From IMG/VR virus record IMGVR_UViG_3300009703_004110, positions 248,001-312,000 of that record: a stretch of DNA of 64,000 nucleotides; one strand, given 5' to 3'. Each line of letters opens with the position of its first letter. Positions within the stretch are counted from its first letter, which is position 1. The position numbers and the translations under genes were made by a program. Positions 1 through 64,000 of the stretch are shown one piece after another. Below the pieces are notes generated by a model. That model did no database searches. It worked only from the letters and a program-made list of their open reading frames with translations, and was not told the DNA's origin.

Positions 1-172
1 CGTCTGATATCTTTGCTCCAAGAGATTTTAAATAGAAAAGCCCCCAGGCATAGCACCCTCCATTTTTGAGAGAGCATGAGTCTGGACATGTTTCGATTGG
101 TGAGTAAGAAGCGATTATCTCGCCTGTCTTCTTATCTTTGGATGCAGACACCCAATGTACTTTTCTAGTCAT
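1..172 (-). CDS. Partial Cys-rich phage protein (TCPDSCSLKNEGCYA), runs off the window, 1-nt frameshift in a G run
   Basis: ATG at 172; CxxxC...CYA motif is restored by adding one G. Confidence 0.4.
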   Translation of the reverse strand, partial: MTRKVHWVSASKDKKTGEIIASYSPIETCPDSCSLKNGGCYAWGLFYLKSLGAKISD

Positions 173-435
173 TATTTCCTTCGGCCTCATAAAGCTCCCT
201 TGCTATCTCATCAGCTTCTGCAACATTTTTGGCATATGATAAATCACCATATCCACTTACTGAATATCCAATAAGTTGTGCAAGCTGAGAACGCTCTTCA
301 TCTGTAAATGGCATTAATGCCAGCATGTTCATATCGAATGGCCCCCGCATCTAATAGAAGACTAATTATTTTATTTTCTTTAAATCGAATAACATCATCT
401 TTGGCTATGTGTATCGGCTGTAATGGAAAATCCAT
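165..435 (-). CDS. Hypothetical phage protein (MDFPLQPI...FKENKII...AQLIGYSVSGY), apparent extra G near 342-346
   Basis: Upstream frame from ATG 435 joins ORF 165..350 if one G is removed. Confidence 0.55.
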
Positions 436-436
436 T

Positions 437-787
437 TTACTCCTTCATAATATAGCAACGCCCATCGTCTCTGAGAAAGACAAGGGACGCATCGTAAACA
501 TTAGAACCATCGGACTTAGAGAACTGCGACATGAGATAAGGATTGTATTTAACTATCTTACTTACGCTGTAAGAGTCAGCGTCCCCATACCGATAAATGG
601 TACCGCGGACAAAAGCGTGTACATTCTTTTTCTTCTCCTGCAAAACTCTTGCTCGGCCAGCTGGCTGAACAATAAATGCAACCCCCTCAACCATTAAACT
701 TTTGGCGTGCTTTGCAATTCTGCCAGTCTTTCTATTTCGTACAGACCAGCACTTTTTATGAAGATTCCAATATACGTCAACATTCAT
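437..787 (-). CDS. Conserved phage hypothetical protein (YWNLHK motif)
   Basis: ORF; VYWNLHKKCWSV and KNVHAFVRG motifs; start overlaps upstream stop. Confidence 0.65.
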   Translation of the reverse strand: MNVDVYWNLHKKCWSVRNRKTGRIAKHAKSLMVEGVAFIVQPAGRARVLQEKKKNVHAFVRGTIYRYGDADSYSVSKIVKYNPYLMSQFSKSDGSNVYDASLVFLRDDGRCYIMKE

Positions 788-1110
788 TCGTCGAGACCGT
801 CTTCTTCCTGTGAAATTTCCCAAAGAAGATCTTCTGCATTATTAAGCGGATTAATGCCGCTTACGTGCGATCCCATGATCTCAGCAAACTTCTTTATAAA
901 ATCCTGGTCATCACTCATGACTGTAATGTTTTTATCTGTTAAGGCTGTTCTTGGTTGCGAGTGCTTACCAAGAGCTTCGTAAAAAAGAATCTCTTTCTTG
1001 CTTTTTATTAAGATTTGAATATTATTCCAATCTTCTTCATCTGTAACAAACAATCCTTCTAGCGTTCCTTGTCGTCCATAATATTCATCAAACTTAACCA
1101 ATCTTAACAT
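784..1110 (-). CDS. Hypothetical phage protein
   Basis: ORF with SD; GR.G.LEGLF / EALGKHS motifs. Confidence 0.7.
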   Translation of the reverse strand: MLRLVKFDEYYGRQGTLEGLFVTDEEDWNNIQILIKSKKEILFYEALGKHSQPRTALTDKNITVMSDDQDFIKKFAEIMGSHVSGINPLNNAEDLLWEISQEEDGLDE

Positions 1111-1160
1111 TTATATCTCCAACTAATTCAACTGCATGTAAGGGTTTTGCCGCCAAAGGT

Positions 1161-1436
1161 TCAGGTCATTTCGTTTAAGTGGTATACCAATTTAAGCCTA
1201 AGTGAATTGGGCAAGTAAGGCTCTACGTTTTCATAAGGTCCAACGTAGCGCCGCCCCTTCGCGTCTAAATTATCACCAATATATTCTTGAACACTCCAAA
1301 TTGGTCTATACCGAAGATCAGTATGCAGAGGGCAAAATACTTGTATGTGTATCCCATAGTAACGAAAACTATAAACCCCGCTGGCCATATGATCTTCCTT
1401 AAAGCCATACTTTAATAATGTATCTTCAAGCGTCAT
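1161..1436 (-). CDS. Hypothetical protein, C-terminal-tag family
   Basis: ATGA overlap with upstream gene; ends LPNSLRLKLVYHLNEMT. Confidence 0.6.
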   Translation of the reverse strand: MTLEDTLLKYGFKEDHMASGVYSFRYYGIHIQVFCPLHTDLRYRPIWSVQEYIGDNLDAKGRRYVGPYENVEPYLPNSLRLKLVYHLNEMT

Positions 1437-2155
1437 AACAAGTCCAGAAAGTATACCATTTCCTCTGTAATATTTGCCGGCAGGTGCGGCTCTATATCGT
1501 AATAGGTTTGGCCGAAATAACATACCGATCTAGGAGTGCTAAGCATCCAGCTCGTCTTTATAGATTCTCGTAATATATCTATTCGAACAAGGCTCCCGTC
1601 AGATAGTGGCGCTATCCAACTAGAACCAGAGCCGTTATATGATTGAAAGCCTATCTTTTTTAAAACCCTTAAGAAAATAACTATAGCTACCGGCTCTACC
1701 ATAAGCTGCACACCTAATAGCTTCTTAGGCAGCGAACCTGCTTGAATAATCTTGCTAAAACCAACCTCTGCAGTTTTTGAAATACCGGCGTCTCTCGGAT
1801 GAACGCCCAAAACTCTTTCCATGTAATCACACATCACATAAAAATGTCTTGCTTCATCATGGACCTGAGAAGTTGCCGCCATTTTGGCATCAAAGTCATC
1901 TAACTCAAAAGCTAAACTTCCAGAGGTCTGCCACGCAGCAAACTCTCCCCATAAAATGAGAGATAAAACTTTTGCTAAAGCTATTTTAACTTCCGGCTCT
2001 AAGGATGGTATGCCATGCTTTTCGATTAGATCATCTAAAACCTGCTTTCCGTCCCAACCATTTCTGTGACCCTTGTGATAGACCGTAGATAAATTTCTAT
2101 AATCATTACTGGAGTTATAGTCATCTACAAATCTATAGTCTATCATAATTTTCAC
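1433..2155 (-). CDS. Truncated ferritin-like (di-iron) domain fused to a C-terminal-tag family segment
   Basis: GEFAA...DEARH...VE ligands present, second ExxH missing; ends LPANITEEMVYFLDLL. Confidence 0.6.
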   Translation of the reverse strand: MKIMIDYRFVDDYNSSNDYRNLSTVYHKGHRNGWDGKQVLDDLIEKHGIPSLEPEVKIALAKVLSLILWGEFAAWQTSGSLAFELDDFDAKMAATSQVHDEARHFYVMCDYMERVLGVHPRDAGISKTAEVGFSKIIQAGSLPKKLLGVQLMVEPVAIVIFLRVLKKIGFQSYNGSGSSWIAPLSDGSLVRIDILRESIKTSWMLSTPRSVCYFGQTYYDIEPHLPANITEEMVYFLDLL

Positions 2156-3177
2156 TCTTCTAATATAACCGTTGTTATCATAGCTGTCATGATTCGATAT
2201 GGGTCCGCATTAGCTCCGGGCCTACGATCTTCAAGATACCCTCTTCCGGCCTCAGAAACATTCCATGGGATTCTTACCGAAGCACTACGATCAGAAACTC
2301 CCCAAGAAAAATTATCATACTTGGCAGTTTCATGATCACCAGTTAAGCGATTTTCATATCCGTCGCCATATGCCTCTAAGTGCCTGTCTATTTGTTCGCC
2401 CAACAGTACGCACCCACGCTCTATTGCTTCCATTCCACCAGCAGACCTCATAGCGTGCGTACTAAAGTTGGTATGCATACCACTTCCATTCCAGTTGCCA
2501 TCAACTGGTTTTTGCTCTAATGAAATATAGTATCCGCTCTCTGTTTGTCTATGCAAAAGATATCGAGATACCCACAGATCATCACACGCCTTTAGAGCGC
2601 CGACCTTAACTCCGCCAATTTGATATTCCCACTGGCCTGGAGCAACTTCAGCATTAATTCCGCAAAGGGAGATTCCCGCATCAAGACACTGTTCTGCATG
2701 AGCATCAACTAACGCTCGTCCATGCGCGTTAGTGCCGCCAACACTACAGTAGTATGGTCCCTGAGGCTCTGGCTCCCCATCCGTATAAGGAAATCCCAAA
2801 GGACGCTTGTCACCTTCTCGCATAATAAAGTATTCTTGCTCAAAACCAACCCTTGGTAATGAAGCCTCTACTTCTTCTAAGACTGCAAGTTTTGATAATG
2901 CATTGCGAGTATTAGACTTATGCGGTGTACCGTCAACATTGAAAACTTCACACATAACAAGATAGCCATTCGTGTATCTGCTGTCTTTATACTGTCTTAC
3001 TGGTCTGAGAATAATGTCGGTGATCTCACCTGGGCCGGCCTTCGCCTGACCGGTTGAAGAACCATCCGCAATCCACTCTTCTTCCATTCCTTTCTTAGAC
3101 AGTAAAAATTTTGTTTTACCTCTAAGCTGGGCGGTTGGCTTTGACCCGTCCAACCAAATATATTCACAACGTATCAT
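2152..3177 (-). CDS. glnII: Glutamine synthetase type II
   Basis: EYIWLDG, DGSSTGQA, GFEQEY, NAEVAPGQWEYQ, WNGSGMHTNFS, YLEDRRP; 341 aa. Confidence 0.95.
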   Translation of the reverse strand: MIRCEYIWLDGSKPTAQLRGKTKFLLSKKGMEEEWIADGSSTGQAKAGPGEITDIILRPVRQYKDSRYTNGYLVMCEVFNVDGTPHKSNTRNALSKLAVLEEVEASLPRVGFEQEYFIMREGDKRPLGFPYTDGEPEPQGPYYCSVGGTNAHGRALVDAHAEQCLDAGISLCGINAEVAPGQWEYQIGGVKVGALKACDDLWVSRYLLHRQTESGYYISLEQKPVDGNWNGSGMHTNFSTHAMRSAGGMEAIERGCVLLGEQIDRHLEAYGDGYENRLTGDHETAKYDNFSWGVSDRSASVRIPWNVSEAGRGYLEDRRPGANADPYRIMTAMITTVILEE

Positions 3178-3184
3178 TTCATCC

Positions 3185-3457
3185 TCAAAACAATTCTATA
3201 TTAAAAAGAATTGTGTTCTGAATATCCTTCGGAAGCTCTGATAAAGCCTCATCAACAGTGGATGGGCGCCAGCGTCGAAACACTCTTTTTCCCCAATAAA
3301 AATTACCAGTTTTAGATATACCAAGTTTCGAATCAAAGATTTCATTCCCATATGGAAAATACTCAAAACTTGTACCTGTCAATTTTAATCTGCCGTGACC
3401 TTTCTCTTTAAAGATATTCAGTTCTAAAAGTTTTTTATATTTTGCTTCCGTCATCAT
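3185..3457 (-). CDS. Hypothetical protein, C-terminal-tag family
   Basis: Ends LPKDIQNTILFNIELF. Confidence 0.65.
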   Translation of the reverse strand: MMTEAKYKKLLELNIFKEKGHGRLKLTGTSFEYFPYGNEIFDSKLGISKTGNFYWGKRVFRRWRPSTVDEALSELPKDIQNTILFNIELF

Positions 3458-3704
3458 TTAGCCTTCCAACATACTTTGTATCCAGCCAATTCTCTACTTC
3501 TTCTACACTTCTGAGATATGTTACCAGAATCTCTACGCTTCTTCCCCATTTTCTTTGGGCATCAAGCTGGCAATATCGAGACTTGGGGTAGCTTCCCCCT
3601 ATGCTCTCTATATGCTTATCACCTGCGTATAGATCTACGGTCCACAAACCTCGTTCATCCAGTCTGGTGACTGCAACTAATTCAGCGTTATCCAACATTT
3701 TCAA
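3435..3704 (-). CDS. Hypothetical protein
   Basis: ORF packed in the operon. Confidence 0.55.
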   Translation of the reverse strand: MKMLDNAELVAVTRLDERGLWTVDLYAGDKHIESIGGSYPKSRYCQLDAQRKWGRSVEILVTYLRSVEEVENWLDTKYVGRLNDDGSKI

Positions 3705-3712
3705 CCTCTTAT

Positions 3713-5014
3713 TTAATAAGTGTTTTTAATACCAATGGCACAACGTACTTTCCCAAGCCCGTCTGCATTTTCTGACCAAGCCGTTCCTATGACTTTCATA
3801 TAGTCTTGGAACGATATATCTTGTGGAGATATGGCAGTGCAATAGTGCCTGCCATTTGAAATTAAAAAGTCTCCATCATTAACTTCACCACTAACCATTA
3901 CTTTGATCTGGCCAGAGAAAGAGAATATCTCTCCGATAAAATTCTCCATATCTCCTACCTCATTACCCACAAGAAAGGCGCTTTTGGTAACAACCATTGG
4001 TGTCCCCGGGCCTTCTTTATAAAACTTATTACCTCTGACATAGCAAATATGTCCTTCTGGTAATCCAAAGAATGGAGCCTGCTCTTCTATAAACTTAGCA
4101 TGTGCGTCACTGATGTTCCATTCTTTTATATCGCCTAATTCGATCCACTCTCCATAATCACCACCGCCAGAGGCGTAAACGGCGCTTCCAGAGTCGCCAA
4201 CCGTTCCTCCGCCGTCAGTTCCACCAACAGTTGTATCCGACTGAAAGGTGACAGTTGAATCAGAATCAGAACCACGAATTCGACCTCTGGTTGTTTGACT
4301 CGCATCTGTGCCAGAAGTAAATCTTGCCCAAACATTAGTTGATCCAGGCTCATTGGCCCTTAATCGTATACGTATTCCATCGGCCTGAGTATCGTCCCAA
4401 TCATTAGCCACATCTAAAACATGACTTGTAGCTCCAGACGTGCTATTCGTGCCATATATCGTTACCATAGTAAGTGGGATCAGATTAACCTGGCCATGAG
4501 ACGCAATACTTGTATTGGCAGAAAAAGATGAAATATCTATATTATAATCAGTCAGTTTTATTACAGAAGCTCCACTTCCACTATCAACAGTATTTGTATG
4601 GGTCGTTTTACTATTTATAATCGTACTAGTTTCCGCTTCTAATTTAACACTTCCACCAGAAGAGTCAAGCTCAATATTGCCCGCAGCGTCTACAGAAATA
4701 TTGTCTGCTGAGTCAATATCTACATTGCCATTTGCATTGATAACTATATTTCCGCCACTCGTTGTAGATAAAGTGAGGGTATTTCCTGCGGTCTGTATAG
4801 TAGTAGCACCCGTTCCAGAGTTCAAACTTAAGAGTGAATCATTAGATATAATGTTATTAACAGTTAACTCACCAGTGACAGTAAGGTCTGTCATTGTACC
4901 ACTGGAAAGCGAAACGGTACCTGCAAGTGTAATAGTATCCGCAGTCAATGTAAGTGCGTTACTACCAGCTACTTCTATATTATGACTTTCTTGATATAGG
5001 TTTCTAGTCGCCAT
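3713..5014 (-). CDS. Tail fibre/spike-like structural protein with a C-terminal intramolecular-chaperone-like (peptidase G2-type) domain
   Basis: Thr/Ser/Gly-rich beta-repeat N-terminus; GGDYGEW...GQIKV...GDFLIS...IGTA. Confidence 0.65.
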   Translation of the reverse strand: MATRNLYQESHNIEVAGSNALTLTADTITLAGTVSLSSGTMTDLTVTGELTVNNIISNDSLLSLNSGTGATTIQTAGNTLTLSTTSGGNIVINANGNVDIDSADNISVDAAGNIELDSSGGSVKLEAETSTIINSKTTHTNTVDSGSGASVIKLTDYNIDISSFSANTSIASHGQVNLIPLTMVTIYGTNSTSGATSHVLDVANDWDDTQADGIRIRLRANEPGSTNVWARFTSGTDASQTTRGRIRGSDSDSTVTFQSDTTVGGTDGGGTVGDSGSAVYASGGGDYGEWIELGDIKEWNISDAHAKFIEEQAPFFGLPEGHICYVRGNKFYKEGPGTPMVVTKSAFLVGNEVGDMENFIGEIFSFSGQIKVMVSGEVNDGDFLISNGRHYCTAISPQDISFQDYMKVIGTAWSENADGLGKVRCAIGIKNTY

Positions 5015-5843
5015 TATCTCCCCAACTTATCTGAAACTTATGTTCTAGTATTTCATTAATACCAGAATCATTACCAGATAAGTTGAGGTAATGTATTATA
5101 TCGTCTTTTTGCATCTTTGAGAGGATGTTTCTTACGACCCGGCCCTCTACCCACTTAAGAGACTTCCCGCTCTTAATCTTATTAGCCGCCTCATCTAAAA
5201 TGGGTTTATAATCAATAAGATGTAATGGCGCAGCCAAGATTGCAGAACTTCTAATTTCCATACTTACATCATCAATAAAGTCTGGATAACAATTAGCTAT
5301 ACCAATGCGCTTAATAGCAGACTTTCTTACCGATGCAACAGGGTCATTTAAAAGCTTCTTAGAACTGGATAAAGAGACGTGCTTCACAGAGGCCTTTCTT
5401 ACTCCGCAATCTTTTGAGCGCAAGCCCCTTTTGCTGGCCATAATTAAAGTTGGACCATGAGCGTTTTGTATCAATACTTTTAGCATTAAGCCGCGCCCAT
5501 GCTTGGCAATAAACTTTGCAAACTCTTTATCCATATAAATAAGCCTGCTGATTGCAGAAGTAATTATAGCCCCATACCAATTCCAAGACAATTCTTCACT
5601 TTCATATACGTCTTCTAGCTCCTCTTTGCTTCTAGTGTCTTTATAACTCGGATAGTCTACCCATATTTTATCTGAAATAATACGTCTAAATTCTTCTTGA
5701 CTGATATCTCTAAGATAATTAACAATTGCATTGACCATTTTAGTTCTCGGCGGCCCCCATTGATGCCTATAACTTTGTGCTTCATTTTCAAACAAAACGG
5801 AGAAGAACTTTTTAGTTTCCTTTCTTGATGTAGTTCGCCTCAA
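5004..5843 (-). CDS. HEAT-repeat-like helical protein
   Basis: D..SVRK.A repeats; C-terminus shared with 9756, 28655 and 42050. Confidence 0.6.
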   Translation of the reverse strand: MRRTTSRKETKKFFSVLFENEAQSYRHQWGPPRTKMVNAIVNYLRDISQEEFRRIISDKIWVDYPSYKDTRSKEELEDVYESEELSWNWYGAIITSAISRLIYMDKEFAKFIAKHGRGLMLKVLIQNAHGPTLIMASKRGLRSKDCGVRKASVKHVSLSSSKKLLNDPVASVRKSAIKRIGIANCYPDFIDDVSMEIRSSAILAAPLHLIDYKPILDEAANKIKSGKSLKWVEGRVVRNILSKMQKDDIIHYLNLSGNDSGINEILEHKFQISWGDNGD

Positions 5844-5844
5844 A

Positions 5845-5991
5845 TTACACTCCCCTAAAGGCTCTCAACAGAATTACCACATAAATCATCAGCATAATTA
5901 TCACCCAAGACGTTACTGAGATTCCTACTTCGAGAATCTTATCTGCAACCTTAAATGTTTTTCTTGCCGCATTCTTTAACAGCCTTCTCAT
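5845..5991 (-). CDS. Small membrane protein (48 aa)
   Basis: SD GAGG; hydrophobic VTSWVIIMLMIYVVILL. Confidence 0.5.
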   Translation of the reverse strand: MRRLLKNAARKTFKVADKILEVGISVTSWVIIMLMIYVVILLRAFRGV

Positions 5992-6004
5992 ATTTACCTC
6001 TTTA

Positions 6005-6559
6005 TTACTTACCGGATTTTATTTGTAGCTTAAGCATGTTAGCGCCCATAAACTGGCGACTATATTCTGTAGCAAAAGCTGTTCCGCTCTGGCTTGTATT
6101 CAAACAAAAACCAGGCCCCGGCATCGGGATGAAAACTTCGTCACTATTTATTATAATTTCAATCGGAATACCAGACGTTTCATTTCCTAAAACAATAGAC
6201 GTGTGACGACTAAAGTCAAACTGGTATTCATATAGGCTTTCTGCATCATCAGATATGTCTGCCGATACTAAAGCTGTCTTTGTCCCTCTAACGCTTTGTA
6301 AAAAGTCGAAAGGATTAGGAAACTGCCTAATGTCCACATAGTCATATAAGCTGCCAGATCTCGGGTTCAAATAGCTTCTTGGAGAAACTGAACCAATGAC
6401 ATTAATGTGTGAAAAACCATAACATGCGGCAGTTCTAATTAAGAATGCCAGATTATCATCAAAATCAAAACATATGGTAGTGAAGCTAACAGGTAGGGCT
6501 TGCGCCTTACCCTTCTTCCTGTTGTACCTCTGCCTTCTCGTTTCCTCTCTCATCGCCAT
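6005..6559 (-). CDS. TrmH/SpoU-family RNA 2'-O-methyltransferase
   Basis: NLAFLIRTAACYG, LGNETSGI, IPMPG...CLN. Confidence 0.88.
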   Translation of the reverse strand: MAMREETRRQRYNRKKGKAQALPVSFTTICFDFDDNLAFLIRTAACYGFSHINVIGSVSPRSYLNPRSGSLYDYVDIRQFPNPFDFLQSVRGTKTALVSADISDDAESLYEYQFDFSRHTSIVLGNETSGIPIEIIINSDEVFIPMPGPGFCLNTSQSGTAFATEYSRQFMGANMLKLQIKSGK

Positions 6560-6968
6560 ACTCCACTATTTTATAGCCAAAACCAAACAAGTTAAATGTC
6601 TTTTGATCATTCAAAAATTCGGCTAAGCGATGTAAAAACAAAACTTGTCTTTCTGGCCACTCAGTATCTTCGGCCAATGCTTCTGATGTTTGGTATTTCT
6701 CTAAGAACTTAGGCACTTCAAGACCAGTTAAAGAAACAAAATACTGGTGATAGTCTGCTAAGGTTGTGGCACTTCTTCCCGCACTTCTAGCGGCTATCCT
6801 ATCGTCAACAGATGTACTTTTTGACTTTGATGGATATGTAATTACGATTTGCTTAGTTAAATCAATCGCATCTGCGTGTGCCCAACCGAACTGAATCTTG
6901 GTTCTTCCGATAGTGTAAAACTTATACAGCTTATCTATTCTATGTTTCTTTAAAAAGTCGTCAAGCAC
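6507..6968 (-). CDS. Hypothetical protein
   Basis: 153-aa ORF. Confidence 0.6.
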   Translation of the reverse strand: MLDDFLKKHRIDKLYKFYTIGRTKIQFGWAHADAIDLTKQIVITYPSKSKSTSVDDRIAARSAGRSATTLADYHQYFVSLTGLEVPKFLEKYQTSEALAEDTEWPERQVLFLHRLAEFLNDQKTFNLFGFGYKIVEYGDERGNEKAEVQQEEG

Positions 6969-7871
6969 TTAGAACCTCATATTCATATAATAGCTTGTGA
7001 GATCAAGCACAACATCCTTGGCTAACTTAGCAAGGCTAAAGCGAAGCTTGTCTCCAAACTGACGCGGCGGTGTATACTTAATATGTAAAACTTCGCGCTG
7101 CGAAATTGCGTGCATAATGTAATCTTCACTGGTAAGGACATGATCAACTAGTCCCTTGTCCTTGGCATCTATTCCATGCCAATACTCTCCAGTAGCAACT
7201 TCGTCCATATATAGATTCTGACGGAATCTCTTTACGTGATTCTTAAACAAAGTATGCACACGTTCCAGATCACCTTCAAACTTTTCTTCTGCTTCCTTGG
7301 TAATTGGACCAAGAGGACCAACAGTTCTCTTGTACTTACCAGCAGTATACTGCTGATAGTTAACGCCAAGTCGCCCAAGTAAGTCATTAAAGTTCATAAA
7401 CTCAGACACTACACCAATGGATCCAATAATAGCGTATGGTGCCGAGATAATCTTGTCACCAATACATGCCATCATATATCCACCAGAAGCGGCCACCTTG
7501 TCAACCGCTACAGTCAGCGGAATTCCACGGTCCTTTAGCCTCTGTAATTGCGATGCTGCGTATCCATATGCGTGCGCGGCTCCGCCCGGACTTTCAATCC
7601 TGACCAATACTTCGTCCGTAGTTGGATCGGCATTAGAAAGAACGGCGGTAATCTCTTCTGACAGTGCTGTGGCTTGTGTCGCCATAACATCACCGTTGAA
7701 GTCGATAACAAAAAGTCTTCCAGCGCCGCGATGGACTAGTCGTTTGATTGACTTTAAGTCTATACCTGAGCCGGAGCCTTTCGAAAGAATAGCTCCATAA
7801 GCAGCGAATCGGTTATTCATGTTCGTCACCTGAATCGGTGATCGAGTCTTACTAAATAAGAAGTCAAGCAT
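6969..7871 (-). CDS. sohB: S49-family peptidase (SohB-like)
   Basis: ESPGG, DKVAASGGYMMAC, GSIGV, AGKYK. Confidence 0.9.
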   Translation of the reverse strand: MLDFLFSKTRSPIQVTNMNNRFAAYGAILSKGSGSGIDLKSIKRLVHRGAGRLFVIDFNGDVMATQATALSEEITAVLSNADPTTDEVLVRIESPGGAAHAYGYAASQLQRLKDRGIPLTVAVDKVAASGGYMMACIGDKIISAPYAIIGSIGVVSEFMNFNDLLGRLGVNYQQYTAGKYKRTVGPLGPITKEAEEKFEGDLERVHTLFKNHVKRFRQNLYMDEVATGEYWHGIDAKDKGLVDHVLTSEDYIMHAISQREVLHIKYTPPRQFGDKLRFSLAKLAKDVVLDLTSYYMNMRF

Positions 7872-7954
7872 GTAGTTTGCCCTTGTTACAGTCTAGAGTG
7901 AAGTATATCCATCTGATAGAATAAATATACCGGAGTCTTCAAAAATTTCAACCC

Positions 7955-8656
7955 CTATGGGGCATTTTTCTGAAAATAGTTTAGTGTCGGCTGAGCTACG
8001 ACAGGTTGCCGAGTCCAATGTTGTGTGGTCTGAACGTGATTCTTGCGAACCCATTTACCAACCCCAACCATTTTACGCCCTTCCTTCTCAAGCCTAATGT
8101 CCTTTAGCTCAGCCGTATGTCTGACCACCAGCCCCTCTCGGGTAGGGCCATAAATAGAAGACAGCCCCGAAAGCCCTGTTACAACTTTTTCGAAAATATC
8201 TTTGCCAGGAAAGGCACCTCGCAGTATAACAGGTACAGTGGGTAGTCTTAAAGCTGATGAAGAAAAGTCTTCTACATCATCCCAAGACCACCAAAAGTCC
8301 AGATCATCATCCCTTACTCCGAAAATCATTAGGTGGGATGGTAATATCGAATACTCAATTGAATGGACTGCGTAGACCCACTCACCAAACACAGAGAGAC
8401 CACTCGGAATGGAGTTTTTCAAACGTGAATGTAATGGCTTTAAGGTGTTAAACGATTTATGCGCTGGAGCACCTGCGTGCGAACGCGCGTATACATCCGT
8501 GCGCGTCAGACACACGTTAGAGCCGTCCATCTTTTCTGTTAATACAACTTCCTCACCCAATAGTACATCTAGATCATCTGCGGTCATAAGGCGATCGTCA
8601 GATGTTGTACCTGGGGAGAACGGAAGGTGCATTGTTCTTGGATATTTTGCAGACAT
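7955..8656 (-). CDS. ATP-dependent RNA ligase family protein
   Basis: KYPRT.HLP.SPG, EKMDGSN, GEW, EGLVVR, KWVR. Confidence 0.85.
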   Translation of the reverse strand: MSAKYPRTMHLPFSPGTTSDDRLMTADDLDVLLGEEVVLTEKMDGSNVCLTRTDVYARSHAGAPAHKSFNTLKPLHSRLKNSIPSGLSVFGEWVYAVHSIEYSILPSHLMIFGVRDDDLDFWWSWDDVEDFSSSALRLPTVPVILRGAFPGKDIFEKVVTGLSGLSSIYGPTREGLVVRHTAELKDIRLEKEGRKMVGVGKWVRKNHVQTTQHWTRQPVVAQPTLNYFQKNAP

Positions 8657-8679
8657 GGCAACCTCCTTTAGATAAAAAT

Positions 8680-8714
8680 GAAGCCGGGACAGTTTTTTAC
8701 TTCTGTCCCGGCTT
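8680..8714. terminator. Stem-loop, probable terminator
   Basis: AAGCCGGGACAG / CTGTCCCGGCTT inverted repeat. Confidence 0.55.
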
Positions 8715-8904
8715 AATCGAAAATGAGATTAGTCAGGATTAGTACGTATATTCTTCAACTTTTTCAACCCTCGTTTAAATCCTTTCTAATGCTACATTGT
8801 GAATCTTTTTTTGATTCTTTTGTTTTTTATTTTTTGTCTATTTCAGTGAGCGACCGGGCTGCCGCTCGATGTATCAGACACTTTATTCGAGCTAGTTTTC
8901 AATC

Positions 8905-9105
8905 TTAATCATCAAGATTGTCGACTAGAAAGTCCCGAAGAGCCCTTGCCTGACGAATGGTAAGACGCATAGAAATATCAGAACGTTCACCGTCCATTGA
9001 AATATCTAGTCGGTTGCTTAGTCGTTGCTTGCGCTTGCTACCAGTGGTTAGATCAACGGAAAACCCGGAATAGGCTTTGCTGGTGGTCTGTAATTCTTTA
9101 TTCAT
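8905..9105 (-). CDS. Hypothetical protein
   Basis: ORF with SD AGGAG. Confidence 0.6.
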   Translation of the reverse strand: MNKELQTTSKAYSGFSVDLTTGSKRKQRLSNRLDISMDGERSDISMRLTIRQARALRDFLVDNLDD

Positions 9106-9385
9106 GTGTTATTTCTCCTTTTGGTTTTAACTCTACACTAATACAAATACCATATTTATTTTTACGCTGTTTCCTGCGCTTTTTCTTATTTGATATTGTA
9201 ATTTTTGGTTCTACTTTTGGAATCTCCAATTTATCTTCGGGGATTCCGCTAAGACTTGCTTGCTTTTTTAATTCCTGACACATGCCTTGGGGCACTAACT
9301 TATTTCGAGCATCAACCCAAAATTCAGTTTCATCTTGAATTACAAAAGCATACTCTGCTCCTTCATATTCAACAACTACTGCCAT
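9098..9385 (-). CDS. Hypothetical protein
   Basis: ORF with SD. Confidence 0.6.
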   Translation of the reverse strand: MAVVVEYEGAEYAFVIQDETEFWVDARNKLVPQGMCQELKKQASLSGIPEDKLEIPKVEPKITISNKKKRRKQRKNKYGICISVELKPKGEITHE

Positions 9386-9397
9386 ACTTCTCCCTTC

Positions 9398-9658
9398 CTA
9401 TCGCTCAAGCCACCCTCTTTCTGGAGCTTGTAGGAAGGTTACGTCGTTTAATCTCGCAGGCACGGTTTCGCCGTTGATATCGGTAAGGACAATAGAAATA
9501 GGACGCTTGGTTGTGCCAACCACAATACCCTTCGTCTTTACTCCTGTTCTGCGATTTCTTACAATCACATTGTCGCCTTTACGGAAGTCATTGATATTAA
9601 AACATTGGAATTCATCCCACGCTCCTCTATCATTCCCTCTTCTCTCATATTTTGCCAT
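9398..9658 (-). CDS. Small SH3/KOW-like protein
   Basis: FRKGDNVIV...KGIVVG. Confidence 0.55.
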   Translation of the reverse strand: MAKYERRGNDRGAWDEFQCFNINDFRKGDNVIVRNRRTGVKTKGIVVGTTKRPISIVLTDINGETVPARLNDVTFLQAPERGWLER

Positions 9659-9755
9659 TTTGTTTCCTTACTACAAGGGTTTCAATTGAATAGGCTACTA
9701 CTCTATTACTCTTTAGTTTTTGTTTTTATCTTAAGCTTTAGAACGGTGACGAACC

Positions 9756-10403
9756 TCATGCCAATCGCTGCTCTAAGACCTTTATTGTCTTGGGATCTTT
9801 TGAATTCAGAATATACACAAGATCATTCTTCGGTAGAAGATACGCCAAAGTGTATTGGACCATACTTGCTTTTGAATCTATAAATCTACGAAGCTTATCA
9901 AGCTTCTTTAGTGTCTCCATATACGTTATTTTTGGTCTGCCATAATCATTATCAAAATATGAAGAACGAACAAAGTCAACAATCTCGTTGTCAAAATAAT
10001 TCTTTTGAATAAAATAAGCAACCAAGTATTGTCTATCATTGAGACATACTCTGTGATAAGACTTTAACTCTCCCATATTTAGGATTATCTTCATATAAGA
10101 CTCTCGCCCGTACTCAGCCTCTATCTTCTCTACAAATTTAGTCCAGTGACTAAAGCGTGCCGATAAAGCCACTGCAAGCATGGCTGCGATATCATGGTCT
10201 AAGTTACCGTCTTCGTCTAGCGGTATATTCGGTTCTGATGCCAACATAAAGTCTTCTCGTAGCGACTTTATCTGCTTTGGCAACTGAGAAGAAGCGGTAT
10301 CAAAGCCTTTTCTTTTGGCTTTAGTCCACTTGACTTTCCCGGCCACAATAGCATCGGCCATAAACATGTGAGCTAACGCATGAGTGTCTAATTCGATTAT
10401 CAT
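9756..10403 (-). CDS. Hypothetical helical protein (paralog family)
   Basis: Ends LPKNDLVYILNSKDPKTIKVLEQRLA. Confidence 0.65.
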   Translation of the reverse strand: MIIELDTHALAHMFMADAIVAGKVKWTKAKRKGFDTASSQLPKQIKSLREDFMLASEPNIPLDEDGNLDHDIAAMLAVALSARFSHWTKFVEKIEAEYGRESYMKIILNMGELKSYHRVCLNDRQYLVAYFIQKNYFDNEIVDFVRSSYFDNDYGRPKITYMETLKKLDKLRRFIDSKASMVQYTLAYLLPKNDLVYILNSKDPKTIKVLEQRLA

Positions 10404-10429
10404 TAAATAATCCAGGTTAAAGGTGATAA

Positions 10430-10600
10430 ACTATCAACTGGATTCAAACCAGTCACAACTCAAGAACGTTCAGTTATGTTCGATTGGTACGAACATGCTT
10501 TGTACGATGATCATTCGTACTCATGGAGATACCCTACTTGTCCGCGCTGTCTCGCTCCCGTCCCACGGCAGCGAAGGTGTTAATACACACTCGTGATAGT
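10430..10600 (-). ncRNA. Expanded tRNA-like RNA (about 171 nt)
   Basis: ACUAUCA/UGAUAGU acceptor-like stem, ACUGG-UUUGAAU-CCAGU T arm, several internal hairpins. Confidence 0.6.
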
Positions 10601-10604
10601 TTAA

Positions 10605-10679
10605 TGGTACTCCGTAGGGGAATTGAACCCCTCTTTCCAGGTTGAGAACCTAGCGTCCTAACCGATAGACGAACGGAGC
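10605..10679 (-). tRNA. tRNA-Glu(CTC)
   Basis: Cloverleaf, loop TTCTCAA, encoded CCA. Confidence 0.93.
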
Positions 10680-10686
10680 ATATAAA

Positions 10687-10761
10687 TGGCACTGAGGACG
10701 GGAGTTGAACCCGCACAGCTTTGGGTGAAAACCAAAGAGACTACCATTATCCTACCTCAGC
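10687..10761 (-). tRNA. tRNA-Glu(TTC)
   Basis: Cloverleaf, loop TTTTCAC, CCA. Confidence 0.88.
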
Positions 10762-10800
10762 ATATTAACGTTCTGCCTTCGGCGGCAAAATCTTTGAAAA

Positions 10801-10892
10801 TGGTACACCCGGTAGGATTCGAACCTACGATGAAGGATCTCTCCTTGCCTGGTTAAGAGCCAGGGGCGATCGGCCTCTCCGCTCACGAGTGC
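10801..10892 (-). tRNA. tRNA with Lys anticodon (CTT) and a long variable arm
   Basis: CCTGG-CTCTTAA-CCAGG; V-arm AAGGA-GAGA-TCCTT; 92 nt; CCA. Confidence 0.85.
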
Positions 10893-10899
10893 ATATAAT

Positions 10900-11244
10900 T
10901 TATAAAAATATATTCATATTGAAGATCAAAAGGTCTGCTACACTACCTTTTATTTCGTCCAAAGCTTCTTCAAGACTAATCATACTAGCTAACAATAAAA
11001 TACCCAAGGCATCATTCTCTTTAATTAAATCTGGTATATGATCTAAGACCTTCTTGTCTTTCATTTTAAATATTTTTAATTCGTCAGGCTTGTCTGTAGA
11101 ATTAATCAAAAATAAGAAGTATGGAGAATTATTAACTATAAAAGTTGTTACCAGCTTAGTGCCACCATTCATTATCTTCTCACCAATCTTGGTAACCTCT
11201 CCAGTACCAAGTAAGCCATCGGCAAGTGACTGTACTTTGATCAT
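10900..11244 (-). CDS. Hypothetical protein, C-terminal-tag family
   Basis: Ends VADLLIFNMNIFL. Confidence 0.6.
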   Translation of the reverse strand: MIKVQSLADGLLGTGEVTKIGEKIMNGGTKLVTTFIVNNSPYFLFLINSTDKPDELKIFKMKDKKVLDHIPDLIKENDALGILLLASMISLEEALDEIKGSVADLLIFNMNIFL

Positions 11245-11295
11245 ATTGCCTTCTATTAATTTATATGTTTTGTGTGAACACTTTAGGAGCTTCTC

Positions 11296-11664
11296 ATGGC
11301 GCAAGTAACACACGTAATTAAATCAGTCTTTAGGACCGTAACCACAACAGGTGGCAACGCAGAAACTGTTTTGGATCTGCTCGGAATGAAGTCTGCTGGA
11401 ATTATCAGGCAGGTTCACGTTAGAGCTTCGTCCGGCGGCGGCGCAAACTTTGAAATAAGTATATTTGATAAAGTAGGTGAAGCAACCAACAGTGAGCACA
11501 TCATATACACCGCATCGGGGCAGTCATATGCAACTGACATTGCAGTCACAGGATACTTTGACACCCAAAGTTCCAAAACAGATGCCGACTTGCATATGAC
11601 TTTAACTCCAGCCTCTGACGGGACTTTTGAAGTTAGAATAGACGTCGAAATTCTAATGGGCTAA
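11296..11664 (+). CDS. Beta-rich hypothetical protein, possibly virion-associated
   Basis: SD AGGAG; rare plus-strand gene. Confidence 0.65.
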   Translation: MAQVTHVIKSVFRTVTTTGGNAETVLDLLGMKSAGIIRQVHVRASSGGGANFEISIFDKVGEATNSEHIIYTASGQSYATDIAVTGYFDTQSSKTDADLHMTLTPASDGTFEVRIDVEILMG

Positions 11665-11668
11665 GATT

Positions 11669-11941
11669 TTAACACATGATATGTGGTTGGGCAGTATCAT
11701 AACCTTCGTCATATCGTTCTTGACCATAACGATAAATTGCGTTATCAAGAGTCATAACCTCGTAACGATAATTCTTACCAAGCCCCATAAAGTTGTCTTC
11801 ACGGATCTTCTTCGTTCTAGTTGCTGCTACTTTCTTGGCCTCATCTTCGGAAATATAAATTTCTTCATATTCATAATCATTAGTGGCGCCACTTCTCGTA
11901 AGAACAATGACATATAGATTATATGGAGTATAAGTAGTCAC
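11669..11941 (-). CDS. Hypothetical protein
   Basis: Shares Y..MTLD with 31428..31655. Confidence 0.6.
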   Translation of the reverse strand: MTTYTPYNLYVIVLTRSGATNDYEYEEIYISEDEAKKVAATRTKKIREDNFMGLGKNYRYEVMTLDNAIYRYGQERYDEGYDTAQPHIMC

Positions 11942-11967
11942 TTTTATTATCCTTAATTAAATTATAA

Positions 11968-12053
11968 TGGTGAGGCGTGATGGAGTCGAACCACCCGAGT
12001 CAAAAGACATCTGGTTTACAGCCAGAACCGCTACCCCTACGGTTTAACACCTC
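11968..12053 (-). tRNA. tRNA-Tyr(GTA)
   Basis: Loop CTGTAAA, long V arm, CCA. Confidence 0.9.
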
Positions 12054-12058
12054 TCGTT

Positions 12059-12090
12059 AAGACCAGTTTATACTGGTCTTTTTTATTTTA
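12059..12090. terminator. Intrinsic terminator-like hairpin
   Basis: AAGACCAGT/ACTGGTCTT followed by a T run. Confidence 0.5.
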
Positions 12091-12095
12091 AGCAA

Positions 12096-12752
12096 TTAAA
12101 CTTTGCCCATACTTTGAGTAAAGAAGATTGCTAAAACTCCAACTATCATCATCAAAAAAGAACTCATAAAGAGTCCGCTAATAATAATGCCTAAGCCAAA
12201 CAAAGTTGATATACCTATCGCTATCTGCCGACCCTTTTCTCCGGGCCAAAAGTGATAACAAAAGGACTTTAATATCCTTCCACCATCCATAGGGTATGCT
12301 GGTATTAAATTAAATACACCAAGGATTATATTAATCGCTAAAGCATATGATAATATTGTAATTGTTGCCCCAGAAAGAAGCGGGGAAGTTATAAATAGGA
12401 AACTGGCCAAAATAATAGCACAAATTATATTGAACGCTGGCCCCGCTATTGAAATTAGGGCCTCTTCTTTTGGGGTCCATGAACCTGAATTTATTACTCT
12501 AGCAATACCACCTAATGCCATAATAGTAATGTCTTTTGTTCTATAACCAAACTTCTCTGCTGCAATAGCGTGAGCTATTTCGTGGCCAATCAAAAATACC
12601 ATCACTAAGGCGAATATACCGGCTCCAAAAAGCAATCCAACTAGTGAAAAATTTGGCATCATTATAAGAAGTAGAAATAGAGCACTCCAGTGAAATTTAA
12701 TAGGAATACCAAATAGTTTCATGCAACCCTCATCTGTTGTAATCATCCTCAA
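12096..12752 (-). CDS. Site-2 protease (M50 family)
   Basis: HEIAH, AGP, NLIPAYPMDGG, TM segments. Confidence 0.92.
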   Translation of the reverse strand: MRMITTDEGCMKLFGIPIKFHWSALFLLLIMMPNFSLVGLLFGAGIFALVMVFLIGHEIAHAIAAEKFGYRTKDITIMALGGIARVINSGSWTPKEEALISIAGPAFNIICAIILASFLFITSPLLSGATITILSYALAINIILGVFNLIPAYPMDGGRILKSFCYHFWPGEKGRQIAIGISTLFGLGIIISGLFMSSFLMMIVGVLAIFFTQSMGKV

Positions 12753-13065
12753 GTCGAACTACGTCATCTAATTCTGTAGTCGAAACTTCCATCAACTCCA
12801 CACTAGCCTCATTCGCTATAAAGCGATGCACAGTACCTGGAGAAACGTGAAAATAACTTCCGGGAGTTAACTTCTCCATTTCTCCATCAAGTTCCAAGTA
12901 AAGAATTCCTTTTAAAACATAAAGAGTTTCTTCTTTTATTTTGTGAAGTTGTTTTGATAATCTATGACCTGCATTAATATGAAGTAGTTTGCCAACATAA
13001 TTATCAGTATGTGCCCAGATTAGCTCATAACCCCACGGTTTTTCAATTCGTTTTGCGTCACTCAT
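12730..13065 (-). CDS. Cupin (mannose-6-phosphate isomerase type II-like)
   Basis: KPWG, LSKQLH..KEE, PGTVHR, DVVRLEDDY. Confidence 0.85.
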   Translation of the reverse strand: MSDAKRIEKPWGYELIWAHTDNYVGKLLHINAGHRLSKQLHKIKEETLYVLKGILYLELDGEMEKLTPGSYFHVSPGTVHRFIANEASVELMEVSTTELDDVVRLEDDYNR

Positions 13066-13531
13066 TTTGCTGAGACCTCCACATTGGATCGTCTTTTTTA
13101 ACTTCTAAATAATGTTCATCACAGAGAGTTGAGTACCACGGTATATCTTGCCGTATGCGACCATCTTTACCACAAGCTTCACAGATATGATAGCAATTAT
13201 TTTCGGCTTGTTTAACTATCTGGCGAATACCTTCTTCGTTATCTCCATAAACATAGAGACGTAGACCTCCAAATTTTTCTTTTATTTGAACAATCTGCGG
13301 TTTAGTTCCGGTTTCATTAGCTATAGCTTCAATTTTTTCTATAGCGTTCCAGACCTCATTCCTCCATCCTTTGGGACAGGAAATTCCAACGGCAACGTCT
13401 CTGCATGAAATCGGGAAAGCCTCCAGGAGCGATACTAGCCAGATATAAGACTCCTTCCTATCTGGGTCCGAATCCTCTTCCGCCCACTTTTTATAAAGTG
13501 CTAAGCGCTTTTCCCATATTGATTCAGACAT
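13058..13531 (-). CDS. Conserved phage protein (QIKEKFGGLRLY motif, Zn site)
   Basis: QIKEKFGGLR...CEACG...TLCDEH. Confidence 0.75.
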   Translation of the reverse strand: MSESIWEKRLALYKKWAEEDSDPDRKESYIWLVSLLEAFPISCRDVAVGISCPKGWRNEVWNAIEKIEAIANETGTKPQIVQIKEKFGGLRLYVYGDNEEGIRQIVKQAENNCYHICEACGKDGRIRQDIPWYSTLCDEHYLEVKKDDPMWRSQQNE

Positions 13532-13593
13532 ATAATCTCCGGTTTGGTCTGTACAAAATAATAGAACCTACTTCTACATTACCTTTCCGATTT

Positions 13594-14262
13594 TCATTTT
13601 AAGGTACGGAAGTGATGGCTGTATCCAAAATATTTAAAATCTTTCTCATAAAGGCGTCGAACATTTTGTCGTGCCCAGCCATTAGTATAGTAGCTTTGCC
13701 ACGGCTTATGTTCCGTTTTGTTTACTACTTCTAATATCTGATAATCCATTCCTGTTCTGGCGCAAACTATTTTCCAATTTGCGTCTAGCTCTTCAACTCG
13801 TCCAACAAAGTCCACCAGTATAAAGTCTCCATATCCTATAATGTATTTATACTGTGGTGCAATCATATGATGAGGGCAGGCGACCCCAGTATGGCAATCC
13901 CACTCATATGGCGATTTCAAACTTATAGCGTACGTTAAGAAGTCCATGTCTAAAAATTGTTCAATATGCTCAGGATTACATGGATTGATTTCGGCCTTTC
14001 CACTTCTCCATAAGTCTTGATAATAATGATACCAAGAAACAAGTCTGTCATATGGGTTTCTAACCATAGCAAATTTAAAATATTCATTAAAAGCTGCTGG
14101 CTCTAAATATGCCTGCACATTAAGTATGGACTCATGCTTTTCATACTCAAGAGAGTCTTCTCCCGTCCCTTTGTTTGTTGTCCATAATCTATTTGCTATA
14201 CCGCTTCCTGCGGCTTTTGGTATATGGACAAAGATGGTTTTTAATCCTCTATAGGTAGGCAT
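13594..14262 (-). CDS. Sulfotransferase family 2 protein
   Basis: FVHIPKAAGS, VRNPYDRLVSWY, Y.KDF..FGY. Confidence 0.88.
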   Translation of the reverse strand: MPTYRGLKTIFVHIPKAAGSGIANRLWTTNKGTGEDSLEYEKHESILNVQAYLEPAAFNEYFKFAMVRNPYDRLVSWYHYYQDLWRSGKAEINPCNPEHIEQFLDMDFLTYAISLKSPYEWDCHTGVACPHHMIAPQYKYIIGYGDFILVDFVGRVEELDANWKIVCARTGMDYQILEVVNKTEHKPWQSYYTNGWARQNVRRLYEKDFKYFGYSHHFRTLK

Positions 14263-14277
14263 ATCAAATAACTCTTT

Positions 14278-15504
14278 TTAAAACTGCTCTTCTTCTGTTG
14301 AATTCCCCATTGCAAGTGTAGACGATTTGTTATTAGATATAATGCTTTTAACTGTGTCAAAATAATAAGTTCCTACTTCTCGCTGATGCTTAGTGGCCGT
14401 ATAACCTCTTGCTTCTGCTGCAAACTCACGCTCTTGAAGATCTACATATCCGGTCATAGCTTTTTCATTATAGTCAGATGCCAATTCAAACATTGAAAGG
14501 TTTAAAGAATGGAATCCGGCCAAAGTAACAAACTGAAACTTATAACCCATTGAGTTTAACTCTTGACGATACTTAGCAATAGTTTCATCATCGATATTCT
14601 TCTTCCAATTAAAAGATGGTGAGCAATTATATGCCAATATTTTTCCTGGAAATTTTTCATGTATTGCATTGGCAAATCGCCTTGCTTCTTCTAAATCTGG
14701 TGTAGATGTTTCACACCAGATTAAATCACAATATGGCGCATATGCTAAGCCTCTTGATATAGCCTGTTCAATTCCGCCAGAGATTCTATAGAACCCTTCT
14801 GGTGTTCTTTCTCCTGTCATATAAGGATGATCATAAGGATCTATATCTGTCGTAATTAACCGAGCACTGTCAGCATCTGTTCTGGCAATAAGAATAGTTG
14901 GTACATCCATAACATCTGCTGCCAATCTGGCGGCCTTTAATGTCATAATAAAATGAGAAGTTGGAATTAAGACCTTTCCACCTAGGTGGCCACACTTCTT
15001 TTCTGAAGATAACTGATCTTCAAAGTGGACACCAGAGGCTCCAGCCTCTATCATCCCTTTCATAAGCTCAAATGCATTTAACGGGCCTCCAAAGCCCGCT
15101 TCGGCGTCTGCTATAATTGGAACCATCCAGTCTCGACTAAAGTGTCCTTCTGCGCTCTCGATTTGATCAGCGCGTTGCAAAGCTCTATTTATTCGCTTTA
15201 CCACATGTGGAACACTATCTGCTGGATACAAACTCTGATCGGGATACATATGACCAGATAAATTGGCGTCAGCAGCAACCTGCCATCCAGAAAGATATAT
15301 AGCTGGTAAGCCGGCTCTAACTTGCTGCATGGCCTGATTACCTGTTAGTGCACCAAGCGCATATGTTGGCTCATCAGACTGTAAAAGTTTCCATAACTTT
15401 TCTGAGCCAGTCCTCGCTAACGAGTGTTCTATTTTAAAGTTACCTCTCAACCTGTCTACGTCTTCTATAGTCCAATCCCGTTGAACTCCGTCCCATCGAT
15501 CCAT
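14278..15504 (-). CDS. aceA: Isocitrate lyase
   Basis: [30 protein letters not shown]-terminus. Confidence 0.97.
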
Positions 15505-15517
15505 TGCAAAATCTTCC

Positions 15518-17065
15518 TTATCGAACTCCTACCAGTATGTCATAAGCCGACGTGGTTAAAAATTCATCTGCGTCTGCCTGTAAACACAGCTCTTTAAATA
15601 GCTTTTTCGCATCATCATCTTCTGCAACAGATTCTAGAATACTTACTACAAGTTCTGGTGATACAGGCTCTCCAGTGTCTAGAATAGCATTATGTCGCAA
15701 CCACTGCCATACTTGAATGCGTGATATTTCAGCAGTTGCAGCGTCTTCCATTAAATTATTAAGCGGAACACACCCAGAGCCTGAAAGCCAGGCTTTTATA
15801 TATTTATAACCAATTTTAATATTCTTTTCAAGCATTCTTCTTGTACATACACCAACAGGAAACGTCATTAGATCCTGCTCGGAAATGACTCGATTCATAT
15901 TTTTAGAAGTCGATATTTGATTCGGCTGAGGCATATGTTCATCAAAAATATTACGAGCAATCTTAACCAAACCAGGGTGAGCTACCCATGTTCCATCATG
16001 CCCATCTAATACTTCACGTTCTTTATCAATACGGACCTTAATCATTGCTGCTTTATTTGCAGACTTATTATCTTTGATTGGGATCTGCGCAGCCATTCCA
16101 CCCATCGCATGAGCGCCCCTCTTATGACATGTCTGAATAAGAAGTCTGGCATATGAGCGCATAAAGTGATCACTCATTCCTATGTCGTCACGATCAGGAA
16201 ATGGTTCATACGCTCCTAATCTGGTATTCTTTTCTACACTTTTAATTGTACTAAATATATAATCCCAGCGTCCACAGTTTAAACCAACAGAATGATTTCG
16301 CAAAGCGTAAAGAATTTCATGCATTTGGAATGCCGCTGGCAATGTTTCAATTAAAACCGTCGCCCTTATCGACCCATTTGGAATATTAAAGTAATTTTCT
16401 GATCTTGAAAAAATATCATTCCAAAGTTCCGCTTCTCTATAGTGCTCTAATTTTGGCAAATAGAAATAGGGCCTAGTTCCATTGCTTATAAGTTTACTAA
16501 AGTTGTTAGCAAAGTATACTCCAAAATCAAATAATGATGCCGGAACATAATCGGTAAGACCTGTGTCACTATTTGTGAATGTGACGTGCTTTTCTTTTAG
16601 ATGTAATCCGCGAGGTCTTACAAAAAGCGTGGCGGTCTTTTTCTTTAACTTATAAGACCTGCCTTTTGCGTTTTTAAAAGATATCTTTTTATCTACGGCA
16701 TCTTTCAAATTAACTTGACCATTAATACAATTGATCCATGTTGGAGCGTTTGAATCTTCAAAATCAGACATATAAACTTGTGCGCCTGAGTTTAGCGCAT
16801 TAATAACCATCTTCCTAGAAGGAGGGCCGGTAATCTCTACGCGTCTATCAAGTATATCTTCTGGCACATCAGCTACGGTCCAATCAGATTCACGTATTGA
16901 AGCTGTCGAAGCGTCGAAACCACTTATAATAGAGTTTCGACGCTTCGCCATACATTGCTCAATTCTTTCGGTAAATATAATACACAGAAACTTAAGAAAG
17001 TCTGATACTTCGGGCGACAAAACTTTTGCCTGCTCATCTGTTATAACTTCACTAAATTTCAGCAT
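15518..17065 (-). CDS. aceB: Malate synthase A
   Basis: [46 protein letters not shown]. Confidence 0.97.
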
Positions 17066-17133
17066 AAATATCTACCTCTTACAAATTAAAGGTCATAATA
17101 ATAATAGTTGTAATAAATCTTTTTTAAATTTAC

Positions 17134-18501
17134 TTAGAACTCAAGTGACCCAGGAGACCGTGGATATGGAATTGTATCTCTAATGTTTGAGACACCAGTA
17201 ACAAATTGTACTGCTCGTTCAAATCCAAGACCAAAGCCAGAGTGCGGAACAGAACCATATCGGCGTAAATCAAGATACCACCAATATTCTTTTGGGTCTA
17301 ATCCAGCAGCTTCCATTCTTTCTACTAACACATTATAGCGATCTTCTCTTTGGCTTCCACCAACAAGTTCACCGACCTCAGGAATAAGAAGGTCCATCGC
17401 TGCAACGGTTTTTTGGTCGTCGTTCAGATACATATAAAAAGCTTTAATATCCCTTGGATAATCTCTGACCACAACCGGGCCACCAATTACCTTGGTCAAA
17501 TGCTTTTCATGTTCTGATTGTAAATCAATTCCCCAAGAAACAGGAAACTGGAAGTCAACAGAAGCGCTCTTTAATATCTCAATAGCGTCGGTATAAGATA
17601 TAATTGGAATATCCCCAAAAACAATCTTCCGAAGTCTTGAGGCTAATGGCTTGCCACTGACATCTGATAGGTACGCCAATTCGTCTTTGCACTCCTTAAG
17701 AGCTTTTGCAAAAATAAACTGGATATAATCAGACGCCAGATGAGCAATGTCATCTATCTCGGCGAAAGCTACCTCGGGCTCAATCATCCAGAATTCAGAA
17801 AGATGCCTTGAAGTGTTGCTCTTTTCCGCTCTAAAGGTAGGACCAAAGGTATAAACCTTAGACATAGACATTGCATATGGCTCAACACTAAGTTGACCAG
17901 ATACAGTTAAGGCCGCCTCTTTGCCAAAGAACTCCTGTGCTCCTTGAATAGAAAACATTTCTCCTGCGCCTTCACAGTCACTATCTGTAATGATAGGTGT
18001 ATGAATCCAAAAGAAGCCTCGCTCATGAAAAAATTCATGAGTTGCCATAGCTAAGACGTGCCTTACTCTCATAACAGAAGAAAACATCATGCTTCTAGGT
18101 CTTAGATGCGCGTGCTCTCTTAAGTATTCTGGTGAGTGATCCTTAGGCTGTATAGGATAGGTTAAAGGATCTTCAACCCAGCCAACAACCTTAACGGAAC
18201 TGGCCTTAACTTCGTAATCCTGTCCTCTACCTTGGGACTCAATAAAAGTACCTATGACTTCAATTGAGCAGCCAGAAGTTAATTTAAGAACCCCTGACTC
18301 ATAACCTTCAACAGATTTAGGGACTACTACTTGAAATGGCTTGAAACAGCTTCCGTCATAAACGTGAATAAATGACAGACCTGCTTTAGAATCGCGCTTT
18401 GTTTTGACCCAACCACGGACCATAACTTCGGTACCAAATGGCACCGGCGCTTCGTGTAATGCTTTCACGCCATAGTGGCGTGAATCTTTTAATGTGGACA
18501 T
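17134..18501 (-). CDS. asnS: Asparaginyl-tRNA synthetase
   Basis: LTVSGQL, FGPTFRAEKSNTSRHL.EFWM, GGSQRE, PHSGFGLGFER. Confidence 0.96.
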   Translation of the reverse strand: MSTLKDSRHYGVKALHEAPVPFGTEVMVRGWVKTKRDSKAGLSFIHVYDGSCFKPFQVVVPKSVEGYESGVLKLTSGCSIEVIGTFIESQGRGQDYEVKASSVKVVGWVEDPLTYPIQPKDHSPEYLREHAHLRPRSMMFSSVMRVRHVLAMATHEFFHERGFFWIHTPIITDSDCEGAGEMFSIQGAQEFFGKEAALTVSGQLSVEPYAMSMSKVYTFGPTFRAEKSNTSRHLSEFWMIEPEVAFAEIDDIAHLASDYIQFIFAKALKECKDELAYLSDVSGKPLASRLRKIVFGDIPIISYTDAIEILKSASVDFQFPVSWGIDLQSEHEKHLTKVIGGPVVVRDYPRDIKAFYMYLNDDQKTVAAMDLLIPEVGELVGGSQREDRYNVLVERMEAAGLDPKEYWWYLDLRRYGSVPHSGFGLGFERAVQFVTGVSNIRDTIPYPRSPGSLEF

Positions 18502-18692
18502 TATGTCTCCAGAAATATATTCAACTCATGTAAGAGTTGCTCTTGTACAGTTTTTGGTGAATTATCAAATACGGTTTGAAACGGGACAATATCCCAAGGA
18601 CGGGATGACCGACCCTTCGTATTTGAATTCATAACTGCTCTTCTGGTAATAAATATCGTCTCCTGCCTCAAAAGCAGGCGTGTAAATACCAT
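18501..18692 (-). CDS. Hypothetical protein, C-terminal-tag family
   Basis: Ends SPKTVQEQLLHELNIFLET; start uncertain. Confidence 0.5.
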   Translation of the reverse strand: MVFTRLLLRQETIFITRRAVMNSNTKGRSSRPWDIVPFQTVFDNSPKTVQEQLLHELNIFLET

Positions 18693-18719
18693 ACCTTGAT
18701 ATTTACTTAAAAATGTTAT

Positions 18720-18908
18720 TTACATTTCTTCCCATAAATCAGCAGCTTCTAATGACTGCTGAAAACTTTCTACTAAGTTTATTGCTTCGTAAAGTTTATC
18801 TATTTGATCTTGGTCAGATAAAACCTCTTCCGGCCGCAACGTATCCGCCGTCAAATAATCCATACCAAAATCCATCGGAGCAGGAAAGAGGCTCCGCATC
18901 TTTTTCAA
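18720..18908 (-). CDS. Hypothetical protein
   Basis: Small ORF. Confidence 0.45.
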   Translation of the reverse strand: MKKMRSLFPAPMDFGMDYLTADTLRPEEVLSDQDQIDKLYEAINLVESFQQSLEAADLWEEM

Positions 18909-19082
18909 ATTTCCAATCCATTATTTTCTCCAATGGTATAACCAAACAGATTCGAACTGTTAACTCCCGGCCTTCCACCCGACGTTTTACCAAGATAGAT
19001 CATGAATCCCATAATCACCATCCTTAAACTACAGTTATAAAAATGAGCATTATACTTTGCAGTGTAGTATAATATACTTGCA

Positions 19083-19161
19083 TGGTGGAGCCTATGAGAA
19101 TCGAACTCATCTGATTTTCTCGGTGCAAGCGAGACGACCACCCCATGCAGTCCCAGGCCCC
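19083..19161 (-). tRNA. tRNA-Ala(TGC)
   Basis: G3:U70, loop CTTGCAC, CCA. Confidence 0.9.
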
Positions 19162-19178
19162 ATATTTAGGAGTTTTAA

Positions 19179-19686
19179 ATGTCAAAGTCAAGATCAATTA
19201 AAAAACCATGCTCAATATGTAATACCATATTCGATGCAGAAATTAAAGAAATTAACAGAGGAAATGCAAAATTTTGTGGAAGACGGTGCTTCCATGAATG
19301 GCGAAGATAAAATCCAAAAGCTAAAGAGCCTAATTGTAAATGTGCACAGTGTGGAAATAAACTATATAGAACTGCCTCCAAATTAAAAGCATCTAAAAGC
19401 GGCTTAGTATTTTGCAACAGGATATAGTAAAGAGCTTGCCCAAAGAATTGGCGGAATTAAATCAATTCAGCCTTCACATTATACAGACAGTAGAAAGAAC
19501 TATCGTAAAACTGCTAAAATGCACCTGCCCCACAAATGCACCCATTGTGATTACACTAAGCATCCTGAAGTATTACAAGTACATCACATTGACCGTGATA
19601 GAAGTAATAACGATCTAACCAACCTTGTTATCTTGTGTCCAACCTGCCATGAGGTTGGTCACTTCTTAAATAACGATGGAAAGTGA
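19179..19686 (+). pseudogene. HNH homing endonuclease pseudogene
   Basis: MSKSRSIKKPCSICN...; internal TAA and a frameshift; ends LQVHHIDRDRSNNDLTNLVILCPTCHEVGH. Confidence 0.8.
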
Positions 19687-19695
19687 TCTTGGCCA

Positions 19696-19986
19696 TTACC
19701 AATCACCAGCAATATAATGCGTAAACGACGCATACATTGTAACAGTACTCCCGCAATCATTGCAATGTTCGTATTTACAAGGATACGTCTTTCTTACTTC
19801 ATCTGAAGACATTTTGCTTGCCTTTTCTTCATCAAATTTTGGAATTGGCACTTGGGGGTGCTGGCAGGAACCAGAATCTTTTCGATCTAATAATGCATCC
19901 AACTCATCAAATATGCCATCAAGCCAGGAGTCGTCCCAATCTGCTTCCATCACTACAGGTATATCTAATACAGATTTACCATTCAT
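19696..19986 (-). CDS. Hypothetical Zn-binding protein
   Basis: Likely start MNGKSV; C..C...YASF.HYIAGDW. Confidence 0.55.
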   Translation of the reverse strand: MNGKSVLDIPVVMEADWDDSWLDGIFDELDALLDRKDSGSCQHPQVPIPKFDEEKASKMSSDEVRKTYPCKYEHCNDCGSTVTMYASFTHYIAGDW

Positions 19987-20400
19987 CAGTTTGTCCAACC
20001 CAATCTTTGAACTTTTCTTCTCCGCCACGAATCCCCCCAATCAGAATCTACCGTTAATTTGGAGCTTATTCCACCCCCGTGGATTAAAGGTCATAACAAT
20101 TCTTAGTCTGTCTGGCTCATATACATTCATCATATCATCAAAGACAACATTAATTAAGCGCTCATAAGAAAGAACCTTATCTCTAAACTGATAAAAGTAT
20201 TCTTTCATTGATTTCAACTCTATCACCTTGTCTTTTGGATAAATTGTAATATACATATTGGCAAAGTCTGGTTGACCTCTTACGCCAAGAAATGTTACTT
20301 CTGGATTCTTAATCTTAATCTCATAGCCCATAGAAGATGGGTTTCTTATTGCCTTAAGAATACCTGGGTCGCTCCACACTCTTTTCTTTTTTGCCGTCAT
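19976..20400 (-). CDS. queF: QueF-like T-fold protein with two apparent extra G in G runs
   Basis: GQPDF, ELKSMKEY, SYE, NPRG(G)ISS; corrected C-terminus DSDWGIRGGEEKFKDWVGQTDEW. Confidence 0.75.
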
Positions 20401-20839
20401 CTGACCTCCGCTCTTCTTGATTATACAATCTTCTATAGCGAATAGTCAAAACATTTTTAATATGAGTTCTTACCTTCTCTGATACATCGATCTTATCAAT
20501 GATATCCCAAAAATCATTCTTGGTCAATCCCATCACGTATCGGCGCGTTTTATTACTTTCCATCTTTTCCAATTCAACCATTAAATTGTTAAATCGGTTT
20601 ATCAAACGCCCAGCTTTATTTGCTAAATACGGATCATTTATTTCATTTAGAATTCTAGCTAAATTAACTTCTGCTCTTGCATTACCAAAAGTATAGTCCT
20701 CAAGACTTACTCTGTCCTGATCTAGGCTTTCTAATTCTTGCAAGCAGTCCTCGCAGGAAATAGCCGATTCTATATCGGTCCATTTCCCACGAACATGAGT
20801 TGCTCCGCAGAGTATCCTCCCCTGTATTACATAATGCAT
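20354..20839 (-). CDS. Hypothetical protein
   Basis: ORF with N-terminal H/C Zn-like motif. Confidence 0.55.
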   Translation of the reverse strand: MHYVIQGRILCGATHVRGKWTDIESAISCEDCLQELESLDQDRVSLEDYTFGNARAEVNLARILNEINDPYLANKAGRLINRFNNLMVELEKMESNKTRRYVMGLTKNDFWDIIDKIDVSEKVRTHIKNVLTIRYRRLYNQEERRSDDGKKEKSVERPRYS

Positions 20840-20992
20840 TAAACCTTTCCTTAGAGCTTAATAGAGCATACAAACAATCGCCGCATAACTCGCAATCCTT
20901 ATACTTCCATAAGTCTCTGGTTCTATAGACACAAGGACTGCCGCCTATATTAATCGAGCAAAACATGGGTATAGGGCTATCAGGATCTTCTG

Positions 20993-21018
20993 ATATATAT
21001 ATATATATATATATATAT
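20993..21018. repeat. (AT)13 dinucleotide run
   Basis: Read directly; lies in the 5' end of ORF 20700..21023. Confidence 0.9.
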
Positions 21019-21039
21019 GCCATATACCGTTATAGCCCT

Positions 21040-23724
21040 TTACCCATCCAAAGTTGAAAGACAACGCTTGCATGTTCCATCCGAAAGATCAGAGTATCTC
21101 CAGCACTTGTCACACTTCTCACCTTGATGCCTGCCTACCTTTACTGAGAACTCATGCGAAGCTCCGCCCCAAACATTGATACCCGAAACAATAAAAGCTT
21201 CTGTTAAATCTACATGCTTGGAATAAACAGCTTTTTCGATTTCGCAAGGAGGATCGTTAACCGGAAGGTATAGTGTTACATCCGCCTCTAGAGACTTATT
21301 AAGAACTCCATTAGCTCGTGCCTTTTCAACTTCTTTATTAACAACTTCTCTCATTTCAAAGATTGCATTCCACCTTGGCACAAGTGCCGCATCAAGGTGA
21401 GTATCTTCAGCCTCAGCCCATCCCGCCTGGAACACAGAGTCCCCAAGAAACATCGAACCAAACGTATCCATTTCTGCCCAAACTTCTTCAGATAGATACG
21501 AACATACTGGCGCGATCATTCTAACCATATCCTGTAGGTAATAACAAAATACAGTCTGGACAGATCTACGCGCTACACTATCTGATCTTTCGACATACAA
21601 CCTGTCTTTTGTGATATCCAGATAGAAGGCAGATAGTTTTTGGCGAATAAAATCCATAAGATCACGGTATGCACCATAGAAGTCATATTCGTCATAAGCC
21701 TGGTTAAAGCGTACTTTCAACTCTTCCAACTCATGAAGCATATATCTATCAACTTCATGCATATCTTCTAATGCAACGGAATCTGTTTCGAAATTGAAAT
21801 CGGATAAGTTACCAAGAAAGAACCTGAATGTATTACGAAGTCTTCTATAATTTTCATTAACCTGATTTAGAATTTCATCAGAGATTCTTACGTCAGTTTT
21901 GTAATCTACAGATACTGTCCATAATCTAAGTACGTCTTTATTGTACCTGCTAACAACATCGTCTGGAGAGACCACATTCCCAAGAGACTTACTCATCTTA
22001 CGACCCTTACCATCAACAACAAATCCATGAGTTACAACGGCCTTGTATGGAAGCTCACTATCGCTTGCTACCGCAGTTAGTAAGGAGGTTTGGAACCAGC
22101 CACGATATTGATCGTGACCTTCTAGATATAAGTCTGCATTTGATTTGCCAACTGCTCGGTGTGATACACCAGAGTCGAACCAAACGTCCATGATATCCGT
22201 CTCTTTTTTGAGTGAATCTACAAGTGGGTTACCACGTAGATCATACTCTAAACCAAGGGATAATCTTTCTCCAAGTAATTCTCTTGGTGACCAAGTAAAC
22301 CATACCTCTGTGCCATACTCTTCAAATACTTCGAGCAATCGCGCAAAGATTCTTTGATTATAAAGAGGCTGACCATCGTGATAAAAGACAGGGATTGGTA
22401 CGCCCCAAGCTCTTTGTCGAGAGATACACCAGTCCGGTCTACCAAGAATCATCCCGATCATCTTATCTCTGCCATGGGGCGGATAAAATTCAACTTCTTT
22501 AAGCGAAGCCAATGCCATCACTTCTAAAGTATCTTCTACCTTAACAAACCACTGATTGGTAACTCGAAAAACGATTGGCTTCTTCGTTCTCCAATCATGT
22601 GGATATGAGTGAGTAAAGTCTTCTTCATAGAGGACCGCATTTAGAGACGCACGCACGCGCTTGTCTGCCTTCATATAGAAGTCGCCAGCATATACTCCGG
22701 CGAGATCATTATAGTGACCTCTTTCATCTAAGATGCAATCACTTCCTAATCCGTGTTCTTGTCCGATCCAATAGTCATCTTCACCGTGTCCGGGAGCGAT
22801 ATGAACCAATCCGGTCCCCATTGAGTCGGTAACATGATGCCCAACTACAACAGGACATAGTTCGTTAGAGAATGGATGATAGTATTCTAAGCCTTCAAAG
22901 TCAGTAAATGGCTTTGTACGATAAGAATCTATTTCAAGCTTATCTACAAACTCTGTATAAAGGGCCCTCGCCAATACGTAACTTCTTCCATCATCCAATG
23001 TAAGCAATACGTATGGAACGTCTTTGCCATAAGCAACCGCTCTATTGGCCGGAAGAGTCCATGGTGTTGTAGTCCAGATTACCAGCTTAACTCTTGCAGT
23101 AGTTTCCAACTCGACATAAACCGCCTTAGCGGTCACGTCCTTATATTCAAGCTCTGCTTCAGCTAATGCCGTTTCAGAAGATGGCGACCAATAAACAGGA
23201 CGCTTACCTCTGTAAACATATCCGTTACGAAACATTTCATTAAAAACTCTAAGCTGCTCTCGCTTATATTCTTCATCTAATGTTTCGTATCTATGATCCC
23301 AATCAGCATGGATACCTAAGCTTTGAAACTGACGCTCTTGTTCGTCAACCCACTTACGAGCATACTTCCGGCAAGCAGCACGGACACTACTTCCGCTACT
23401 ATCTGTGGCCTCTTCCGATGCCTTTAGTTCGATTGGAAGTCCGTGAGTATCCCACCCAGGAACAAACGGTGCATTATAACCCTGCATTCTCTTTCGCTTT
23501 AAGATTGCGTCCTTAAGAACCTTATTTAAAGCGTGGCCGATATGGATATTTCCATTGGCATATGGAGGGCCGTCATGTAGGATAAATGACTCCCCGTCTT
23601 TGTTTAATGAGAGATCATAAACTTCTTGTTCGCCCCATAACTCTTCGGTATCAGAAAAGCTCTGATCGCTTGGACGCATCCCAAAGTCTGTCTTAGGAAG
23701 ATTTAGTTTGTGCTTCTTTGACAT
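21040..23724 (-). CDS. ileS: Isoleucyl-tRNA synthetase (type 1)
   Basis: DGPPYANGNIHIGH, WTTTPWTLPAN, DWCISRQR, KMSKS, C-terminal Zn finger. Confidence 0.97.
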   Translation of the reverse strand: MSKKHKLNLPKTDFGMRPSDQSFSDTEELWGEQEVYDLSLNKDGESFILHDGPPYANGNIHIGHALNKVLKDAILKRKRMQGYNAPFVPGWDTHGLPIELKASEEATDSSGSSVRAACRKYARKWVDEQERQFQSLGIHADWDHRYETLDEEYKREQLRVFNEMFRNGYVYRGKRPVYWSPSSETALAEAELEYKDVTAKAVYVELETTARVKLVIWTTTPWTLPANRAVAYGKDVPYVLLTLDDGRSYVLARALYTEFVDKLEIDSYRTKPFTDFEGLEYYHPFSNELCPVVVGHHVTDSMGTGLVHIAPGHGEDDYWIGQEHGLGSDCILDERGHYNDLAGVYAGDFYMKADKRVRASLNAVLYEEDFTHSYPHDWRTKKPIVFRVTNQWFVKVEDTLEVMALASLKEVEFYPPHGRDKMIGMILGRPDWCISRQRAWGVPIPVFYHDGQPLYNQRIFARLLEVFEEYGTEVWFTWSPRELLGERLSLGLEYDLRGNPLVDSLKKETDIMDVWFDSGVSHRAVGKSNADLYLEGHDQYRGWFQTSLLTAVASDSELPYKAVVTHGFVVDGKGRKMSKSLGNVVSPDDVVSRYNKDVLRLWTVSVDYKTDVRISDEILNQVNENYRRLRNTFRFFLGNLSDFNFETDSVALEDMHEVDRYMLHELEELKVRFNQAYDEYDFYGAYRDLMDFIRQKLSAFYLDITKDRLYVERSDSVARRSVQTVFCYYLQDMVRMIAPVCSYLSEEVWAEMDTFGSMFLGDSVFQAGWAEAEDTHLDAALVPRWNAIFEMREVVNKEVEKARANGVLNKSLEADVTLYLPVNDPPCEIEKAVYSKHVDLTEAFIVSGINVWGGASHEFSVKVGRHQGEKCDKCWRYSDLSDGTCKRCLSTLDG

Positions 23725-24244
23725 GCTTTCTCTCTTTTACTTTCTTTCGTTTTAATTTTCCGAGAGCCGATTTATTAGGAACAGATATCATCTGTTCTTC
23801 ATCAATCTGGTCACCAAAAGAATAGTCTGCTGGTATAGCATTACACCAACTTACTTCTTTCTCGGCAATGCGATTCCATCTTTTGACCTTTATTAAGTCG
23901 CCATGTTCTGCACCACGTACTTGCTCTATGTTTTCGAAAAGTCTGGTAATTCTATCTGAATTTAATGCAAATATAGGATCATTCAAAATTACCACGGAGG
24001 CGTTTGTACCCTCTCTGACCATATGCTTTGAGCCGTACCACCCATTATATGTAACAGTGTGAACACAATGCGAATAGTTCGAGCCGGCACCCTTGGTGAT
24101 AGAGGTGACAACGCCGACATACATATTTCGCTCGCCCTGCCCCGCCTTGCTATAGGCAATTACCTGTCCTCTGACAAGCTCATTCCCCATTATATCAAGT
24201 ACAGGTTTCTCTGAGTTTACTAGTTCATATATTTCATCACTCAT
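23693..24244 (-). CDS. Hypothetical protein, SH3-like N-terminus
   Basis: DIMGNELVRGQVIAY; similar to 29445..29792. Confidence 0.6.
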   Translation of the reverse strand: MSDEIYELVNSEKPVLDIMGNELVRGQVIAYSKAGQGERNMYVGVVTSITKGAGSNYSHCVHTVTYNGWYGSKHMVREGTNASVVILNDPIFALNSDRITRLFENIEQVRGAEHGDLIKVKRWNRIAEKEVSWCNAIPADYSFGDQIDEEQMISVPNKSALGKLKRKKVKERKHVKEAQTKSS

Positions 24245-24295
24245 TTATATATTACCCTCAGCTTTTTCTTTTTATGTCAGGTTTATATTCTCAAA

Positions 24296-24477
24296 TGGTA
24301 GGGGTTAGAAGACTCGAACTTCTTTGCGCCATAATAGTCCAACTCCAACTTCATGTTGCATATCGATCGCTTTGCAACTTCCATTCTTGCTGAAAACGAG
24401 CCGCCACATCACCCGTTCCTAGGTTGGGTATTGCGCACACTCTTATGGTTCGTTTTACACATATAAACTAAACCCCT
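24296..24477 (-). ncRNA. tRNA-like RNA with an insert of about 100 nt replacing the anticodon loop
   Basis: AGGGGUU/AACCCCU-A-CCA, D stem GUUU/AAAC, T arm AGAAG-UUCGAGU-CUUCU, CCAUAA/UUAUGG stem. Confidence 0.75.
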
Positions 24478-24480
24478 CAA

Positions 24481-24555
24481 TGGAGCGGATAACTGGATTC
24501 GAACCAGCGACATTTACGTTGGCAACGTAATGCTCTACCACTGAGCTATATCCGC
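24481..24555 (-). tRNA. tRNA-Gly(GCC)
   Basis: Canonical cloverleaf, U73, CCA. Confidence 0.95.
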
Positions 24556-24841
24556 AAATGGGCCAGTCCTCATTTCTTTTTAAGTCTGACTCACCGCCTT
24601 CTTAAAATACCAGATTAGCAGTATTCTAAGCAATTTGTTCTGGCCGCAACCCAGAACACCGCCTTTAGTAATAATTTGTCCACTCCTGATCAAATTGGTG
24701 GGACACCGCCTTTTAAATTACAATACATATGTGAGGAAGATGTATCATGCGATTGGTTCATCGACAACGCTTTTTTAGCTGGCCTTGAACACACCGTCTA
24801 TAAAAATATTAGCTTATCACATGACACACCTTCCTGTTTTA

Positions 24842-26020
24842 TTACTCTACAATACTGGTAACGTAACCGGCGCCGACAGTCTTGCCTCCCTCACGAATGG
24901 CAAAACGCATCTGCTCTTCCATACCAACAGGCTTCTGTAGACGGAAAGTAATATCCGCACGATCACCTGGGTTTACGATACCCACCTCTCCTACATCAAT
25001 AGTACCAGTTACATCAGTAGTTCCGAAGAAAAACTGAGGACTGTAACCAGTTCCGAATGGACGGTGACGGCCGCCCTCGTCCTTAGTAAGAACAAGAACG
25101 TGAGCAGTTGCCTCAATGTGAGGAACAATAGCACCAGGAGCAGTAATTACCTGACCTCTCTGGACGCCATCACGCTTCACACCACGAAGTAATAGACCAA
25201 CGTTCATACCAGCTACTGCTGCATCAACATCCTTGTGGAAAGCCTGAGTACCAGTTACCACAGTGTCTTCGCCTTCGCTGTCAAGACCAACGATCTCAAC
25301 CTTATCACCAACCCGTAGGGTTCCTCTTTCTACCTTGCCAGTAACTACGGTTCCACGACCCTTGATGTTAAATACATCTTCAATAGGCATCATGAAAGGA
25401 GAGTCATAGTCACGAGTAGGCTCAGGAATAGCATCCAAAGCTGTTACCAACTCTGTAATACAATTCAAAGCCTCGGCCTCGGCGTCTCCGGCGAGTGCGG
25501 CATTAAGAGCTTGTAGAGCGCTACCAAAGATAAAGGCCACATTGGTGTAACCATTGGACTCCAGTTGCTCTTCCACTTCCATCTCAACTAACTCAAGTAA
25601 CTCAGGATCAGCTACGTCACACTTGTTAACGAAAACAACCATGTGCTCAACGCCGACCTGACGAGCCAATAGAATGTGCTCAACGGTCTGCTTCTGTGGT
25701 CCTTGAGAACCATCGACAAGCAAGATTGCTCCATCCATCTGAGACGCGCCAGTAATCATGTTCTTGATATAGTCAGCGTGACCCGGACAGTCAATGTGTG
25801 CATAGTGACGAGTGTCACTCTCGTATTCTACGTGAGAGGTATTAATGGTAATACCACGCTCCCTCTCTTCTTTGGCATTGTCAATCTCATCAAAAGACTT
25901 AGCCTTGCTTCCCTGCAATACTGCCTGTACCTGAGTAATAGCAGCAGTTAGAGTAGTCTTACCATGATCAACGTGGCCGATGGTTCCTACATTTATATGG
26001 CACTTAGATTCTGTACTCAT
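24842..26020 (-). CDS. tuf: Elongation factor Tu (divergent)
   Basis: [37 protein letters not shown]; SD-supported start MSTESK. Confidence 0.96.
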
Positions 26021-26586
26021 TTTATTTTCCCTCTTTCTATTGTTGTATATGAAATAATTTTTTTCATATGTTGAATCCACTCATCAAATGAATGAGAGCG
26101 CTTCATATAGTTGCAAGTTTTGCAACATATTTTAATATTGCTTAATACATACCCAACATCATTATTGGGTCTGTCAAGCCCTATTGTATCTATTTTTGAA
26201 CCACAATATTCGCATGGTTTTTGCCACAAAGATTTAAACTCAATAAAAGATATACCAAATTTATATCCACGTCTTTCAGCTTCGTTTTTATAAATAGTGT
26301 ATTTACTGACCGGCGAATATCTGTGCCTATCTTTGCACGGTTTACAGTTGGGGTGATACCCATCCTTTCTGCTTGCTAATTTGTGATATTCAGCAATCGG
26401 TTTTTTAACATTACAATGCCCACAAACTTTTTCTGTTATAGCGGGCTTTGCCTTTGTTTTCATTTCTGATTGAATTTTCTTTACGCAGTCCTTACATCTG
26501 GCCATCACACCCAATCGGCAAGTCTTGTTTTTATAAAACTCTGAAAGCTCTTTCACCTTACTACACTTAGTACATGTTTTCGTCAT
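26017..26586 (-). CDS. His-Me finger (HNH-like) homing endonuclease
   Basis: Repeated CxxC motifs; CEYCG...[10 protein letters not shown]...N...CC.TCN. Confidence 0.85.
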
Positions 26587-26628
26587 AATATATTCTCCTA
26601 TAACGATTGTACCAAATAACTTTAGGAA

Positions 26629-26898
26629 CTATTGATTAATTTTAATCCCAAAATCTTGATCATTCTCTGAGGCTTTTAAGATCTCTATGAATGCATCAAT
26701 ATCTTCTTTACTAGGTGTATAGTCATCGCTACCAATATTTACAACAGTCACAGAAGATAAGTCCATAAGTGCGGCTAGTAAAATTTTTTCTCTAAGTGGG
26801 ACACCATTACCATCTGTGTACGGTGAAGCTCTAGACCAGATGCGATCACCTGTCGCATCAAGCCTTCTGCTGATTTCACATACATTCCGGTCTAACAC
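26629..26898 (-). CDS. Hypothetical protein
   Basis: ORF; start uncertain. Confidence 0.45.
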   Translation of the reverse strand: MLDRNVCEISRRLDATGDRIWSRASPYTDGNGVPLREKILLAALMDLSSVTVVNIGSDDYTPSKEDIDAFIEILKASENDQDFGIKINQ

Positions 26899-27033
26899 GT
26901 CAGAATATATTAGATATAGAATTGTTAGTGACGACTATTCGTGCAGGCATATCATTGACCTGCCCTTCCCAGATAACTTTCGGATATTCGCTCATTATCT
27001 CTCCATATAAATAATCCTAACATAGCTTTTTAA

Positions 27034-27115
27034 GACTACATCAGGACATTGAATCAAGACCTCTCCATTACTAGATAGACAACGCTAACCAACTCAGCGC
27101 AAAAGAGTGTAAGTC
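27034..27115 (-). pseudogene. Degenerate tRNA remnant (Thr-AGT-like)
   Basis: GCTGAGTTGGTTAGC D arm, CTAGTAA loop, eroded T arm. Confidence 0.3.
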
Positions 27116-27142
27116 TATAGTGGGTATTTCTACCGTCTTGAA

Positions 27143-27254
27143 TGAAGTCACCAAAGGGACTCGAACCCTCGATCTCAAACGGGGGAGGTCCACCCATCGA
27201 TCGCGCCCAACCAATAGCCCCTTCCTCTCAGGACTAAAGACACCTGCTGATGAC
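27143..27254 (-). ncRNA. Expanded tRNA-like RNA (about 112 nt)
   Basis: GUCAUCA/UGGUGAC stem, GAGGG-UUCGAGU-CCCUU T arm, long G/C-rich arm; ends UCA. Confidence 0.55.
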
Positions 27255-27262
27255 ATAAAAAT

Positions 27263-27389
27263 AGGGTGCGTTTTGTTGTAACGGTGTCCTACCATTAGAC
27301 GATCACCCCATAAGATGGTGGGGCGAGTGGGATTCGAACCACACATTACCGGCTTTTCATGCTTAACTTTGGATTGCTGTTTACACCCT
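27263..27389 (-). ncRNA. Circularly permuted tRNA-like RNA (YrlA-type Y RNA-like)
   Basis: Order T arm, 3' acceptor strand, CCA, 6-nt linker, 5' acceptor strand, D arm; closed by AGGGUGU/GCACCCU. Confidence 0.75.
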
Positions 27390-27391
27390 TA

Positions 27392-27467
27392 TGGCGGACT
27401 GTGGGGGTTACGATCCCCGTACTTCAGCGTGACAGGCCGATGTGTTACCAATTACACCACACAGTCC
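27392..27467 (-). tRNA. tRNA-Asp(GTC), 8/4 fold
   Basis: 8-bp acceptor GGACTGTG/CACAGTCC, 4-bp T stem, T loop ATCGTAA, G73. Confidence 0.85.
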
Positions 27468-27684
27468 ATATTATCTTGCGCCTATTAATTTTTCAATACA
27501 GGCTTCTAACTCTTCTTCTTTCATCTTTTTAATGCCATGTTGTGTTCCTTGGGAGTATCTCCCAAGCGACGATCCCATTTGCAATGAGCCATATCACAAC
27601 CATGATAACAAAAGCTATCAGAGCATGGTCCCATCCACTTATCTCGTTCTTCTGAGACTATCTTATATTGTTCAGATGGGAACT

Positions 27685-28050
27685 TCATATGTTCTCCTTA
27701 ATTTGAAATAATGCATTTATCCATTCCGGTGTAATACCCCTAGAGAATACTACCCATCCTATGACATTATCTTCATCAATTAAAGCTCTCGCTTCTTCCA
27801 TTGATTTACCAGTTGTTAAAACATCATCAACTATTAAAAAAGGCAACTTTGAATTTTCAGGTATAACATGAGCCTTTGCTAATGGTGTACCACCAGTTGG
27901 TACCCCATATACGCCTCTAAAGTTTTGATACTCGGAAATCATATATGCCAAAGTTTTCCAATCTTCATCAGTTAGGGCATCACACTCTATCTTCCAGCCA
28001 GCTAAACGTCCGGCATATGTAGTAAACTTTTTTCTTTCAAAGAGCGGCAT
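27685..28050 (-). CDS. Type I phosphoribosyltransferase (orotate PRT-like)
   Basis: WKIECDAL, GVPTGG, LIVDDVLTTGKSM. Confidence 0.85.
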   Translation of the reverse strand: MPLFERKKFTTYAGRLAGWKIECDALTDEDWKTLAYMISEYQNFRGVYGVPTGGTPLAKAHVIPENSKLPFLIVDDVLTTGKSMEEARALIDEDNVIGWVVFSRGITPEWINALFQIKENI

Positions 28051-28348
28051 TTAGTCTTTCTCTCCAACCAACTACAAATTCTTCTCCGTATGTATCACGA
28101 ATAATAAACTCCAATTTATTGATTGTTCGATCAAGCTTCCAATTATGCTTAGTAGCATTTTTCAGAAAATGAATCCAGTCTGGCATCATACCGTGTTCTT
28201 TTAGGGACCATACAATTGTTTCGAGATCAATCCCTTTCTCGCTTACAAATCTAAATGCGCCTCTTACAATCTTTATACCGTCGTCAGTTTCGCCCACAAT
28301 TTCAAAATGAGGCTTTGTCTTTTTCTTTCTACCCATGACGACCCCCAA
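28037..28348 (-). CDS. Hypothetical protein resembling an AlaRS helical subdomain
   Basis: AFRFVSEKGIDLE resembles AF.L....G.P.D. Confidence 0.45.
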   Translation of the reverse strand: MGVVMGRKKKTKPHFEIVGETDDGIKIVRGAFRFVSEKGIDLETIVWSLKEHGMMPDWIHFLKNATKHNWKLDRTINKLEFIIRDTYGEEFVVGWRERLNAAL

Positions 28349-28412
28349 GGATCGTACTTTGGATAGAGGTTAGGCTGCTTCCCGCTGTGTCATAACTTCT
28401 CCCTATCTAAAA

Positions 28413-28530
28413 TTTTAGTCGCCAAAAACTCCCGGGCTTCTGTCGTGGCGGTCGATGCTGGGTCTCTCACCCATCCAATTGAATCCCTTAATTTACCCCG
28501 GTAATGAGCACCTGCTTTCGCAGACTAAAA
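28413..28530 (-). ncRNA. Unclassified structured RNA candidate
   Basis: 8-bp closing stem, UGC-GAAA-GCA, UGGGUGAGAGACCCA T-loop-like hairpin. Confidence 0.45.
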
Positions 28531-28605
28531 TGGTAGCCGATGACGGATTCGAACCGCCGACCTTCGCTTTGTAAAAGCGACACTCTCCCGCTGAGTTAAT
28601 CGGCC
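28531..28605 (-). tRNA. tRNA-Val(TAC)
   Basis: Loop TTTACAA, CCA. Confidence 0.9.
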
Positions 28606-28654
28606 AGATACCATGATTTCTATTTCTACTAATAATACCAAAAGAAAGCAATTT

Positions 28655-29410
28655 TTAATTATCTATTTTTTCTTGGCCCCAATACCATGTGCTATGCGAC
28701 TCTGCCTTGAACCGCTCTTTGCTTTTGCTATTTATATGATTAATTCTTTCGTTGTATAGATATTCTAAGTAACCCTTTGGATCTCTTCGACTATTATAAC
28801 TTCTACCGGTAGTAGAAACTTTAGTAATGCCGCCTAGAACCATTGGCAAAACATTTTCTGGACAATTATTTATTGTATAGGTTATTACCTCTACGTTTTT
28901 TGATCTTGCAATAATATCCCATGCGCTGCCAGGAAGGTTGCCGGCTGCTAAGTTTCTATGAACCCAATCGCCATTACTTCCTGATGTAGCGTACGTCTTT
29001 ATATAATATAGCTTACCCGAATCTGGTAGCAAATCTTTATCTAACGCCCTTATTGCAACACCCTTTCTAAACTCGGAAGAAAAGCCAAAGCCTCTCTTCT
29101 TTGCCGCAAGGAATAGCTTATCCAAATAAGCCCTACAAACATCGGGATGAGAATCTAGCATTCTTGAGAACATATCTAAGAATAGCCGCGAAGCACCATA
29201 GTGACCAGTGTCAGCTAGTAAGCCCTTGCGAATTAGAAAGTCTACACCAGGATCTTCTGGAACTTTCCAATCATGCTTTAAGCTAATTTCCTTAGGAAAA
29301 GAATCAGTTAGTATCTTTGCGTCTTTCATCTCTCTAATGCCGATCATTAAGACCGCATTTATATTATCTAACTGATCTTGCGTTAATTCAATAGATATTT
29401 TATCAGACAT
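28655..29410 (-). CDS. Hypothetical helical protein (paralog family)
   Basis: CPENVLPMVLG motif. Confidence 0.65.
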   Translation of the reverse strand: MSDKISIELTQDQLDNINAVLMIGIREMKDAKILTDSFPKEISLKHDWKVPEDPGVDFLIRKGLLADTGHYGASRLFLDMFSRMLDSHPDVCRAYLDKLFLAAKKRGFGFSSEFRKGVAIRALDKDLLPDSGKLYYIKTYATSGSNGDWVHRNLAAGNLPGSAWDIIARSKNVEVITYTINNCPENVLPMVLGGITKVSTTGRSYNSRRDPKGYLEYLYNERINHINSKSKERFKAESHSTWYWGQEKIDN

Positions 29411-29444
29411 TCTTCCTCTTGTTATTCGGCTAATATGCCGAGCC

Positions 29445-29792
29445 TTACAATGCTTTGCATATGAATCCTGACGGCATCTTTTCGTTTTTTAATGCAAACT
29501 TTAAAATTGCAATTATAGAGGCACGGAAAGAAGCGTGAGAACCTTTTGGTATTTCATCTATTATATAGAGCTGTTGCTCCGATCGTTTTAAATTATGAGC
29601 CCTTCCGCTTTCAAAAATAAAGGTATTATTTATGTAATCGTATTTACCTGTTGCGGTGATGACTCTTAATGACTTTGCATTTATTTTGGTAATTATAGCT
29701 GGATGATATGAGCAATTAGTTCTGCCCATAGCACCTTCAAGGTATAAGACTATATCACCTACTTGGATTTCTCTTCCAGTTACATCAGTCAT
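29445..29792 (-). CDS. Hypothetical SH3-like protein
   Basis: DVTGREIQVGDIVLY. Confidence 0.6.
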   Translation of the reverse strand: MTDVTGREIQVGDIVLYLEGAMGRTNCSYHPAIITKINAKSLRVITATGKYDYINNTFIFESGRAHNLKRSEQQLYIIDEIPKGSHASFRASIIAILKFALKNEKMPSGFICKAL

Positions 29793-29803
29793 GCTACTTC
29801 CTA

Positions 29804-29900
29804 TGGAGGCAGGCTGGGAGTCGAACCACGAGCAGCATAGGGTATGAACCTAGCCAGCCCAATCCCGAAGGATAACCGGGGCTATTAAGCTTTTCCTGCA
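29804..29900 (-). tRNA. Atypical tRNA(CAT)-like gene with an enlarged D arm
   Basis: TAGG-TTCATAC-CCTA, TTCGACT T loop, CCA; D region is a long hairpin with cUUCGg. Confidence 0.55.
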
Positions 29901-29926
29901 TGGAAGCGGGTGCCAGAATTGAACTG
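29901..29926 (-). pseudogene. tRNA 3' fragment
   Basis: CAGTTCAATTCTGGCACCCGCTTCCA only. Confidence 0.5.
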
Positions 29927-29941
29927 ATTCACCCACTATAA

Positions 29942-30553
29942 CTATTTAAAATTATACTTAGCCTTAATCTCCAAATCAAGAGACGGTATACGAATATGCT
30001 GAATCATTCCGTGACTCTTTGCTTCTTCAGGAGTCAGCCACCAATCTGCGTGACCGCGATTGTGAGTCTCGGTTAGAAAATGCTCTTCATCTTTGCCACA
30101 GTTTCTTGCCATTCTTCTGTATACAAGCTGGTTAAGTCTTTCGGTTTCTGCGGCACCAGCTTTTATTTCCTCAACCTTACCCCATTCCATACTTGAAACA
30201 TCATGAATTAAGACAGTACTATTGGGTCCGGCAAAACGCATACCATCCTGCCCACAAGTCAAGAGGATAGCTCCACAACTCATAGCCTTACCTTCAACAA
30301 TTGTTGCTACAGGCAAAGAGGCTGACTTAATACAATCCATCATAGCAAGCAAAGAATATACTTGGCCGCCATATGAGTCAATTACAATTGGGATAACAGG
30401 CTGCCCTGTGCCATGAGCCTCTTCCATACTTTCAGTAAATTTCTTAACCGCATCTTCATTAAATTTATTAACGCGGATAATTACCGGAGGTATAACCAAA
30501 TCTTTTGGCTTACGTACAGTTAAAAGAGGGTCAATCTTGCAGGTCGCTCTCAT
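29942..30553 (-). CDS. clpP: ClpP-like protease subunit
   Basis: IDSYGG, GKAMSCGA, VLIHD, WLTPEEA. Confidence 0.88.
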   Translation of the reverse strand: MRATCKIDPLLTVRKPKDLVIPPVIIRVNKFNEDAVKKFTESMEEAHGTGQPVIPIVIDSYGGQVYSLLAMMDCIKSASLPVATIVEGKAMSCGAILLTCGQDGMRFAGPNSTVLIHDVSSMEWGKVEEIKAGAAETERLNQLVYRRMARNCGKDEEHFLTETHNRGHADWWLTPEEAKSHGMIQHIRIPSLDLEIKAKYNFK

Positions 30554-31435
30554 CGCTTTCTCCCTTTGTATTTTCTGTCAAAGCTTGCTAATTTTTGCAA
30601 GTCAATATTGGCAGGAGAATTCCTCATCTTCCCGCCATCAATAAATAAGTCTAATGCCTGATCTCTAGTGATAATAGCCGTAGACTTATCATCTTTGCGC
30701 GGGCCCCATCCTAAGCGTAGAAGGAAGTTTAGCATAGCACCTGGATCGACTCCAGAGTCCATGTAACTAATCATAGATGCAGCACCGTCCCGTTTTACTT
30801 AACTTCTTCTTATCTTTAAACAGAAGGCCGGTATGGGCGTATTGCGGGACTTTAATTCCTGACATTGGAATAGTGCTCAAAAAATAATAAAGCACAATCT
30901 GCTTACCAGTATTCTTCTGGTGGTCAACACCGCGAATAACATAATTTACACCAATATCAAAGTCGATATCGTCACAGACATTGGCAAAGTTATATGTTGG
31001 CGATCCATTAGACTTAATTAAAACCATATTTGAAATATAATCAAAGTCTGATTGTCCAATCTTAATATCTCCAGCAATATTATCATGCCATGATTTGCAA
31101 GGAAAGTTGTCCCAATCCTGGAAATCTAAAACTACTGCTCCATCGTCTAATCGCTTTGCGAAACCGCCATCAATCAGACACTCTGCTACGTGCTGATAAA
31201 GATCGAATCGGTTACTCTGATAAACGAGCATATCATAGTCAAGACTGAGCCAGTCCATAACTTTTAAAATATCATCAACTTTGCTTTGATCATTTCTTGC
31301 AATATCTGTATCATCAATTCTTAAGATGAATTTTCCGTCTGTAGCCCGAGCTGCCAACCAATTAAAGTAAGCGGTACGAGCCGTCCCCATATGCATATCA
31401 CCCGTGGGGCTCGGTGCTATTCTTGTATTAAACAT
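30550..31435 (-). CDS. gltX: Catalytic-domain-only glutamyl-tRNA synthetase (GluQ-RS-like), split by one extra A at KLSK
   Basis: RIAPSPTG.MHMG, LRIDDTD, IRGVDH; reads KKLSK-RDGAAS if one A is removed. Confidence 0.85.
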
Positions 31436-31655
31436 GCCTACACTCATAATGAAAGTCATCCAAAGTCATAGCCTTATATTCTGTGAACTCCGAATCTTTA
31501 TTTAATTTATGTGCAGCCAATACAGCGGTATCTTCTTTAAAGGAAGGACCAGCAGTAATGCTCCATAAACCAGGGTCATTACTATAAGGATTGCGAGACC
31601 AGCTTGCTACAACCCATAGATCGTAAACGCTTACGTCAGCTTCAGGTATTTCCAT
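31428..31655 (-). CDS. Hypothetical protein
   Basis: ORF with SD. Confidence 0.55.
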   Translation of the reverse strand: MEIPEADVSVYDLWVVASWSRNPYSNDPGLWSITAGPSFKEDTAVLAAHKLNKDSEFTEYKAMTLDDFHYECRHV

Positions 31656-31844
31656 TACCGCCTCTCTATCTGAGTGTTATAGATCTGTTTTTATTTGAAT
31701 TAATTCCCATCTAGAGGCTCACGTCCTCTTACTCTTGCCTCTCACTGTGATCAAACAGTCCCGGGTGCTTTACTTCTATTAGATACGTCAGTCGGCATCT
31801 AAAGACCTTAAGCCGCTGGTAGCACCGAGGTTCGGTAATCAAAC

Positions 31845-31973
31845 ATGAATAAATATATTACAAAAAAATGTTTAAATTGTCAAAACGATTTTGACGCATT
31901 ATTAGAAATACTTTGTCCTACTTGCCATGACGAAGAACACTATCTGAAACAAGACGGCAGATTTAATAGATGA
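31845..31973 (+). pseudogene. Internally deleted HNH endonuclease remnant
   Basis: MNKYITKKCLNCQNDFDAL joined to LEILCPTCHDEEHY; matches both termini of the 19179 element. Confidence 0.65.
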
Positions 31974-31975
31974 TA

Positions 31976-32051
31976 TGGTAGCTCTGGTGGGAGTCGAACC
32001 CACACTGTAGCGGTTTTAAGCCGCTTGTCTCTGCCGTTGGACTACAGAGCC
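31976..32051 (-). tRNA. tRNA-Leu(TAA) with a short variable loop
   Basis: AGCGG-CTTAAAA-CCGCT; 76 nt; CCA. Confidence 0.88.
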
Positions 32052-32198
32052 ATAACGTACTTCTTACGTTACGAATAGATAAAAATCAAATTTCTACTCT
32101 ATTCATTACCTTCTTGTTTTTATTTTTAAGTTAAGGCGTAACTCATACTGAATTATACGGTAAGCCAAGGTTTTGCCGCCGAAGCGGCTGCGGAGAAC

Positions 32199-33548
32199 CT
32201 AAAGGGTCTTTAGCAGGCTATCAGACTCAGTGGCTTCCGCCACATCATTATCATCAAGCCTTTCAAAATCCGCATCAGGTACTTCTACATATCCCTGACC
32301 GATCATGCTTCTAGAAACTAGATCAATCTCCATTTCTCCGCCGCACCATTCGCAAGCCCTCTCTCCCGAGACATAATGGCTGCCGGTACTTTTCTGGCAG
32401 ACTTCACAGATGGTCGCATAAGCAAGAAGCTGATCATCACCGTTATTATCCATTGGCTCAGGATCAACTAAGGTAAGTTGTGAGCCACTGGACTTTGTAG
32501 TAGTAATTGAAGACTTAGACCACTTCTCTCTATTCTCCTTATTGATTTCTGTTTCAATCTGGCGAAGACTCTTTCCATCTCCATCCTTAATCAACCAGAA
32601 GTCTGGAGTACTAGAGCCAGGATATTCCCTATACTTAGGTAGCACTAACGGCTTATTGTAAGTAATAAGCTCTTGTCGATCCATCTTAATAGACATATGC
32701 CAGCCATCGGCACTCATCTTGGATCTTGGACCAAAGTAGTTTGAGCCGCCATTGTGACCAACTGAGGTCATACCAAACTGACGCATAGTAACGGCGCCCT
32801 TTAGAGGCTCATCAGCGCACTCAAATCTCCACATTGAAAACATTTTTTCACGCATTTCATCGCGCTTGCTTTCATCAGGAAACATCTTCTCCAGAGCTTC
32901 TTCGTTAGTAGTAGATCCGTCCACTAAGAAAAATGGGTTGCAGCCCAGAGAGGCAATAAACGGATGATAATCTTCAAAGCGCCTTGTGTTTCTTGGAACT
33001 AGAATCCTGCTAATTCCGAGTCCATAAGGTTCGATTAATTGATGTAATACAGTAAATGTATACTGCTGTTGCAATCCATCTTTGGTGCACATATCATTTA
33101 ACTTATACCACTCTCGGTCGTCTCTGTCCAGCTTCATTCCAAGCCAATGCTGCATATAATCATTGGTTGCATTATACGCACAACAGGCAACAGTTCTGTT
33201 CTTAGTAATTCTATGTGGAATGTCATTAATATCCATAGCGATGGCAGGAATATACCCTTTTCCGTGAGCATATTTCCATACCTCATCCTTCGGAGATAAC
33301 GTAACTTTCCAGTGGTCAAAATTACCACGTTCAAAAATCTCACCCATTTTATATTCGCTGAGAATCTTTATCTCTTCGAAATCGGGATCAGTTCTGTCCG
33401 TCATAACAATAGCGGCATATCCAGTCTTCTTTGGCGGGACATACTTCTTTGGCCTCGGTGTGTTACGAGAGGTGTTGCCATAATAGCCACCATACCCTCC
33501 ATATCCTCCGCCTGAGCTACCTTGTGATCTACCGTTATTCATCTTCAC
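32199..33548 (-). CDS. Hypothetical protein, possible papain-like Cys peptidase plus Zn ribbon
   Basis: VACCAYNA...VGH; CEVC/CEWC; Gly/Tyr-rich N-terminus. Confidence 0.5.
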   Translation of the reverse strand: MKMNNGRSQGSSGGGYGGYGGYYGNTSRNTPRPKKYVPPKKTGYAAIVMTDRTDPDFEEIKILSEYKMGEIFERGNFDHWKVTLSPKDEVWKYAHGKGYIPAIAMDINDIPHRITKNRTVACCAYNATNDYMQHWLGMKLDRDDREWYKLNDMCTKDGLQQQYTFTVLHQLIEPYGLGISRILVPRNTRRFEDYHPFIASLGCNPFFLVDGSTTNEEALEKMFPDESKRDEMREKMFSMWRFECADEPLKGAVTMRQFGMTSVGHNGGSNYFGPRSKMSADGWHMSIKMDRQELITYNKPLVLPKYREYPGSSTPDFWLIKDGDGKSLRQIETEINKENREKWSKSSITTTKSSGSQLTLVDPEPMDNNGDDQLLAYATICEVCQKSTGSHYVSGERACEWCGGEMEIDLVSRSMIGQGYVEVPDADFERLDDNDVAEATESDSLLKTL

Positions 33549-34266
33549 TCCCTACATGAACAGGAAAGAAATCATCATGGAGGAACATATCATCCATTTG
33601 CAACTGGCAACCATTAATGTCTATATTCCAACATGTCATAGTTCCTTCGTCCTCTGCGCCTTCAAGAATATTCCAAGGATCAAGTCCGAAAAAGAATCCA
33701 GCAGCCTTTGCAATACCCTGGACCAGCATAACTCCCGCAGTACGGTACTTATACATTTCACACGGAGGCTCTTTAATATCCTGCTCCTTCAAGGTACGTC
33801 CACCAACAACATCCGGTCGGAATGGAAAGGTATCAAAGTTGGGAGAGGCCCAATTGATAATTCCCTGTCCTTGCCTTGAGATACCTGTATGCATACAAGG
33901 TCCAGAAACTCCAGCTAATGCGAAGCCCCAAAGTAACTGACGAGTAGGAATGTTATCTACACAGTCAATAATCAGATCAGCGTCACTAAGCAGTTGCTTT
34001 GCATTAAAGGCCGTTAGCTTTTCAGTAACTGCCTCAGAAGTAATGCCAGGGTATGAACTGGCATAACGGGCACAAGTCTCAGCCTTCATAATTCCATCTT
34101 CTGCTTCAACGCCATCTACGTTTTGATTGGCCGCGTTTCTTCCTTCCCAGGTATCAAAATCAACGAACCTAAAGTTAGCTGATACGTCCTGAGAATAAAG
34201 AAGCTTCGGAATTTCATCAGCAACATGACTTCCAATGAAGCCACAACCAATTACTACAATATTCAT
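33535..34266 (-). CDS. ThiF/E1-like adenylyltransferase
   Basis: IGCGFIGS, VDFD...RN..NQ, KAE, DLIIDCVDN..TR, candidate catalytic Cys in EPPCE. Confidence 0.9.
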   Translation of the reverse strand: MNIVVIGCGFIGSHVADEIPKLLYSQDVSANFRFVDFDTWEGRNAANQNVDGVEAEDGIMKAETCARYASSYPGITSEAVTEKLTAFNAKQLLSDADLIIDCVDNIPTRQLLWGFALAGVSGPCMHTGISRQGQGIINWASPNFDTFPFRPDVVGGRTLKEQDIKEPPCEMYKYRTAGVMLVQGIAKAAGFFFGLDPWNILEGAEDEGTMTCWNIDINGCQLQMDDMFLHDDFFPVHVGSEDE

Positions 34267-34286
34267 TTATTTGCCTTGGTTAAATG

Positions 34287-35867
34287 TTATCGGCCCTGCA
34301 TGGCGCGCATCTTATTCAGAACTGCTGCCTTGCGGTCCTTCTTCTTTGACTTATTACCAAAGAATACAATTGGAGCTTCGGTGATCTGTAGATTGCATCG
34401 CTCTGCAAATGGTCCGGCAAGCCAATCCTCTAGTAACCAGTCGCCATTCTTCTGGTCGACTCTTCCTGTAGCCTTGGTCCACTTTGAAACTCTCTGACAC
34501 CAAGCGGACTGCTGCATACGCATATTACCATCCTCATCTTCGAACACTACAACGTATCCTCGCTGAGAACCTCTTACTCCAACAATGTTAGAGCCGTGAT
34601 ATGAAATAGCAATATTGAAATGAGTCCCCATCTTTCCGACACCGTAGGAATTCTTGTCCTTAACCCAGTCATGAATCTGGGCAGAGTCCTTAAATCTAAT
34701 TCCTACAGCCTCTGTGATCTTAAATCCAGGGAATCCTCGTGCAGCAAGATAGTCGTTAATCTTGCGCTTGAATACAGGACCAGCCTCTTTGGACAGAAGC
34801 TCTCTTGTGTGCGCATTATACGCCTTCTTGTTTTCTACAAGGCGTGCCTGCATTAGAGTGTGTGCTTCTTCGGCTAATTGATCAGAGCGTACAAAGGCCC
34901 CTGTCTCAATATCATAAGCGAGAATATGAAGAACGGCCTCGTAGGATCCAGTGTGATTATCTTTCATAAATGACGGCCTACCAACAGCAAACATCGAATG
35001 ACTATGAGACTCCAAATGGATAAATAGATTTACAGCCAATTGGTCCGAACCCTTGATTGCAGGTAGCACAAACTTAGTTGCACTTACAAGCTTTCGGTTA
35101 GCACCAAGATAATAAATATAATTCTTCTGACTACCCCAATCGCCAGAAGTGACGCTGTACGCTTGAACGATAACTGGAATATATCGATTGTGCAAAACAG
35201 TATACTTAGCGTACTTATCATCTGCCTTCTCAGGTGCAGCCTCAAGAACTTTCCTGCCCTTCTTTACAGCCCTCTTTGGTAGCTCAATAAAGTCAAAGTT
35301 CTTAATTTCTTTCTGGATAGCCTTAAAGGCCGCAGACTTCTTGATTTCGGCTTCTGTCTCAACACCGTAAGGCATTACCTTCTTAAACTCAGACTGCATA
35401 ATTGTAGCAAGTTCCGAATTATCAGTTGTCACATGAGCATTCTCTTGATCGATCTTAGGGCAGCTAAGAAGCTTGGGCAATCTGTCCATATAGATGCCTT
35501 TGCCGATAAACTTCTGACCGGTTCCTCGCATATACTTATAGATTCTTACCAAAGAGAACTTGCCAGCTTCAGGAAAGAATACGTATCTAAAGTTCTTTGC
35601 AGACTTCTTAATCATACTTGGAAGCTCATAAATACCGGGCTCATCAACTACGATACTCATACCCTCTCTAGAGGCGTCGCCAGGAAGACTTCCAAATGCC
35701 GCCGTGATTGGTGCGGGCATATAATAATAGCTATACCCACCTACATCAACATGCTGATAAGCATGAGCGTAGTGATTTGAATATCCATATCGATTCCTAC
35801 GTCGACGAACCGAATTAATATCTTCAAGTGAGGTTTGTAAAGACGCAATTACTTCTACCGTGTGCAT
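34287..35867 (-). CDS. Large hypothetical protein ending Gly-Arg
   Basis: 526-aa ORF; HSH motif. Confidence 0.75.
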   Translation of the reverse strand: MHTVEVIASLQTSLEDINSVRRRRNRYGYSNHYAHAYQHVDVGGYSYYYMPAPITAAFGSLPGDASREGMSIVVDEPGIYELPSMIKKSAKNFRYVFFPEAGKFSLVRIYKYMRGTGQKFIGKGIYMDRLPKLLSCPKIDQENAHVTTDNSELATIMQSEFKKVMPYGVETEAEIKKSAAFKAIQKEIKNFDFIELPKRAVKKGRKVLEAAPEKADDKYAKYTVLHNRYIPVIVQAYSVTSGDWGSQKNYIYYLGANRKLVSATKFVLPAIKGSDQLAVNLFIHLESHSHSMFAVGRPSFMKDNHTGSYEAVLHILAYDIETGAFVRSDQLAEEAHTLMQARLVENKKAYNAHTRELLSKEAGPVFKRKINDYLAARGFPGFKITEAVGIRFKDSAQIHDWVKDKNSYGVGKMGTHFNIAISYHGSNIVGVRGSQRGYVVVFEDEDGNMRMQQSAWCQRVSKWTKATGRVDQKNGDWLLEDWLAGPFAERCNLQITEAPIVFFGNKSKKKDRKAAVLNKMRAMQGR

Positions 35868-35909
35868 TATATACTCTCCTAAGTCTTAATTTAGTATCAT
35901 GCAAACATG

Positions 35910-35943
35910 AAACAGCGCAGGCTAACTAAAGTCTGCGCTGTTT
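35910..35943. terminator. Stem-loop downstream of the Ubl-like gene
   Basis: AAACAGCGCAG / CTGCGCTGTTT. Confidence 0.5.
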
Positions 35944-35978
35944 AAACAAAGTCCTGCTAAGTCGTTCTAAGGATCGGT

Positions 35979-36434
35979 TTATCGGCCCCAGGTACCCACG
36001 GCAGTAACGCGCCAGAAACGCTCGTCACCAACTTCCATAGGACCAGCGATGTTGATCGCATCCTGAGAGATAACGTAACCGTCACCCTGATCGGTGGTGT
36101 TGTAGACGTGACCCTTCGGGCGAGTATCTAGAACCCAACGAACAACAGACTCAGCTAGAGCTTCCGCAGGAGGAACCTGACCAGAGGCCAGATATTCAGC
36201 GGTAGCATCAGCGAAAGCACCCTGCATTCTTAGTGCAGCCTCCGGATCGCTTTCCAGCAACTTAGTAAAAGCAGCGGTATCAAACTCCGGTGCCGCAACC
36301 TTAACGCCACCTTTGACACCAAGATCCGCAACGGAAACCTGCTCATTAAGCTCCACGGTGGAGAGAGAATCCCTGCCGCGAAGTGTCAAACGAATAAGAA
36401 CCTTATCGGTATCAAGTACATGTAATTCAGCCAT
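35979..36434 (-). CDS. Putative ubiquitin-like (beta-grasp) protein with an insertion, C-terminus GTWG-R
   Basis: N-terminal IRLTL...VELNEQVSVADL; C-terminal PMEVGD...VTAVGTWGR; near the E1. Confidence 0.5.
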   Translation of the reverse strand: MAELHVLDTDKVLIRLTLRGRDSLSTVELNEQVSVADLGVKGGVKVAAPEFDTAAFTKLLESDPEAALRMQGAFADATAEYLASGQVPPAEALAESVVRWVLDTRPKGHVYNTTDQGDGYVISQDAINIAGPMEVGDERFWRVTAVGTWGR

Positions 36435-36466
36435 TTATTCTATCTCCTGATTGTTAATTAGACCGC

Positions 36467-36925
36467 TTATCGGCCCTTGTTTCGTCTCATTCTACGAGAC
36501 TCAAACTCTCTAAGTTTGCGCTCATATCGCGCCTCAAACATACTATTCCATGCCGCAGAAATCCTACTAAGAAATCCAACCGGCTCTGTCATATCAACGT
36601 CAAGATTTTCGGAACGTTCCATCCATCTATCAATTAATTTCTGGTCTGATGCCGACACCTCCTCTTCTACCGTATCAGGTAGACTTTCCGAAGCTGTCAT
36701 CCATCTTTCAATATCTGCCATATCAGACTGAGAAAGACCGGCCATTGGGTCCGTCTTAAGTCCTTCGTAATAAGCAAGAGTGTGCTCAGAACCATCGCCT
36801 AAAGCATCAGCTCTACTATTCAGTTCCTCACTGTACGAACCACTTGAGTTGGTTACGAACCTGTCGTATCTACTATATACGCTGTCCATAAGCCCGCGAA
36901 AACTGCCGCGTCCTTCCTCTTTCAT
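36467..36925 (-). CDS. Hypothetical protein ending Gly-Arg
   Basis: SD GAGG; internal DIERWM/LIDRWM repeat. Confidence 0.7.
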   Translation of the reverse strand: MKEEGRGSFRGLMDSVYSRYDRFVTNSSGSYSEELNSRADALGDGSEHTLAYYEGLKTDPMAGLSQSDMADIERWMTASESLPDTVEEEVSASDQKLIDRWMERSENLDVDMTEPVGFLSRISAAWNSMFEARYERKLREFESRRMRRNKGR

Positions 36926-37019
36926 TATTACCTCGCTTTATAATCGGTCGGCCTTTTCAACCTATTACCTACCGATTTTTCTTTTTATGACAAGCAATAC
37001 TCATGCTAATGAGTCTAGG

Positions 37020-37439
37020 CTATACTCTGTCGATGGTAACTGGTACATTACTTTTCTTGGCGATATTGATCGTCATATATGTTCCAGAGTACCTTGTCTT
37101 TCCGGTCCAAAAAGCGTGCATCTTATCTACTGATGAAACTATAAGTTCATTTCTAACCCTATAGTCATTCTTACCCTCAGAGCCTTTTGGGGCGTTTATT
37201 CTAACATCGCTGTTCTTGATTGATTCCCAATCAACAGCCTTCCTATTGTATGGTACAACTGCAATAACATACAGTCCGCTCTCTTTAGCTTTCTTGGCGA
37301 CCAAAGCATCGGCGCCTTCACATGCTCCGTGATATACAATAGCGTTATCCGGCAGAGACCTAATCCATGCCGTAATGGCATCATCTAATAACGGTGTGAC
37401 TGTTCTTGTTCCGGTCATACCAAACTTAGGCCGTATCAT
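37020..37439 (-). CDS. SLOG-superfamily (DprA/YspA-like) protein
   Basis: GMTGTR, HGACEGAD, YRVRNELIV, SGTYMTI. Confidence 0.8.
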   Translation of the reverse strand: MIRPKFGMTGTRTVTPLLDDAITAWIRSLPDNAIVYHGACEGADALVAKKAKESGLYVIAVVPYNRKAVDWESIKNSDVRINAPKGSEGKNDYRVRNELIVSSVDKMHAFWTGKTRYSGTYMTINIAKKSNVPVTIDRV

Positions 37440-37867
37440 AATACATCCAAATGATACACAAGCTCTTCCTGTAGCTTTTTTGGAATATTCGCATGGAATA
37501 TATCTTCTATCGGAATTTCTTCAAACCCAGGGGTTGACAGAGTATGTCCAGAAAATACAATTCCACTATTCTTCTTTTCTCTTAAGAGGTGTATTTTATC
37601 TGCTATATGATTATGGGCCAGCCACACTGACGTTCCTTTGATTTTGTATAAGCTTAACTTTAGAACCTGGTTTGGAAGTGCCCTATGTACTCTATGTATT
37701 TCCATAGGCTCACCCCAATTGGCATATCCGAAATCTTCTGAAACCTCATCAAACATATGTTTAATTATCTTTTGTTTTTCAAGGTTATTCAGAAGCTTCA
37801 ATTTATATCTCCAGTGGCAACCGCCCAGGGAACCGAATCCCCGCAGCCCCAGGGTTTGGAATCCCAA
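37436..37867 (-). CDS. Hypothetical protein, C-terminal-tag family
   Basis: Ends IPKKLQEELVYHLDVL. Confidence 0.65.
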   Translation of the reverse strand: MGFQTLGLRGFGSLGGCHWRYKLKLLNNLEKQKIIKHMFDEVSEDFGYANWGEPMEIHRVHRALPNQVLKLSLYKIKGTSVWLAHNHIADKIHLLREKKNSGIVFSGHTLSTPGFEEIPIEDIFHANIPKKLQEELVYHLDVL

Positions 37868-37897
37868 GTGTGTCCCAAAGCACAGCGGCTATATGCT

Positions 37898-38284
37898 TTA
37901 TACGAAGAGATCTAAATTAAACAGAAAAGTTTCTTTATCTTTTTCATCAATAATTTGCTCAAGAATATCCTGAGCATCTAATGATCCTTCCCTTAGCCCG
38001 CAGTCCTGCTCAACTATTACGTGATACCACCGAATTCGTCCACCTTCTCGAACCTCTATCCAAATAGAGGGATCGCTTTTAAGCTCAATAGAGAACTTTG
38101 TCAGATGCATATAGAACTCATATACAAGATCGTTTTCTGACATTAATTCATAATCAAGTTCTGTTTTCACTTTACTAGTGGAAACTCTGATACTTTTCGG
38201 ATTGAATAAGCCGGTATCAAAATACCGGCTTATCTTTTTAATCTTGCCACAGGCACTATGAAACTTGGCGTCCCATAGCATCAT
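37898..38284 (-). CDS. Hypothetical protein, C-terminal-tag family
   Basis: Ends KETFLFNLDLFV. Confidence 0.65.
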   Translation of the reverse strand: MMLWDAKFHSACGKIKKISRYFDTGLFNPKSIRVSTSKVKTELDYELMSENDLVYEFYMHLTKFSIELKSDPSIWIEVREGGRIRWYHVIVEQDCGLREGSLDAQDILEQIIDEKDKETFLFNLDLFV

Positions 38285-38790
38285 CGAGGGACGAAAGTTA
38301 ATGTCATAAAGCGTCCGCTCATTCTTGGCGGCTGGTCTACAACGGCAACGTCTTCCACTAACGCGATAAGATCATTGCATCTTTCACGTCCAATATCAAT
38401 GTGACGCATATCCGCACCCTTAAACTTCATAGCAACCTTAACTTGGTTTCCTTTGCTAATGAAGTTCTTAATTTGGTTAGCTCGGACGTTTAAGTCTCCG
38501 TCAGCTATCCTCGGACTCATGCGAACTTCTTTCATCTTAACCCTTGTTGAAGATGCCTTTGTTGCCTTTTGCTTCTTCTTTCGGTCATAGACGTGCTTGC
38601 CCCAATCCATAAGCTTGCACACCGGGACTTGTGCATCTGATACTCTTACCAAATCTAAGCTTCTATCTGCTGCTAATTTAATAGCATCATCACGTAGAAA
38701 CTCTCCCATCTTTTTTCCGTGCTCATCAATTACGAGCACCCTTCTTGCTTTAATGTTGTAATTGATTTGCTGAACATTTTTCTTGATCAA
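38281..38790 (-). CDS. infC: Translation initiation factor IF-3
   Basis: LDLVRVS...PVCKLMDWGK, KEVRMSP.I...D; probable TTG start after GGAG. Confidence 0.92.
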   Translation of the reverse strand: MIKKNVQQINYNIKARRVLVIDEHGKKMGEFLRDDAIKLAADRSLDLVRVSDAQVPVCKLMDWGKHVYDRKKKQKATKASSTRVKMKEVRMSPRIADGDLNVRANQIKNFISKGNQVKVAMKFKGADMRHIDIGRERCNDLIALVEDVAVVDQPPRMSGRFMTLTFVPR

Positions 38791-39275
38791 ACTGGATTCT
38801 CCCTGAGAATTGTTGAAATTGTTATGGCATACTGAGTGCCATCTTTCATTGGATACATACAATACTTTGGGCCCATTGAATATCCATTTGTACACTGTTG
38901 AACAATGATATCTCCCGGCCTAATTTCTTCTACCGTCTCATCAAATTTATATTGACAAGATTCGAAGTTTCCCATAACTAATGTTACGGACTCTCCGACA
39001 GTATTTCTTGAATCAATATGTGGTATTACATAGTCTCCAACCTCAAGCTTCCTGATTGTTACAGTATTAAAATTCTGCTCTATTTCTAAGATATCAATTA
39101 TAGCTGTGACAGCTTTGAAAACAAGTGGGTTAATATCTTCGTTGTCTTCATTATATCTAATAGCAGTATGTCTACCTTCCCAGCTTACACCAGTATATGT
39201 CAGGTCTTCTATTTTGGATATAACGTAATTTTGCTGTCTTGTGTTTAATTTGCTTCTTATAATTCTGTGCTTCAT
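38787..39275 (-). CDS. 2OG-Fe(II) oxygenase-like (DSBH) protein
   Basis: GDYVIPHID; second His not evident. Confidence 0.5.
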   Translation of the reverse strand: MKHRIIRSKLNTRQQNYVISKIEDLTYTGVSWEGRHTAIRYNEDNEDINPLVFKAVTAIIDILEIEQNFNTVTIRKLEVGDYVIPHIDSRNTVGESVTLVMGNFESCQYKFDETVEEIRPGDIIVQQCTNGYSMGPKYCMYPMKDGTQYAITISTILRENPV

Positions 39276-39406
39276 AAAATGTCCATTTGTATAATATTAG
39301 ATGTTAATTTTGCAGACCGATACATCGTATCCACTATGAATATTATACGTTTTTGAGAACACTTTTCCAATCCCACAACAGGATATTACCTTCCCGATTT
39401 TCTTTC

Positions 39407-40360
39407 TTACTCGGCCTGCCATTCCCACTTGTAGCGGGTTTGATGGCTGCGGTAGTAACTGTATTCACCATAGTGATTATTGTTACCGCGAGCCACCAAG
39501 TCTTCAAACGCCTGCTTGTCATCACGGTGGTCTCTGTAAAGCTCCACGAACATCATAACCATATGACATAGATGATGTTGATTAGCAGGATTCGGCAACC
39601 AAGCCTGAGTGTACTGCCCACGATAGTTTTTGCTATAGTGTTTACCATCACCCCTTATACTTACGGGCCGCCCATGTCTGTAGAAATCTAAAAACTTTTC
39701 TACGTTATGCACGCCAAGCAAAAGCTCTAGCTCGCCAGTTTTATGATACGGTACATACTTCATAGCAGAAGTAGATTCGCCATATAGCTTATGGGTTACT
39801 ACTTCTTCGTAGACATACCAAGTAACGTACTTCTTGTGACGCTTTAGCATATCGTTTAGTTTACGATGTGCCCAGGAGTCTTCAAGTATTTCCTGCATTA
39901 CTTTGCGAATATCGGCGGCGGCAAAAACTTCTCTTGTATCTCTATGGCGGTAACTGTATCTCCAGCTATACGGGTTCTTATCGAAACCGTCTATCCACTC
40001 TAAATGAGAATAGGCGTGCTCAATAATTACGCCCTTACCTTTAATGACGCCTTTGATGTAGTCCATCTTTTCGCCATCGGGAATGTCTTTTGCCTTTACT
40101 TCTGCCCAATGACAGAAGTGATTGGTCTTATCAGCGCCACGTCTATCTGCAACGATCCAGCTTCTTTCGTGCTCGCCATCGTCCCAAAAATCAGTGTCGT
40201 CGTCCAACCAATCTTCTTCGCTTCTAATTTCACTCAATGCTTGACGTGCGTTTCTACGCAATCGTCTGTTTAATTTGGCCTTTCCTAAGCGGGCGGATCT
40301 GCGCCTACTGGAAGGTAAGATGCTTCTTACCATTTGACGTACTTTTTCGTCGCCGTACAT
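39407..40360 (-). CDS. Hypothetical protein with a highly basic N-terminus
   Basis: SD GGAGG then ATG; MVRSILPSSRRRSAR. Confidence 0.75.
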   Translation of the reverse strand: MYGDEKVRQMVRSILPSSRRRSARLGKAKLNRRLRRNARQALSEIRSEEDWLDDDTDFWDDGEHERSWIVADRRGADKTNHFCHWAEVKAKDIPDGEKMDYIKGVIKGKGVIIEHAYSHLEWIDGFDKNPYSWRYSYRHRDTREVFAAADIRKVMQEILEDSWAHRKLNDMLKRHKKYVTWYVYEEVVTHKLYGESTSAMKYVPYHKTGELELLLGVHNVEKFLDFYRHGRPVSIRGDGKHYSKNYRGQYTQAWLPNPANQHHLCHMVMMFVELYRDHRDDKQAFEDLVARGNNNHYGEYSYYRSHQTRYKWEWQAE

Positions 40361-40431
40361 ACGATCCTCCAATCGTTCGTTCTCTTGGAGGAATTTCAGA
40401 TATTATTTTATATCCAAGAGAACTTAATCAT
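40361..40431 (-). promoter_or_regulatory. Candidate leader-peptide translational attenuator
   Basis: Leader MIKFSWI*; alternative stems involve the SD. Confidence 0.45.
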
Positions 40432-40490
40432 AATGCACACTAGTATTTAGTGTGTTAATCTTTGTCGTCTTAGATAGGTGTAAGCGCATC

Positions 40491-40733
40491 TTACTCTCCG
40501 TAAATTAGGATCTCATCGAAATCCTTATGAAACATTACGAGCCTGACTCCATCATACTTAATTACATAATGTACGCCAGATTCTTCATCTGGATCAGGAT
40601 CGATAGAATGTATTGGTAATTTTTCTGGCATTATAGCCAATAGATTGGGTATCTTAGAAGCGGTAAACTCAAGCATACTTAGCCACACTTTTAATTTAGG
40701 GACTAAGTATCCTAAAACTACATCTTCTTTCAT
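40491..40733 (-). CDS. Hypothetical protein
   Basis: Start trimmed to avoid the tRNA overlap. Confidence 0.5.
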   Translation of the reverse strand: MKEDVVLGYLVPKLKVWLSMLEFTASKIPNLLAIMPEKLPIHSIDPDPDEESGVHYVIKYDGVRLVMFHKDFDEILIYGE

Positions 40734-40771
40734 AGATTCCTCTGGTGGCTTTATAGCTGCAATTTTAAAAA

Positions 40772-40848
40772 TGGTAGCTCCGGTGAGATTCGAACTCACG
40801 ATACACAGGATATGAACCTGCTGCCTTAGACCTCTTGGCTACGGAGCT
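40772..40848 (-). tRNA. tRNA-Met or Ile2 (CAT)
   Basis: Loop TTCATAT, CCA. Confidence 0.88.
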
Positions 40849-40884
40849 ATATATATCCAATAGTACTAAGGATGCGAAAGGGAA

Positions 40885-41190
40885 TCAACCCCAAGTTGCT
40901 GATACAAGATAATGTCCAGGTTCAAGGTGCCCCTTTTTAATCAAGGCCATTATCATCATATTTAAACTTACAGTTCCGTCAGAATAGTCCGTCATTTCGG
41001 TGACAGCTTCGTCTACCCACTTCTGACGTGATTTAATTATATCACTCGTACAATCGAACAGAGTTTCTCCGCCGCTATCGTGCCCAGCAATTTCATCTTC
41101 ATATGGTTCACATGTGAATCCGAAATGCTCCTTGGCTAATGATAGAATATCTTCTATATCCGTCCAATATACTTCTAGTCTCTTTATCAT
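40885..41190 (-). CDS. Hypothetical protein
   Basis: ATGA overlap with the RF gene. Confidence 0.6.
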   Translation of the reverse strand: MIKRLEVYWTDIEDILSLAKEHFGFTCEPYEDEIAGHDSGGETLFDCTSDIIKSRQKWVDEAVTEMTDYSDGTVSLNMMIMALIKKGHLEPGHYLVSATWG

Positions 41191-41873
41191 TTGTTTAATT
41201 CCCCAAGCTGGCCTCTAGAGTAAGCTTTGTACGTAATAGTTTTATCATTGATGTGATCATAAACTTTGCCAGCTTGAACTCTAATGGTTCTAATCTTTTC
41301 TTCGCCTCTGCCTCCAGAACCAACTTGTTGCTTACGCTTACTTCTTCTGTTCAAATAAGCCTCTCTGTCAGCTATGGCTTGTAACTTTGCAGAAATAACG
41401 CTGAGTGCATTTTCTTTATTCTGCTTTTGACTACGTTCAGATTCGCATCGCACAATAATCCCTGTTGGCTTATGCTTAATCTGAACAGCAGAGTCAGTCA
41501 CATTTCTATGTTGTCCGCCAGCACCAGAACCTCGGGCAGTCTTTATTTCAAGCTCATCCTTTCTAAAGGATAATTGTTCAGCCTTTTGAGATTCTGGCAG
41601 CACGGCGACAGTAATCGTAGAGGTGTGCACCCTTCCTTTACGTTCAGTAGGCGGGACCCTTTGCCACCTTATAATTCCCGATTCTTTCTGAAATAACTTA
41701 CCGGCATTTTTTCCGATAACTTTAAATATAATAATTCCATCCCTACATGTAATCAAATCTATATCTAACTTATTTCTTTTTGCATACTTACAATAAATTT
41801 TGAATTGAATCTTCACTAGATCTTTTGAATCTGATCCGCCTTCGCCCGCTCTTATTTCTATAATTAATGTCAT
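41187..41873 (-). CDS. prfA: Class I peptide chain release factor, RF1-like, lacking domain 1
   Basis: EIRAGEGG, QRVPPTE (PxT), RVHTST, GAGGQHRN. Confidence 0.9.
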   Translation of the reverse strand: MTLIIEIRAGEGGSDSKDLVKIQFKIYCKYAKRNKLDIDLITCRDGIIIFKVIGKNAGKLFQKESGIIRWQRVPPTERKGRVHTSTITVAVLPESQKAEQLSFRKDELEIKTARGSGAGGQHRNVTDSAVQIKHKPTGIIVRCESERSQKQNKENALSVISAKLQAIADREAYLNRRSKRKQQVGSGGRGEEKIRTIRVQAGKVYDHINDKTITYKAYSRGQLGELNK

Positions 41874-41932
41874 AATAATTCCTATGTAGTTGAAAATCTA
41901 TTTTTATTTCTACAATATATAAAGGAGTTATT

Positions 41933-42070
41933 ATGAAACTAACTGAACGCCAAACTAAAATTATCAATGGATTGATGCTTGGCGATGGAAATATCACTAA
42001 GCGTGGAAATGGGAATGGAAGACTTAGAATAAATCGTAGTTTCTCAACTTTATTTACTTATACTATATAG
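41933..42070 (+). pseudogene. LAGLIDADG endonuclease N-terminal remnant
   Basis: SD AGGAG; MKLTERQTKIINGLMLGDGNI. Confidence 0.65.
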
Positions 42071-42775
42071 CTTCTTCTCAAGCAAGGCCAAAAGTTTCTT
42101 ATTCTTTGTCCCAAGTAAGAAAGGTAATTTATCCAGCGGAGCCCTTTCTATCAACATTTTTTGAACAACTATAGCTCTTGACTTCCAAAATATCTCTAAC
42201 TTATCCAATTCCTCATCTGCAATTAATGCCTCCATTACTTGGACCTTTTCTTTGCCAGAAAAATACCCTCTAAGAAACAGCTTAATTACATCTTCATCTT
42301 TGTGAAGATCGTTTTCTATGACCCAACCAATTAAGCCAAATCTACAATTGGTGTTGAGATTGCCTCTATTAGTTTTAAACTCCTTTGAAGTAACCAGGCC
42401 TAGTAAGTCTTTTATTGATTCGTGCTTTAAAGCAATATCGAATATTTCATCGAATACTTTTACTCTCTCTCCTTTTCCGTACCAGTCATATCTACCTTTT
42501 GCTTCCGTTCGATGCTTTCCCCATCCATAACCACCTTGATAATAATGTCGCTGGTTATCAATGTCAAGAGATAGAATAAGAAGTCTTTCGGTAGCTCTAT
42601 CAATATTGAATACGCCATCAGGAGCTAGGAACTCCTCAAGGCCGTCCACTGTTGGTATGGAGTAGCAACGCAACAAATGACCCAAGTCTTCCGGAAGCCA
42701 CCCTTGACCATGATTATAATTTATTCGTCGTGCTAACTGGATGATGTGCTCTTCTGATAGAGTAAATTCTGTCAT
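42050..42775 (-). CDS. Hypothetical helical protein (paralog family)
   Basis: Ends APLDKLPFLLGTKNKKLLALLEKKL. Confidence 0.65.
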   Translation of the reverse strand: MTEFTLSEEHIIQLARRINYNHGQGWLPEDLGHLLRCYSIPTVDGLEEFLAPDGVFNIDRATERLLILSLDIDNQRHYYQGGYGWGKHRTEAKGRYDWYGKGERVKVFDEIFDIALKHESIKDLLGLVTSKEFKTNRGNLNTNCRFGLIGWVIENDLHKDEDVIKLFLRGYFSGKEKVQVMEALIADEELDKLEIFWKSRAIVVQKMLIERAPLDKLPFLLGTKNKKLLALLEKKLYSISK

Positions 42776-43086
42776 ACTATATAATGATCCGTTACAAAGT
42801 TCTCAAGACCTTGAGAGCCTGCGTGTCGCCCAACCTCTACTCCGTCCCTAAAGGCAATGATAGTTGGAATACTACGTATCCCTGCTTCTTTTGCAGTCTT
42901 TCTTGACACGCCAGTATCTGCCTTCAAGAAAGTTGCCTCTTCATATACTTCAGATAGCTCTTCATATTGTGGCGCTAATGCTTTGCACGGCCCACACCAT
43001 TCGGCCCAAAAGTCTACAAATACTAGACCTTTTGATTTCGTTACTTTTACTTCAAAGGTTTTATCCGTTACTGCTTCTACTGACAT
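42772..43086 (-). CDS. trxA: Thioredoxin
   Basis: DFWAEWCGPCK, IRSIPT. Confidence 0.95.
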   Translation of the reverse strand: MSVEAVTDKTFEVKVTKSKGLVFVDFWAEWCGPCKALAPQYEELSEVYEEATFLKADTGVSRKTAKEAGIRSIPTIIAFRDGVEVGRHAGSQGLENFVTDHYIV

Positions 43087-43097
43087 TAATTTCCCTC

Positions 43098-43694
43098 TTA
43101 TTGCTTGACGTTTTTATTTTGCCTGCAAAAAGTTGATGTTTGGCTATGGCAATTCGGACAAAGCAATCTTAAGTTACTTATTTCATTATTGTTTGGTATT
43201 CCATCTATATGGTCTAATTGCAATACTAATTTTTTATTCTGCCATTTGCTAATATTACACACTGAGCAGTTATATTTTAAAAGACCTGCCGTTAAAAGCC
43301 TTTTCTTCAAAGAGTCGCGACTTTTGTATGGGCTATCTTTGACCAAAATTTCACTTAAATTATACTTATATGTTATACGATTCTTTTGCCAACTACCAAA
43401 ATGCGATATATCGATATTTAGCTCGCTAATATAGCGATCTATTGTTTGAAAATTTCCAGACGCATTAGGGCTTAGTCCCAATTTTTTAATTACATCAGTT
43501 TTAGTTACAGATGCTTTCACTGCTTCGATTAAGTCATCATCAGTCCATGTTCTTTGCGCCCCACGCTTATCTCCGCTCATTCCGTATTTTTTCAAATAAA
43601 ATCTAACCGTAGAGTATCCCGCCCCCATTTTTTCGGCAATTTCTTTTATAGTCTTACATTCTTTCCTATATTTCATCAAAGCTTGCTTGTCCAT
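43098..43694 (-). CDS. HNH homing endonuclease
   Basis: HTH-like N-terminus; LQLDHIDG..NNN.ISNLRLLCPNCHSQT. Confidence 0.9.
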   Translation of the reverse strand: MDKQALMKYRKECKTIKEIAEKMGAGYSTVRFYLKKYGMSGDKRGAQRTWTDDDLIEAVKASVTKTDVIKKLGLSPNASGNFQTIDRYISELNIDISHFGSWQKNRITYKYNLSEILVKDSPYKSRDSLKKRLLTAGLLKYNCSVCNISKWQNKKLVLQLDHIDGIPNNNEISNLRLLCPNCHSQTSTFCRQNKNVKQ

Positions 43695-43739
43695 ATTAGC
43701 TCTCCCTATATTAGCTAATATATTAATAGACGGGATATA

Positions 43740-43815
43740 TGGTGGACTGAGACGGAATCGAACCGCCGACGCGAGGATCTTCAATCCTCCGCTCTACCGA
43801 CTGAGCTATCAATCC
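43740..43815 (-). tRNA. tRNA-Phe(GAA)
   Basis: Canonical, CCA. Confidence 0.95.
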
Positions 43816-43845
43816 ATACAAATTGTATTATTAACGGAGATTGAT

Positions 43846-44385
43846 ATGATTAGAGACTTTGAATTTATCGGCCTTGAGTTTGGCTGCGGAAATACTCCAG
43901 CTAAGCCAGAATATTACGGAGTTGATATCAGAGGCTTTGAAAGTGTTAAGTATGTATGTAACGCCTGGGATATAACAGACCACGTTGAGCCTGAATCAAT
44001 AGACGATATATATAGCAAACATTTTCTCGAGCATCTAACTTTTTATGATGCTAACCGAACTCTCGAAAGTTGGTATAAGATTTTAAAAAAGAAAGGTACT
44101 CTTCATGTTATTGTTCCTGACTTAATATATCATATAAATCAATTTTTAGATCCAAATAGAACCAGACGAATGAAAGTCAAGAAAGGAATCTGGACCGTCG
44201 AAGATATGGCTGGATTTGGATTTTGGGGATTTCAAAGACAAGCTGAACTTGGAGAGACTTGGGATATACACAAGTCTGGTTATGACTTTGACCTTCTAAA
44301 AAGAAAGCTTATAGAGCATGGGTTTCATAAAGTCACGCGACTTGAAGCCGGAAGGGAACACCTCTCTGTTATCGCATATAAATAA
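43846..44385 (+). CDS. Class I SAM-dependent methyltransferase
   Basis: LEFGCG, HFLEHL, VIVPD. Confidence 0.85.
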   Translation: MIRDFEFIGLEFGCGNTPAKPEYYGVDIRGFESVKYVCNAWDITDHVEPESIDDIYSKHFLEHLTFYDANRTLESWYKILKKKGTLHVIVPDLIYHINQFLDPNRTRRMKVKKGIWTVEDMAGFGFWGFQRQAELGETWDIHKSGYDFDLLKRKLIEHGFHKVTRLEAGREHLSVIAYK

Positions 44386-44463
44386 TGGTCCGAGCGGCAG
44401 GAGTTGAACCTGCAATAAGCCTGCTTCCAAAGCAGGTAACCGCGCCACATGGATCGCGCCCGG
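44386..44463 (-). tRNA. tRNA-Pro(TGG)
   Basis: CCTGC-TTTGGAA-GCAGG, CCA; atypical D arm. Confidence 0.8.
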
Positions 44464-44720
44464 ATATGGGTGCGAAGTCGTCCTATTTCACTTTTGTCTT
44501 AAGGCAGGGGAAAGTGTTCCTTTCCCGAGAGGGCGACTCCTCACCTAATAAATCGCTCGCTGCTCGGGAAAGGTGCAAACTTAGCACTATGCGCCACATA
44601 CTCTGCCTCGTATTTGATTCCGTTATTTATGATGTAATGCAACATAGTTGTTCTCCATTGAGGCATAAGCCTGCTTTCACTTTCTATCTTACGCCCTCGA
44701 ATTAAGAGGGTCAAGGGAAA

Positions 44721-45185
44721 TTATGATAATTTTTTAATCAGTCTATCTACTAGGTCTTTCTGTCCCACAATTAATCTGAACTTAGCTACCTCTGCTGATA
44801 CAAATTCACCACGATCAATTTCTGGCACTTGAATCATTGTACCAGAGCCACGCGGCCATTCTATTGTAGTTAAATTAGAAACGATGATTGGGTCATCTGG
44901 TGCTAAGTATCTAGCTCCCCACGCAAACACGTCTTTACGACTTTGTCTGGCTACACCAAGATTTATCAGATTGTCGTAATTTAAATCACTAATGCCCGTC
45001 TCTTCAAGAAGCTCTCTCTTGGCCGCCTCTAATTGATCCTCACCAGCCTCAATCTTTCCTTTCGGAATTGACCAGCGGTCTTTGTCGGGGCCTCTACCGT
45101 ATGGTCCGCCAACATGACAGACTAAGAATTCTAAATTGTCATCCCTAAAACGATACAGAAGAATTCCGGCGCTTTTAGCTCTCAT
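44721..45185 (-). CDS. Nudix hydrolase
   Basis: PKGKIEAGEDQLEAAKRELLEETG. Confidence 0.92.
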   Translation of the reverse strand: MRAKSAGILLYRFRDDNLEFLVCHVGGPYGRGPDKDRWSIPKGKIEAGEDQLEAAKRELLEETGISDLNYDNLINLGVARQSRKDVFAWGARYLAPDDPIIVSNLTTIEWPRGSGTMIQVPEIDRGEFVSAEVAKFRLIVGQKDLVDRLIKKLS

Positions 45186-45651
45186 TGAATTTCTCCATAT
45201 TGAATAAGATTGTATCTACTAAGGCAGAGTTCTTGGTATTATTTAGAACCTCATCTGGTTCTATTTCATAACATATATAATACAACTTATCAGAATGGAG
45301 AATAAAGTTAGGACTCTGAGCAAGAATACTGTCCAAAGCTTTAGAAACTTCTGCGGCTTTTTTCTCAGCCTTCTCTCTTCTTCCAATTGCCTTATGATGA
45401 TTCTTCTTTTTTCTTTTACCATTTAGGTTGCGAACATTACGTAAAGCTTTCTCATGAGCTTTGCGTACTTCAGTTATTTTATGAGTATATCTATCTGCCC
45501 ATTCACGATATGCTTCATGATTTCTGAAGATGCGCTTTTCAATTCTAACCCAATTAATCTCAAATAACTTATGCCAGTAATAAGATTTCGTGTTGGCGAT
45601 AATTATTCCGTGTTCATTAAAAAACTCGCATCCCTGCACGAACGATGGCAT
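45175..45651 (-). CDS. Hypothetical protein, C-terminal-tag family
   Basis: Ends TILFNMEKFNES; start uncertain. Confidence 0.6.
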   Translation of the reverse strand: MPSFVQGCEFFNEHGIIIANTKSYYWHKLFEINWVRIEKRIFRNHEAYREWADRYTHKITEVRKAHEKALRNVRNLNGKRKKKNHHKAIGRREKAEKKAAEVSKALDSILAQSPNFILHSDKLYYICYEIEPDEVLNNTKNSALVDTILFNMEKFNES

Positions 45652-45723
45652 CCATAAGCTAGTCTTACCCCCTTATGAGGCTCTCCAGGTAGCTTTAAAT
45701 GCTTTTCATGCCAACCGTTGTCC

Positions 45724-46209
45724 TTAAGAAGCTGAGTGAATTCCTGAATTGATATCATTTTTAACTCGCGTTAGAACTTCACCAAGCCAATTCTTTCCCT
45801 GCCAGGTGCTACGGCTTTGTGCTCGCTTATCATCCTTAGCTAATCCAATTCCCCAAATTTTATCATAAGGGCTGGCTTCAACCAAAATTTTATCACCTGT
45901 TGCCAATAGAATCTCTTTAAGCTTTTCATCCTGTGTAAATTTCGCCATGCTAGCACGATAAACAATATCTTTAGCAGCGCTCTGCCACTTGCCCACATTA
46001 AAGTTTTTAACTTTGCGGCCAAGGGCCTTTTGTTCTCTTGGACTATTTGTCTTCATAATCTTACGAAGAGATTTAGCGTCCTTGAACATTCTGGCCTTCT
46101 CTGCCATCATATATTGTTCTGCGCAATTATACTTAACACCGTTAATTACAAAAGAAGATGGATGCCATTGACTAAACGGTCCGCTCCAAAAGAATTCAAA
46201 TTCTTCCAT
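45724..46209 (-). CDS. NADAR (YbiA-like) protein
   Basis: FSQW, AEQYMMAEKA, LVEASPYDKIWGIG, G.NWLG. Confidence 0.93.
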   Translation of the reverse strand: MEEFEFFWSGPFSQWHPSSFVINGVKYNCAEQYMMAEKARMFKDAKSLRKIMKTNSPREQKALGRKVKNFNVGKWQSAAKDIVYRASMAKFTQDEKLKEILLATGDKILVEASPYDKIWGIGLAKDDKRAQSRSTWQGKNWLGEVLTRVKNDINSGIHSAS

Positions 46210-46218
46210 TTTAAATCC

Positions 46219-46701
46219 CTATATAAATTTGTCAAGATTGTAAACTATTGATTCCCCAGCCCTCTTTGGTATTACCCCGAGAACATCTTCAATTGGAACC
46301 TCTACAATAAAGTCGTTGCCCTTATCGAAAGACATTTGGACAAAGACTCTTTTCTTTTCTTGTCTATTAGGATCTCTTTCTATTATATACAAAAAGTCTG
46401 TGCCACGTATATAATAAGCTTCTGTTCCGTTTAGAAATCCAATCAGTGGCATAAAACAATTAATATCTTCTGCTAATGGGTATTCTTTTTTAATTCGCTC
46501 TTTAACACGCGGATTGGCATAGGATAGGTAAAGATCATAATATGCCAGAGTTCTAATTAGAATGGTTATAAAACGTCTAATCGTTCGCTTTTGTAATTTA
46601 TACATTAGCTCGTTTTTGTTCATTCTTTTAGTGGCCCTCTTATTGTGGGTTCTTATCACCTGAATCAGAATCCATAAGATATTATATACATTAACTTTCA
46701 T
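46219..46701 (-). CDS. Hypothetical protein, C-terminal-tag family
   Basis: Ends IPKRAGESIVYNLDKFI. Confidence 0.65.
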   Translation of the reverse strand: MKVNVYNILWILIQVIRTHNKRATKRMNKNELMYKLQKRTIRRFITILIRTLAYYDLYLSYANPRVKERIKKEYPLAEDINCFMPLIGFLNGTEAYYIRGTDFLYIIERDPNRQEKKRVFVQMSFDKGNDFIVEVPIEDVLGVIPKRAGESIVYNLDKFI

Positions 46702-46720
46702 ACTATCTCATAGGAGCTTA

Positions 46721-46795
46721 TGGATGGGGTATTAGGACTCGAACCTAAAGTAGCAGGTCCAGAGCCCACTGTGTTGCCAATTACACCATACCCCA
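46721..46795 (-). tRNA. tRNA-Gln(CTG)
   Basis: U1:A72, loop CTCTGGA, CCA. Confidence 0.9.
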
Positions 46796-46829
46796 ATAGC
46801 ATCTTTACTTATTACTGATTTGTTATAGT

Positions 46830-47144
46830 TTAAACAAACAGGTCAAAGTGAAAGATCACTTGTGATTTTATATTTGGTGGAAGCATTTCGAAGAATTGCT
46901 CAATAGGAATTTCTACCCTGTCGCTATAAGCTTGTCCAAAATAATATCTTACTAAAGGACTCCCATCAGAATTTATTCCGCATATTTCAATTAGTAAGTG
47001 TGTTCCATTGACTTTATAAAAGCCGCGATATATCTGAGAAAGAAAGGGCAAATGATGGGCTTCTTCGGCCCCATCAACTACGCCATATCTATTCGGTATA
47101 TTCCTATAGCTCACCTTGCTATAAGCCTCTCTAAGTATTCCCAC
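46830..47144 (-). CDS. Hypothetical protein, C-terminal-tag family
   Basis: Ends LPPNIKSQVIFHFDLFV. Confidence 0.65.
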   Translation of the reverse strand: MGILREAYSKVSYRNIPNRYGVVDGAEEAHHLPFLSQIYRGFYKVNGTHLLIEICGINSDGSPLVRYYFGQAYSDRVEIPIEQFFEMLPPNIKSQVIFHFDLFV

Positions 47145-47659
47145 ATTTCTGCGGGAGCATTAGTTGAGCCTTGCAGCTTTGCCTTAAAGGCAGACCATTC
47201 CTTACGATACATGCCAAGGAGATTCTTTTTCTTAGTATGACAATGCTCTATGTTGGCAATTCGATCTGCTAACTTTAGAATGATTGCATCTTTAATCTCT
47301 ATAATCTTGCCATGACTTTTGGCATGACGCTCCCTACGGTTCTTACCAGGCTCATTAGAGACGGCATAAACAAGTAATGCCACGTCATCACCGAAGACTT
47401 CCGCAACCTCTTCTCTAGTCACATGAGTATCCTCAATAACATCATGAAGAATTGCGGCAAGAATCAGCCTTCTTGATCTGGCACGTTCATAGTCGTCTTC
47501 TAACCAGGGGCCAAATCCATAACGAACCAGCACTTGAGACACTTGTACAAGATGCATAACATAAGGCACATTGCCATACATTTGATCGCCATGAGCATCA
47601 ACAGCAAACTCAATTGCTTTTTGGTATTCACTATCAAACTCTTTAATACCAAACAACAT
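47111..47659 (-). CDS. HD-domain (p)ppGpp-hydrolase-like protein (SAH/Mesh1 type)
   Basis: AH.DQ...PY..H, AAILHDVIEDT, LKLADRIAN. Confidence 0.85.
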   Translation of the reverse strand: MLFGIKEFDSEYQKAIEFAVDAHGDQMYGNVPYVMHLVQVSQVLVRYGFGPWLEDDYERARSRRLILAAILHDVIEDTHVTREEVAEVFGDDVALLVYAVSNEPGKNRRERHAKSHGKIIEIKDAIILKLADRIANIEHCHTKKKNLLGMYRKEWSAFKAKLQGSTNAPAEMWEYLERLIAR

Positions 47660-47706
47660 AATACACCTCGACTATATTCTATTACCTGTCAGCTTTTCTT
47701 TCTAAG

Positions 47707-49176
47707 TTAGCCGCTAGTTCTCATGGTTGGAAATAAGATTACATCCCGGATAGAGGTTCGATTTGTTAAAATCATAACCAGCCGGTCAATACCGATACCT
47801 TCGCCAGCCGTTGGTGGCATACCGAAAGTTAAAGCTCTAACGTAATCTTCATCAAAATACATTGCCTCATCATCGCCGGCATTCTTCCTCACTACCTGAG
47901 CAGCAAAGCGATCAGCTTGATCCATCGGATCATTAAGTTCGGAAAAGGCATTTGCAATTTCCATACCAGCAACAAATAACTCAAACCTATCGGTCACCCG
48001 TGGGTCGTCATCATTACGTCTAGCAAGCGGGCTGATCTCTGTTGGATAGTGAGTTACAAACGTTGGATTAATCAACTGATCTTCAATGTATGTATCAAAG
48101 ATTAATGTAAACATTTCTCCAATAGAGTCTGGTAGCTCACTCTCATAAGCTGGATTAGCTGACTGCCAAAATTCGTGCAAGTTTTGAATCGAATAAGGAT
48201 CGCCCTCAACACCAACCTTTGTTAGCAACTCATCAAACCTGGCTTCGCCCCATTGGCCGAAGTCAATTTCAGTATCACCATACGGTCTAACTAAATTACT
48301 ATAGCCAAACAAATCTCCAACCAACTCAGTAATCATATTCTGAGTCATCTTCATTAGATCACGATAAGTAGAGTGAGCCGCATAGAATTCAACAGTAGTG
48401 AATTCAGGATTGTGCTTGGTGGAAATCCCCTCATTTCTGAAATTCTTTCCAATCTCATATACACGATCTAGCCCGCCAACAATTAATCTCTTAAGATAAA
48501 GCTCTGGAGCAATTCTCATAAAGAGATCCATATCTAAAGCATTATGGTGCGTTACGAATGGCTTAGCTGACGCTCCGCCAGGAATCGGCTGTAAGGTCGG
48601 GGTCTCTACCTCTAAAAAACCTCGATCTTCTAAGTGCCGACGTACTCCGCTAACAATCTTAGATCTTGTAATAAAGACTTGCCTACTGTCATCATTGACT
48701 GCCATGTCTAAGTAACGCATTCGAGAACGTGTCTCTTGGTTAGTTAGACCGACATGCCTATCTGGCATACCCGCAATATTCTTGGAATACAAATGAATCT
48801 CTGCTACATTTACAGTCAACTCACCCATGCGCGTGCGCATCATGGTTCCAGCGAACCAGACCCAATCACCAATATCCATCGCCTTCCATTCGGCAAACTG
48901 TTCTGCACCAACAGTCTTCTTTGATACCATAATCTGAATGGCAGCATCTTGACCATTTACGCGGCCAAACCCAAGCTTACCAAGCTCATTCTTAAATCGC
49001 AATCTTCCAGCGGATGATACGGTCATATCATTCATGGCCGCAATAGAGTGCTCACTATAAGCAGTAACAATGCTCTCAACGCTGGTGTCAAATGGTATAT
49101 CATTCGGATATGGCTCGATTCCTTCTGCCCTGAGGCGTAGCGCCTTGTCTCTCATTTCTTCATTAAACTGAAACAT
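47707..49176 (-). CDS. lysS: Lysyl-tRNA synthetase (class II)
   Basis: GGASAKPF.THHN, RIAPELYLKRL, FRNEG, HNPEF, GMPPTAGEGIGIDRL. Confidence 0.97.
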   Translation of the reverse strand: MFQFNEEMRDKALRLRAEGIEPYPNDIPFDTSVESIVTAYSEHSIAAMNDMTVSSAGRLRFKNELGKLGFGRVNGQDAAIQIMVSKKTVGAEQFAEWKAMDIGDWVWFAGTMMRTRMGELTVNVAEIHLYSKNIAGMPDRHVGLTNQETRSRMRYLDMAVNDDSRQVFITRSKIVSGVRRHLEDRGFLEVETPTLQPIPGGASAKPFVTHHNALDMDLFMRIAPELYLKRLIVGGLDRVYEIGKNFRNEGISTKHNPEFTTVEFYAAHSTYRDLMKMTQNMITELVGDLFGYSNLVRPYGDTEIDFGQWGEARFDELLTKVGVEGDPYSIQNLHEFWQSANPAYESELPDSIGEMFTLIFDTYIEDQLINPTFVTHYPTEISPLARRNDDDPRVTDRFELFVAGMEIANAFSELNDPMDQADRFAAQVVRKNAGDDEAMYFDEDYVRALTFGMPPTAGEGIGIDRLVMILTNRTSIRDVILFPTMRTSG

Positions 49177-49519
49177 CTGAGGCTCCGGCGTTTAAAATAT
49201 CTTCTACTTCAACCATCATTCTGCCATAAGCATCATATGTGCCAGGCAACATCATCATGGTTTCGGCGGTAAAAAGATTATCTGCTGCACTTTCGTGAAC
49301 ACCGGACAGGTGATCCAAAGCTTCCTCTGTATCCATTCCGGTAATTGATTCAAGTAATTGTTCGTGAGCCTCTGCATATAAAGATCTGTATTCAGACGGA
49401 TCTTCCGCAGAGTCATCAACAACCTTCTGTAATGTTTGTCTAAACCTATCAAGCTTTTCTTCCGCAGTATTTCCGCGAACACGCCCTGGTCTAAAAAATT
49501 CTAATGGGTTATCCTGCAT
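49163..49519 (-). CDS. Hypothetical protein
   Basis: Overlapping-operon ORF. Confidence 0.6.
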   Translation of the reverse strand: MQDNPLEFFRPGRVRGNTAEEKLDRFRQTLQKVVDDSAEDPSEYRSLYAEAHEQLLESITGMDTEEALDHLSGVHESAADNLFTAETMMMLPGTYDAYGRMMVEVEDILNAGASDVSV

Positions 49520-50078
49520 TTGCTCTCTCCATAAGCCTTTTGCTAATCTTCTTCAACTTCTTATTAAAACGACTTCGTTTAAGACTGCTAGCGTGCTTAA
49601 GGAGAGTGATTCCATCTAAATGGTCAATCTCATGTTGGATAATAACTGCAACAAACCCTGTGAAAATTTCTTCTACAAAGTCGCCGGTCACTGTTTGATA
49701 TCTGACAGATACTTCATCTGGCCTTGATACTTTGACGGCCATTGAGGGCAAGGATAAGCATCCTTCTTCTGACGTGATCTCTGTTTCTGATGCTTCAAGA
49801 ATTACTGGATTGACGAGCTTTAATGCTCCTGAGGCATATCCTCCACCATAAGCTGATGCCGGAGAATAGTCTCCAACATGCCCTGTATCAATCACAATTA
49901 ATCTGCGACTATCACCAACTTGTGGCGCAGCTAATCCCACACCATTGTTGCCGTACATAGTTATCAGCATTTCAGACATATATGCGTCCAGATCATCTCC
50001 GAACTCATCTTCGGTTACATCACGAGCAACCTGATTCAAAATTGTACTGCCTGGAAATCCAGGAATTAAAATTCTCAT
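49509..50078 (-). CDS. def: Peptide deformylase
   Basis: GVGLAAPQVG, EGCLS, QHEIDHLDG. Confidence 0.96.
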   Translation of the reverse strand: MRILIPGFPGSTILNQVARDVTEDEFGDDLDAYMSEMLITMYGNNGVGLAAPQVGDSRRLIVIDTGHVGDYSPASAYGGGYASGALKLVNPVILEASETEITSEEGCLSLPSMAVKVSRPDEVSVRYQTVTGDFVEEIFTGFVAVIIQHEIDHLDGITLLKHASSLKRSRFNKKLKKISKRLMERANAG

Positions 50079-50107
50079 AATTACTTTCCTTTATCCAATT
50101 TCTTTTA

Positions 50108-50194
50108 TGGCGGAGAGTACAGGATTCGAACCTGTGAGGCTGTTACGCCGACGAGTTAGCAACCCGTTCCCTTAAACCGCTCGGGCAACTCTCC
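50108..50194 (-). tRNA. tRNA-Ser(GCT)
   Basis: Loop TTGCTAA, long V arm, G73, CCA. Confidence 0.93.
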
Positions 50195-50199
50195 ATACT

Positions 50200-50493
50200 T
50201 TATTCTATATATTCAAATATGATATATTCACGAGACCATTCAGGAAAAGCTCTGCGTATCAGTTCTTTGACTTTAAATTCTTTATTAGATTGCTGCTTAT
50301 AGCTTTTAAACTTCTTACGCAATTTAACAGGAATAGTTAATCGCAATTGCTGGCCGCCACCTTCTGGGCAGACATAATATTCTAATCTAATGCGTTGACC
50401 AAATCGACTATAGCCGTTCATTACTTCGTGAGCAATTGATTCAATACGAGGCAGATAGTCTAAAACAATGTCGTGCGCTTTACTAGCTGTCAT
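50200..50493 (-). CDS. Hypothetical protein
   Basis: Likely start MTASKA. Confidence 0.5.
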   Translation of the reverse strand: MTASKAHDIVLDYLPRIESIAHEVMNGYSRFGQRIRLEYYVCPEGGGQQLRLTIPVKLRKKFKSYKQQSNKEFKVKELIRRAFPEWSREYIIFEYIE

Positions 50494-50686
50494 CAGATAC
50501 CTGCTTCTCAGCAATATCTTCCGGCATACTTTCAAGTCGCTTTAGCTCTAGCAGCCTATCATGCAGATACTTTAGTCCGGTAAGTCTCTCCATGTGAAGC
50601 AGGTAAGGCACATTTTGCGAGACAACTAGTTGCTCTAAATCGCCCAACACAAGTTCCGCTTTTTCAAATTCTGTTTCAGCACTCAT
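50483..50686 (-). CDS. Hypothetical protein
   Basis: SD GGAG then MSAETE. Confidence 0.55.
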   Translation of the reverse strand: MSAETEFEKAELVLGDLEQLVVSQNVPYLLHMERLTGLKYLHDRLLELKRLESMPEDIAEKQVSDDS

Positions 50687-50812
50687 AATATTCTCCAAAT
50701 AGGTGCGGCAAAGATTAGGGATCCAAACCCCTTGAAAACAACCTAATCTTTGCCTACCTCTTTGAATAGTACCATGCAGAGTAACTTCGTTCAGAAAAAT
50801 ATTCTGTCTTTC

Positions 50813-52483
50813 TTACTCGTATGCATTCATGCTGCCACTTTCAATCTTGGCTGCTTCGACTTCCAACTTCTCTCGCATCAGTGGGCTTAGAATATCACAC
50901 TTAGCAGGACGCTTTGCCCAATCAGCATTAAGACGCTCACGCATTTGATCGAAGTCTTCGAAGACATAATCAACAGGTCCACAGTCCCAGATGACCTCAA
51001 GCAAGTCTGTCTCCATACGATAATCTTCCCAGCTTGTTCCTGTTGCAGGATATACCTTCAACTCAGAACCAACGGAATTAACGATGGTAAGTCCGGGCAG
51101 GCTCATCTTGCTAAGGTCACGACTCGGCTTCTTCATAACATCACGAACCGTTCCGTCCGCATACTCGATACGACAAAGCTTGGTTGCACACTTTAGTGTG
51201 TCACGGTTCTGCTTCTGTAGCAAACCACCGCCCATACCAAAGGCGACATTCTGAGCACTATAACCAGCATTCAAAACGGCACGGAGAATAGCGGCAAGGA
51301 TGCGAGCATCAATACCGTCTCCCTGGATTACAGCCGCTCCGTTAAGAACCTTGTAACCCTTGCTGTTAACTGTCACACCGAATGCTGCCTCGCAAGCTTC
51401 CAGTCCATCTAGAACACATCTAACAGGATCGCCAGAGTCAGGACGTACTACGAATAGAATTCCCTGCTTCTGCGCCAGTGGTGCAATCTGAGGAAGAATC
51501 GTCCAAAGGAACGATGCTCGATCAGGATTATTATAGTTATAAGAATCAGCAACACAGCTAAGGATTGCTCCCTCAGGAGTGATTCCAATAAGATGCTCAA
51601 CTGCGGCCATTTCCTTAGGCCAAGCTGTCATCACACTGTGCTCAGATGCAAGTACCGATTCACCAACCGGACGACCTTCGTTCCACTTAGTTGCAAGCCA
51701 ACCAGCAGTCATGGTATCAGTACCTTCAAAACTTAGAAGGTGACCGGCACCAGTAGTCATCGCAGTTTCTGCGCTCGATACTCCACGCGAACCAAAATCA
51801 TGCAAACGGCTGGGAAGCAAGAAGTCAAGCTCTGCTTCAACAGACTCATCAAATGCGGCACGAATCAGACGCCAAACATGACGGCTCTTAGTAGCAGTAA
51901 CGGACGGGCTCCACAGACGCATCAACGCAGTCTCAAGCCAAGTCACCAGATACACAAACTCATCGTCTGTTAGATTATCTGTGCTTGCCGTAATTGTAAA
52001 GCAAGGAACATTCGGATAAACCACTGTTCCATCACGTAGCGCCTTAATCTTGATGGGAATATATCCACCATTATCTACGACCTTCTGCCATAGATGCTTG
52101 GGCCAACTCATCGGAGTCTTTGCGACACCATGAGTCTTTAGATAGGTCTCTGCTTCATCTACTTCAAACTGCTCAATTCGATGAGAGATAACAGTTTCAA
52201 ATAGGTAGCGCATACCAAAGAAAACGATTCGCTCGTCCTCTGCTGTGAGTGGGCCACGGAATGTAAAGTACGCAGTCATTGACTTTGCGTCAGGATACAT
52301 CTGCCAGTGTCCAGTCTTATAAGTATCCGTGTCCAGTAGGAACGGGATACGTCGAGGGTCGCTTTTTAGAATGTCAATCTTAAGCTGTTCCATCAGATCC
52401 GCTAAGGCATCTGATCCTGCTGCGCCGTGTATCTGTAAGATATTACATTCTGCTTCTCTAATAATATCATTTATATTTCTCAT
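50813..52483 (-). CDS. nadV: Nicotinamide phosphoribosyltransferase
   Basis: TDTYK..H..MYP, LHDFGSRG, ASEHS, VRPDSGDP, IQGDG, FGMGGGLLQ. Confidence 0.95.
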   Translation of the reverse strand: MRNINDIIREAECNILQIHGAAGSDALADLMEQLKIDILKSDPRRIPFLLDTDTYKTGHWQMYPDAKSMTAYFTFRGPLTAEDERIVFFGMRYLFETVISHRIEQFEVDEAETYLKTHGVAKTPMSWPKHLWQKVVDNGGYIPIKIKALRDGTVVYPNVPCFTITASTDNLTDDEFVYLVTWLETALMRLWSPSVTATKSRHVWRLIRAAFDESVEAELDFLLPSRLHDFGSRGVSSAETAMTTGAGHLLSFEGTDTMTAGWLATKWNEGRPVGESVLASEHSVMTAWPKEMAAVEHLIGITPEGAILSCVADSYNYNNPDRASFLWTILPQIAPLAQKQGILFVVRPDSGDPVRCVLDGLEACEAAFGVTVNSKGYKVLNGAAVIQGDGIDARILAAILRAVLNAGYSAQNVAFGMGGGLLQKQNRDTLKCATKLCRIEYADGTVRDVMKKPSRDLSKMSLPGLTIVNSVGSELKVYPATGTSWEDYRMETDLLEVIWDCGPVDYVFEDFDQMRERLNADWAKRPAKCDILSPLMREKLEVEAAKIESGSMNAYE

Positions 52484-52513
52484 GAGTCTATTCTCCTATT
52501 TGTTTTGCGGGAT

Positions 52514-52723
52514 CTATTCCCTAATTATGATGATGGTTCTCTTTCCATCTTTAATGCCCCTTCCCTTAACAGGCTTGGCATTTGTTGGGTTATCATAGTA
52601 ACCGCCTCTTCCATCGTCTATCCACTCGCCTCTATTACAGTTGCAAGTCAATACAGGTCCGTCTCCGCATCTACCATCATAGAGTGCTCCGGCACCACAT
52701 ACACTACACTTATAGTCTCTCAT
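52514..52723 (-). CDS. Small Zn-ribbon protein
   Basis: CSVC...C..C. Confidence 0.5.
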   Translation of the reverse strand: MRDYKCSVCGAGALYDGRCGDGPVLTCNCNRGEWIDDGRGGYYDNPTNAKPVKGRGIKDGKRTIIIIRE

Positions 52724-52747
52724 ACTCCTTTTCCTTCGGGTCTATTC

Positions 52748-53881
52748 CTAGTATGCCATGCTTTCGATAATATCAAGGTGATCCTCAAACAAAAGGTGTG
52801 GCATATCATTAATGACTTCGCTTAGAGCGAACCATTGTACTCTGGTTACTTCCCTCTCAAATCCACGCTCGGGCTTAAGTTGGGGAATCTTAAACCATGA
52901 AGGAACATCCCATCGAAACGCATGTGTGAGCACACGCCCACGCTGGCTTCTCTTTGGGTGATCGAAACGGTCTTCCTTAGTCAACCATTCGTCACGTACC
53001 TTCATTCGTGTCTCTTCCTGTAGCTCGCGCTTTGCGCCAGCAACAGCCGTCTCATCCGCCTCAAGGAATCCTCCTGGCAGAGCCCACAGTCCCTTGCCGG
53101 GATGTGAGCGACGACGAACAAGTAGAATGTTACCCTGATGGATAACTACATTATCTGTCGTCATAAACTGTAGCTTATGACCAGCGGGGCTAATTTGCCT
53201 AATCCTTTCTCCGGACTCATCAATGATCCAGAGATACTGATCTTTTGGCAACCCTTCTAATGGGTCATACTTGCTTCGATACTTTAGAATATGCTTATGT
53301 CCAGCGGCCATGTTCTTGCCGTGCTCTGTGCCTATCCATTGGGACAGGAGCTCTGAAGTAGATGAGGCAACAAGGCTCATCCAGTCATTGGACTCGTTCA
53401 TATAAAGTCCGTGCATAATTTCTGCATATCGGCTTTCAATATCTTCAATAACCTCTACCTCAGAATTCCATCGAGGGAAGCTATTTAAATAGTCAGTTTC
53501 TTCATGCCTTCTATCTACACCATACAAAGTGATATTGCAATCACTTAGTCGGTGATCTGGCCCATAGGCTGACTTAATTCCTTCTGAGACAGCCTCTTGA
53601 ACCTTAGTAAGAAAACGTGTCTTATTATACCAGTAATCACGAGCCCTTCTGTATTCGACCTTGTGATAATCTAAACCGTAATCTGCAAGGGCCTCATCAA
53701 TCATGTTTGATCGTTCTGCCGCTACAAAGGGGTCTCTGGAGTCACGGGCTGTATCAGATGAGCCAAGGATAACTACTACAATGTTATTATCACTAATGGC
53801 CGGGCTGAATAGCCGCTCAATTTGTTCTAGGGTCACAGGCTGAAATCGCCCAATGATTACGCCTACATTTGGATTCTGCAT
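52748..53881 (-). CDS. NMN adenylyltransferase-like/Nudix bifunctional protein (NadM-Nudix), HxGH motif degenerate
   Basis: IGRFQP, GS...RDPF..AER; GLWALPGGF...RELQEET; FEDH. Confidence 0.88.
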   Translation of the reverse strand: MQNPNVGVIIGRFQPVTLEQIERLFSPAISDNNIVVVILGSSDTARDSRDPFVAAERSNMIDEALADYGLDYHKVEYRRARDYWYNKTRFLTKVQEAVSEGIKSAYGPDHRLSDCNITLYGVDRRHEETDYLNSFPRWNSEVEVIEDIESRYAEIMHGLYMNESNDWMSLVASSTSELLSQWIGTEHGKNMAAGHKHILKYRSKYDPLEGLPKDQYLWIIDESGERIRQISPAGHKLQFMTTDNVVIHQGNILLVRRRSHPGKGLWALPGGFLEADETAVAGAKRELQEETRMKVRDEWLTKEDRFDHPKRSQRGRVLTHAFRWDVPSWFKIPQLKPERGFEREVTRVQWFALSEVINDMPHLLFEDHLDIIESMAY

Positions 53882-53958
53882 AAGAGTCTATCTCCTAATT
53901 ATATTATTTACCACTTAACTACGACGTCGTCTCCCGAGTCGTTATCTCTCTGATCTGA

Positions 53959-54180
53959 CTAAGTACTTCTGCTGACAGTAAAGCCGTTCTCTTCAAGGGC
54001 CGCTTTGATGCCCAAATAAACACGGCCTCTATAGCTGTAGTCTATTTTCATTAGCGACACGCTTACACTTGTTCTGCCGCTTGCGGCCGCCCGCCTAATC
54101 TTTTCGTAAATAGACTCGGGATCTAGCTGCTGTGTTGCCGCATATTTATCGTTTAATTCTTTTGCCTCACTGGCTTTCAT
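53959..54180 (-). CDS. Hypothetical protein
   Basis: Small ORF. Confidence 0.55.
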   Translation of the reverse strand: MKASEAKELNDKYAATQQLDPESIYEKIRRAAASGRTSVSVSLMKIDYSYRGRVYLGIKAALEENGFTVSRST

Positions 54181-54217
54181 TTTATTCTCTCTTCGGCGTC
54201 TGTCGCCTATTTTTATC

Positions 54218-54526
54218 TTACTTTTTTGCGGAAAGAATATCTAAATAAAATAATATCTCCAAGTCATCGTCGCCAAGACCTGACATGAATTCTTCCCCAT
54301 CGATTGTAGTCGCACAGCCTGTGTGATTAATTTTAACAAAAGTGACTTTGCCGTGATCTGATACAAAACCAACCTTATCAGAATCCATAATAACAACATT
54401 CATACGCCTTGGCGACGTAACTCTAACTTTTCGACTATTGATTAACGAAATATAAACGAGCATGGCCCGGCTCTTTTTCTTAGCACAATATTCTATAAAA
54501 GAAAGCTTCCGCCCAATCTTTATCAT
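54218..54526 (-). CDS. Hypothetical protein, C-terminal-tag family
   Basis: Ends LEILFYLDILSAKK. Confidence 0.55.
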   Translation of the reverse strand: MIKIGRKLSFIEYCAKKKSRAMLVYISLINSRKVRVTSPRRMNVVIMDSDKVGFVSDHGKVTFVKINHTGCATTIDGEEFMSGLGDDDLEILFYLDILSAKK

Positions 54527-54984
54527 AGCAAAGGAAGGTGGCCGGTAATCCTATCAACATCTTCAACAAAACCTGGGCCAATTGCAACGGCTGTCTTTGT
54601 CGGAACACCATCAAACTCAGTGAATCCAGCGTCGGTGATTAAAGAGCACGGAAGATTAGCGGCCTTAGCCGCCTCATATAACTCCACTAACTCTTCTTCA
54701 CTATCAACACTAACACAGATCTTAGCAAACCTTCCGGCAATCCAAGCACAGACACCCTGTAGCTTTCTGATATAACTCTTAAGCCCCCTTGGACCGAAAT
54801 GTAAATCTACTACCCCGTAAATCCCGCCTTCTTCCCAAAGACCTATATCACCACTACCCCAATCAATTAGATCTAATAGTACAGCGCAAGAAGCATGAGC
54901 GCCTTGCGACACCATCTTACCTTTCCTCATATTAAGATCTTTTCTTATTATGATTACCTGCTTTGCTTTATAATTTTTGGTCAT
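54523..54984 (-). CDS. pth2: Peptidyl-tRNA hydrolase type 2
   Basis: KQVIIIRKDLNMRKGKMVSQGAHA, DAGFTE, TAVAIGP, ITGHLPLL. Confidence 0.93.
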   Translation of the reverse strand: MTKNYKAKQVIIIRKDLNMRKGKMVSQGAHASCAVLLDLIDWGSGDIGLWEEGGIYGVVDLHFGPRGLKSYIRKLQGVCAWIAGRFAKICVSVDSEEELVELYEAAKAANLPCSLITDAGFTEFDGVPTKTAVAIGPGFVEDVDRITGHLPLL

Positions 54985-55559
54985 ATATTCCTCGGTGGCT
55001 TTACGGCCTCAACATTTAAACTAACCAAAGTTCCTTTGTGCCATATTTCATCTGGCAGCTCATTACCATCCTCATCATGCCTTGGAACATAATCCCTGCT
55101 CCAGTCTCTTACATTAGCATGTGAAGTTGTAAATGGATCATATCGTTTGATATTGACAAATCCCATTTCAGACAAATCTTTTTGAAGCTGGTTGAAATCC
55201 CATCCCCAACAGTGATAGTCGTAAGGATTTCTTTGGCCACCGAACATGGTGCCTCTTATCTCAGATAGATCACCAGTCTCATTGTAGTGACGAATCAGCC
55301 CTTCAAAATCAGGAACCGAAATCCTTAGCATTCCGCCCGGTGCTAACAAATCAAGTAAGGTTGATAGAACATCTTTGTACTCGTGTCGTGAGAAGTGTTC
55401 TAAAACATGGCAAGCATAGATGTAATCAACACTGTTCTTTTCAAACTTTGTATGCAAATCTTTTATATCACATATCAAATCAGTAGCGTCAGTTTCATAA
55501 ATATCTATGTTTACAAAGCCTTCTATCTTTTTTGGTCCGCATCCTAAATGTAATTTCAT
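54981..55559 (-). CDS. Class I SAM-dependent methyltransferase
   Basis: LHLGCG, HVLEH, GGMLRISVPDF, SLNVEA. Confidence 0.88.
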   Translation of the reverse strand: MKLHLGCGPKKIEGFVNIDIYETDATDLICDIKDLHTKFEKNSVDYIYACHVLEHFSRHEYKDVLSTLLDLLAPGGMLRISVPDFEGLIRHYNETGDLSEIRGTMFGGQRNPYDYHCWGWDFNQLQKDLSEMGFVNIKRYDPFTTSHANVRDWSRDYVPRHDEDGNELPDEIWHKGTLVSLNVEAVKPPRNI

Positions 55560-55575
55560 TTTCCCTTCAATTTTA

Positions 55576-55651
55576 TGGCACGCTGTAAGGGATTCGAACC
55601 CTTGACGCGGAGGTCTAGAATCTCCCGCTCTGACCGCTGAGCTAACAGCGC
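55576..55651 (-). tRNA. Amber suppressor tRNA (anticodon CTA)
   Basis: 76-nt cloverleaf; GGAGA-TTCTAGA-CCTCC (A31/C39 mismatch), G73, CCA. Confidence 0.8.
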
Positions 55652-55730
55652 AAAATGAAATAGAAAGCTTAGGCCGAAGCCTTTGTGTCCTCTCTATTTC
55701 ATTACCCTTTGAATTTTGTTTTTAGCTTGC

Positions 55731-56105
55731 TTACTGAAGGCTTGCCGCATACAGCGCTGTCTTGGCTGAGTAGTTGCTGTTTGAAAGTGCCCAACTTCTC
55801 ATCCAATCCCAATCACCCATCACATAGGCAGAGAATTGAGTTTCAGAAAGGTCAATCTCTGTGTCTACAGACATTTCCTGCATTCGGATAATTCTATCGA
55901 AGGTTTTGACATGTGATTGCAGTTCTGCTAAGCTAAATTGCATATTAACTTTTTCGCCATTCTCTAGTTGGCGCAGCTTCTTCATTAAAATTCTCTTGGA
56001 CTCTCGACGATAGCCCTCCATCACCTCTTCATACATTTCGATGTGCTCTTCTCGGTTAGTTCTTAGCGCCTCAAGAACATCTTTTCTTAATACTGTTACA
56101 TTCAT
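55731..56105 (-). CDS. Conserved phage hypothetical protein
   Basis: NREEH...F..YV...W.W motif. Confidence 0.7.
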   Translation of the reverse strand: MNVTVLRKDVLEALRTNREEHIEMYEEVMEGYRRESKRILMKKLRQLENGEKVNMQFSLAELQSHVKTFDRIIRMQEMSVDTEIDLSETQFSAYVMGDWDWMRSWALSNSNYSAKTALYAASLQ

Positions 56106-56132
56106 TTCGTCACGGCTTCCCCTTATATTTCC

Positions 56133-56426
56133 TCACTTTGCATATACCTCGTTCAGAGGCCAGAATCCATATCCTGTACGGATCCCTTTGATTAATCTTC
56201 TTAAGATTGCAGCTTCCTCATTAGAAACTACACGAGACCAAAAGTGTCTTAAGAAATCTTCTCTATCTTCATAGTCAAGATATTGGTTTGAACCAAATCC
56301 ATAATGAAGTGGCTGATTAGATGGAATTTTGCTTTGTGCGTTATTCCACTCTTCTTCCTCCATTAATGCTACTCCGCCAAGATTAAACTCATCAGCCCAA
56401 TTATCATTAAAGTAAATTAACAACAA
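56133..56426 (-). CDS. Hypothetical protein
   Basis: DNWADEF, FGSNQ. Confidence 0.65.
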   Translation of the reverse strand: MLLIYFNDNWADEFNLGGVALMEEEEWNNAQSKIPSNQPLHYGFGSNQYLDYEDREDFLRHFWSRVVSNEEAAILRRLIKGIRTGYGFWPLNEVYAK

Positions 56427-56427
56427 T

Positions 56428-56655
56428 TCAATCTCCTTTGTTATTCAAAAATGAAATGAACACTCCAGAACGTTCATCCCACCATGTAAATTCAACATAA
56501 ATACTTGAAATAACATTTGCTGCACTACTTTTTTCAGTTACTCTCAGCCAAACTCCACCGGGCAAATTCATGGCTGATGTAACAATGTCACCACTACCAT
56601 AGCCACCATAAGATTTATCTACTCTTAACCACTTGCCCATTATGGGGTCGCTCAT
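56428..56655 (-). CDS. Hypothetical protein
   Basis: Small ORF. Confidence 0.55.
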   Translation of the reverse strand: MSDPIMGKWLRVDKSYGGYGSGDIVTSAMNLPGGVWLRVTEKSSAANVISSIYVEFTWWDERSGVFISFLNNKGD

Positions 56656-56658
56656 AAT

Positions 56659-57597
56659 TTAACCATTAAAAAGATGTTTACAAATAGCTCGACCTCTGCG
56701 ATCGATCTGCTTCCACTTAATCTTAAAACTATCAGATTCTCTTCCGCCAAATATCTTGGCATTACTATGAACCTCAGATAAGCCTGCAAGTAACAAAGTA
56801 ATTGCAACGATCTTATTTCTACAGAACTCTTCAGCTTCTGATGCTTTGATAGTATGAATCTCCATATCTCTCAGAATAAGCTCTCCAATAATTGGGTCGC
56901 CATTAATTTTATTCCAAGTCTGATATGATATCTTTGCGTGATCAGGAAAATGAACACGGCCTTCTTCATCCATTTCTTTACAGTAAGGCTTGCCACAATC
57001 ATGCATGGTAGCGTACTGCTGAATGATATCCGATGATAACAAACTATTTTTGATATCCTCTCTGTACCCTTCAAACCAAGAAGGCAGTTTCCAGTCTAGT
57101 CGCAACTCTTGTCCGTCCAGATAATGAAGCAAATCTTCATAATGCTTCCAGACGGATAGTCCGTGCTCGTAAATTGTTTGCCCTTTGGTCTGCTCTATAT
57201 GCTTCATATCTCGTACCACTTTTTGGTACGGCGTCTCTGGCTGACTAAATTCTTTTAGTGCCAGCGGAAGCGAGCCACAGAATCTTCGACCTTTATCTCC
57301 AGGCTCAATTGCAAGTGCAGTAATCTGATTGTTAATGTCGGGCTCTCGAAAAACAGAAAATCTAATCTTCTTCTTTTCGGCTCGTGCAATCAGCTTGATT
57401 AGCTCGTCTTCATCCTTCGCAGATAGAATTGCGATATGATTAGAAGACTGATACCATTCCGATTCGATCTCAGAATGCTCTGAAATGAATTCACGAAATG
57501 CGTGAAGTGCCTGTGCAATTTGTGTGCCAGGATCTAAATCCTTGCGAGTAATAATATATAGCTTGTCAGTTGGACAGAGGCCCTAAGTGTGTTCCAT
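56659..57597 (-). CDS. Pth2-like domain plus HD domain fusion, in-frame TAG at codon 5 (312 aa if read through)
   Basis: SD AGGAGAGG; ATG GAA CAC ACT TAG; KLYIITRKDL.PG.QIAQALHA...FREPDI...TALAI...LPLA; MHDCGKP...HFPDH. Confidence 0.85.
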
Positions 57598-57606
57598 TTC
57601 CCTCTC

Positions 57607-58014
57607 CTATAAGGTCTGTTGTATGCTATCCATATCTTCTATCTCTATTTCATCAAAGCCAAAGTCGGCTTGAAATGTGCGGACGCTAGTGCTATCTGTT
57701 TCATCAGAATGAATTGAGTGCCAATACTGCCCATCATATTCTGCGTTATTTACAAGATGCACATGATGCACATGATAGACTCTTCCATTAATTTCTTTAC
57801 TTAACCAAGTAGATAAAAGACGCTTATTCTTTCCCGATTCTCCAGCTTCGCCAGTAATATACCAGCCATGCCCAAATAATGAATCGGTGTTTCCAATGCC
57901 CCACTCATCAGAAGTTAAGTTATTATAAAGATGATTCATTCTATCTCTGTAGAAATCCCATTCTCCAATCCATAGAACATTATAACCAACATCTGAATAA
58001 GTATTCCTGCCCAT
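57607..58014 (-). CDS. Hypothetical protein
   Basis: SD GGGAG. Confidence 0.6.
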   Translation of the reverse strand: MGRNTYSDVGYNVLWIGEWDFYRDRMNHLYNNLTSDEWGIGNTDSLFGHGWYITGEAGESGKNKRLLSTWLSKEINGRVYHVHHVHLVNNAEYDGQYWHSIHSDETDSTSVRTFQADFGFDEIEIEDMDSIQQTL

Positions 58015-58066
58015 CTTAATTCTCCCATGTGATATGCAGGCCGGTAGGCGGCAAAATCTTTATAGT

Positions 58067-58297
58067 CTATTCACTCTCGTCAGCTTTCTCTTTCACTAAT
58101 TTAATATAAGCAGTATAAGCAACTTGACTATATGCCATGTTAATTGAGGCGGACATTACTACCAGTGATATACCAAAGATTGCTTCTTCATCTGTGCCAT
58201 GCATCATATCATAAATGATATAAGCAAATTCCTCTGGTGTGTTTTGTTCAATTAATTTCTTACAAAACCGGGCTGGGTCGATTGACTCTAATAACAT
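58067..58297 (-). CDS. Hypothetical protein
   Basis: SD GAGG. Confidence 0.55.
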   Translation of the reverse strand: MLLESIDPARFCKKLIEQNTPEEFAYIIYDMMHGTDEEAIFGISLVVMSASINMAYSQVAYTAYIKLVKEKADESE

Positions 58298-58313
58298 GGT
58301 TTCCTCGTAATTA

Positions 58314-58390
58314 TGGAGGCGACGGCAGGATTCGAACCTGCGAATAGACGAGTTGCAGTCGCCTCCCTTAAGCCTCTTGGGTACGTCGCC
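58314..58390 (-). tRNA. tRNA-Cys(GCA)
   Basis: Loop CTGCAAC, U73, CCA. Confidence 0.92.
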
Positions 58391-58420
58391 ATTATGGGGA
58401 GATTTCTCTCCCCAATTAGA

Positions 58421-58783
58421 TCAGTTCAAAAGTTCCTTCACACGTTCCAACGTCCAGTCCTTCCTTTCGGAATAACCTACGTGAGACTTAATGATGCTCA
58501 AAACCTCTTCCGCGTCAGGCGCCTCCTTGCAACTTGCTTCAATCTTACGATAAGCCATACCCCTAATGAGGCCATTGGCTACGTTAAGACTGCGAGCATA
58601 AGATGCCCGGTCAACACGAAGTGATGCTGCCGCATACGTAGTGTTGCCCCAATGCTTAGTCTCCTGAGAGTCTATCATCTTCTGCGCTGTTTGAAATAAA
58701 GTTCTGGCTCTTGCCTTCACCATACGGCGATGGTAAGCGGTTGACTTAAGTTCTGCTCTAAGTAGTTCACGATACATATTCAT
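58421..58783 (-). CDS. Basic helical hypothetical protein downstream of the amber-RGPP leader
   Basis: SD AAGGA; ARSLNVANGLIRGMAYRKIE. Confidence 0.75.
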   Translation of the reverse strand: MNMYRELLRAELKSTAYHRRMVKARARTLFQTAQKMIDSQETKHWGNTTYAAASLRVDRASYARSLNVANGLIRGMAYRKIEASCKEAPDAEEVLSIIKSHVGYSERKDWTLERVKELLN

Positions 58784-58799
58784 TTTGTTTTATCCTTTT

Positions 58800-58919
58800 T
58801 TAGTTTTTTTGAATTGCTGCCATCACAGCCGACTTTGTGTGGCACGATTTAAACGCTGTTATATCAACTCCAAAACTAAAAGGTGGACCTCTTGCATAAG
58901 TCTAACAATATTCTCGCAT
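58800..58919 (-). promoter_or_regulatory. Leader peptide MREYC-amber-TYARGPP (stop-readthrough/arrest attenuator)
   Basis: SD GGAG; TAG at 58904-58902; RGPP at 58892-58881; anti-SD pairing with 58794-58816. Confidence 0.75.
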
Positions 58920-58937
58920 AACTATCTCCATATTAAC

Positions 58938-58966
58938 AATATACCGAAGTGTACATTGTCGTTCAA
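58938..58966 (-). promoter_or_regulatory. Sigma70-type promoter
   Basis: TTGAAC-N17-TATATT with an AT-rich upstream element. Confidence 0.65.
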
Positions 58967-58984
58967 AAAAATTTAATTAGTTTC

Positions 58985-59752
58985 TTACAGAAACCTACTA
59001 ACGTACTCTCTATCTTCTTTAAAGAGAGGAATCTCCCAGTCGATAGTCCATCTATTACGTTTGGCTATCACAGTTTCTTTAGCCCCATGCTTCATAAAAG
59101 TCACAGGTTCTTCAAAGCTTTTACGAGTTACAGTAAATCCTTTTTGAAAATGACTTGGGACGTCTTCCCACGGAGTACCATTATTTCTCAACATTTCTTT
59201 CATCTGCAAAACAGTTCTACCATTACATTCTTTATGAGAAAAATAATGCCTTGCATACATTGAAACAGAATTGCGCAAAGCGTCTTGCTGTCTCCATACA
59301 AAAGCATTAACAACTTCATGCTCAGGAAGATTCCAGAACCTAGAATCAAATTTTGGTCTAGAGTCTGCAAGGCTTGGATCGCTCATAACTAATGCTGCAT
59401 AAAACTCAACTGCTACAGCAGAAGCAATAACGCTATTCATCTTTCTGGTTTTATAACCAAAATAAGGCTGAGTCTGCTCTGATTCAGTATCAGTTATTAG
59501 AAAGGATATTTCATCAGACTGGACGTAAGCCATCTTACAACCTTGGATTTCTTGGCACCCAACAATGGCACCTACAGCCATAGCCAAAACAAATTTTTCA
59601 TTCCAAGGAGAATTAGCTTCTTTCTTTAGACTCTTAGTAAATTTACTAAAATTCTTTCCATCTACTCGGCCAATAACAGGAACGCCACTAACTAGCTTAA
59701 AGTTAGTTTGCTTCTCGTAACCCTTCATCCTATTTTCTAATGTATCAAACAT
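58985..59752 (-). CDS. tRNA(His) guanylyltransferase Thg1-like protein
   Basis: RMK.YE, RVDGKNFSKFT, YVQSDEIS, FDSR, WRQQDA.RNS. Confidence 0.93.
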   Translation of the reverse strand: MFDTLENRMKGYEKQTNFKLVSGVPVIGRVDGKNFSKFTKSLKKEANSPWNEKFVLAMAVGAIVGCQEIQGCKMAYVQSDEISFLITDTESEQTQPYFGYKTRKMNSVIASAVAVEFYAALVMSDPSLADSRPKFDSRFWNLPEHEVVNAFVWRQQDALRNSVSMYARHYFSHKECNGRTVLQMKEMLRNNGTPWEDVPSHFQKGFTVTRKSFEEPVTFMKHGAKETVIAKRNRWTIDWEIPLFKEDREYVSRFL

Positions 59753-60182
59753 CGGGAGCCTCTCCGCTCTTAGTTATCTGCTCAGCTGCCGCAATACCCG
59801 CCAGCTTATCAACCACTTCGTTATATTCATTTCCAGCATGACCCTTAACCCATTTAATATCAAGGTTTGGACAGTTTTCTAATTTTTCTCTTATTGTTTT
59901 AACACGCTCGGTATTCTTCCTAGCAATCCAGTTCTTAGTAAAAAGTCCCACACAGTAACTTGAGTCGGTATATATAACGGCCTCTTCCCAATTCCTGCCT
60001 TCTCTTATTAGATAATCTATGGCATACTCTATTCCGCTCATTTCAGCAACATTATTTGTCTCGACTCCAATGTGGCCGGCACAATAGTGTATTACCTTAT
60101 CATCTTCTAAAACTATAACGCCATATCCTGCTGGACCTGGATTGGTTGGCTTGCATGAGCCATCCGTATATATTGAGATCAT
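59745..60182 (-). CDS. rnhA: Ribonuclease HI
   Basis: YTDGSC..NPGP, TNNVAE, TDSSY, WVKGHAG...NE.VD.LA. Confidence 0.94.
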   Translation of the reverse strand: MISIYTDGSCKPTNPGPAGYGVIVLEDDKVIHYCAGHIGVETNNVAEMSGIEYAIDYLIREGRNWEEAVIYTDSSYCVGLFTKNWIARKNTERVKTIREKLENCPNLDIKWVKGHAGNEYNEVVDKLAGIAAAEQITKSGEAPDV

Positions 60183-60202
60183 CTGTTATTAGACTCCTTA
60201 GG

Positions 60203-60814
60203 TTATGCTAGCTCCTCGTAAAGAGCCTCGTCATTTCTGCATCTTTTACGTAGTTCAGTATACCAAGCTTGATTCTTAACTTTGAACATTAAGACGCCAG
60301 GCTTCTTTGGATGCTTGGCTTTGCATACTACGCCTTCGAATGTCATCCCCGGTAACGTACCGTTTCTAACTTGCTCTAAGAACGTGGCATTCGGCTTACC
60401 TCTATAGAGCATAGGTGCTATATCTAAATGTCCAAACAGCTTTAAGAATTCTTTGGGCGGAACCATTCCGCTCTTAAATAGATTGGCATCAAACAAGACT
60501 ATTTGATGCTCTTCGGTATTGTCGTGCCATCCAAAAGATGAACTCTCTCCAAAGAATTCAAAGAACAATACGACTTTATCGAGCCGTTGTTTTCTCATGA
60601 TCTTGGAAACATCATCTTCGTACTTATTTCGGATAAGACCTATGGCTTCACCAAAGGTTTCGTCGTCTGCACCAAGCATTCTCTTGCGAGTGCCAAACTT
60701 ATAGAAGCCACGCTTCTTTGACCATTCGGCTCTGATGTTGGAACCATCTAATTTGTCAAAGGCATAAACATCAAGATTAGATATCTCGCCTGTTATTGAT
60801 GGATACTGTTTCAT
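60203..60814 (-). CDS. RNA-ligase-like nucleotidyltransferase
   Basis: KLDGSN, EFFG, LFD, EGVVCK, FKVK. Confidence 0.75.
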   Translation of the reverse strand: MKQYPSITGEISNLDVYAFDKLDGSNIRAEWSKKRGFYKFGTRKRMLGADDETFGEAIGLIRNKYEDDVSKIMRKQRLDKVVLFFEFFGESSSFGWHDNTEEHQIVLFDANLFKSGMVPPKEFLKLFGHLDIAPMLYRGKPNATFLEQVRNGTLPGMTFEGVVCKAKHPKKPGVLMFKVKNQAWYTELRKRCRNDEALYEELA

Positions 60815-60815
60815 T

Positions 60816-61106
60816 TTATTTCCAGATGATTACCCTGTTCTCTCTTGAGTCTATAACATAAGAAAAATAAACCGCGCCCTCTTTGGCAGGGTCTATTTTT
60901 TCATATACTTCTATAGCCGGACCAGTACTGTAATCAATAAAGTTTACTCTTTTAAGGTTGACAATACCTGCCTCATAAAACATATCACTATAATCGTATG
61001 CCTCTACCGGAACCAGCAAGAAGCCGTTCATAATTGTTCCAGCAACCTCTTGGTAGGCGCGCTCCTCGTTATCTTCATCTACATATTTTCTTGTATTCAT
61101 ATGCAA
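60816..61106 (-). CDS. Hypothetical protein
   Basis: ORF with SD. Confidence 0.55.
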   Translation of the reverse strand: MHMNTRKYVDEDNEERAYQEVAGTIMNGFLLVPVEAYDYSDMFYEAGIVNLKRVNFIDYSTGPAIEVYEKIDPAKEGAVYFSYVIDSRENRVIIWK

Positions 61107-61121
61107 CCTCAGCTTATTTTA

Positions 61122-61198
61122 TGGTAGCCCCATCAGGAGTCGAACCTGAAACCTTTCGCCTATCAAGCGACTGCTCTAGCCAATTGAGCTATGGAGCC
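61122..61198 (-). tRNA. tRNA-Ile(GAT)
   Basis: Loop TTGATAG, CCA. Confidence 0.88.
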
Positions 61199-61278
61199 AC
61201 ATTCATAATAAGTGGTCGTGTGGTTGCCCGCAGTCCCACACGACCTTACCCTAGGTCGTAACTTTACTTATTATGAAA

Positions 61279-61356
61279 TGGTAGGGGTAGTTGGATTTGA
61301 ACCAACGGCCTTTCGCTTATCAGGCGGCTGCTCCAACCAAACTGAGCTATACCCCT
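61279..61356 (-). tRNA. tRNA-Ile(GAT), weak anticodon stem
   Basis: Loop CTGATAA, CCA; only 3 bp in the anticodon stem. Confidence 0.75.
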
Positions 61357-61770
61357 AAATACTTTATTGCTTCACGCAATCTATCAACATCATCTTCAAA
61401 CATTCCAAGTCCAGTATTACAGTTGCTACAAAGCAGACCTCTTACTTTTCTAGTAGAATGGCAATGATCAACGTATGGTGTTCCTTTAAAAGTTACTTTA
61501 CAAATCCCACAAGAATTATTCTGAGCAGCTCTCATATCTTTAAAGTCTTCTAATGTAATACCATATTTATACTTCAACTGATATGACTTCTCAGTTGAAT
61601 ATTTATTTTCCTTCTTACTTTTTTGACGAGAAAGATTATAACACTGTGTCGTACAATATTTAGCCTTCCCTCGTCTAACCTTAATAGCTAAAGCAATGAA
61701 GTCTTGATTGCAACCCTGGCAAACTCTCTTAACCTTTTTTCCCGCCTCTACCTTTCGTATTATCTATCAT
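61347..61770 (-). CDS. Endonuclease VII-like homing endonuclease with one extra base near the start
   Basis: KYGIT...Q...CGIC...VDHCH...VRGLLC..CN.GLG; upstream CxxC frame continues to ATG 61770 after a shift. Confidence 0.85.
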
Positions 61771-61931
61771 AGTATCCCCTCTATGTATATAGTAATAGAT
61801 TTTGGACTAGTGCGACAAACCGTATTCGCCTACTCTCCAAATAGAAACCATGTAACCATTGTAATAAAAAATGCAGTGACTGGATCAATTCCCATACACA
61901 TAAATAAAAAGAAAAAGAAGAAAAATGACAC

Positions 61932-63116
61932 CTATACCTCACTTACAATATTCATTCCAAGAAAAGTCATGCCTAGTGCCAAGTCATCTAACATTGGCTG
62001 AAACAAAGCTTGTCCCTCTGGATTATTCTGAATTTTAACATCCATATAAAGTCCGTTAATTTTCTTTGCTAACTTAACCAGAGCCGTTAGTAAAGTCTTT
62101 GGATTAAGATCACTTTGTGATTTAATCAAAGCATAGATAAGCTCCGGAGACTTTAGCGCACCAGACTCTGGCTTTAGCCCGGCACTCTGTAAGCGTGCCA
62201 AAGTATAGCTCAAGTATAGGCCAGAAGATTGTTTCAGAGATTTAATCTGGTCCAAATCTAATTTCTTAGTACTCTTTGGTGAGCTATTCAAAATGAAGCC
62301 AACTAATACATTATACGCCAAATCAGGGTTTGGAAACTCGTCAATCAGTAGATCATAAACCTCTTGGGCCATGACGGTGTTGCCCTCCCTGCTTGACATC
62401 TTCTTCCCTTTAGCGATTACTAGTCCAAGCGGAACATGCGTAATTTCGCCCTCGGGAAATAGCTGTGCCAACTTCTTAAAGTGCGGGCCTTGCTCCGAAC
62501 CCGTTAGATATAACTTACTCTCACCATTCCAGGCTTGAGCTAGAGCGACGTCTTGCCAAAAATAGCTAGTACTTCCATCGCTTTTAATTCCAACAACATA
62601 CTCGTCGTCAGCTATAAAGCCTTTAGTACCTTCATACTTACCATTTCCGCTTACTAAAAGAGAATCGTCATTCAATATCATATCTGATGCAAAGAAGACT
62701 GCACCATTAATATAGTAGTCAGACCACTTAAGCCATTCTTCTAGTTTGCTTAGGGCGTCTTCTTTGGAAACATCACCATCTAATGTGTCCCCAAGGATGG
62801 CCACAAAGTCAAGGCCAATCCCCATGTTTTCAAATGCTTTGGCAATGACAAGGTTTGATAGGTGACCAATATGAAGGTGCTTATTTAGATTCGGACTAAA
62901 CCCATCAACTATCGAATAAGCCTTAGGCTCTACAAACAGATCGTGTAGACTTATACTCTCTGGAATATTAATGTTAGTAAACCTTCCAGACTTAACCAAA
63001 GTTAAGCTATGATAGTCTGCCCACTTACTGATCTCTTCTGATGGTTTGCCAAATACACATAAAGCAAAGTCCATCATCGGCGGCGTTGTAGCTACCTTTC
63101 CAATATCGATTTTCAT
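61932..63116 (-). CDS. argS: Compact arginyl-tRNA synthetase
   Basis: FSPNLNKHLHIGH, KSDG...Y...D, KMSSREG, YLSYT.ARL.S. Confidence 0.88.
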   Translation of the reverse strand: MKIDIGKVATTPPMMDFALCVFGKPSEEISKWADYHSLTLVKSGRFTNINIPESISLHDLFVEPKAYSIVDGFSPNLNKHLHIGHLSNLVIAKAFENMGIGLDFVAILGDTLDGDVSKEDALSKLEEWLKWSDYYINGAVFFASDMILNDDSLLVSGNGKYEGTKGFIADDEYVVGIKSDGSTSYFWQDVALAQAWNGESKLYLTGSEQGPHFKKLAQLFPEGEITHVPLGLVIAKGKKMSSREGNTVMAQEVYDLLIDEFPNPDLAYNVLVGFILNSSPKSTKKLDLDQIKSLKQSSGLYLSYTLARLQSAGLKPESGALKSPELIYALIKSQSDLNPKTLLTALVKLAKKINGLYMDVKIQNNPEGQALFQPMLDDLALGMTFLGMNIVSEV

Positions 63117-63138
63117 AACGACACCTTTGACATTTTAA

Positions 63139-63226
63139 TGGAGGAGGATAGAGGAATCGAACCCCGTGGCTTTTATACACACCCCAAGGGTTCAAGCCTT
63201 GTTTATCTCCGAGTGAGGTATCCTCC
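63139..63226 (-). tRNA. tRNA-Ser(TGA), 8/4 fold, U73
   Basis: GGAGGATA/TATCCTCC acceptor, CAAGG-CTTGAAC-CCTTG, long V arm. Confidence 0.8.
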
Positions 63227-63235
63227 GATTTTATC

Positions 63236-64000
63236 TTACCTGCGTCCGGGATCAAATCCTGGGACCAGCCTTAATGAGTTAGCAATCTCTGTTAGATTAT
63301 CTGGATCAACTTCTATTCCGTAAAAGCCATAATGAGTACCAAACTTTCCAATAGCTAGCTTAACTCCCGCTTCCGTCTTTGTTCCCCACCATCCGTCAAT
63401 ATCTCCGACGGGGATTCCCATTCTATTGCAATGAGACTGGACAGCTCTAACTCTATCACGCCTCTTAAAGTTTACGTCAAGTAACTCAGGCATTTCACAG
63501 TGCGCCTTCATTTCAATATACTTTCTAATGTATTCCCAATTAAATGCAGGACCCGGATCAGACTTTCTGTGAGGTGTAACATGTTCGTGGCCAATTACAT
63601 TCTCTGGAAGAATCTTATATTCCTTCATCCATTGCCATACCTGCCATGATACTGCTTCCATCTGAGGGTCCGGATATTTAGCCCAATACTTGTCATCCCA
63701 ATTACCCCTATGATCGGTAAACTTTGCGCACTCTTGTCTGGTAGCAACTCTGACTTTGCGGCTCCTGTAAGATTCGTCTCGATACCATTCGTCTGGACCC
63801 TGAAATACTTCTGGATCAGACTTTGATCTGTTACGATAAACACCGTGCGGAGAGGGTCCGTCCATCTTTCCATCGGCCCAGCCAAAGTTTACAACTTCTA
63901 TTCCGAAGCTATGATGGTTCATATTGGAGCGGCCACCCCATTGACCATAACCAGCGTGCCATCCTCTATCTCCATCCTTTAGATATCGATACAGTGTTCC
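63236..64000 (-). CDS. N-acetylmuramoyl-L-alanine amidase (endolysin) with a peptidoglycan-binding domain, 5' partial
   Basis: WHAG, SFGIEVVN, IGHEHV...RKSDPGPAF, DGWWG..T. Confidence 0.9.
   Translation of the reverse strand, partial: GTLYRYLKDGDRGWHAGYGQWGGRSNMNHHSFGIEVVNFGWADGKMDGPSPHGVYRNRSKSDPEVFQGPDEWYRDESYRSRKVRVATRQECAKFTDHRGNWDDKYWAKYPDPQMEAVSWQVWQWMKEYKILPENVIGHEHVTPHRKSDPGPAFNWEYIRKYIEMKAHCEMPELLDVNFKRRDRVRAVQSHCNRMGIPVGDIDGWWGTKTEAGVKLAIGKFGTHYGFYGIEVDPDNLTEIANSLRLVPGFDPGRR

Follow-up and report, generated by a model that had tools for sequence, protein, structure and literature searches.

A gene module putatively gated by a suppressor tRNA in jumbo phages

We analysed a 64,000-nucleotide stretch of a giant marine phage (the window; positions 248,001 to 312,000 of IMG/VR record IMGVR_UViG_3300009703_004110), in which a block of genes on the minus strand combines early in-frame amber codons with an amber-reading tRNA. 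The block begins with a sigma-70-like promoter at 58966..58938, consisting of TTGAAC, a 17-nt spacer and TATATT. A consensus scan of the window found six such sites against 12 expected, so the site alone is not above chance. However, both hexamers are kept in an alignment of five relatives, and its promoter function is predicted from sequence only. Downstream lies a short leader ORF (58919..58881) preceded by GGAG. Its ATG is at 58919-58917 and is followed by R-E-Y-C, a TAG as codon 6 (58904-58902), T-Y-A and R-G-P-P (58892-58881). If the TAG is read through, the frame runs on to a TAA at 58802-58800. The pattern TAG-N9-R-(G/A)-P-P occurs once in the window against 0.02 expected. The leader is followed by a gene that we call X (58783..58421), encoding a 120-residue, all-helical protein without any Pfam, PDB or fold match.

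The next gene of interest (57609..56659) encodes a fusion of a Pth2-like and an HD domain. It has a Shine-Dalgarno sequence (SD; AGGAGAGGG, 57609-57601), an ATG at 57597-57595, and the codons for M-E-H-T followed by a TAG as codon 5 (57585-57583). An open frame of 307 codons then continues in frame 0 to a TAA at 56659. The first ATG, GTG or TTG after the TAG is 121 codons downstream, leaving no usable start in between. We refer to this layout, an early in-frame stop just after a normal start, as gated. The Pth2-like domain spans about residues 7-110 and scored 39.9 bits against Pfam PTH2 (cut-off 23), while the HD domain spans about residues 120-305. An AF2 model of the protein had a pLDDT of 94.4. 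In this model the N-terminal domain has the Pth2 fold (TM 0.75-0.78), and the C-terminal domain is closest to the class II tRNA nucleotidyltransferase complexes 3wfq and 3wfr. The H...HD...H...H...D residues are invariant, leaving an intact metal site, although no nucleotidyltransferase head domain is present. The Pth2-like domain is divergent, and the position aligning with the lysine of the Pth2 G-K motif is T, Y or Q.

Three further features complete the picture. A 76-nt tRNA with anticodon CUA and an encoded CCA lies at 55651..55576, as predicted by ARAGORN and supported by the Rfam tRNA model (56.9 bits). It is syntenic in five related loci (L085, L086, L087, L099 and L100; L numbers denote related loci). 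A canonical, ungated Pth2 of 153 residues lies at 54984..54523 (Pfam PTH2 E-value 2e-30; also NCBIfam Pth2). Its orthologs were found in the same five loci, and it belongs only to the window's own lineage. An RF1-like gene lies at 41873..41187, with PPT (PxT) and GGQ motifs but without release factor domain 1. It matched Pfam PCRF and RF-1, and NCBIfam prfA at 203 bits, which is below the cut-off of that model. The RF1-like protein is a possible antagonist of the suppressor, but no RF1-like gene was found within the 6-10 kb on either side of any related locus. TAG is otherwise an ordinary terminator in the window, where 15 of 86 minus-strand ORFs end in TAG. No other gene in the 64 kb has the layout of SD, ATG, a few codons, TAG and a long ORF. 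Every element listed in the initial annotation was thus present, and we consider its observation confirmed.

We next determined whether the early stop is conserved in homologs, a comparison that the initial annotation had itself proposed as a check. It was conserved in about 90 related loci, mostly on uncultured phage contigs but also in cultured phages of seven host genera. These cultured phages are pT24, XacN1, RAS14, RsoM2USA, GAP32, fHe-Yen9-04 and Arash. The stop was found whether the Pth2-like and HD domains are fused in either order or encoded by separate genes, in which case each gene has its own early TAG. Among 63 distinct Pth2-like N-termini, 49 have an ATG, up to seven further codons and then TAG, another four are HD-Pth2 fusions gated at the fusion start, and one uses TGA. 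Among 70 distinct HD N-termini, 46 have an early TAG, 12 lie in gated Pth2-HD fusions and three use TGA. When clustered at 70% identity, 29 of 36 clusters are TAG-gated and one is TGA-gated. Median domain identity among gated genes is 38% and the minimum is 18%, yet the codon remains TAG, which makes up only 11% of ordinary terminators in the same loci. Close relatives at 74-78% identity change the flanking codons but keep TAG at codon 5, with MEHT, MENS and MEKS preceding it. The gate is not obligatory, since about 10-15% of homologs have ordinary starts. These include L059, L076/L080, Myrna gp84, the HD gene of Arash and a copy on a Pseudomonas megaplasmid.

In lineages that use an SD, it sits 6-9 nt before the ATG of the mini-ORF. 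The base after the gating TAG is A in 75, G in 13, C in 7 and T in 0 of 95 cases. A purine at this position is reported to favour amber suppression (Bossi 1983; Miller and Albertini 1983). The module genes rarely end in TAG themselves (1 of 60 and 3 of 68). In GAP32 and fHe-Yen9-04 the HD gene carries the TAG at about codon 47, downstream of a conserved His-containing motif, so restarting after the stop cannot give a whole enzyme.

The gated genes are linked to suppressor tRNAs. A tRNA(CUA) lies within 6 kb of the module in 38 of 81 IMG/VR loci, where it is often the only tRNA. In the other 43 loci no suppressor tRNA lies within 6 kb, although it may be elsewhere in those genomes. The suppressor tRNAs are not one homologous lineage. 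In the complete pT24 genome the fusion gene is the only gated gene and there is one tRNA(CUA). The stop codon also co-varies with the anticodon. In L054 both genes are gated by TGA (MES-TGA and MTWS-TGA), and this locus carries two tRNA(UCA). Its relatives L081 and L063 use TAG, and L081 carries tRNA(CUA).

The leader upstream of X is conserved as well, with the form M-x3-4-TAG-x3-R-(G/A/S)-P-P. It was found in L087, L099, L100, L101 and L102 with synonymous third-position changes in the GGN CCN CCN codons after the TAG. Homologs of X at 54-63% identity were found in five relatives. The same architecture with RAPP or RSPP occurs in the more distant loci L020, L023, L025-27 and L036. In these loci and in L071, distant homologs of X (HMM E-values 1e-34 to 1e-9) lie directly upstream of the HD gene, which is amber-gated except in L071. 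RGPP and RAPP are established arrest cores (PMC12992588). Minimum free energy folds of all six leaders of the window lineage and of four RAPP/RSPP leaders (L020, L023, L025 and L036) predicted a long-range stem (58889..58792 in the window). In the window its 5' arm covers the Gly-Pro-Pro codons and the following U-rich run (about 58889-58872), which pairs with the SD region of X (about 58807-58792). In all of these folds the arm starts at or just after the Pro-Pro codons, but in L087 the Pro-Pro codons themselves pair elsewhere. Cognate arm pairs gave the best total duplex energy of all 720 permutations.

With fairly high confidence, we suggest that the block is a small translational regulon (X, HD and Pth2-like) whose trans-acting key is the phage's own suppressor tRNA. 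In this view, a ribosome starting on the Pth2-like/HD gene meets UAG at codon 5. If RF1 wins, a tetrapeptide is released and no enzyme is made, whereas if tRNA(CUA) wins the whole enzyme is made. Enzyme output would therefore follow the ratio of suppressor to RF1 activity, and separate Pth2-like and HD genes in relatives would each behave likewise. In the leader of X, only a ribosome that has read through the UAG would reach R-G-P-P at codons 10-13. There it would stall and cover the Pro-Pro codons and the bases after them, which otherwise pair with the SD of X, so that X could then be translated. Sequence comparison shows the stops, their conservation and their purine-rich 3' context, the linkage to the suppressor tRNA, the co-variation of stop and anticodon, selection at the peptide level downstream of the leader TAG, and the co-varying stem between the anti-SD and the SD. 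That suppression occurs and how efficiently, that RGPP stalls in this context, and what the products do are inferred, without experimental evidence of readthrough, of the amino acid inserted or of stalling. Since many phage genes in the window end in TAG and would be extended by an efficient suppressor, suppression must be partial, context-dependent or timed.

The interpretation in the initial annotation is therefore partly supported. Its core idea, that UAG readthrough by the phage's own tRNA(CUA) acts as a switch for this block including the RGPP leader, is strongly supported by the comparisons above. Three of its proposals are not established: a role in peptidyl-tRNA recycling, given that the gated domain is a divergent Pth2 fold and the canonical Pth2 is ungated and lineage-specific; low RF1 activity as the trigger; and a reset by the RF1-like gene. 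Our analysis adds that the HD domain is gated in its own right, that a third conserved protein, X, is the predicted target of the leader, and that the module is widespread in jumbo phages.

Both enzyme domains resemble proteins that work on the tRNA 3' end, namely Pth2 and the HD domain of CCA/A-adding enzymes. Known arrest or recoding sensors usually control a factor that acts on the sensed quantity. We therefore think it most likely that X, HD and Pth2-like act on the 3' end or aminoacyl state of tRNA, probably including tRNA(CUA) itself, which would close a feedback loop of either sign on UAG decoding. This inference rests on fold resemblance and analogy only, and X has no recognisable relatives. 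A possible but less favoured alternative is that the proteins serve in clean-up. Suppression would make ribosomes run past TAG terminators and produce stalled complexes, peptidyl-tRNA and damaged tRNA ends, which proteins induced in proportion to suppression would recycle. Alternatively, they may be tRNA-attacking or anti-defence enzymes kept off until the phage's own tRNA set is working, as an interlock or timer. Consistent with such roles, the module sits in tRNA arrays, and in the window it lies next to Thg1, RNA ligase, RNase H and the canonical Pth2. L054 has a tmRNA beside the suppressors, and jumbo-phage PTH2 has been proposed to act in ribosome rescue after tRNA cleavage (PMC7824862). 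Conversely, a canonical, ungated Pth2 already exists in the window's lineage, and the gated domain lacks the residue aligning with the G-K lysine. The self-contained appearance of the module in pT24 fits a loop on the tRNA itself at least as well, and on present evidence these roles are not separated.

A less likely variant of our model is that the gate reads RF1 rather than tRNA supply. The suppressor would be roughly constant, and expression would rise when host RF1 is depleted or inactivated during infection, with RF1 activity rising again once the phage RF1-like protein appears. UAG is read only by RF1, and release on mini-ORFs of 2-8 codons is slow, which would make an early UAG sensitive to RF1 level. 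An RF1-like protein is also the opposite of the RF2 carried by TAG-recoded phages, so it fits regulation better than recoding. However, such a gene was absent from the 6-10 kb on either side of all related loci, and the conserved genomic partner of the gated genes is the tRNA, whose anticodon the stop codon tracks. The complete pT24 annotation names no release factor, although most of its genes are unnamed.

Termination followed by reinitiation, without a role for the tRNA, is very unlikely. The codon after the stop is very often ATT, ATA, ATC or GTN, which can serve as weak starts. However, any stop codon would serve for reinitiation, yet 29 of 30 gated clusters use TAG, and the one TGA lineage carries tRNA(UCA). 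The window has GGC after the TAG, and others have AAC, ACC, CTG or TTA, which are not starts. The HD stops of GAP32 and fHe-Yen9-04 lie inside the domain, and the conserved leader peptide spans both sides of its TAG at a fixed spacing. Ordinary reassignment of TAG (genetic code 15) is equally improbable, although a tRNA(CUA) is present and recoding is common in large phages. TAG ends many ORFs in the window and no other gene there is interrupted, a count that leaves out the other 356 kb of this phage's 420-kb contig. The complete pT24 genome has only two same-frame TAG junctions against 17 for TAA, and the authors of the XacN1 study found nothing by reading through its 18 TAG-ended genes. Each gated gene has a single TAG at a fixed, start-proximal place across 18-38% identity, unlike the scattered codons of recoded genes, and the phage carries an RF1-type factor. 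A pseudogene or an assembly or sequencing error is refuted by conservation of the stop in TARA and Logan relatives, 80 IMG/VR loci and seven cultured phages, and by an otherwise intact ORF under selection with 29 invariant columns.

We found no description of such a module in the literature searched, but several known systems share parts of it. In stop-codon-recoded phages (codes 15 and 4; Ivanova 2014, Borges 2022, Peters 2022), a phage tRNA(CUA) or tRNA(UCA) also reads a stop inside phage genes, which has been proposed to time expression. Here TAG stays an ordinary terminator, only two or three specific genes are affected, each with one stop, and the tRNA is physically linked to them. In prfB autoregulation, an early in-frame UGA likewise senses decoding or termination activity and sets the yield of a translation factor. 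Here no frameshift is involved, the competitor of the release factor is a dedicated suppressor tRNA, and the regulated proteins are not release factors. The arrest peptides ApdA, ApdP and ApcA and SecM/MifM-type leaders share a short upstream ORF ending in R-(A/G)-P-P and a downstream SD held in a stem that a stalled ribosome would open. The present leader has only 13 codons, no signal or membrane segment and no link to protein localisation genes, and the amber codon three codons upstream would make nonsense suppression, rather than secretion force, its input. The bldA tRNA(Leu-UAA) of Streptomyces is a specialised tRNA that activates a small set of genes carrying its codon, TTA. It reads a rare sense codon in a cell, whereas here a phage tRNA would read a stop codon at the start of its targets in competition with RF1. 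Archaeal and eukaryotic Pth2 and the HD domain of class II CCA/A-adding enzymes share the folds described above, but the two domains are fused or adjacent in phages only, where no activity is known. Synthetic circuits have the same design, with TAG near the start of a target gene in a 'leak dampener' feed-forward loop (Ho et al. 2021, PMC7969014) or inside a leader peptide (Liu et al. 2011, via PMC6412442), plus a suppressor tRNA as the second input. The phage module would be a natural, evolutionarily old counterpart of these engineered circuits. In this giant marine phage and in dozens of distant giant phages, these genes appear to be made only when the amber-reading tRNA works, which would give the puzzling suppressor tRNAs of standard-code phages their first identified targets.

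We first examined the block of genes around the early amber codon within the 64-kb window, which belongs to a marine phage contig of about 420 kb. All genes of the block are on the minus strand. Read 5' to 3' on that strand, the block begins with a promoter-like TTGAAC-17-TATATT at 58966..58938, followed by a GGAG SD and a short ORF, M-R-E-Y-C-TAG-T-Y-A-R-G-P-P, with the TAG at 58904-58902. This leader is followed by a 120-aa gene, here called X, at 58421..58783, by tRNA-Cys and two small ORFs, and by a strong SD that precedes ATG GAA CAC ACT TAG, with the TAG at 57585-57583. After that TAG the frame stays open for 307 codons and contains no ATG, GTG or TTG for 121 codons. This ORF encodes a Pth2-like domain and an HD domain, and had been called as a 182-aa fragment. 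Further downstream lie tRNA(CUA) at 55576..55651 and an intact Pth2 at 54523..54984. An Rfam search returned only the two tRNAs. TAG is otherwise a normal terminator in the window, where 15 of 86 ORFs end in it, and no other gene in the 64 kb shows the same start-proximal stop. The observation made in the initial annotation, an amber-interrupted leader and an amber-interrupted Pth2-HD fusion beside a tRNA(CUA) and an intact Pth2, is thus confirmed as written.

Upstream of the block, at 41187..41873, is an RF1-like gene with PPT and GGQ motifs but no domain 1. Phages that have recoded TAG (code 15) carry a suppressor tRNA(CUA), often with a phage RF2; here the tRNA(CUA) is present and the release factor encoded is RF1-type (PPT motif; prfA 203 bits against prfB 149 bits), not RF2. 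No RF1-like gene was found as a conserved partner within the 6-10 kb examined on either side of the related loci. The window also carries 19 tRNAs, and the minus-strand genes at 24842-26080, 21040-23724, 17134-18501, 47707-49176 and 61932-63116 encode EF-Tu, a class I Ile/Val/Leu-type synthetase, a class II Asp/Asn/Lys-type synthetase, a full LysRS and an ArgRS-like fragment. Together with the RF1-like gene, this is an unusually complete translation kit. Two tRNA predictions, tRNA-Lys (CUU) at 10801-10892 (92 nt) and tRNA-Ala at 19083-19161 (79 nt), are over-long and may carry an insertion or intron. An HTH-HNH endonuclease ORF at 43098-43784 overlaps the end of a tRNA-Phe gene at 43740-43815 and is possibly a homing endonuclease in the tRNA array. 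A Thg1-like tRNA-His guanylyltransferase, an RNase H and an RNA ligase (58985-59752, 59745-60182 and 60203-60814) lie directly upstream of the leader, and their order is conserved in the related loci L087, L099 and L100, suggesting a tRNA repair neighbourhood. An NAD salvage pair, NAMPT and NMNAT-Nudix (50813-52483 and 52748-53881), is syntenic with the module in the relatives L085, L087 and L100. Elsewhere in the window are adjacent isocitrate lyase and malate synthase genes, which form a glyoxylate shunt (14278-15504 and 15518-17065), and a glutamine-synthetase-like gene (2152-3177).

We next determined whether the early amber codon is conserved in other phages, the comparison by which the initial annotation had proposed to test its reading. 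A near-identity DNA search of the block against GenBank phages found nothing. Tenacibaculum phage pT24, however, has a 39%-identical fusion gene that reads ATG AAA TAG and then continues in frame; its annotation starts 43 codons too late, and a tRNA(CUA) lies 2.5 kb away. We then fetched 80 IMG/VR loci with a homolog, located the two domains with tblastn and HMMs, and read the frame upstream of each. Three architectures occur: a Pth2-HD fusion, HD followed by Pth2-like either as adjacent genes or as an in-frame fusion, and two genes 0.3-1.3 kb apart. In all three, the first codons of each separately translated unit are ATG, up to about 10 more codons, then TAG. Of 63 distinct Pth2-like N-termini, 49 have an early TAG, 4 lie inside a gated fusion and 1 has an early TGA. 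Of 70 distinct HD N-termini, 46 have an early TAG, 12 lie inside a gated fusion and 3 have an early TGA. At 70% identity, 29 of 36 clusters are TAG-gated and 1 is TGA-gated. Gated domains share a median of 38% identity and as little as 18%, whereas TAG makes up 11% of the ordinary terminators of the same loci. Close relatives of the window (TARA and Logan contigs, 74-78% identity) read MENS-TAG and MEKS-TAG where the window reads MEHT-TAG, so that the neighbouring codons drift while the stop stays.

Cultured phages show the same layout. The gated start is MK-TAG in Xanthomonas XacN1 and in Stenotrophomonas RAS14, MKS-TAG and ML-TAG in Ralstonia RsoM2USA, MAQ-TAG in Cronobacter GAP32, MSH-TAG in Yersinia fHe-Yen9-04 and ML-TAG in Salmonella phage Arash. 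In GAP32 (locus L090, about 2992-3558) and fHe-Yen9-04 (locus L091) the HD gene has one in-frame TAG at about codon 47, inside the domain, and is annotated as two or three small hypothetical CDS; read through, it is a single intact HD protein. In Arash (locus L093, 2826-2978 and 3964-4038), gp84c, a 50-aa 'peptidyl-tRNA hydrolase', is the tail of a full Pth2-like ORF that starts ML-TAG, and the tRNA annotated as tRNA-Phe is read by ARAGORN as anticodon CUA. Gene callers therefore systematically truncate or miss two widespread phage gene families. The family itself is essentially confined to phages. Only two loci were found in one genome each of 185,579 species, so there is no bacterial operon context from which to borrow a function. 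One is a gated copy with tRNA(CUA) on a probable phage contig. The only clearly cellular-replicon homolog of the HD gene, on the 971-kb Pseudomonas fluorescens plasmid pMPCFBP13716 (L103), has no early stop and no suppressor tRNA nearby.

That the stop is read by the phage's own suppressor tRNA is inferred from four independent lines of evidence. First, a tRNA(CUA) lies within 6 kb in 38 of 81 loci and is often the only tRNA present. It is syntenic in the window's relatives, and it is present in GAP32, fHe-Yen9-04 and Arash, where the depositors call it tRNA-Phe. Second, stop codon and anticodon co-vary. In locus L054 both genes use TGA (MES-TGA and MTWS-TGA) and the locus carries two tRNA(UCA), whereas its relatives L081 and L063 use TAG, and L081 carries tRNA(CUA). 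A phage tmRNA gene (L054 2236-2580, tag ANNSVYALAA) lies next to the two tRNA(UCA) genes in this one lineage that gates with TGA. Third, the base after the gating TAG is A in 75, G in 13, C in 7 and T in 0 of 95 cases. A 3' purine is reported to be the classical context for efficient amber suppression (Bossi 1983; Miller and Albertini 1983). Where SDs are used, the SD sits before the mini-ORF ATG, not before the codon after the stop. Fourth, the module genes themselves end in TAA or TGA, with only 1 of 60 and 3 of 68 ending in TAG.

The suppressor tRNAs are not one lineage, and the window's tRNA(CUA) is unlike its own tRNA-Gln. A full GlnRS-type synthetase in L099 (8097-9677), or a fragment of one in L087 (9269-9511), sits between the gated Pth2-HD gene and tRNA(CUA), which hints, but does not show, that the suppressor is charged with glutamine. 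Inspection by eye of the ARAGORN sequence alone indicates that the window's tRNA(CUA) has G rather than A 3' of the anticodon (loop U-U-C-U-A-G-A), a G1-U72 pair and G73, while most other module suppressors have A at that loop position. The 'tRNA-Pyl' label given by ARAGORN only reflects the anticodon: no Pyl genes were seen, and the only PylS-like score is a weak class II hit of the phage LysRS.

After establishing that the early amber is conserved, we looked at the leader of gene X, which appears to be a second, different amber sensor. An exact-pattern scan and a protein scan of IMG/VR for further leader relatives returned only the window's own contig, and relatives were obtained from a protein collection instead. 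Five relatives of gene X (54-63% identity) keep the promoter hexamers and the SD upstream of X, as well as M-R-x-(Y/F)-(C/R)-TAG-x-x-x-R-G-P-P, in which the codons for R-G-P-P read AGA GG(T/G/C) CC(A/G/C) CC(T/C). These synonymous changes downstream of the TAG show that the peptide after the stop is under selection, and it must therefore be translated. After RGPP the leaders diverge in sequence and length. A pattern scan then found the same architecture in unrelated module loci, as MKYL-TAG-IRP-RAPP, MKHHF-TAG-VRS-RAPP-stop, MKDYL-TAG-IKT-RAPP-stop and MTHF-TAG-IRS-RSPP. Each lies upstream of a distant homolog of X (HMM E 1e-34 to 1e-13), and in those loci X sits immediately before the amber-gated HD gene. 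Overall, RGPP occurs in six window-lineage leaders, RAPP in the module loci L020, L023 and L025-27, and RSPP in L036.

RAPP and RGPP are established arrest cores that are refractory to EF-P (Fujiwara et al. 2025). In all ten leaders the minimum-energy fold contains a long-range stem, whose 5' arm starts at or just after the Pro-Pro codons and whose 3' arm lies at the SD of X; only in L087 do the PP codons themselves pair elsewhere. The arms differ between phages but stay complementary, and cognate arm pairs give the best total duplex energy of all 720 permutations. On this computational evidence, the stall site is placed so that it would unmask the SD of the downstream gene. A ribosome released at the UAG never reaches this arm, whereas a ribosome that has read through would stall at RGPP, sit on the arm and free the SD; the stalling and the unmasking are inferred. 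The leader has no signal sequence, and its distinctive input is the amber codon three codons upstream of the motif.

We then asked what the gated proteins are. The N-terminal domain of the fusion matches Pfam PTH2 (PF01981) with 39.9 bits against a cut-off of 23, and has PDB profile hits to 2zv3, 1rzw and 1wn2. The NCBIfam Pth2 equivalog model scores only 26 bits against a cut-off of 126, so the domain belongs to the superfamily but is not an equivalog. The AF2 model of the fusion is confident (pLDDT 94.4), and the predicted N-domain has the Pth2 alpha/beta fold, with Foldseek hits to 2zv3, 1q7s, 3erj and 1xty at TM (target) 0.71-0.78 and rmsd 2.2-2.8 A, and TM 0.75-0.78 to archaeal Pth2 and human Bit1. 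The catalytic residues of Pth2 are the Lys of the G-K motif and an acidic residue. In the HMM alignment to 2zv3 the G-K-G-K stretch aligns with 'agyq', and the window residues there are P-G-T-Q. The position aligned with the Lys is T, Y or Q, so that the Lys is not conserved, while a nearly invariant E-P-D lies at the acidic site.

The C-terminal domain has an intact H...HD...H...H...D site, in which H140, H194-D195, H211, H215 and D239 are invariant in 27 sequences, although its Pfam HD score of 17.2 bits is below the cut-off of 22. Its closest solved relatives are class II tRNA nucleotidyltransferases bound to tRNA, by profile (3wfp-3wfs, E 6e-5) and by fold (3wfq/3wfr). The two domains are fused in both orders or lie adjacent, so they work together. 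Both resemble proteins that act on the tRNA 3' end. X is all-helical, and Pfam, PDB profile searches, an AF2 model (pLDDT 70) and Foldseek detected no relatives.

Taken together, sequence comparison shows a conserved module in which up to three proteins depend on decoding of a stop codon that matches a linked suppressor tRNA. That the tRNA reads this stop, that the leader stalls ribosomes and what the products do are inferred. Most likely, and here we are fairly confident, the suppressor tRNA, in competition with RF1, is the trans-acting gate, and enzyme output and X output would both report suppression efficiency. The start-proximal position may be favourable in its own right, since release on very short nascent chains is slow and a failed attempt costs only a few codons. 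The interpretation in the initial annotation, that UAG readthrough acts as a switch for tRNA-recycling functions, is supported in part: readthrough by the phage's own tRNA(CUA) as the switch is strongly supported by the comparison, while peptidyl-tRNA recycling as the function, low RF1 activity as a trigger and the RF1-like gene as a reset are not established.

Arrest and recoding sensors such as SecM/SecA, MifM/YidC2 and prfB control a factor that acts on the sensed quantity. By that analogy, we favour a loop in which the products act on the 3' end or charging of tRNA(CUA) itself. Clean-up of suppression by-products, or an interlock for tRNA-directed enzymes, remain live alternatives. A more far-reaching possibility, which we hold only tentatively, is that the module is a self-referential homeostat or bistable switch for the meaning of UAG. 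In this view, the suppressor tRNA licenses the synthesis of X, HD and Pth2-like, which then act on that tRNA's own 3' end or aminoacyl state and so set how much UAG is read as sense during infection. Two different molecular sensors, a start-proximal stop codon and an amber-gated RGPP arrest peptide, would read that same signal. This would be a natural, ancient circuit that measures and controls nonsense suppression, and it would also explain why standard-code jumbo phages carry suppressor tRNAs.

Other explanations of the early stop fare less well. Reinitiation at a near-cognate codon is judged unlikely because of the stop-codon specificity, the TGA/tRNA(UCA) lineage, the non-start codons found after the stop, and the internal TAG in the GAP32 and fHe-Yen9-04 HD genes. 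Genome-wide recoding is rejected for pT24 and for the window, here within 64 kb of the about 420 kb of this phage. Only one gene of the window is interrupted, and the complete pT24 genome has one tRNA(CUA) and exactly one convincing gated gene. A prfB-type programmed frameshift does not apply, as the ORF continues in the same frame directly after the TAG and no shift is needed. A sequencing error or pseudogene is ruled out by conservation.

The individual parts are of known kinds: nonsense suppression, suppressor tRNAs in phages, RAPP/RGPP arrest leaders and SD-sequestering stems. What appears to be new is their arrangement. In the full-text literature searched, which excluded subscription-only papers, we found no description of early-amber gating of these genes or of an amber-gated arrest leader, and the main jumbo-phage comparative review lists PTH2 but never mentions suppressors. 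The nearest analogues are engineered, namely the amber 'leak dampener' feed-forward loop (PMC7969014) and TAG reportedly inserted in a leader peptide (Liu et al. 2011). The early-amber gate and the amber-to-arrest leader could supply compact orthogonal parts for synthetic biology, and the cultured phages Arash, GAP32 and fHe-Yen9-04 make the system directly testable in laboratory hosts.

Suppressor tRNAs are common in large phages that do not use an alternative code, and they have lacked an identified purpose. The XacN1 authors searched for targets by reading through its 18 TAG-ended genes and found none. They could not have found the HD-Pth2 gene, which in fact starts ATG-AAA-TAG, because the mini-ORF is not annotated. 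The module also reveals what appears to be a natural sensor of nonsense suppression built from an arrest peptide, and it points to an uncharacterised two-domain enzyme that probably acts on tRNA 3' ends. Our results would give the suppressor tRNAs of standard-code phages conserved, dedicated targets, and thereby a function.

What the first reader, a model, noticed from the sequence alone, without database searches (positions are those of the whole stretch)
55576..55651. Amber suppressor tRNA in a standard-code phage that also encodes RF1
Standard numbering places CUA at 34-36 (U33, G37, G73). TAG-recoded phages usually pair such a tRNA with RF2 and have many in-frame TAGs. Here TAG ends many genes and the encoded factor is RF1-like, which suggests regulatory partial suppression. 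The amino acid charged is unknown; G73 with CUA is compatible with Gln or Trp. The A31/C39 mismatch may weaken it.
Basis: partly seen in the sequence, partly recalled or inferred. Interest (0 to 1): 0.7.

Follow-up and report, generated by a model that had tools for sequence, protein, structure and literature searches.

The report
Amber tRNA with its own gated gene
This standard-code jumbo phage carries a real amber-suppressor tRNA, and 1.9 kb upstream lies a conserved tRNA-end-enzyme gene that can only be translated by reading through an in-frame TAG at codon 5, a pairing repeated in dozens of other jumbo phages and apparently not described before.

Summary
Window 55576-55651 (- strand) is a canonical tRNA with anticodon CUA. 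The 332-kb phage uses the standard code: TAG ends 60 of 371 called genes. It also encodes an RF1-type release factor that lacks domain 1.

The new result is a probable target for the tRNA. The gene at 56662-57582(-) encodes a PTH2 peptidyl-tRNA-hydrolase domain plus an HD domain like the C-terminal part of tRNA nucleotidyltransferases. It has no ATG, GTG or TTG for 121 codons. Upstream lie a Shine-Dalgarno site, an ATG, three codons and an in-frame TAG.

In 65 non-redundant homologues from IMG/VR and cultured phages, the nearest in-frame upstream stop is TAG in 55 (background 18.5%, p about 1e-30). It is always 1-12 codons after an ATG. Other members carry internal TAGs (GAP32, Yersinia fHe-Yen9-04).

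The one clade gated by TGA carries tRNA(UCA) instead of tRNA(CUA). Twelve of 13 whole genomes with a TAG-gated or ungated gene have a tRNA(CUA), usually just downstream on the same strand.

So "regulatory suppression" is supported by comparison, with a named target. The RF1 gene is not a conserved partner. The inserted amino acid and the purpose of the gate remain unknown.

The parts
55576..55651 (-). tRNA with anticodon CUA (amber-suppressor type). Features: G1.U72, G73, encoded CCA, anticodon loop UUCUAGA, A31.C39 mismatch.
   Evidence: ARAGORN. Rfam RF00005 56.9 bits. An alignment of 14 CUA tRNAs shows compensatory changes in 18 of 20 stem pairs with an invariant CUA.
55655..55700 (-). 14-bp hairpin with an inner UUCG-capped stem, followed by UUUU, directly 5' of the tRNA. 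It looks like a terminator or a processing element.
   Evidence: Sequence. RNA fold of 55570-55735(-): -47 kcal/mol, z = -2.56. Function not tested.
57600..57608 (-). Shine-Dalgarno-like AGGAGAGGG, 2 nt upstream of the leader ATG (the AGGAG core is 6 nt upstream).
   Evidence: Sequence. Across the family, an SD of 4 nt or more precedes the leader ATG in 23 of 45 short forms, against 3 of 45 for the conserved internal Met.
57586..57597 (-). Leader: ATG GAA CAC ACT (M-E-H-T), in frame with the ORF that follows.
57583..57585 (-). In-frame TAG, the proposed gate codon, at codon 5.
   Evidence: An independent Logan contig of the public run holding this DNA matches with 0 differences over 55500-58100, though it may come from the same sample. 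The homologous position is TAG in 55 of 65 clusters.
56659..57582 (-). 307-codon ORF with no ATG, GTG or TTG before codon 122. Residues about 5-108 form a PTH2 peptidyl-tRNA-hydrolase fold. Residues about 115-307 form an HD-fold domain most like the C-terminal part of tRNA nucleotidyltransferases (PHROG phrog_14850).
   Evidence: the ORF listing stop-to-stop. Pfam PTH2 39.9 bits against a cut-off of 23, and HD 17.2 bits, below the cut-off of 22. phrog_14850 E = 2.9e-60. AlphaFold2 model with mean pLDDT 94.9. Fold matches: 3erj_A Z 15.4 for the N-domain and 3wfr_F residues 248-446 Z 15.4 for the C-domain.
57607..58014 (-). Upstream 135-aa ORF. It also ends in TAG (57607-57609) and lies in the same frame as the leader and the gated ORF.
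   Evidence: No PHROG or Pfam match.
41187..41873 (-). RF1-type class I release factor without domain 1 (228 aa). Has the PPT tripeptide and GGQ.
   Evidence: It belongs to a clade of RF1-like proteins of about 220-230 aa found on very large contigs. In 27 aligned members GGQ is invariant, and the tripeptide is PPT in 19, PPN in 5, and PPS, PRT or deleted in one each.
54523..54984 (-). Second, stand-alone PTH2 peptidyl-tRNA hydrolase, downstream of the tRNA.
   Evidence: Pfam PTH2 105.7 bits.
54981..55559 (-). SAM-dependent methyltransferase-like ORF. Its ATG lies 17 nt after the tRNA's CCA, so it is probably co-transcribed with the tRNA.

Best explanation
The tRNA(CUA) is a working amber suppressor with a dedicated target. 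On the same strand, 1.9 kb upstream, ribosomes start at a Shine-Dalgarno-led ATG (57597-57595), translate M-E-H-T and meet UAG (57585-57583).

If RF1 wins at that codon, only a tetrapeptide is made. If charged tRNA(CUA) wins, the ribosome goes on to make a protein of about 312 aa. That protein joins a PTH2 peptidyl-tRNA-hydrolase domain to an HD domain like the one in tRNA nucleotidyltransferases, so it probably acts on tRNA 3' ends.

The enzyme's output is therefore set by the ratio of charged suppressor to RF1 activity. RF1 activity here includes the host's factor and, in this phage, its own domain-1-less RF1.

Elsewhere in the genome TAG remains an ordinary stop. Run-on there is short (median 7 codons) and presumably tolerated.

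What is shown:
- The tRNA, the leader plus TAG plus start-less ORF layout, and its conservation.
- The gate-codon/anticodon correspondence.
- The physical linkage of gene and tRNA, and the folds of the two domains.

What is inferred:
- That read-through happens in vivo and that the phage tRNA is what decodes the TAG.
- The purpose of the gate. My preferred reading is a delay or dose control, or a feedback loop in which a tRNA-end enzyme and the suppressor regulate each other.

Gate codons sit only in the non-conserved leader or in variable loops, and the tRNAs' discriminator bases vary. This suggests that the identity of the inserted residue does not matter.
For: 1. The tRNA is real and under structural selection. 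It is called by ARAGORN and Rfam. In 14 aligned CUA tRNAs, 18 of 20 stem pairs covary while CUA is invariant. The loop is CUCUAAA in 27 of 37 tRNAs. From my own knowledge, that is the loop of efficient E. coli amber suppressors.

2. The window ORF 56662-57582 has no canonical start for 121 codons, although the PTH2 domain begins at residue about 7. The only ATG with a Shine-Dalgarno site lies 4 codons before an in-frame TAG.

3. A genome-wide scan finds this as the only gene in the phage with an ATG, a short leader, a TAG and then a long start-less coding ORF. No such case exists for TAA or TGA.

4. The 80 homologous IMG/VR loci were retrieved through motifs in the C-domain, blind to the leader. 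With XacN1 and the window they form 65 clusters at 90% identity. In 55 of these the nearest in-frame upstream stop is TAG, and in 37 of 45 clusters at 70% identity. The background, over all called genes of four jumbo-phage genomes, is 18.5%. Binomial p is 1e-30 and 4e-20. The TAG always follows an ATG by 1-12 codons. The base after it is A in 39 of 55 cases.

5. Residues between the TAG and the next Met are conserved as protein (L-I-x-D before the invariant Met), or form the whole PTH2 domain (L012, L017, L096, L108, L110-L112, pT24).

6. Independent gate positions exist. GAP32 and Yersinia fHe-Yen9-04 have an internal TAG at codon 47, and both are annotated as two genes. L121 has an internal TAG. 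L087 has both a leader TAG and an internal TAG.

7. Gate codon and anticodon correspond. The two TGA-gated members (L122 and L125, one clade) come from records with tRNA(UCA) and no tRNA(CUA) among the tRNAs seen.

8. Co-occurrence and linkage are strong. tRNA(CUA) is present in G000-G003, G008, XacN1, RsoM2USA, RAS14, GAP32, Yen9-04, Arash and ME3. For pT24 only the locus was scanned, and it holds one (L137). In 29 of 64 loci the tRNA lies within 10 kb, and all 36 such tRNAs are on the gene's strand, typically 0.4-2.5 kb downstream.

9. The gated protein is tRNA-related: a PTH2 fold plus a tRNA-nucleotidyltransferase-like HD domain.
Against: - There is no expression, proteomic or aminoacylation data. 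Only a DNA run holds this sequence.
- G007, 97% complete, has the gene with two TAGs but no detectable tRNA(CUA).
- Seven clusters, plus the cultured phages ME3 and Arash, have no gate codon. Most of them still keep a tRNA(CUA) beside the gene. The gate therefore cannot be the tRNA's only reason to exist.
- The TGA/UCA correspondence rests on one clade.
- ATT follows the TAG in 22 of 55 cases, which leaves some room for non-canonical re-initiation.
- This window's tRNA has G37, U32 and a 31.39 mismatch, unlike the family consensus, so it may be a weak suppressor.
- The RF1 gene is not shared by the relatives tested.
- No excess of back-up stops follows TAG-ending genes. This argues that suppression is weak, or that no selection acts on it.
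Confidence: 0.68

Rival explanations
1. The ATG-x-TAG element is a mini upstream ORF. Ribosomes terminate at TAG and re-initiate just downstream, at ATT or the conserved Met, or the main ORF uses a non-canonical start. On this view the suppressor tRNA is irrelevant to the gene.
For: The codon after the TAG is ATT, ATC or ATA in 28 of 55 clusters. In short forms a conserved ATG lies 4-15 codons downstream. GenBank annotators placed starts after the TAG in XacN1 and pT24.
Against: - Re-initiation needs neither TAG specifically nor a shared frame, yet the in-frame stop is TAG in 85% of clusters against 18.5% background.
- The TGA-gated clade has UCA suppressors.
- In the window and in L012, L108, L110 and L112 no ATG, GTG or TTG exists before codon 115-121, and the six codons between the TAG and the PTH2 domain are not start-like.
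- Internal TAGs in GAP32, Yen9-04, L087 and L121 lie inside the fold, where re-initiation would truncate it.
- The conserved Met has almost no Shine-Dalgarno site: 3 of 45.
Confidence: 0.1
2. The tRNA is a general-purpose suppressor. It could buffer amber nonsense mutations in a large genome, act as a first step toward TAG recoding (the Borges et al. model), or corrupt host termination. On this view the gated gene is a side effect, not its purpose.
For: - Suppressor tRNAs occur in standard-code relatives of recoded phages (bioRxiv 10.1101/2021.08.26.457843).
- CUA tRNAs persist beside ungated versions of the gene (L010, L016, L128, L136, L146, ME3, Arash).
- Some phages carry two CUA tRNAs with different discriminator bases.
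Against: - It does not explain why one gene family carries TAG in 85% of members, or why the tRNA sits next to that gene on the same strand.
- TAG is not depleted as a stop here: 16% of genes.
- There is no sign of other in-frame TAGs. Four TAG-joined in-frame ORF pairs are separate genes with their own Shine-Dalgarno site and ATG, and for two pairs a full-length family match lies within one half.
- No back-up-stop enrichment follows TAG.
Confidence: 0.15
3. Decay: the TAG is an inactivating mutation in a dying gene, or the tRNA is a crippled copy with a mutated anticodon. On this view neither functions.
For: This copy of the tRNA has G37, U32 and an A31.C39 mismatch. A GluRS-like gene in the same window is frame-shifted.
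Against: - The gate is conserved across clusters that share only 38-54% protein identity, while flanking leader codons vary.
- The protein downstream of the TAG is well conserved and folds with mean pLDDT 94.9.
- The tRNA stems covary.
Confidence: 0.04

Closest known systems
Suppressor tRNAs annotated in the cultured standard-code jumbo phages XacN1 (two CUA), RsoM2USA (one CUA) and Atu_ph07 (one UCA)
   Same: These are the same kind of tRNA in the same kind of phage. XacN1's two copies share the D-arm with the window tRNA. The XacN1 authors read 18 amber stops through in silico and found no target (PMC5852040). The RsoM2USA authors only noted that UAG triplets are abundant in the phage and host genomes (PMC8504454).
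   Different: Here a target is proposed. XacN1 ORF364, RsoM2USA gene 91 and their homologues carry the in-frame TAG just upstream of the annotated start. It was missed because the leader is only 2-3 codons long, or because the TAG doubles as the stop of the previous gene. Atu_ph07 gave no match to the gene family.
TAG-recoded (code 15) phages: crAss-like, Lak, Agate and others (Borges et al., bioRxiv 10.1101/2021.08.26.457843)
   Same: A phage-encoded tRNA(CUA) decodes in-frame TAG in a standard-code host. The proposed role is timing of expression. Release factors can form part of the kit.
   Different: Those phages have many recoded genes, mainly structural and lysis genes, low coding density under code 11, and RF2 as the paired factor. 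Here only one gene is affected, coding density is 92.7% under code 11, TAG ends 16% of genes, and the factor is RF1-type.
The 'code-change module' of TGA-recoded Jade phages (suppressor tRNA + TrpRS + RF1), same preprint
   Same: A suppressor tRNA, an aminoacyl-tRNA synthetase and RF1 are clustered in a standard-code region. This window also holds a LysRS, the RF1-like gene and the suppressor within 15 kb.
   Different: In Jade phages RF1 is logical because the recoded stop is TGA. Here the suppressed stop is the one RF1 reads, so the two would compete rather than cooperate.
prfB (RF2) autoregulation through an early in-frame UGA (my own knowledge of E. coli prfB)
   Same: An early in-frame stop codon makes a gene's output depend on release-factor activity at that codon.
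   Different: prfB escapes the stop by +1 frameshifting and encodes the factor itself. Here the escape would be by a cognate suppressor tRNA, and the product is a tRNA-end enzyme.
Programmed stop-codon read-through in viruses (Qbeta A1 protein, retroviral gag-pol; my own knowledge)
   Same: A fixed fraction of ribosomes pass a stop codon to make a longer product.
   Different: Those cases rely on near-cognate host tRNAs and produce two functional proteins. Here the virus brings the cognate tRNA, and the short product is only a peptide of 1-12 residues.

Membership tests
tRNA (Rfam RF00005) | Cloverleaf that scores above the family's gathering threshold | tested here: met
   56.9 bits against 29, full-length match. 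ARAGORN cloverleaf.
Amber suppressor tRNA | Anticodon CUA at positions 34-36 in the standard register | tested here: met
   No alternative register was reported by either program.
Amber suppressor tRNA | Is aminoacylated and inserts an amino acid at UAG in vivo | not testable with these tools
   No RNA or proteome data exist for this phage. The indirect support is the conserved in-frame TAG target.
tRNA-Pyl (ARAGORN's label) | Atypical tRNAPyl architecture and an accompanying PylS/PylBCD system | tested here: not met
   The label follows from the anticodon alone. The drawn structure is an ordinary class I cloverleaf with a 5-nt variable loop and GG in the D-loop. The only PylS-like signal is a 26-bit side hit of the LysRS, against a cut-off of 178. 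PylBCD was not searched.
TAG-recoded (code 15) phage | Many in-frame TAGs in conserved genes and a clear gain in coding density when TAG is read as sense | tested here: not met
   Coverage is 92.7% under code 11. Opening TAG adds fewer ORF residues than opening TGA or TAA. No TAG lies inside tblastn alignments to G000. Only one gated gene was found.
TAG-recoded (code 15) phage | Paired with RF2 | tested here: not met
   The single release-factor gene scores higher for prfA than prfB and has PPT rather than SPF.
Class I release factor RF1 (prfA) | PxT codon-recognition tripeptide and GGQ hydrolysis motif | tested here: met
   P-P-T and GGQ are present. In 27 short homologues GGQ is invariant, and the tripeptide is PPT in 19, PPN in 5, and PPS, PRT or deleted in one each.
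Class I release factor RF1 (prfA) | Full four-domain architecture, scoring above the equivalog cut-off | tested here: not met
   203 bits against cut-offs of 423 and 400. The match covers profile positions 114-328 of 361, so domain 1 is absent. It is best called RF1-like.
PTH2 peptidyl-tRNA hydrolase (Pfam PF01981), N-domain of the gated protein | Family score above threshold, and the PTH2 fold | tested here: met
   39.9 bits against 23. Fold match to 3erj_A with Z 15.4 and rmsd 1.9 over 107 residues. Catalytic residues and activity were not examined.
HD-domain phosphohydrolase / C-terminal domain of class II tRNA nucleotidyltransferase, C-domain of the gated protein | The H...HD...D metal-binding signature and the HD fold | tested here: inconclusive
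   H194-D195, H215, D239 and H243 are invariant, and H140 is conserved in at least 90%, across 55 sequences. Pfam HD scores 17.2 bits, below the cut-off of 22. The best fold match is 3wfr_F residues 248-446 at Z 15.4, above generic HD hits at Z about 10-11. Activity is unknown.

The most novel reading that the evidence does not exclude
The tRNA(CUA) and the amber-gated PTH2/HD gene form a self-contained translational switch that has been carried by jumbo phages for a long time. On this reading the suppressor licenses synthesis of a tRNA-3'-end enzyme, and that enzyme in turn matures, repairs or deacylates the suppressor or other tRNAs. The resulting feedback loop would time or cap stop-codon read-through in the infected cell. 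In this phage a virus-encoded, domain-1-less RF1 would add a second dial on the same codon.
Probability: 0.3. Interest if true: 0.88.

Novelty: new variant of a known kind. Interest (0 to 1): 0.78.

Why it matters
Why standard-code jumbo phages keep amber-suppressor tRNAs has been an open loose end. It was raised explicitly for XacN1 and RsoM2USA. The same tRNAs also occur, without comment in the papers I could find, in GAP32, Yersinia fHe-Yen9-04, Stenotrophomonas RAS14, Acinetobacter ME3 and Salmonella phage Arash.

A single conserved gene that needs read-through gives that tRNA a concrete job. It would be a natural example of one-gene recoding by a virus-encoded cognate suppressor, sitting between ordinary read-through and full code-15 recoding.

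It also corrects the annotation of this gene family, which is currently split or N-terminally truncated in GenBank records. And it is directly testable in several cultured phage-host pairs. If the gate proves to be a timer or a feedback device, it is a compact natural part for controlling gene expression through stop-codon suppression.

Tried and rejected
1. An exact search of IMG/VR for the tRNA's anticodon arm gave four hits, and none is a tRNA.

2. I tried to assign the tRNA's isotype by nearest-neighbour similarity to 123 phage tRNAs. All neighbours are about 70% identical with mixed isotypes, so the result is uninformative. Acceptor and discriminator features vary across the family. The amino acid is left open.

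3. I looked for selection for back-up stops after TAG-ending genes and found none.

4. Four TAG-ending genes are followed in frame, after 9-12 nt, by the next gene. These are ordinary junctions in which the TAG overlaps the next gene's Shine-Dalgarno site. For two pairs a full-length PHROG match lies within one half; the other two pairs gave no family match.

5. The GluRS-like ORF that ends in TAG (30767-31459) looked like a possible target. Its continuation is in another frame, through a 1-nt shift at an AAAA run, so amber suppression would not repair it.

6. I asked whether RF1, LysRS or the GluRS-like gene are conserved partners of CUA tRNAs. RF-1 and tRNA-synt_1c are absent from XacN1 and G001-G004, and tRNA-synt_2 is present only in G001.

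7. Close relatives of this phage are scarce:
- The RF1 protein found no IMG/VR relative in a single-sequence scan.
- The 124-aa neighbour has one distant homologue.
- The methyltransferase has none.
- G001-G003 share only 13-41 tblastn HSPs with G000.

8. Atu_ph07 carries a UCA suppressor and would have been a natural control, but it gave no match to the gene family.

9. No RNA run holds the sequence, so expression could not be examined.

10. No Rfam family other than tRNA reaches its gathering score in the window, so no ribozyme was detected beside the tRNA.
Full report
**1. The observation**

The window is bases 248001-312000 of a 332,270-bp IMG/VR virus record. The record is 99% complete by CheckV, has 39.7% G+C, and carries nearly all its genes on the - strand. 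The only public run that holds this stretch is a subsurface metagenome.

ARAGORN finds 19 tRNAs in the window and 25 in the genome. One of them lies at 55576-55651(-) with anticodon CUA. Rfam's tRNA model scores it 56.9 bits over its full length.

- U33, CUA at 34-36, G37 and A38.
- An A31.C39 mismatch, G1.U72 and G73.
- An encoded CCA.

Neither program prefers a shifted register.

**2. The genetic code**

A simple gene call under table 11 covers 92.7% of the genome with 371 genes. Their stops are TAA 210, TGA 101 and TAG 60.

Reading TAG as sense adds less open-frame length than doing the same for TGA or TAA. The in-frame distance to the next stop is the same after TAG as after the other stops: the median is 7 codons, p = 0.83. 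No TAG lies inside tblastn alignments of other jumbo-phage proteins to this genome.

The phage therefore uses the standard code, and TAG is a common real stop.

**3. The release factor and the translation kit**

ORF 41187-41873(-) encodes a 228-aa protein with the PCRF and RF-1 domains, a P-P-T tripeptide where RF1 has PxT, and GGQ. It scores 203 bits for prfA against 149 for prfB. It matches only positions 114-328 of the 361-position prfA profile, so domain 1 is missing.

It belongs to a clade of RF1-like proteins of about 220-230 aa that occur on contigs of up to about 760 kb. In 27 aligned members GGQ is invariant. The tripeptide is PPT in 19 and PPN in 5; one member each has PPS, PRT or a deletion.

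The same 30 kb also encodes:
- a full-length class II LysRS;
- a GluRS-like catalytic domain that is frame-shifted;
- IF3 and peptide deformylase;
- a stand-alone PTH2 and a Thg1-like enzyme;
- NAD-salvage genes.

**4. CUA tRNAs recur in standard-code jumbo phages**

A blastn search of phage records matched the tRNA to one of two adjacent CUA tRNAs in Xanthomonas phage XacN1.

The XacN1 authors read the phage's 18 amber stops through in silico and found no target (PMC5852040). RsoM2USA is reported to have one CUA tRNA, and Atu_ph07 one UCA tRNA, with no target identified.

To find relatives I used the conserved neighbour at 56659-57219(-), which belongs to PHROG phrog_14850. Ten of its 12 IMG/VR loci held one or two CUA tRNAs within 10 kb. 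The records behind the other two loci (G001, G003) hold one elsewhere, as does G002.

These phages are only distant relatives of ours, sharing 13-41 tblastn HSPs. They also read as standard code, with 83-88% coverage and TAG as 7-13% of stops.

An alignment of 14 CUA tRNAs shows compensatory changes in 18 of 20 stem pairs with an invariant anticodon. None of XacN1 and G001-G004 has a release-factor gene, so RF1 is not a conserved partner.

**5. The target**

The phrog_14850 ORF as listed starts at a GTG, yet its frame is open for 307 codons (56662-57582). There is no ATG, GTG or TTG before codon 122.

The first 100 residues are a PTH2 domain (Pfam 39.9 bits, residues 7-97). Immediately upstream the sequence reads AGGAGAGGG, two bases, ATG GAA CAC ACT TAG, and then the ORF.

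So a well-placed Shine-Dalgarno site and an ATG are followed four codons later by an in-frame TAG (57585-57583). No other way to start the PTH2 domain is apparent. An independent Logan assembly of the public run matches this stretch without a difference, although it may come from the same sample.

**6. The layout is a family trait**

An alignment of the C-domain retrieved 80 IMG/VR loci. The search patterns lie in the C-domain and are blind to the 5' end.

For each locus, plus the window and XacN1, I walked upstream in frame from the invariant Met of the L-I-x-D-M-x-x-C-x-Q-T motif. The results were:
- The first stop met is TAG in 71 of the 82 sequences examined.
- That is 55 of 65 clusters at 90% identity, and 37 of 45 clusters at 70% identity.
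- For all called genes of four jumbo-phage genomes the figure is 18.5%, giving p about 1e-30 and 4e-20.

The TAG lies 4-15 codons before that Met, or 121-135 codons when a PTH2 domain intervenes. In every case an in-frame ATG precedes it by 1-12 codons.

A Shine-Dalgarno match of 4 nt or more precedes that leader ATG in 23 of 45 short forms, but precedes the conserved Met in only 3 of 45. The base after the TAG is A in 39 of 55 clusters. Residues between the TAG and the Met are conserved as protein.

In closely related loci the TAG stays while its neighbours change: MSYL*NHLIKQM, MSYL*NRLISDM, MSHL*NQLILDM, MSL*NQLIIDM.

In G000 this is the only gene with such a layout, and no comparable case exists for TAA or TGA.

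**7. Other gate positions, and the anticodon correspondence**

- Cronobacter phage GAP32 and Yersinia phage fHe-Yen9-04 start the gene normally but have an in-frame TAG at codon 47 (L-I-S-E-L-D-[T/S]-G-TAG-G-D). Both records annotate two genes there.
- L121 has an internal TAG in another loop. L087 has both a leader TAG and an internal TAG.
- L122 and L125 (one clade) have the leader layout with TGA (M-L-TGA and M-S-TGA). Their records carry tRNA(UCA), two copies and one copy, and no tRNA(CUA) among the tRNAs seen.

All gate codons fall in the unconserved leader or in variable loops. This fits the varying discriminator bases of the tRNAs: the residue inserted probably does not matter.

**8. 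Linkage and co-occurrence**

Of the 64 non-redundant loci other than the window, 40 hold any tRNA within 10 kb, and 29 of those hold a CUA tRNA. All 36 such tRNAs lie on the gene's strand, most of them 0.4-2.5 kb downstream. Their anticodon loop is CUCUAAA in 27 of 37.

A covariance model built from 39 CUA tRNAs ranked a CUA tRNA first in each of RAS14, GAP32, Arash, Yen9-04 and RsoM2USA. ME3's record annotates one 0.8 kb upstream of the gene.

Whole records were scanned for 15 phages that carry the gene:
- A CUA tRNA is present in 12: G000, G001, G002, G003, G008, XacN1, RsoM2USA, RAS14, GAP32, Yen9-04, Arash and ME3.
- The two TGA-gated records (G005, G006) have tRNA(UCA) instead.
- G007 has neither a CUA tRNA nor an explanation.

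For pT24 only the locus was scanned, and it holds a CUA tRNA (L137). G009 is 44% complete and carries an ungated gene; no suppressor was seen among the tRNAs examined there.

**9. What the gated protein is**

An AlphaFold2 model built on 55 homologues has a mean pLDDT of 94.9.
- Residues 5-108 superpose on archaeal and human PTH2 structures: Z about 15, rmsd 1.9 A.
- Residues 115-307 superpose best on residues 248-446 of the PDB entries titled "tRNA processing enzyme" (3wfo-3wfs): Z 15.4.
- In AlphaFold DB the C-domain matches the C-terminal halves of A-adding and CC-adding tRNA nucleotidyltransferases.
- Generic HD phosphohydrolases come lower, at Z about 10-11.

H194-D195, H215, D239 and H243 are invariant, and H140 is conserved in at least 90% of the 55 sequences.

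Domain order varies. XacN1 has PTH2 at the C-terminus, and many members have the HD-like domain alone.

G000 also encodes a nucleotidyltransferase head domain in an open frame of only 252 aa. That makes a split enzyme conceivable, but I did not test it.

**10. Interpretation**

The simplest account of sections 5-8 is that the suppressor tRNA decodes the gate codon. Synthesis of a tRNA-end enzyme then depends on the balance between charged suppressor and RF1.

The purpose of the gate is inferred, not shown. The candidates are:
- a delay until the phage tRNA is made, processed and charged;
- a low, fixed dose of a potentially harmful enzyme;
- a feedback loop between the enzyme and the tRNA.

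The third is suggested by the fact that ungated versions of the gene still keep the tRNA beside them (L010, L016, L128, L136, L146, ME3, Arash).

The phage's own RF1-like protein would act on the same codon and could tune the gate. Because relatives lack it, I treat it as an accessory.

This copy of the tRNA departs from the family loop (UUCUAGA against CUCUAAA), so it may be a weaker suppressor. That would suit a genome in which 16% of genes end in TAG.

**11. Caveats**

- Nothing here shows read-through in vivo.
- G007 has two TAGs in the gene and no CUA tRNA.
- The TGA/UCA correspondence comes from one clade.
- ATT after the TAG in 40% of clusters leaves a small opening for re-initiation. 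That would not explain the TAG specificity, the shared frame, the start-less PTH2 domains or the internal gates.

**12. Novelty**

Full-text searches found the XacN1, RsoM2USA and Atu_ph07 notes on suppressor tRNAs without identified targets. They also found the code-15 literature, but no description of an amber-gated gene paired with the suppressor in standard-code phages. The library is incomplete, so a prior description cannot be excluded.

The tRNA itself is a new member of a known kind. The one-gene gate with its linked cognate suppressor is a new variant of stop-codon recoding.

Noticed in passing
window 30550-31459 (-): A GluRS/GluQRS-like catalytic-domain gene is split by a one-base frame change at an AAAA run. 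ORF 30767-31459 ends ...KLSKTGRCCIYD-TAG. The other frame continues with the expected KLSK-RDGAASM...GAMLNFLLRLGW (ORF 30550-30774). It has no anticodon-binding domain. The cause could be a sequencing error, a pseudogene or a programmed shift.
   Followed up: partly
window 47707-49176 (-): A full-length class II lysyl-tRNA synthetase (NCBIfam 618 bits against a cut-off of 468) lies 6.4 kb downstream of the CUA tRNA. From my own knowledge, CUA-anticodon tRNAs are often mischarged with Lys or Gln in E. coli. No link was tested.
   Followed up: partly
window 31976-32051 (-); also G000:318040-318115: The tRNAs with Leu anticodons UAA and UAG are only 76 nt long, so they lack the long variable arm typical of bacterial tRNA-Leu. 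XacN1's CUA tRNAs are most similar to these (0.74-0.76 identity).
   Followed up: no
window 10801-10892 (-) and 18937-19038 (-): A 92-nt tRNA-Lys(CUU) scores only 43.6 bits in Rfam. A 102-nt Rfam tRNA match (30.8 bits) is not called by ARAGORN. Either could be an intron-containing or otherwise odd tRNA.
   Followed up: no
window 55655-55700 (-): A 14-bp hairpin with an inner GGC-UUCG-GCC stem is followed by UUUU and ends 4 nt before the tRNA's first base. It looks like a terminator or a processing signal.
   Followed up: partly
window 57607-58014 (-): The 135-aa gene upstream of the gate also ends in TAG and shares the frame of the leader and the gated ORF, with the two TAGs 8 codons apart. 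In RsoM2USA the gate TAG is itself the stop of an in-frame 186-aa upstream gene. Double read-through would give fusion proteins.
   Followed up: partly
window 41187-41873 (-) and proteins P0002-P0120: The RF1-like protein belongs to a large clade of domain-1-less factors of about 220-230 aa on very large contigs, presumably huge phages. The tripeptide is usually PPT and sometimes PPN instead of RF1's PAT/PVT. Its codon specificity is untested.
   Followed up: partly
G000:179355-179723 (-), outside the window: A tRNA nucleotidyltransferase head domain (PolyA_pol, 49.7 bits) sits in an open frame of only 252 aa. Meanwhile the gated protein's C-domain resembles the missing C-terminal part of such enzymes. 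A split enzyme is conceivable.
   Followed up: no
L087 (record G007), L121 (G008), L154 (GAP32), L152 (fHe-Yen9-04): Members of the gene family carry internal in-frame TAGs, and L087 carries two. G007 shows no CUA tRNA at all. GenBank splits the GAP32 and Yen9-04 genes into two or three short ORFs.
   Followed up: yes
whole record: The same phage sits on a 420,521-bp contig in ENA (ERZ27251152), whereas the IMG/VR record is 332,270 bp and is labelled 'provirus'. The extra 88 kb was not examined. At G000:317643-317736 ARAGORN calls an Arg(UCG) tRNA and a Gln(UUG) tRNA on opposite strands of the same DNA. One of the two is likely a mirror artefact.
   Followed up: no

Follow-up and report, generated by a model that had tools for sequence, protein, structure and literature searches.

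An in-frame stop codon ahead of an RGPP motif in a phage leader: a candidate translational switch keyed to a phage-encoded suppressor tRNA

Arrest peptides are known to respond to protein export, membrane insertion, small molecules and antibiotics. To our knowledge, no natural arrest leader responds to whether a tRNA encoded by a virus reads a stop codon, engineered amber-in-leader switches being the only precedent; and a search of the full-text literature for a natural suppressor-tRNA-gated arrest leader found none. Among arrest motifs, RGPP is the most robust core, being refractory to EF-P and tolerant of varied N-terminal contexts, while a RAPP-like core alone is insufficient without an adjacent N-terminal segment, the requirements for which are loose (PMC12992588). 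Amber codons have been placed by design into the tna or trp leader peptides (Liu, Qi, Yanofsky and Arkin 2011, summarised in PMC6412442). In code 15 and code 4 phages a suppressor tRNA alters the meaning of a stop codon during infection, and such recoding has been proposed to time the late genes (Borges et al., bioRxiv 10.1101/2021.08.26.457843; Peters et al., PMC9523058). For the jumbo phage XacN1, its describers found no target for the CUA suppressor tRNAs (PMC5852040).

Here we analyse a window of 64,000 nucleotides (64 kb), positions 248,001 to 312,000 of the IMG/VR virus record IMGVR_UViG_3300009703_004110; coordinates below are those of the window, and all of the features described lie on its minus strand. 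A first-pass annotation of this sequence had described a leader composed of GGAG, six nucleotides, five codons beginning with ATG, TAG, three codons and RGPP, and we confirm both this arrangement and its coordinates. The leader Shine-Dalgarno sequence (SD), GGAG (58926..58929), stands 6 nt 5' of the ATG (58919-58917), and the first part of the leader ORF reads ATG CGA GAA TAT TGT (M R E Y C; 58905..58919). The in-frame amber codon TAG, the proposed gate, occupies 58902..58904, and it is followed by ACT TAT GCA and then by AGA GGT CCA CCT (58881..58901, with the RGPP core at 58892-58881). An R-[AG]-P-P core thus lies in a small ORF, in frame, through the TAG, with an SD-led ATG. The nine residues that precede RGPP are partly conserved as M-R-x-[YF]-x-X-[TV]-x-[AI]. 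At the predicted stall, Pro12 (58886-58884) would occupy the P site and Pro13 (58883-58881) the A site, so that the chain would have 13 residues, and it contains no hydrophobic segment. The tail of the read-through frame (58800..58880) is not conserved, and it stays open until a TAA (58802-58800) just 5' of the next SD and 16 nt upstream of the ATG (58783) of the gene that we take to be regulated. This gene, gene120 (58421..58783), encodes a 120-aa, all-helical, basic protein.

We interpret the leader as a cis-acting translational switch, in which arrest at RGPP reports the activity of the phage's own amber-suppressor tRNA in competition with the release factor, and we assign this interpretation a probability of roughly 0.7. 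A promoter-like site would give rise to a short transcript whose first ORF is M-R-E-Y-C-UAG. When suppression is lacking, RF1 would end translation at the UAG, the footprint of the ribosome would stop short of an anti-SD segment, and the ribosome-binding site (RBS) of gene120 would stay paired with that segment, leaving gene120 untranslated. When tRNA-CUA decodes the UAG, the ribosome would advance seven more codons and arrest at R-G-P-P; the arrested ribosome would then cover the anti-SD arm, freeing the SD located 75-90 nt downstream, and gene120 would be translated. The features themselves, their conservation, the coding constraint that runs through the stop, the predicted pairing and a five-class match between stop signals and anticodons are what comparison of the sequences provides directly; from these we infer the nascent-chain stalling of a 13-residue chain at RGPP, a direction of regulation that is activation rather than repression, and the role of gene120.

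It is necessary to ask how much of this arrangement could be an ordinary 5' UTR, with a short ORF, a stop and an RGPP picked out by chance from 64 kb read in six frames. Within this window alone, no part of the leader arrangement exceeds chance. There is one RGPP-coding 12-mer in the 64 kb, against about 1.4 R[GA]PP 12-mers expected in shuffled sequences; the fold of the window leader is not better than that of shuffles (z = -1.05); and the duplex between anti-SD and SD beats shuffles weakly (P = 0.03-0.08). A window scan with the strict leader pattern, allowing 3 mismatches, returned this site only, with 0 expected. The significance of the locus comes instead from comparison, because the arrangement is kept in eight window-type leaders and in 22 of 25 distant loci. 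The persistence of the arrangement in 8 close relatives and over 20 distant ones, together with the co-variation of leader and tRNA described below, refutes the chance explanation, to which we give practically no credence.

The eight window-type leaders were aligned without any motif search, and the proteins encoded by gene120 in these phages are only 54-63% identical. Diverged as they are, all eight leaders keep an SD, six nucleotides, an ATG, five codons, TAG, three codons and AGA GGN CCN CCN, or, in terms of residues, M-R-x-[YF]-x-TAG-x-x-x-R-G-P-P. The GGAGA of the leader SD is invariant in the eight relatives, as is the stop in its form TAG, and the start of the leader peptide is kept as M-R-[EAD]-[YF]-[CRF]. 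No indel occurs in the interval between the ATG and RGPP, and the sequence after RGPP is unalignable. The Gly and both Pro codons vary at third positions only, and the AGA is invariant. This coding constraint, which extends across the TAG in the frame of the ATG, supports the inferred architecture in which RGPP lies beyond the UAG.

The strict leader pattern, searched across viral contigs, matched the source contig only, and the same was true of related-locus searches with single close proteins; the contig reached through P0007 was too short for its leader to be seen. In a collection of cultured phages, megablast with the locus and tblastn with gene120, P0119 and P0130 yielded nothing beyond two insignificant matches to Stenotrophomonas phages; by these searches the collection holds no cultured relative.

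A leader of this type also precedes distant homologues of gene120, whose identity is about 30%. In the first distant set, comprising 25 loci fetched through protein homology alone, exactly one RGPP-coding 12-mer lies upstream of the gene in 22 loci, where the chance of such a 12-mer is about 0.7% per 320-nt stretch. In a set of 26 leaders, Arg is encoded by AGA, CGA, CGT or CGG, and all four bases occur at the third position of the Gly codon and of the first Pro codon; the distant RGPP sites were located by an R-G-P-P regular expression, so that the absence of non-synonymous change among them is partly by construction. For this reason the unbiased evidence consists of the window-type alignment and the hit rate. 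A third subfamily (L045-L047) has K-P-P-stop instead of RGPP, and a scan for further members of this kind returned two known contigs and L049 only.

The frame beyond RGPP bears on a different explanation, namely that suppression leads to translational coupling without any true arrest: ribosomes that read through the TAG would translate the extended ORF to its end, melt the helix between anti-SD and SD on the way, terminate at or on the start of gene120 and reinitiate there, and RGPP would be merely a pause, or would be present since CCNCC is itself the anti-SD. Among the seven window-type leaders tested, the read-through frame is open to the RBS, reaching no farther than 16 nt from where the gene begins, in five (strictly four, as the window's TAA sits on the boundary used), and shuffling puts the probability of five at about 0.001. 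In three window-type leaders the frame ends in a TGA that overlaps the ATG of the gene (ATGA), while the other two frames hold 2-3 stops each; and in L022, L034 and L038 the frame continues into the gene. An open frame in most leaders fits passage over RGPP followed by coupling, rather than a hard arrest. Against this, the frame ends 57-73 nt upstream of the gene in L007 and L010, and 9 to 56 nt upstream in distant leaders. Furthermore, coupling leaves unexplained why Arg and Gly are conserved at the level of amino acids in all RGPP-type leaders, given that an anti-SD needs the C-rich Pro codons only. We therefore regard coupling without arrest as unlikely. Arrest first, and coupling after release, could also operate in sequence.

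The stop signal of the leader co-varies with the tRNA of the locus. The window encodes an amber-suppressor tRNA with anticodon CUA (55576..55651; 56.9 bits), the proposed input of the sensor; of the other tRNAs in the window, the one that matches it best is tRNA-Phe, at 72%. An in-frame TAG occurs together with tRNA-CUA in the window and in L004, L010, L022, L041, L046, L047 and L049, and in L004 and L010 the tRNA-CUA is also downstream. Elsewhere both partners differ. L045 has two in-frame TAA codons and a tRNA-UUA; in the leader of L046, a homologue of the L045 leader, there are two TAG codons. In L020 the signal is TAGA with RGPP in the +1 frame, and the locus has a tRNA with UCUA in an 8-nt anticodon loop. 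Fifteen distinct leaders have TGAA with RGPP in the +1 frame, and each of these loci has 1-2 tRNAs with UUCA in an 8-nt loop. The fifth pairing is that of TAG and tRNA-CUA ahead of K-P-P-stop. Among loci that show both parts, none has a stop signal mismatched with its anticodon; five close relatives fall outside this comparison, as the contig or the fetched flank ends before the tRNA region. These tRNAs pass the Rfam tRNA model with 44-56 bits.

The +1 offset in L020 and L021 was noticed before the tRNAs were looked at. The P-site codons of the +1 relatives (UUG, CUC, UUC, GCC, GGC) are unable to re-pair in the +1 frame. The window needs no frameshift, because its RGPP is in frame with the TAG. 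For L021, an earlier candidate mini-ORF, ATG CAA GGC GCC TGA, was rejected, the wider set showing that the gate is the upstream ORF that ends in TGAA. A scan of genome contigs with the TGAA-type DNA pattern also gave seven matches in bacterial MAGs, which serve as a control: they are non-members, lacking both the +1 relation between the frames and any suppressor tRNA.

The first-pass annotation had called the leader an attenuator that measures termination efficiency. Its architecture and the translational level of control stand, but the measured quantity is better described as the activity of the phage's suppressor tRNA versus release factor, because the type of leader stop changes together with the anticodon of the tRNA at the locus. 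No release-factor gene is part of the leader system.

One might suppose that the leader merely belongs to a phage whose TAG codons are recoded at large. TAG is, however, the ordinary stop of 13 of the 86 ORFs in the 64-kb window, none of whose genes was found to contain an in-frame TAG. Recoding of TAG across the window was considered and rejected, since other stops give at least as large a gain in coding density, and the candidates for split ORFs proved to be separate genes. Nor does the leader resemble a recoded gene of the code-15 type, in that the sequence after RGPP is not conserved.

We turn to the pairing that would connect the arrest to gene120. The anti-SD arm (58865..58884) consists of the second Pro codon and the U-rich bases that follow it, within the footprint of a ribosome stalled at Pro-Pro; the SD arm (58793..58816) consists of an A-rich stretch and the SD of gene120, AAGGA (58797-58793). 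The complementarity previously claimed between 58883-58865 and 58816-58794 was recovered: RNAduplex pairs 58884-58871 with 58808-58793 at a dG of -9.3, and the helix also appears in the MFE and centroid folds of the window leader. When the footprint of the stalled ribosome is masked, the mean unpaired probability of the SD rises from 0.62 to 0.81, which is a modest gain in accessibility. The annotation had further named covariation in homologous leaders as a check, and there Pro-Pro and the next bases pair with the SD in 7 of 7 window-type MFE folds, with compensating changes. In the eighth window-type leader, L019, the same pairing was recognised by reading the sequence rather than by folding, and it is predicted in most distant leaders as well. 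The partners compensate one another, as in CCUUGU with ACAAGG or CCCUUCU with AGAAGGG, and in L041 CCUCCUAAAAUGUC pairs with its exact complement at the SD. The close relative L007 shows no excess of tail complementarity (P = 0.67). On these folding models, the predicted stall site would overlap an RNA element that sequesters the downstream RBS.

Such pairing raises the question of whether the RNA alone could be the regulatory element, that is, an anti-SD hairpin acting as a thermosensor or as a protein or small-RNA site, to which the mini-ORF and RGPP are incidental. The sequence CCNCCU does resemble the 3' terminus of 16S rRNA, and any SD would be a partner for it; a helix is moreover predicted for every one of the eight window-type leaders and for most of the distant leaders. 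Yet an RNA-only element cannot account for the invariant SD and ATG, the fixed nine-codon spacing and the invariant stop codon; it cannot account for variation confined to third positions, including the use of AGA, CGA and CGT for Arg; and it cannot account for a stop type and frame that match the suppressor-tRNA anticodon of the locus. We consider it very improbable.

Upstream of the leader lies a promoter-like site (58938..58966) with TTGAAC (58966-58961), a 17-nt spacer and TATATT (58943-58938). It is the only sigma-70-like site within 58300-59100, and in this region the TTG and GGTA..T columns are invariant in the eight relatives. From its sequence, it would begin the leader transcript just upstream of the leader SD. 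The spacer and the -10 hexamer are covered by an imperfect inverted repeat, ACAATGTA ... TATATTGT (58936..58959). Across eight variants, 64% of its cells are paired, four pairs are changed on both sides, and the pairing exceeds that of all slid controls; the repeat could be an operator or an RNA hairpin. A scan of 58300-59100 found no intrinsic terminator-like site between the leader and gene120, and control would thus be translational; without a terminator in that interval, the leader does not conform to a terminator-based transcription attenuator of the trp/tna type.

Homologues of gene120 are always preceded by such a leader. Searches of Pfam and PHROGs placed the protein in no family, and a profile search of the PDB likewise yielded nothing. 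A first structure model, built from 6 sequences, was weak (pLDDT 70.6); an AlphaFold model built from 78 sequences reached a pLDDT of 96.9, and it has no match among solved PDB folds. Upstream, a Thg1-like tRNA-His guanylyltransferase gene (58985..59752) ends 65 nt before the leader ATG, and its synteny is kept in relatives. Directly after gene120 comes a tRNA-Cys(GCA) (58314..58390), a position kept in most close relatives, and farther along lies a PTH2 peptidyl-tRNA hydrolase (54523..54984; E 2e-30). In distant relatives gene120 and PTH2 overlap or adjoin and are joined in one operon, and what follows gene120 in many relatives is either PTH2 or the suppressor tRNA itself. Because of this last arrangement, the circuit probably serves as a feedback, or as a checkpoint, acting on the activity of the suppressor tRNA.

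The same neighbourhood suggests that the sensor might have the opposite sign or another output: arrest would lead to mRNA cleavage, Rho termination or drop-off, and expression of the operon would be lowered, or, in a variant, the peptidyl-tRNA would itself be the signal that links the leader to PTH2. The operon fusion of gene120 to PTH2 in distant relatives agrees with this, as does a suppressor tRNA located downstream in the same orientation; and very short ORFs are prone to peptidyl-tRNA drop-off, as in the lambda bar minigenes. On the other hand, a conserved and co-varying helix between anti-SD and SD that lies beneath the stall site is the arrangement classically seen where arrest activates (SecM, MifM, ApdA), and an unsystematic look noticed no cleavage or rut-like feature. 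We judge a reversed sign quite improbable.

Beyond the switch in this window, a broader statement can be made, to which we would give even odds. Uncultivated jumbo phages may carry a family of decoding-state sensors, leader peptides in each of which the stop signal (UAG, UAA, UAGA or UGAA) corresponds to a suppressor tRNA of the same phage, stop-plus-one quadruplets being read, with a +1 shift, by tRNAs with 8-nt loops. Suppression would lead to arrest at RGPP or K-P-P-stop and unmask the RBS of an operon of gene120, PTH2 and often the suppressor tRNA, and the circuit would adjust, by feedback or as a checkpoint, how far or when stop codons are reassigned during infection. If the proposed mechanism is true, the suppressor tRNAs of standard-code jumbo phages would have a concrete target, and experiments could address the way in which a phage keeps watch over, or restrains, a change in the genetic code while its own genes use that stop. 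The 8-nt-loop tRNAs matched to UGAA and UAGA would represent quadruplet or +1 decoding in nature, equipped with its own reporter. The parts are small and would serve genetic-code engineering as orthogonal sensors of how efficient suppression is.

Among described systems, the locus is most readily compared with the RAPP/RGPP arrest peptides (ApdA, ApdP, ApcA, CruR and the Streptomyces set, with the RAGP of SecM related), which, as here, place R-[AG]-P-P in a small upstream ORF, and which stall over an element that sequesters an RBS, with Pro-tRNA in the A site, as would be expected here (PMC7897499, PMC10951233, PMC12992588). Those described are monitoring substrates, equipped with signal or transmembrane segments, whose motif lies at the C-terminus; the leader here provides 13 residues without a targeting signal, followed by a tail of 8-34 codons after RGPP. 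Their arrest is released by Sec or YidC pulling or is modulated by a ligand (copper), whereas here an upstream stop would gate access to the motif. Nor does the locus belong with the Sec/YidC monitoring substrates (SecM, MifM, VemP and the ApdA/P class): it has no signal segment and no sec or yidC gene, the gene downstream of the leader being that of the helical protein gene120.

In prfB, which encodes RF2, an early in-frame stop likewise sets the release factor against alternative decoding, and the outcome sets the expression of the gene. There the release factor is opposed by slippage of the P-site tRNA on CUU U, with help from an internal SD, and the gene makes RF2 itself; here it would be opposed by a virus-encoded suppressor tRNA of the triplet or 8-nt-loop kind, with an output by way of an arrest peptide and SD unmasking, and the leader has no +1 frameshift of the RF2 type. 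Studies of phage recoding concern recoded protein genes rather than a dedicated sensor, and in the window TAG is still a normal stop. The engineered amber switches are synthetic and act on transcription termination through a rut site or an attenuator (PMC6412442), while the leader described here is natural and viral, would act on translation initiation, and exists in UAA, UAGA and UGAA versions. Finally, TnaC and PepNL are also short leader peptides, and what they do at a stop codon governs the genes downstream; in PepNL read-through of the stop cancels the arrest (PMC11890864). Both arrest at the stop itself, whereas here the stop precedes the arrest site and read-through would enable arrest; the K-P-P-stop subfamily (L045-L047) may combine the two, a read-through gate and an arrest at a stop.

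The window forms part of an uncultivated jumbo phage, and all of its genes are carried on the minus strand, as are the window features listed here. The leader lies in a gap of 201 nt, flanked by a Thg1-like gene (58985-59752) and an ORF of 120 aa (58421-58783) that lacks annotation and that we call gene120. Around it, tRNA- and translation-related genes cluster densely (54523-63116), and the neighbours encode an ArgRS-like protein (61932-63116), an RNA ligase (60203-60814), RNase H (59745-60182), an HD protein (56659-57219), a methyltransferase (54981-55559) and PTH2, a peptidyl-tRNA hydrolase (54523-54984). A NUDIX protein (52748-53881) and a NAPRTase (50813-52483) lie beyond the cluster. Its gene set, in a different order, also surrounds the leaders of distant relatives. 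The window holds 19 tRNA genes, one of which has the anticodon CUA (55576-55651). A weak 102-nt tRNA match (18937-19038; Rfam, 30.8 bits; no ARAGORN call) and a 92-nt tRNA-Lys(CTT) call (10801-10892) may represent tRNAs that contain introns or have degenerated.

The first-pass annotation had proposed, from the sequence, a short leader in which a UAG precedes an RGPP arrest motif whose codons lie on the anti-SD of gene120. Each element is found where it was placed: the SD GGAG (58929-58926), the ATG (58919), CGA GAA TAT TGT, the TAG (58904-58902), ACT TAT GCA, and AGA GGT CCA CCT (58892-58881). The read-through frame stays open until a TAA at 58802-58800, 16 nt ahead of the gene120 ATG. Upstream, TTGAAC-17-TATATT (58966-58938) is the one site in the region that resembles a sigma-70 promoter, and there is no terminator-like hairpin in the leader region. 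Both the spacer of this promoter and its -10 hexamer fall within an imperfect inverted repeat (58936-58959), in which some changes among relatives compensate (GATAGTA/TACTATC, GATAATA/TATTATC); speculatively, it may be an operator or a 5' hairpin. Folds and duplex predictions also bear out the proposed complementarity, pairing 58884-58871 with 58808-58793, which includes the SD AAGGA. Judged on the window alone, the arrangement is not more than chance: the 64 kb contain one RGPP 12-mer against 1.4 R[GA]PP expected, the leader fold has a z-score of -1.05, and the anti-SD:SD duplex reaches P = 0.03-0.08 against shuffles.

Homologues of gene120 at 54-63% identity, with Thg1 upstream, occur on other contigs, which reach ~400 kb where the assembly is not fragmentary. 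Including one obtained by a metagenome pattern scan, there are eight distinct window-type leaders, in the window and in the fetched loci L003, L004, L006, L007, L010, L017 and L019. All eight retain the TTG and GGTA..T promoter columns, GGAGA, and an ATG with four codons, TAG, three codons and AGA GG[TGC] CC[ACG] CC[TC]. There are no indels from ATG to RGPP, and the sequence beyond is unalignable. The peptide reads M-R-[EAD]-[YF]-[CRF]-stop-[TV]-[YCS]-[AI]-R-G-P-P. Since three consecutive codons past the TAG vary at the third position while the TAG itself is invariant, the alignment carries what we take to be the signature of translation through that stop. Five of the eight leaders have TGT (Cys) as the codon before the TAG (58905-58907 in the window), two have CGT and the remaining one has TTC; a tRNA-Cys(GCA) gene directly follows gene120 in the window (58314-58390) and in most close relatives. 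A tRNA-synt_1c (Glu/Gln-tRNA synthetase-like) gene, a few kb downstream of the leader in L003 (5097-6354) and L010 (4864-5106), may bear on the amino acid carried by the CUA tRNA.

In the minimum free energy structures of all seven window-type leaders that were folded, the second Pro codon and the bases after it pair with the gene120 SD, and the partners change together (CCUUUU../..AAAAGG; CCCUU/AAGGG; CCUUGU/ACAAGG; CCCUUCU/AGAAGGG). In the eighth leader, L019, inspected by sequence, CCUUAUGAUU can pair with the SD-containing AAUCAUAAGG. Shuffling only the tail, with the Pro codons fixed, gives weaker duplexes in 6/7 leaders (P 0.002-0.11; Fisher combination of all seven ~5e-5, with L010 and L017 not fully independent). 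With the bases under a Pro-Pro-stalled ribosome masked, the probability that the SD is unpaired rises in 7/7 leaders, from 0.29 to 0.80 in L017 and from 0.62 to 0.81 in the window. By standard footprint sizes, the RNA covered during termination at the UAG would extend no further than ~58892, short of the anti-SD.

The decisive evidence for a putatively suppressor-keyed leader comes from distant relatives. A profile search extends the gene120 family to 104 representatives at E < 0.001, and members at ~30% identity, carried by further jumbo contigs, immediately precede PTH2, frequently with stop/start overlap; next come a tRNA-binding domain protein and an HD protein, and after these odd tRNAs. 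Among 25 loci fetched by protein similarity alone, 22 have exactly one RGPP-coding 12-mer upstream of the gene, at 25 nt in one locus and 56-71 nt in the rest. In most distant leaders the Pro-Pro codons (CCUCC) are again predicted to pair with the SD, in L041 as a perfect 13-bp helix.

The stop signals of these leaders are of several kinds. In L020 and L021, RGPP is offset by +1 from the single SD-led ORF, and its own frame has no start; this offset was noted before the tRNA scan of those loci. In L020 the peptide M-N-E-L runs into UAGA, and a +1 shift there would continue it as Y-T-R-A-R-G-P-P. In 15 distinct leaders (L021, L023, L025, L026, L027, L029, L030, L031, L032, L034, L035, L038, L039, L042 and L043), a short ORF ends in UGAA, followed in the +1 frame by C-[KNA]-A-...-R-G-P-P; here again a codon for Cys or Arg comes immediately after the quadruplet. 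In L022 and L041 a TAG stands in frame with RGPP, two or three codons ahead of it. A third subfamily (L045, L046, L047, L049) ends in K-P-P-stop in place of RGPP, after one or two in-frame stops, TAA or TAG (L045:3828-3878, L046:3789-3839, L047:3715-3750). The L046 leader, M-R-TAG-V-S-G-F-T-TAG-V-R-V-L-K-P-P-TGA, is homologous to that of L045, M-T-TAA-V-S-G-F-T-TAA-V-R-V-F-K-P-P-TGA, and L047 and L049 have one TAG each. UGAA-type leaders (L026, L027, L030, L032 and L042 among them) contain a second mini-ORF, M-Q-G-G or M-Q-C-[GA], starting at the ATG within TGAATG; in five cases it too ends in TGAA and would likewise enter the RGPP frame, and in other leaders of this type it ends in other stops.

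Among loci in which both parts are visible, there is no mismatch between stop signal and anticodon. The tRNA scan finds an 8-nt anticodon loop, CU-UCUA-AU, in L020 and AU-UUCA-AC in L021, and 15/15 UGAA-type loci hold one or two tRNAs with UUCA inside such a loop, with Rfam tRNA model scores of 44-56 bits. L022 and L041 have two tRNA-CUA genes each, the TAG leaders L046, L047 and L049 are accompanied by tRNA-CUA, and the TAA leader L045 by tRNA-UUA. The 8-nt-loop tRNAs (UCUA or UUCA; L020:5801-5875, L021:7207-7282, L025:5864-5937, L026:6255-6408, L035:5837-5909, L042:5144-5217, L043:6334-6409, and others) have the loops CUUCUAAU, AUUUCAAC, UUUUCAAC, CUUUCAAU and ACUUCAAA/G, and some receive the ARAGORN label Glu(ttc) or (tc). 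They resemble tRNAs of the Glu or Arg type to which one A has been added 3' of the anticodon, and their decoding of UGAA or UAGA would involve a +1 shift. As a control, seven TGAA-type DNA pattern matches in bacterial MAGs showed neither the frame relation nor such tRNAs. Four Steroidobacteraceae MAG contigs with accidental matches share a near-identical 35-nt sequence (L054:4359-4392, L055:7005-7038, L056:3333-3366, L058:7420-7453), which seems conserved among them and which we rejected as a member of the leader family.

RAPP/RGPP cores arrest ribosomes that have Pro-tRNA in the A site, where they block formation of the peptide bond; RGPP arrest is the most robust, is not relieved by EF-P, and can be supported by varied N-terminal sequences, the core alone being insufficient (PMC10951233; PMC12992588). 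At the leader UAG, RF1 would compete with the phage tRNA-CUA; only read-through ribosomes would reach RGPP, where they would stall on the anti-SD, open the gene120 SD and so allow gene120 to be made. Conservation, pairing, the stop/tRNA match and the literature on RGPP arrest together support this attenuator as first proposed, with one refinement: the variable sensed would be the phage's own suppressor activity, where the first-pass annotation had named termination efficiency. A secondary or rival route is suggested by the read-through frame, which is open to the RBS in 5/7 window-type leaders (strictly 4/7, the window TAA falling on the cut-off boundary): once freed from arrest, ribosomes may go on to couple to the gene120 start.

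The predicted structure of gene120 is confident and all-helical (pLDDT 96.9), modelled as a long basic helical hairpin and a small helical domain, the latter bearing the motif NIAYGLLRG-PY--IE. The protein belongs to no Pfam family, and the model matches no solved structure, only three uncharacterised phage proteins. In L020-L044 gene120 is followed by PTH2 and later the suppressor tRNA, and in the window by tRNA-Cys ... tRNA-CUA, the methyltransferase and PTH2; in L045-L047 it is only 78-109 aa long, with the suppressor tRNA directly after. Its constant neighbours, the suppressor tRNA and PTH2, point to feedback or a checkpoint on suppression. In the window TAG still ends 13/86 ORFs, and a recoded gene was looked for there and not found; thus a homeostat that limits suppression and a timer for a code switch are equally plausible.

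Openly accessible full texts describe arrest peptides with RGPP, stop-codon recoding in phages, and engineered systems, namely quadruplet tRNAs and amber-in-leader switches. Among these texts we found no natural leader of this stop-gated kind, and no natural phage tRNA that reads UGAA or UAGA. We file the gene120 leader as a putative arrest-peptide leader with a new input; it lacks the defining features of the Sec/YidC monitoring substrates, and is therefore not placed among them.
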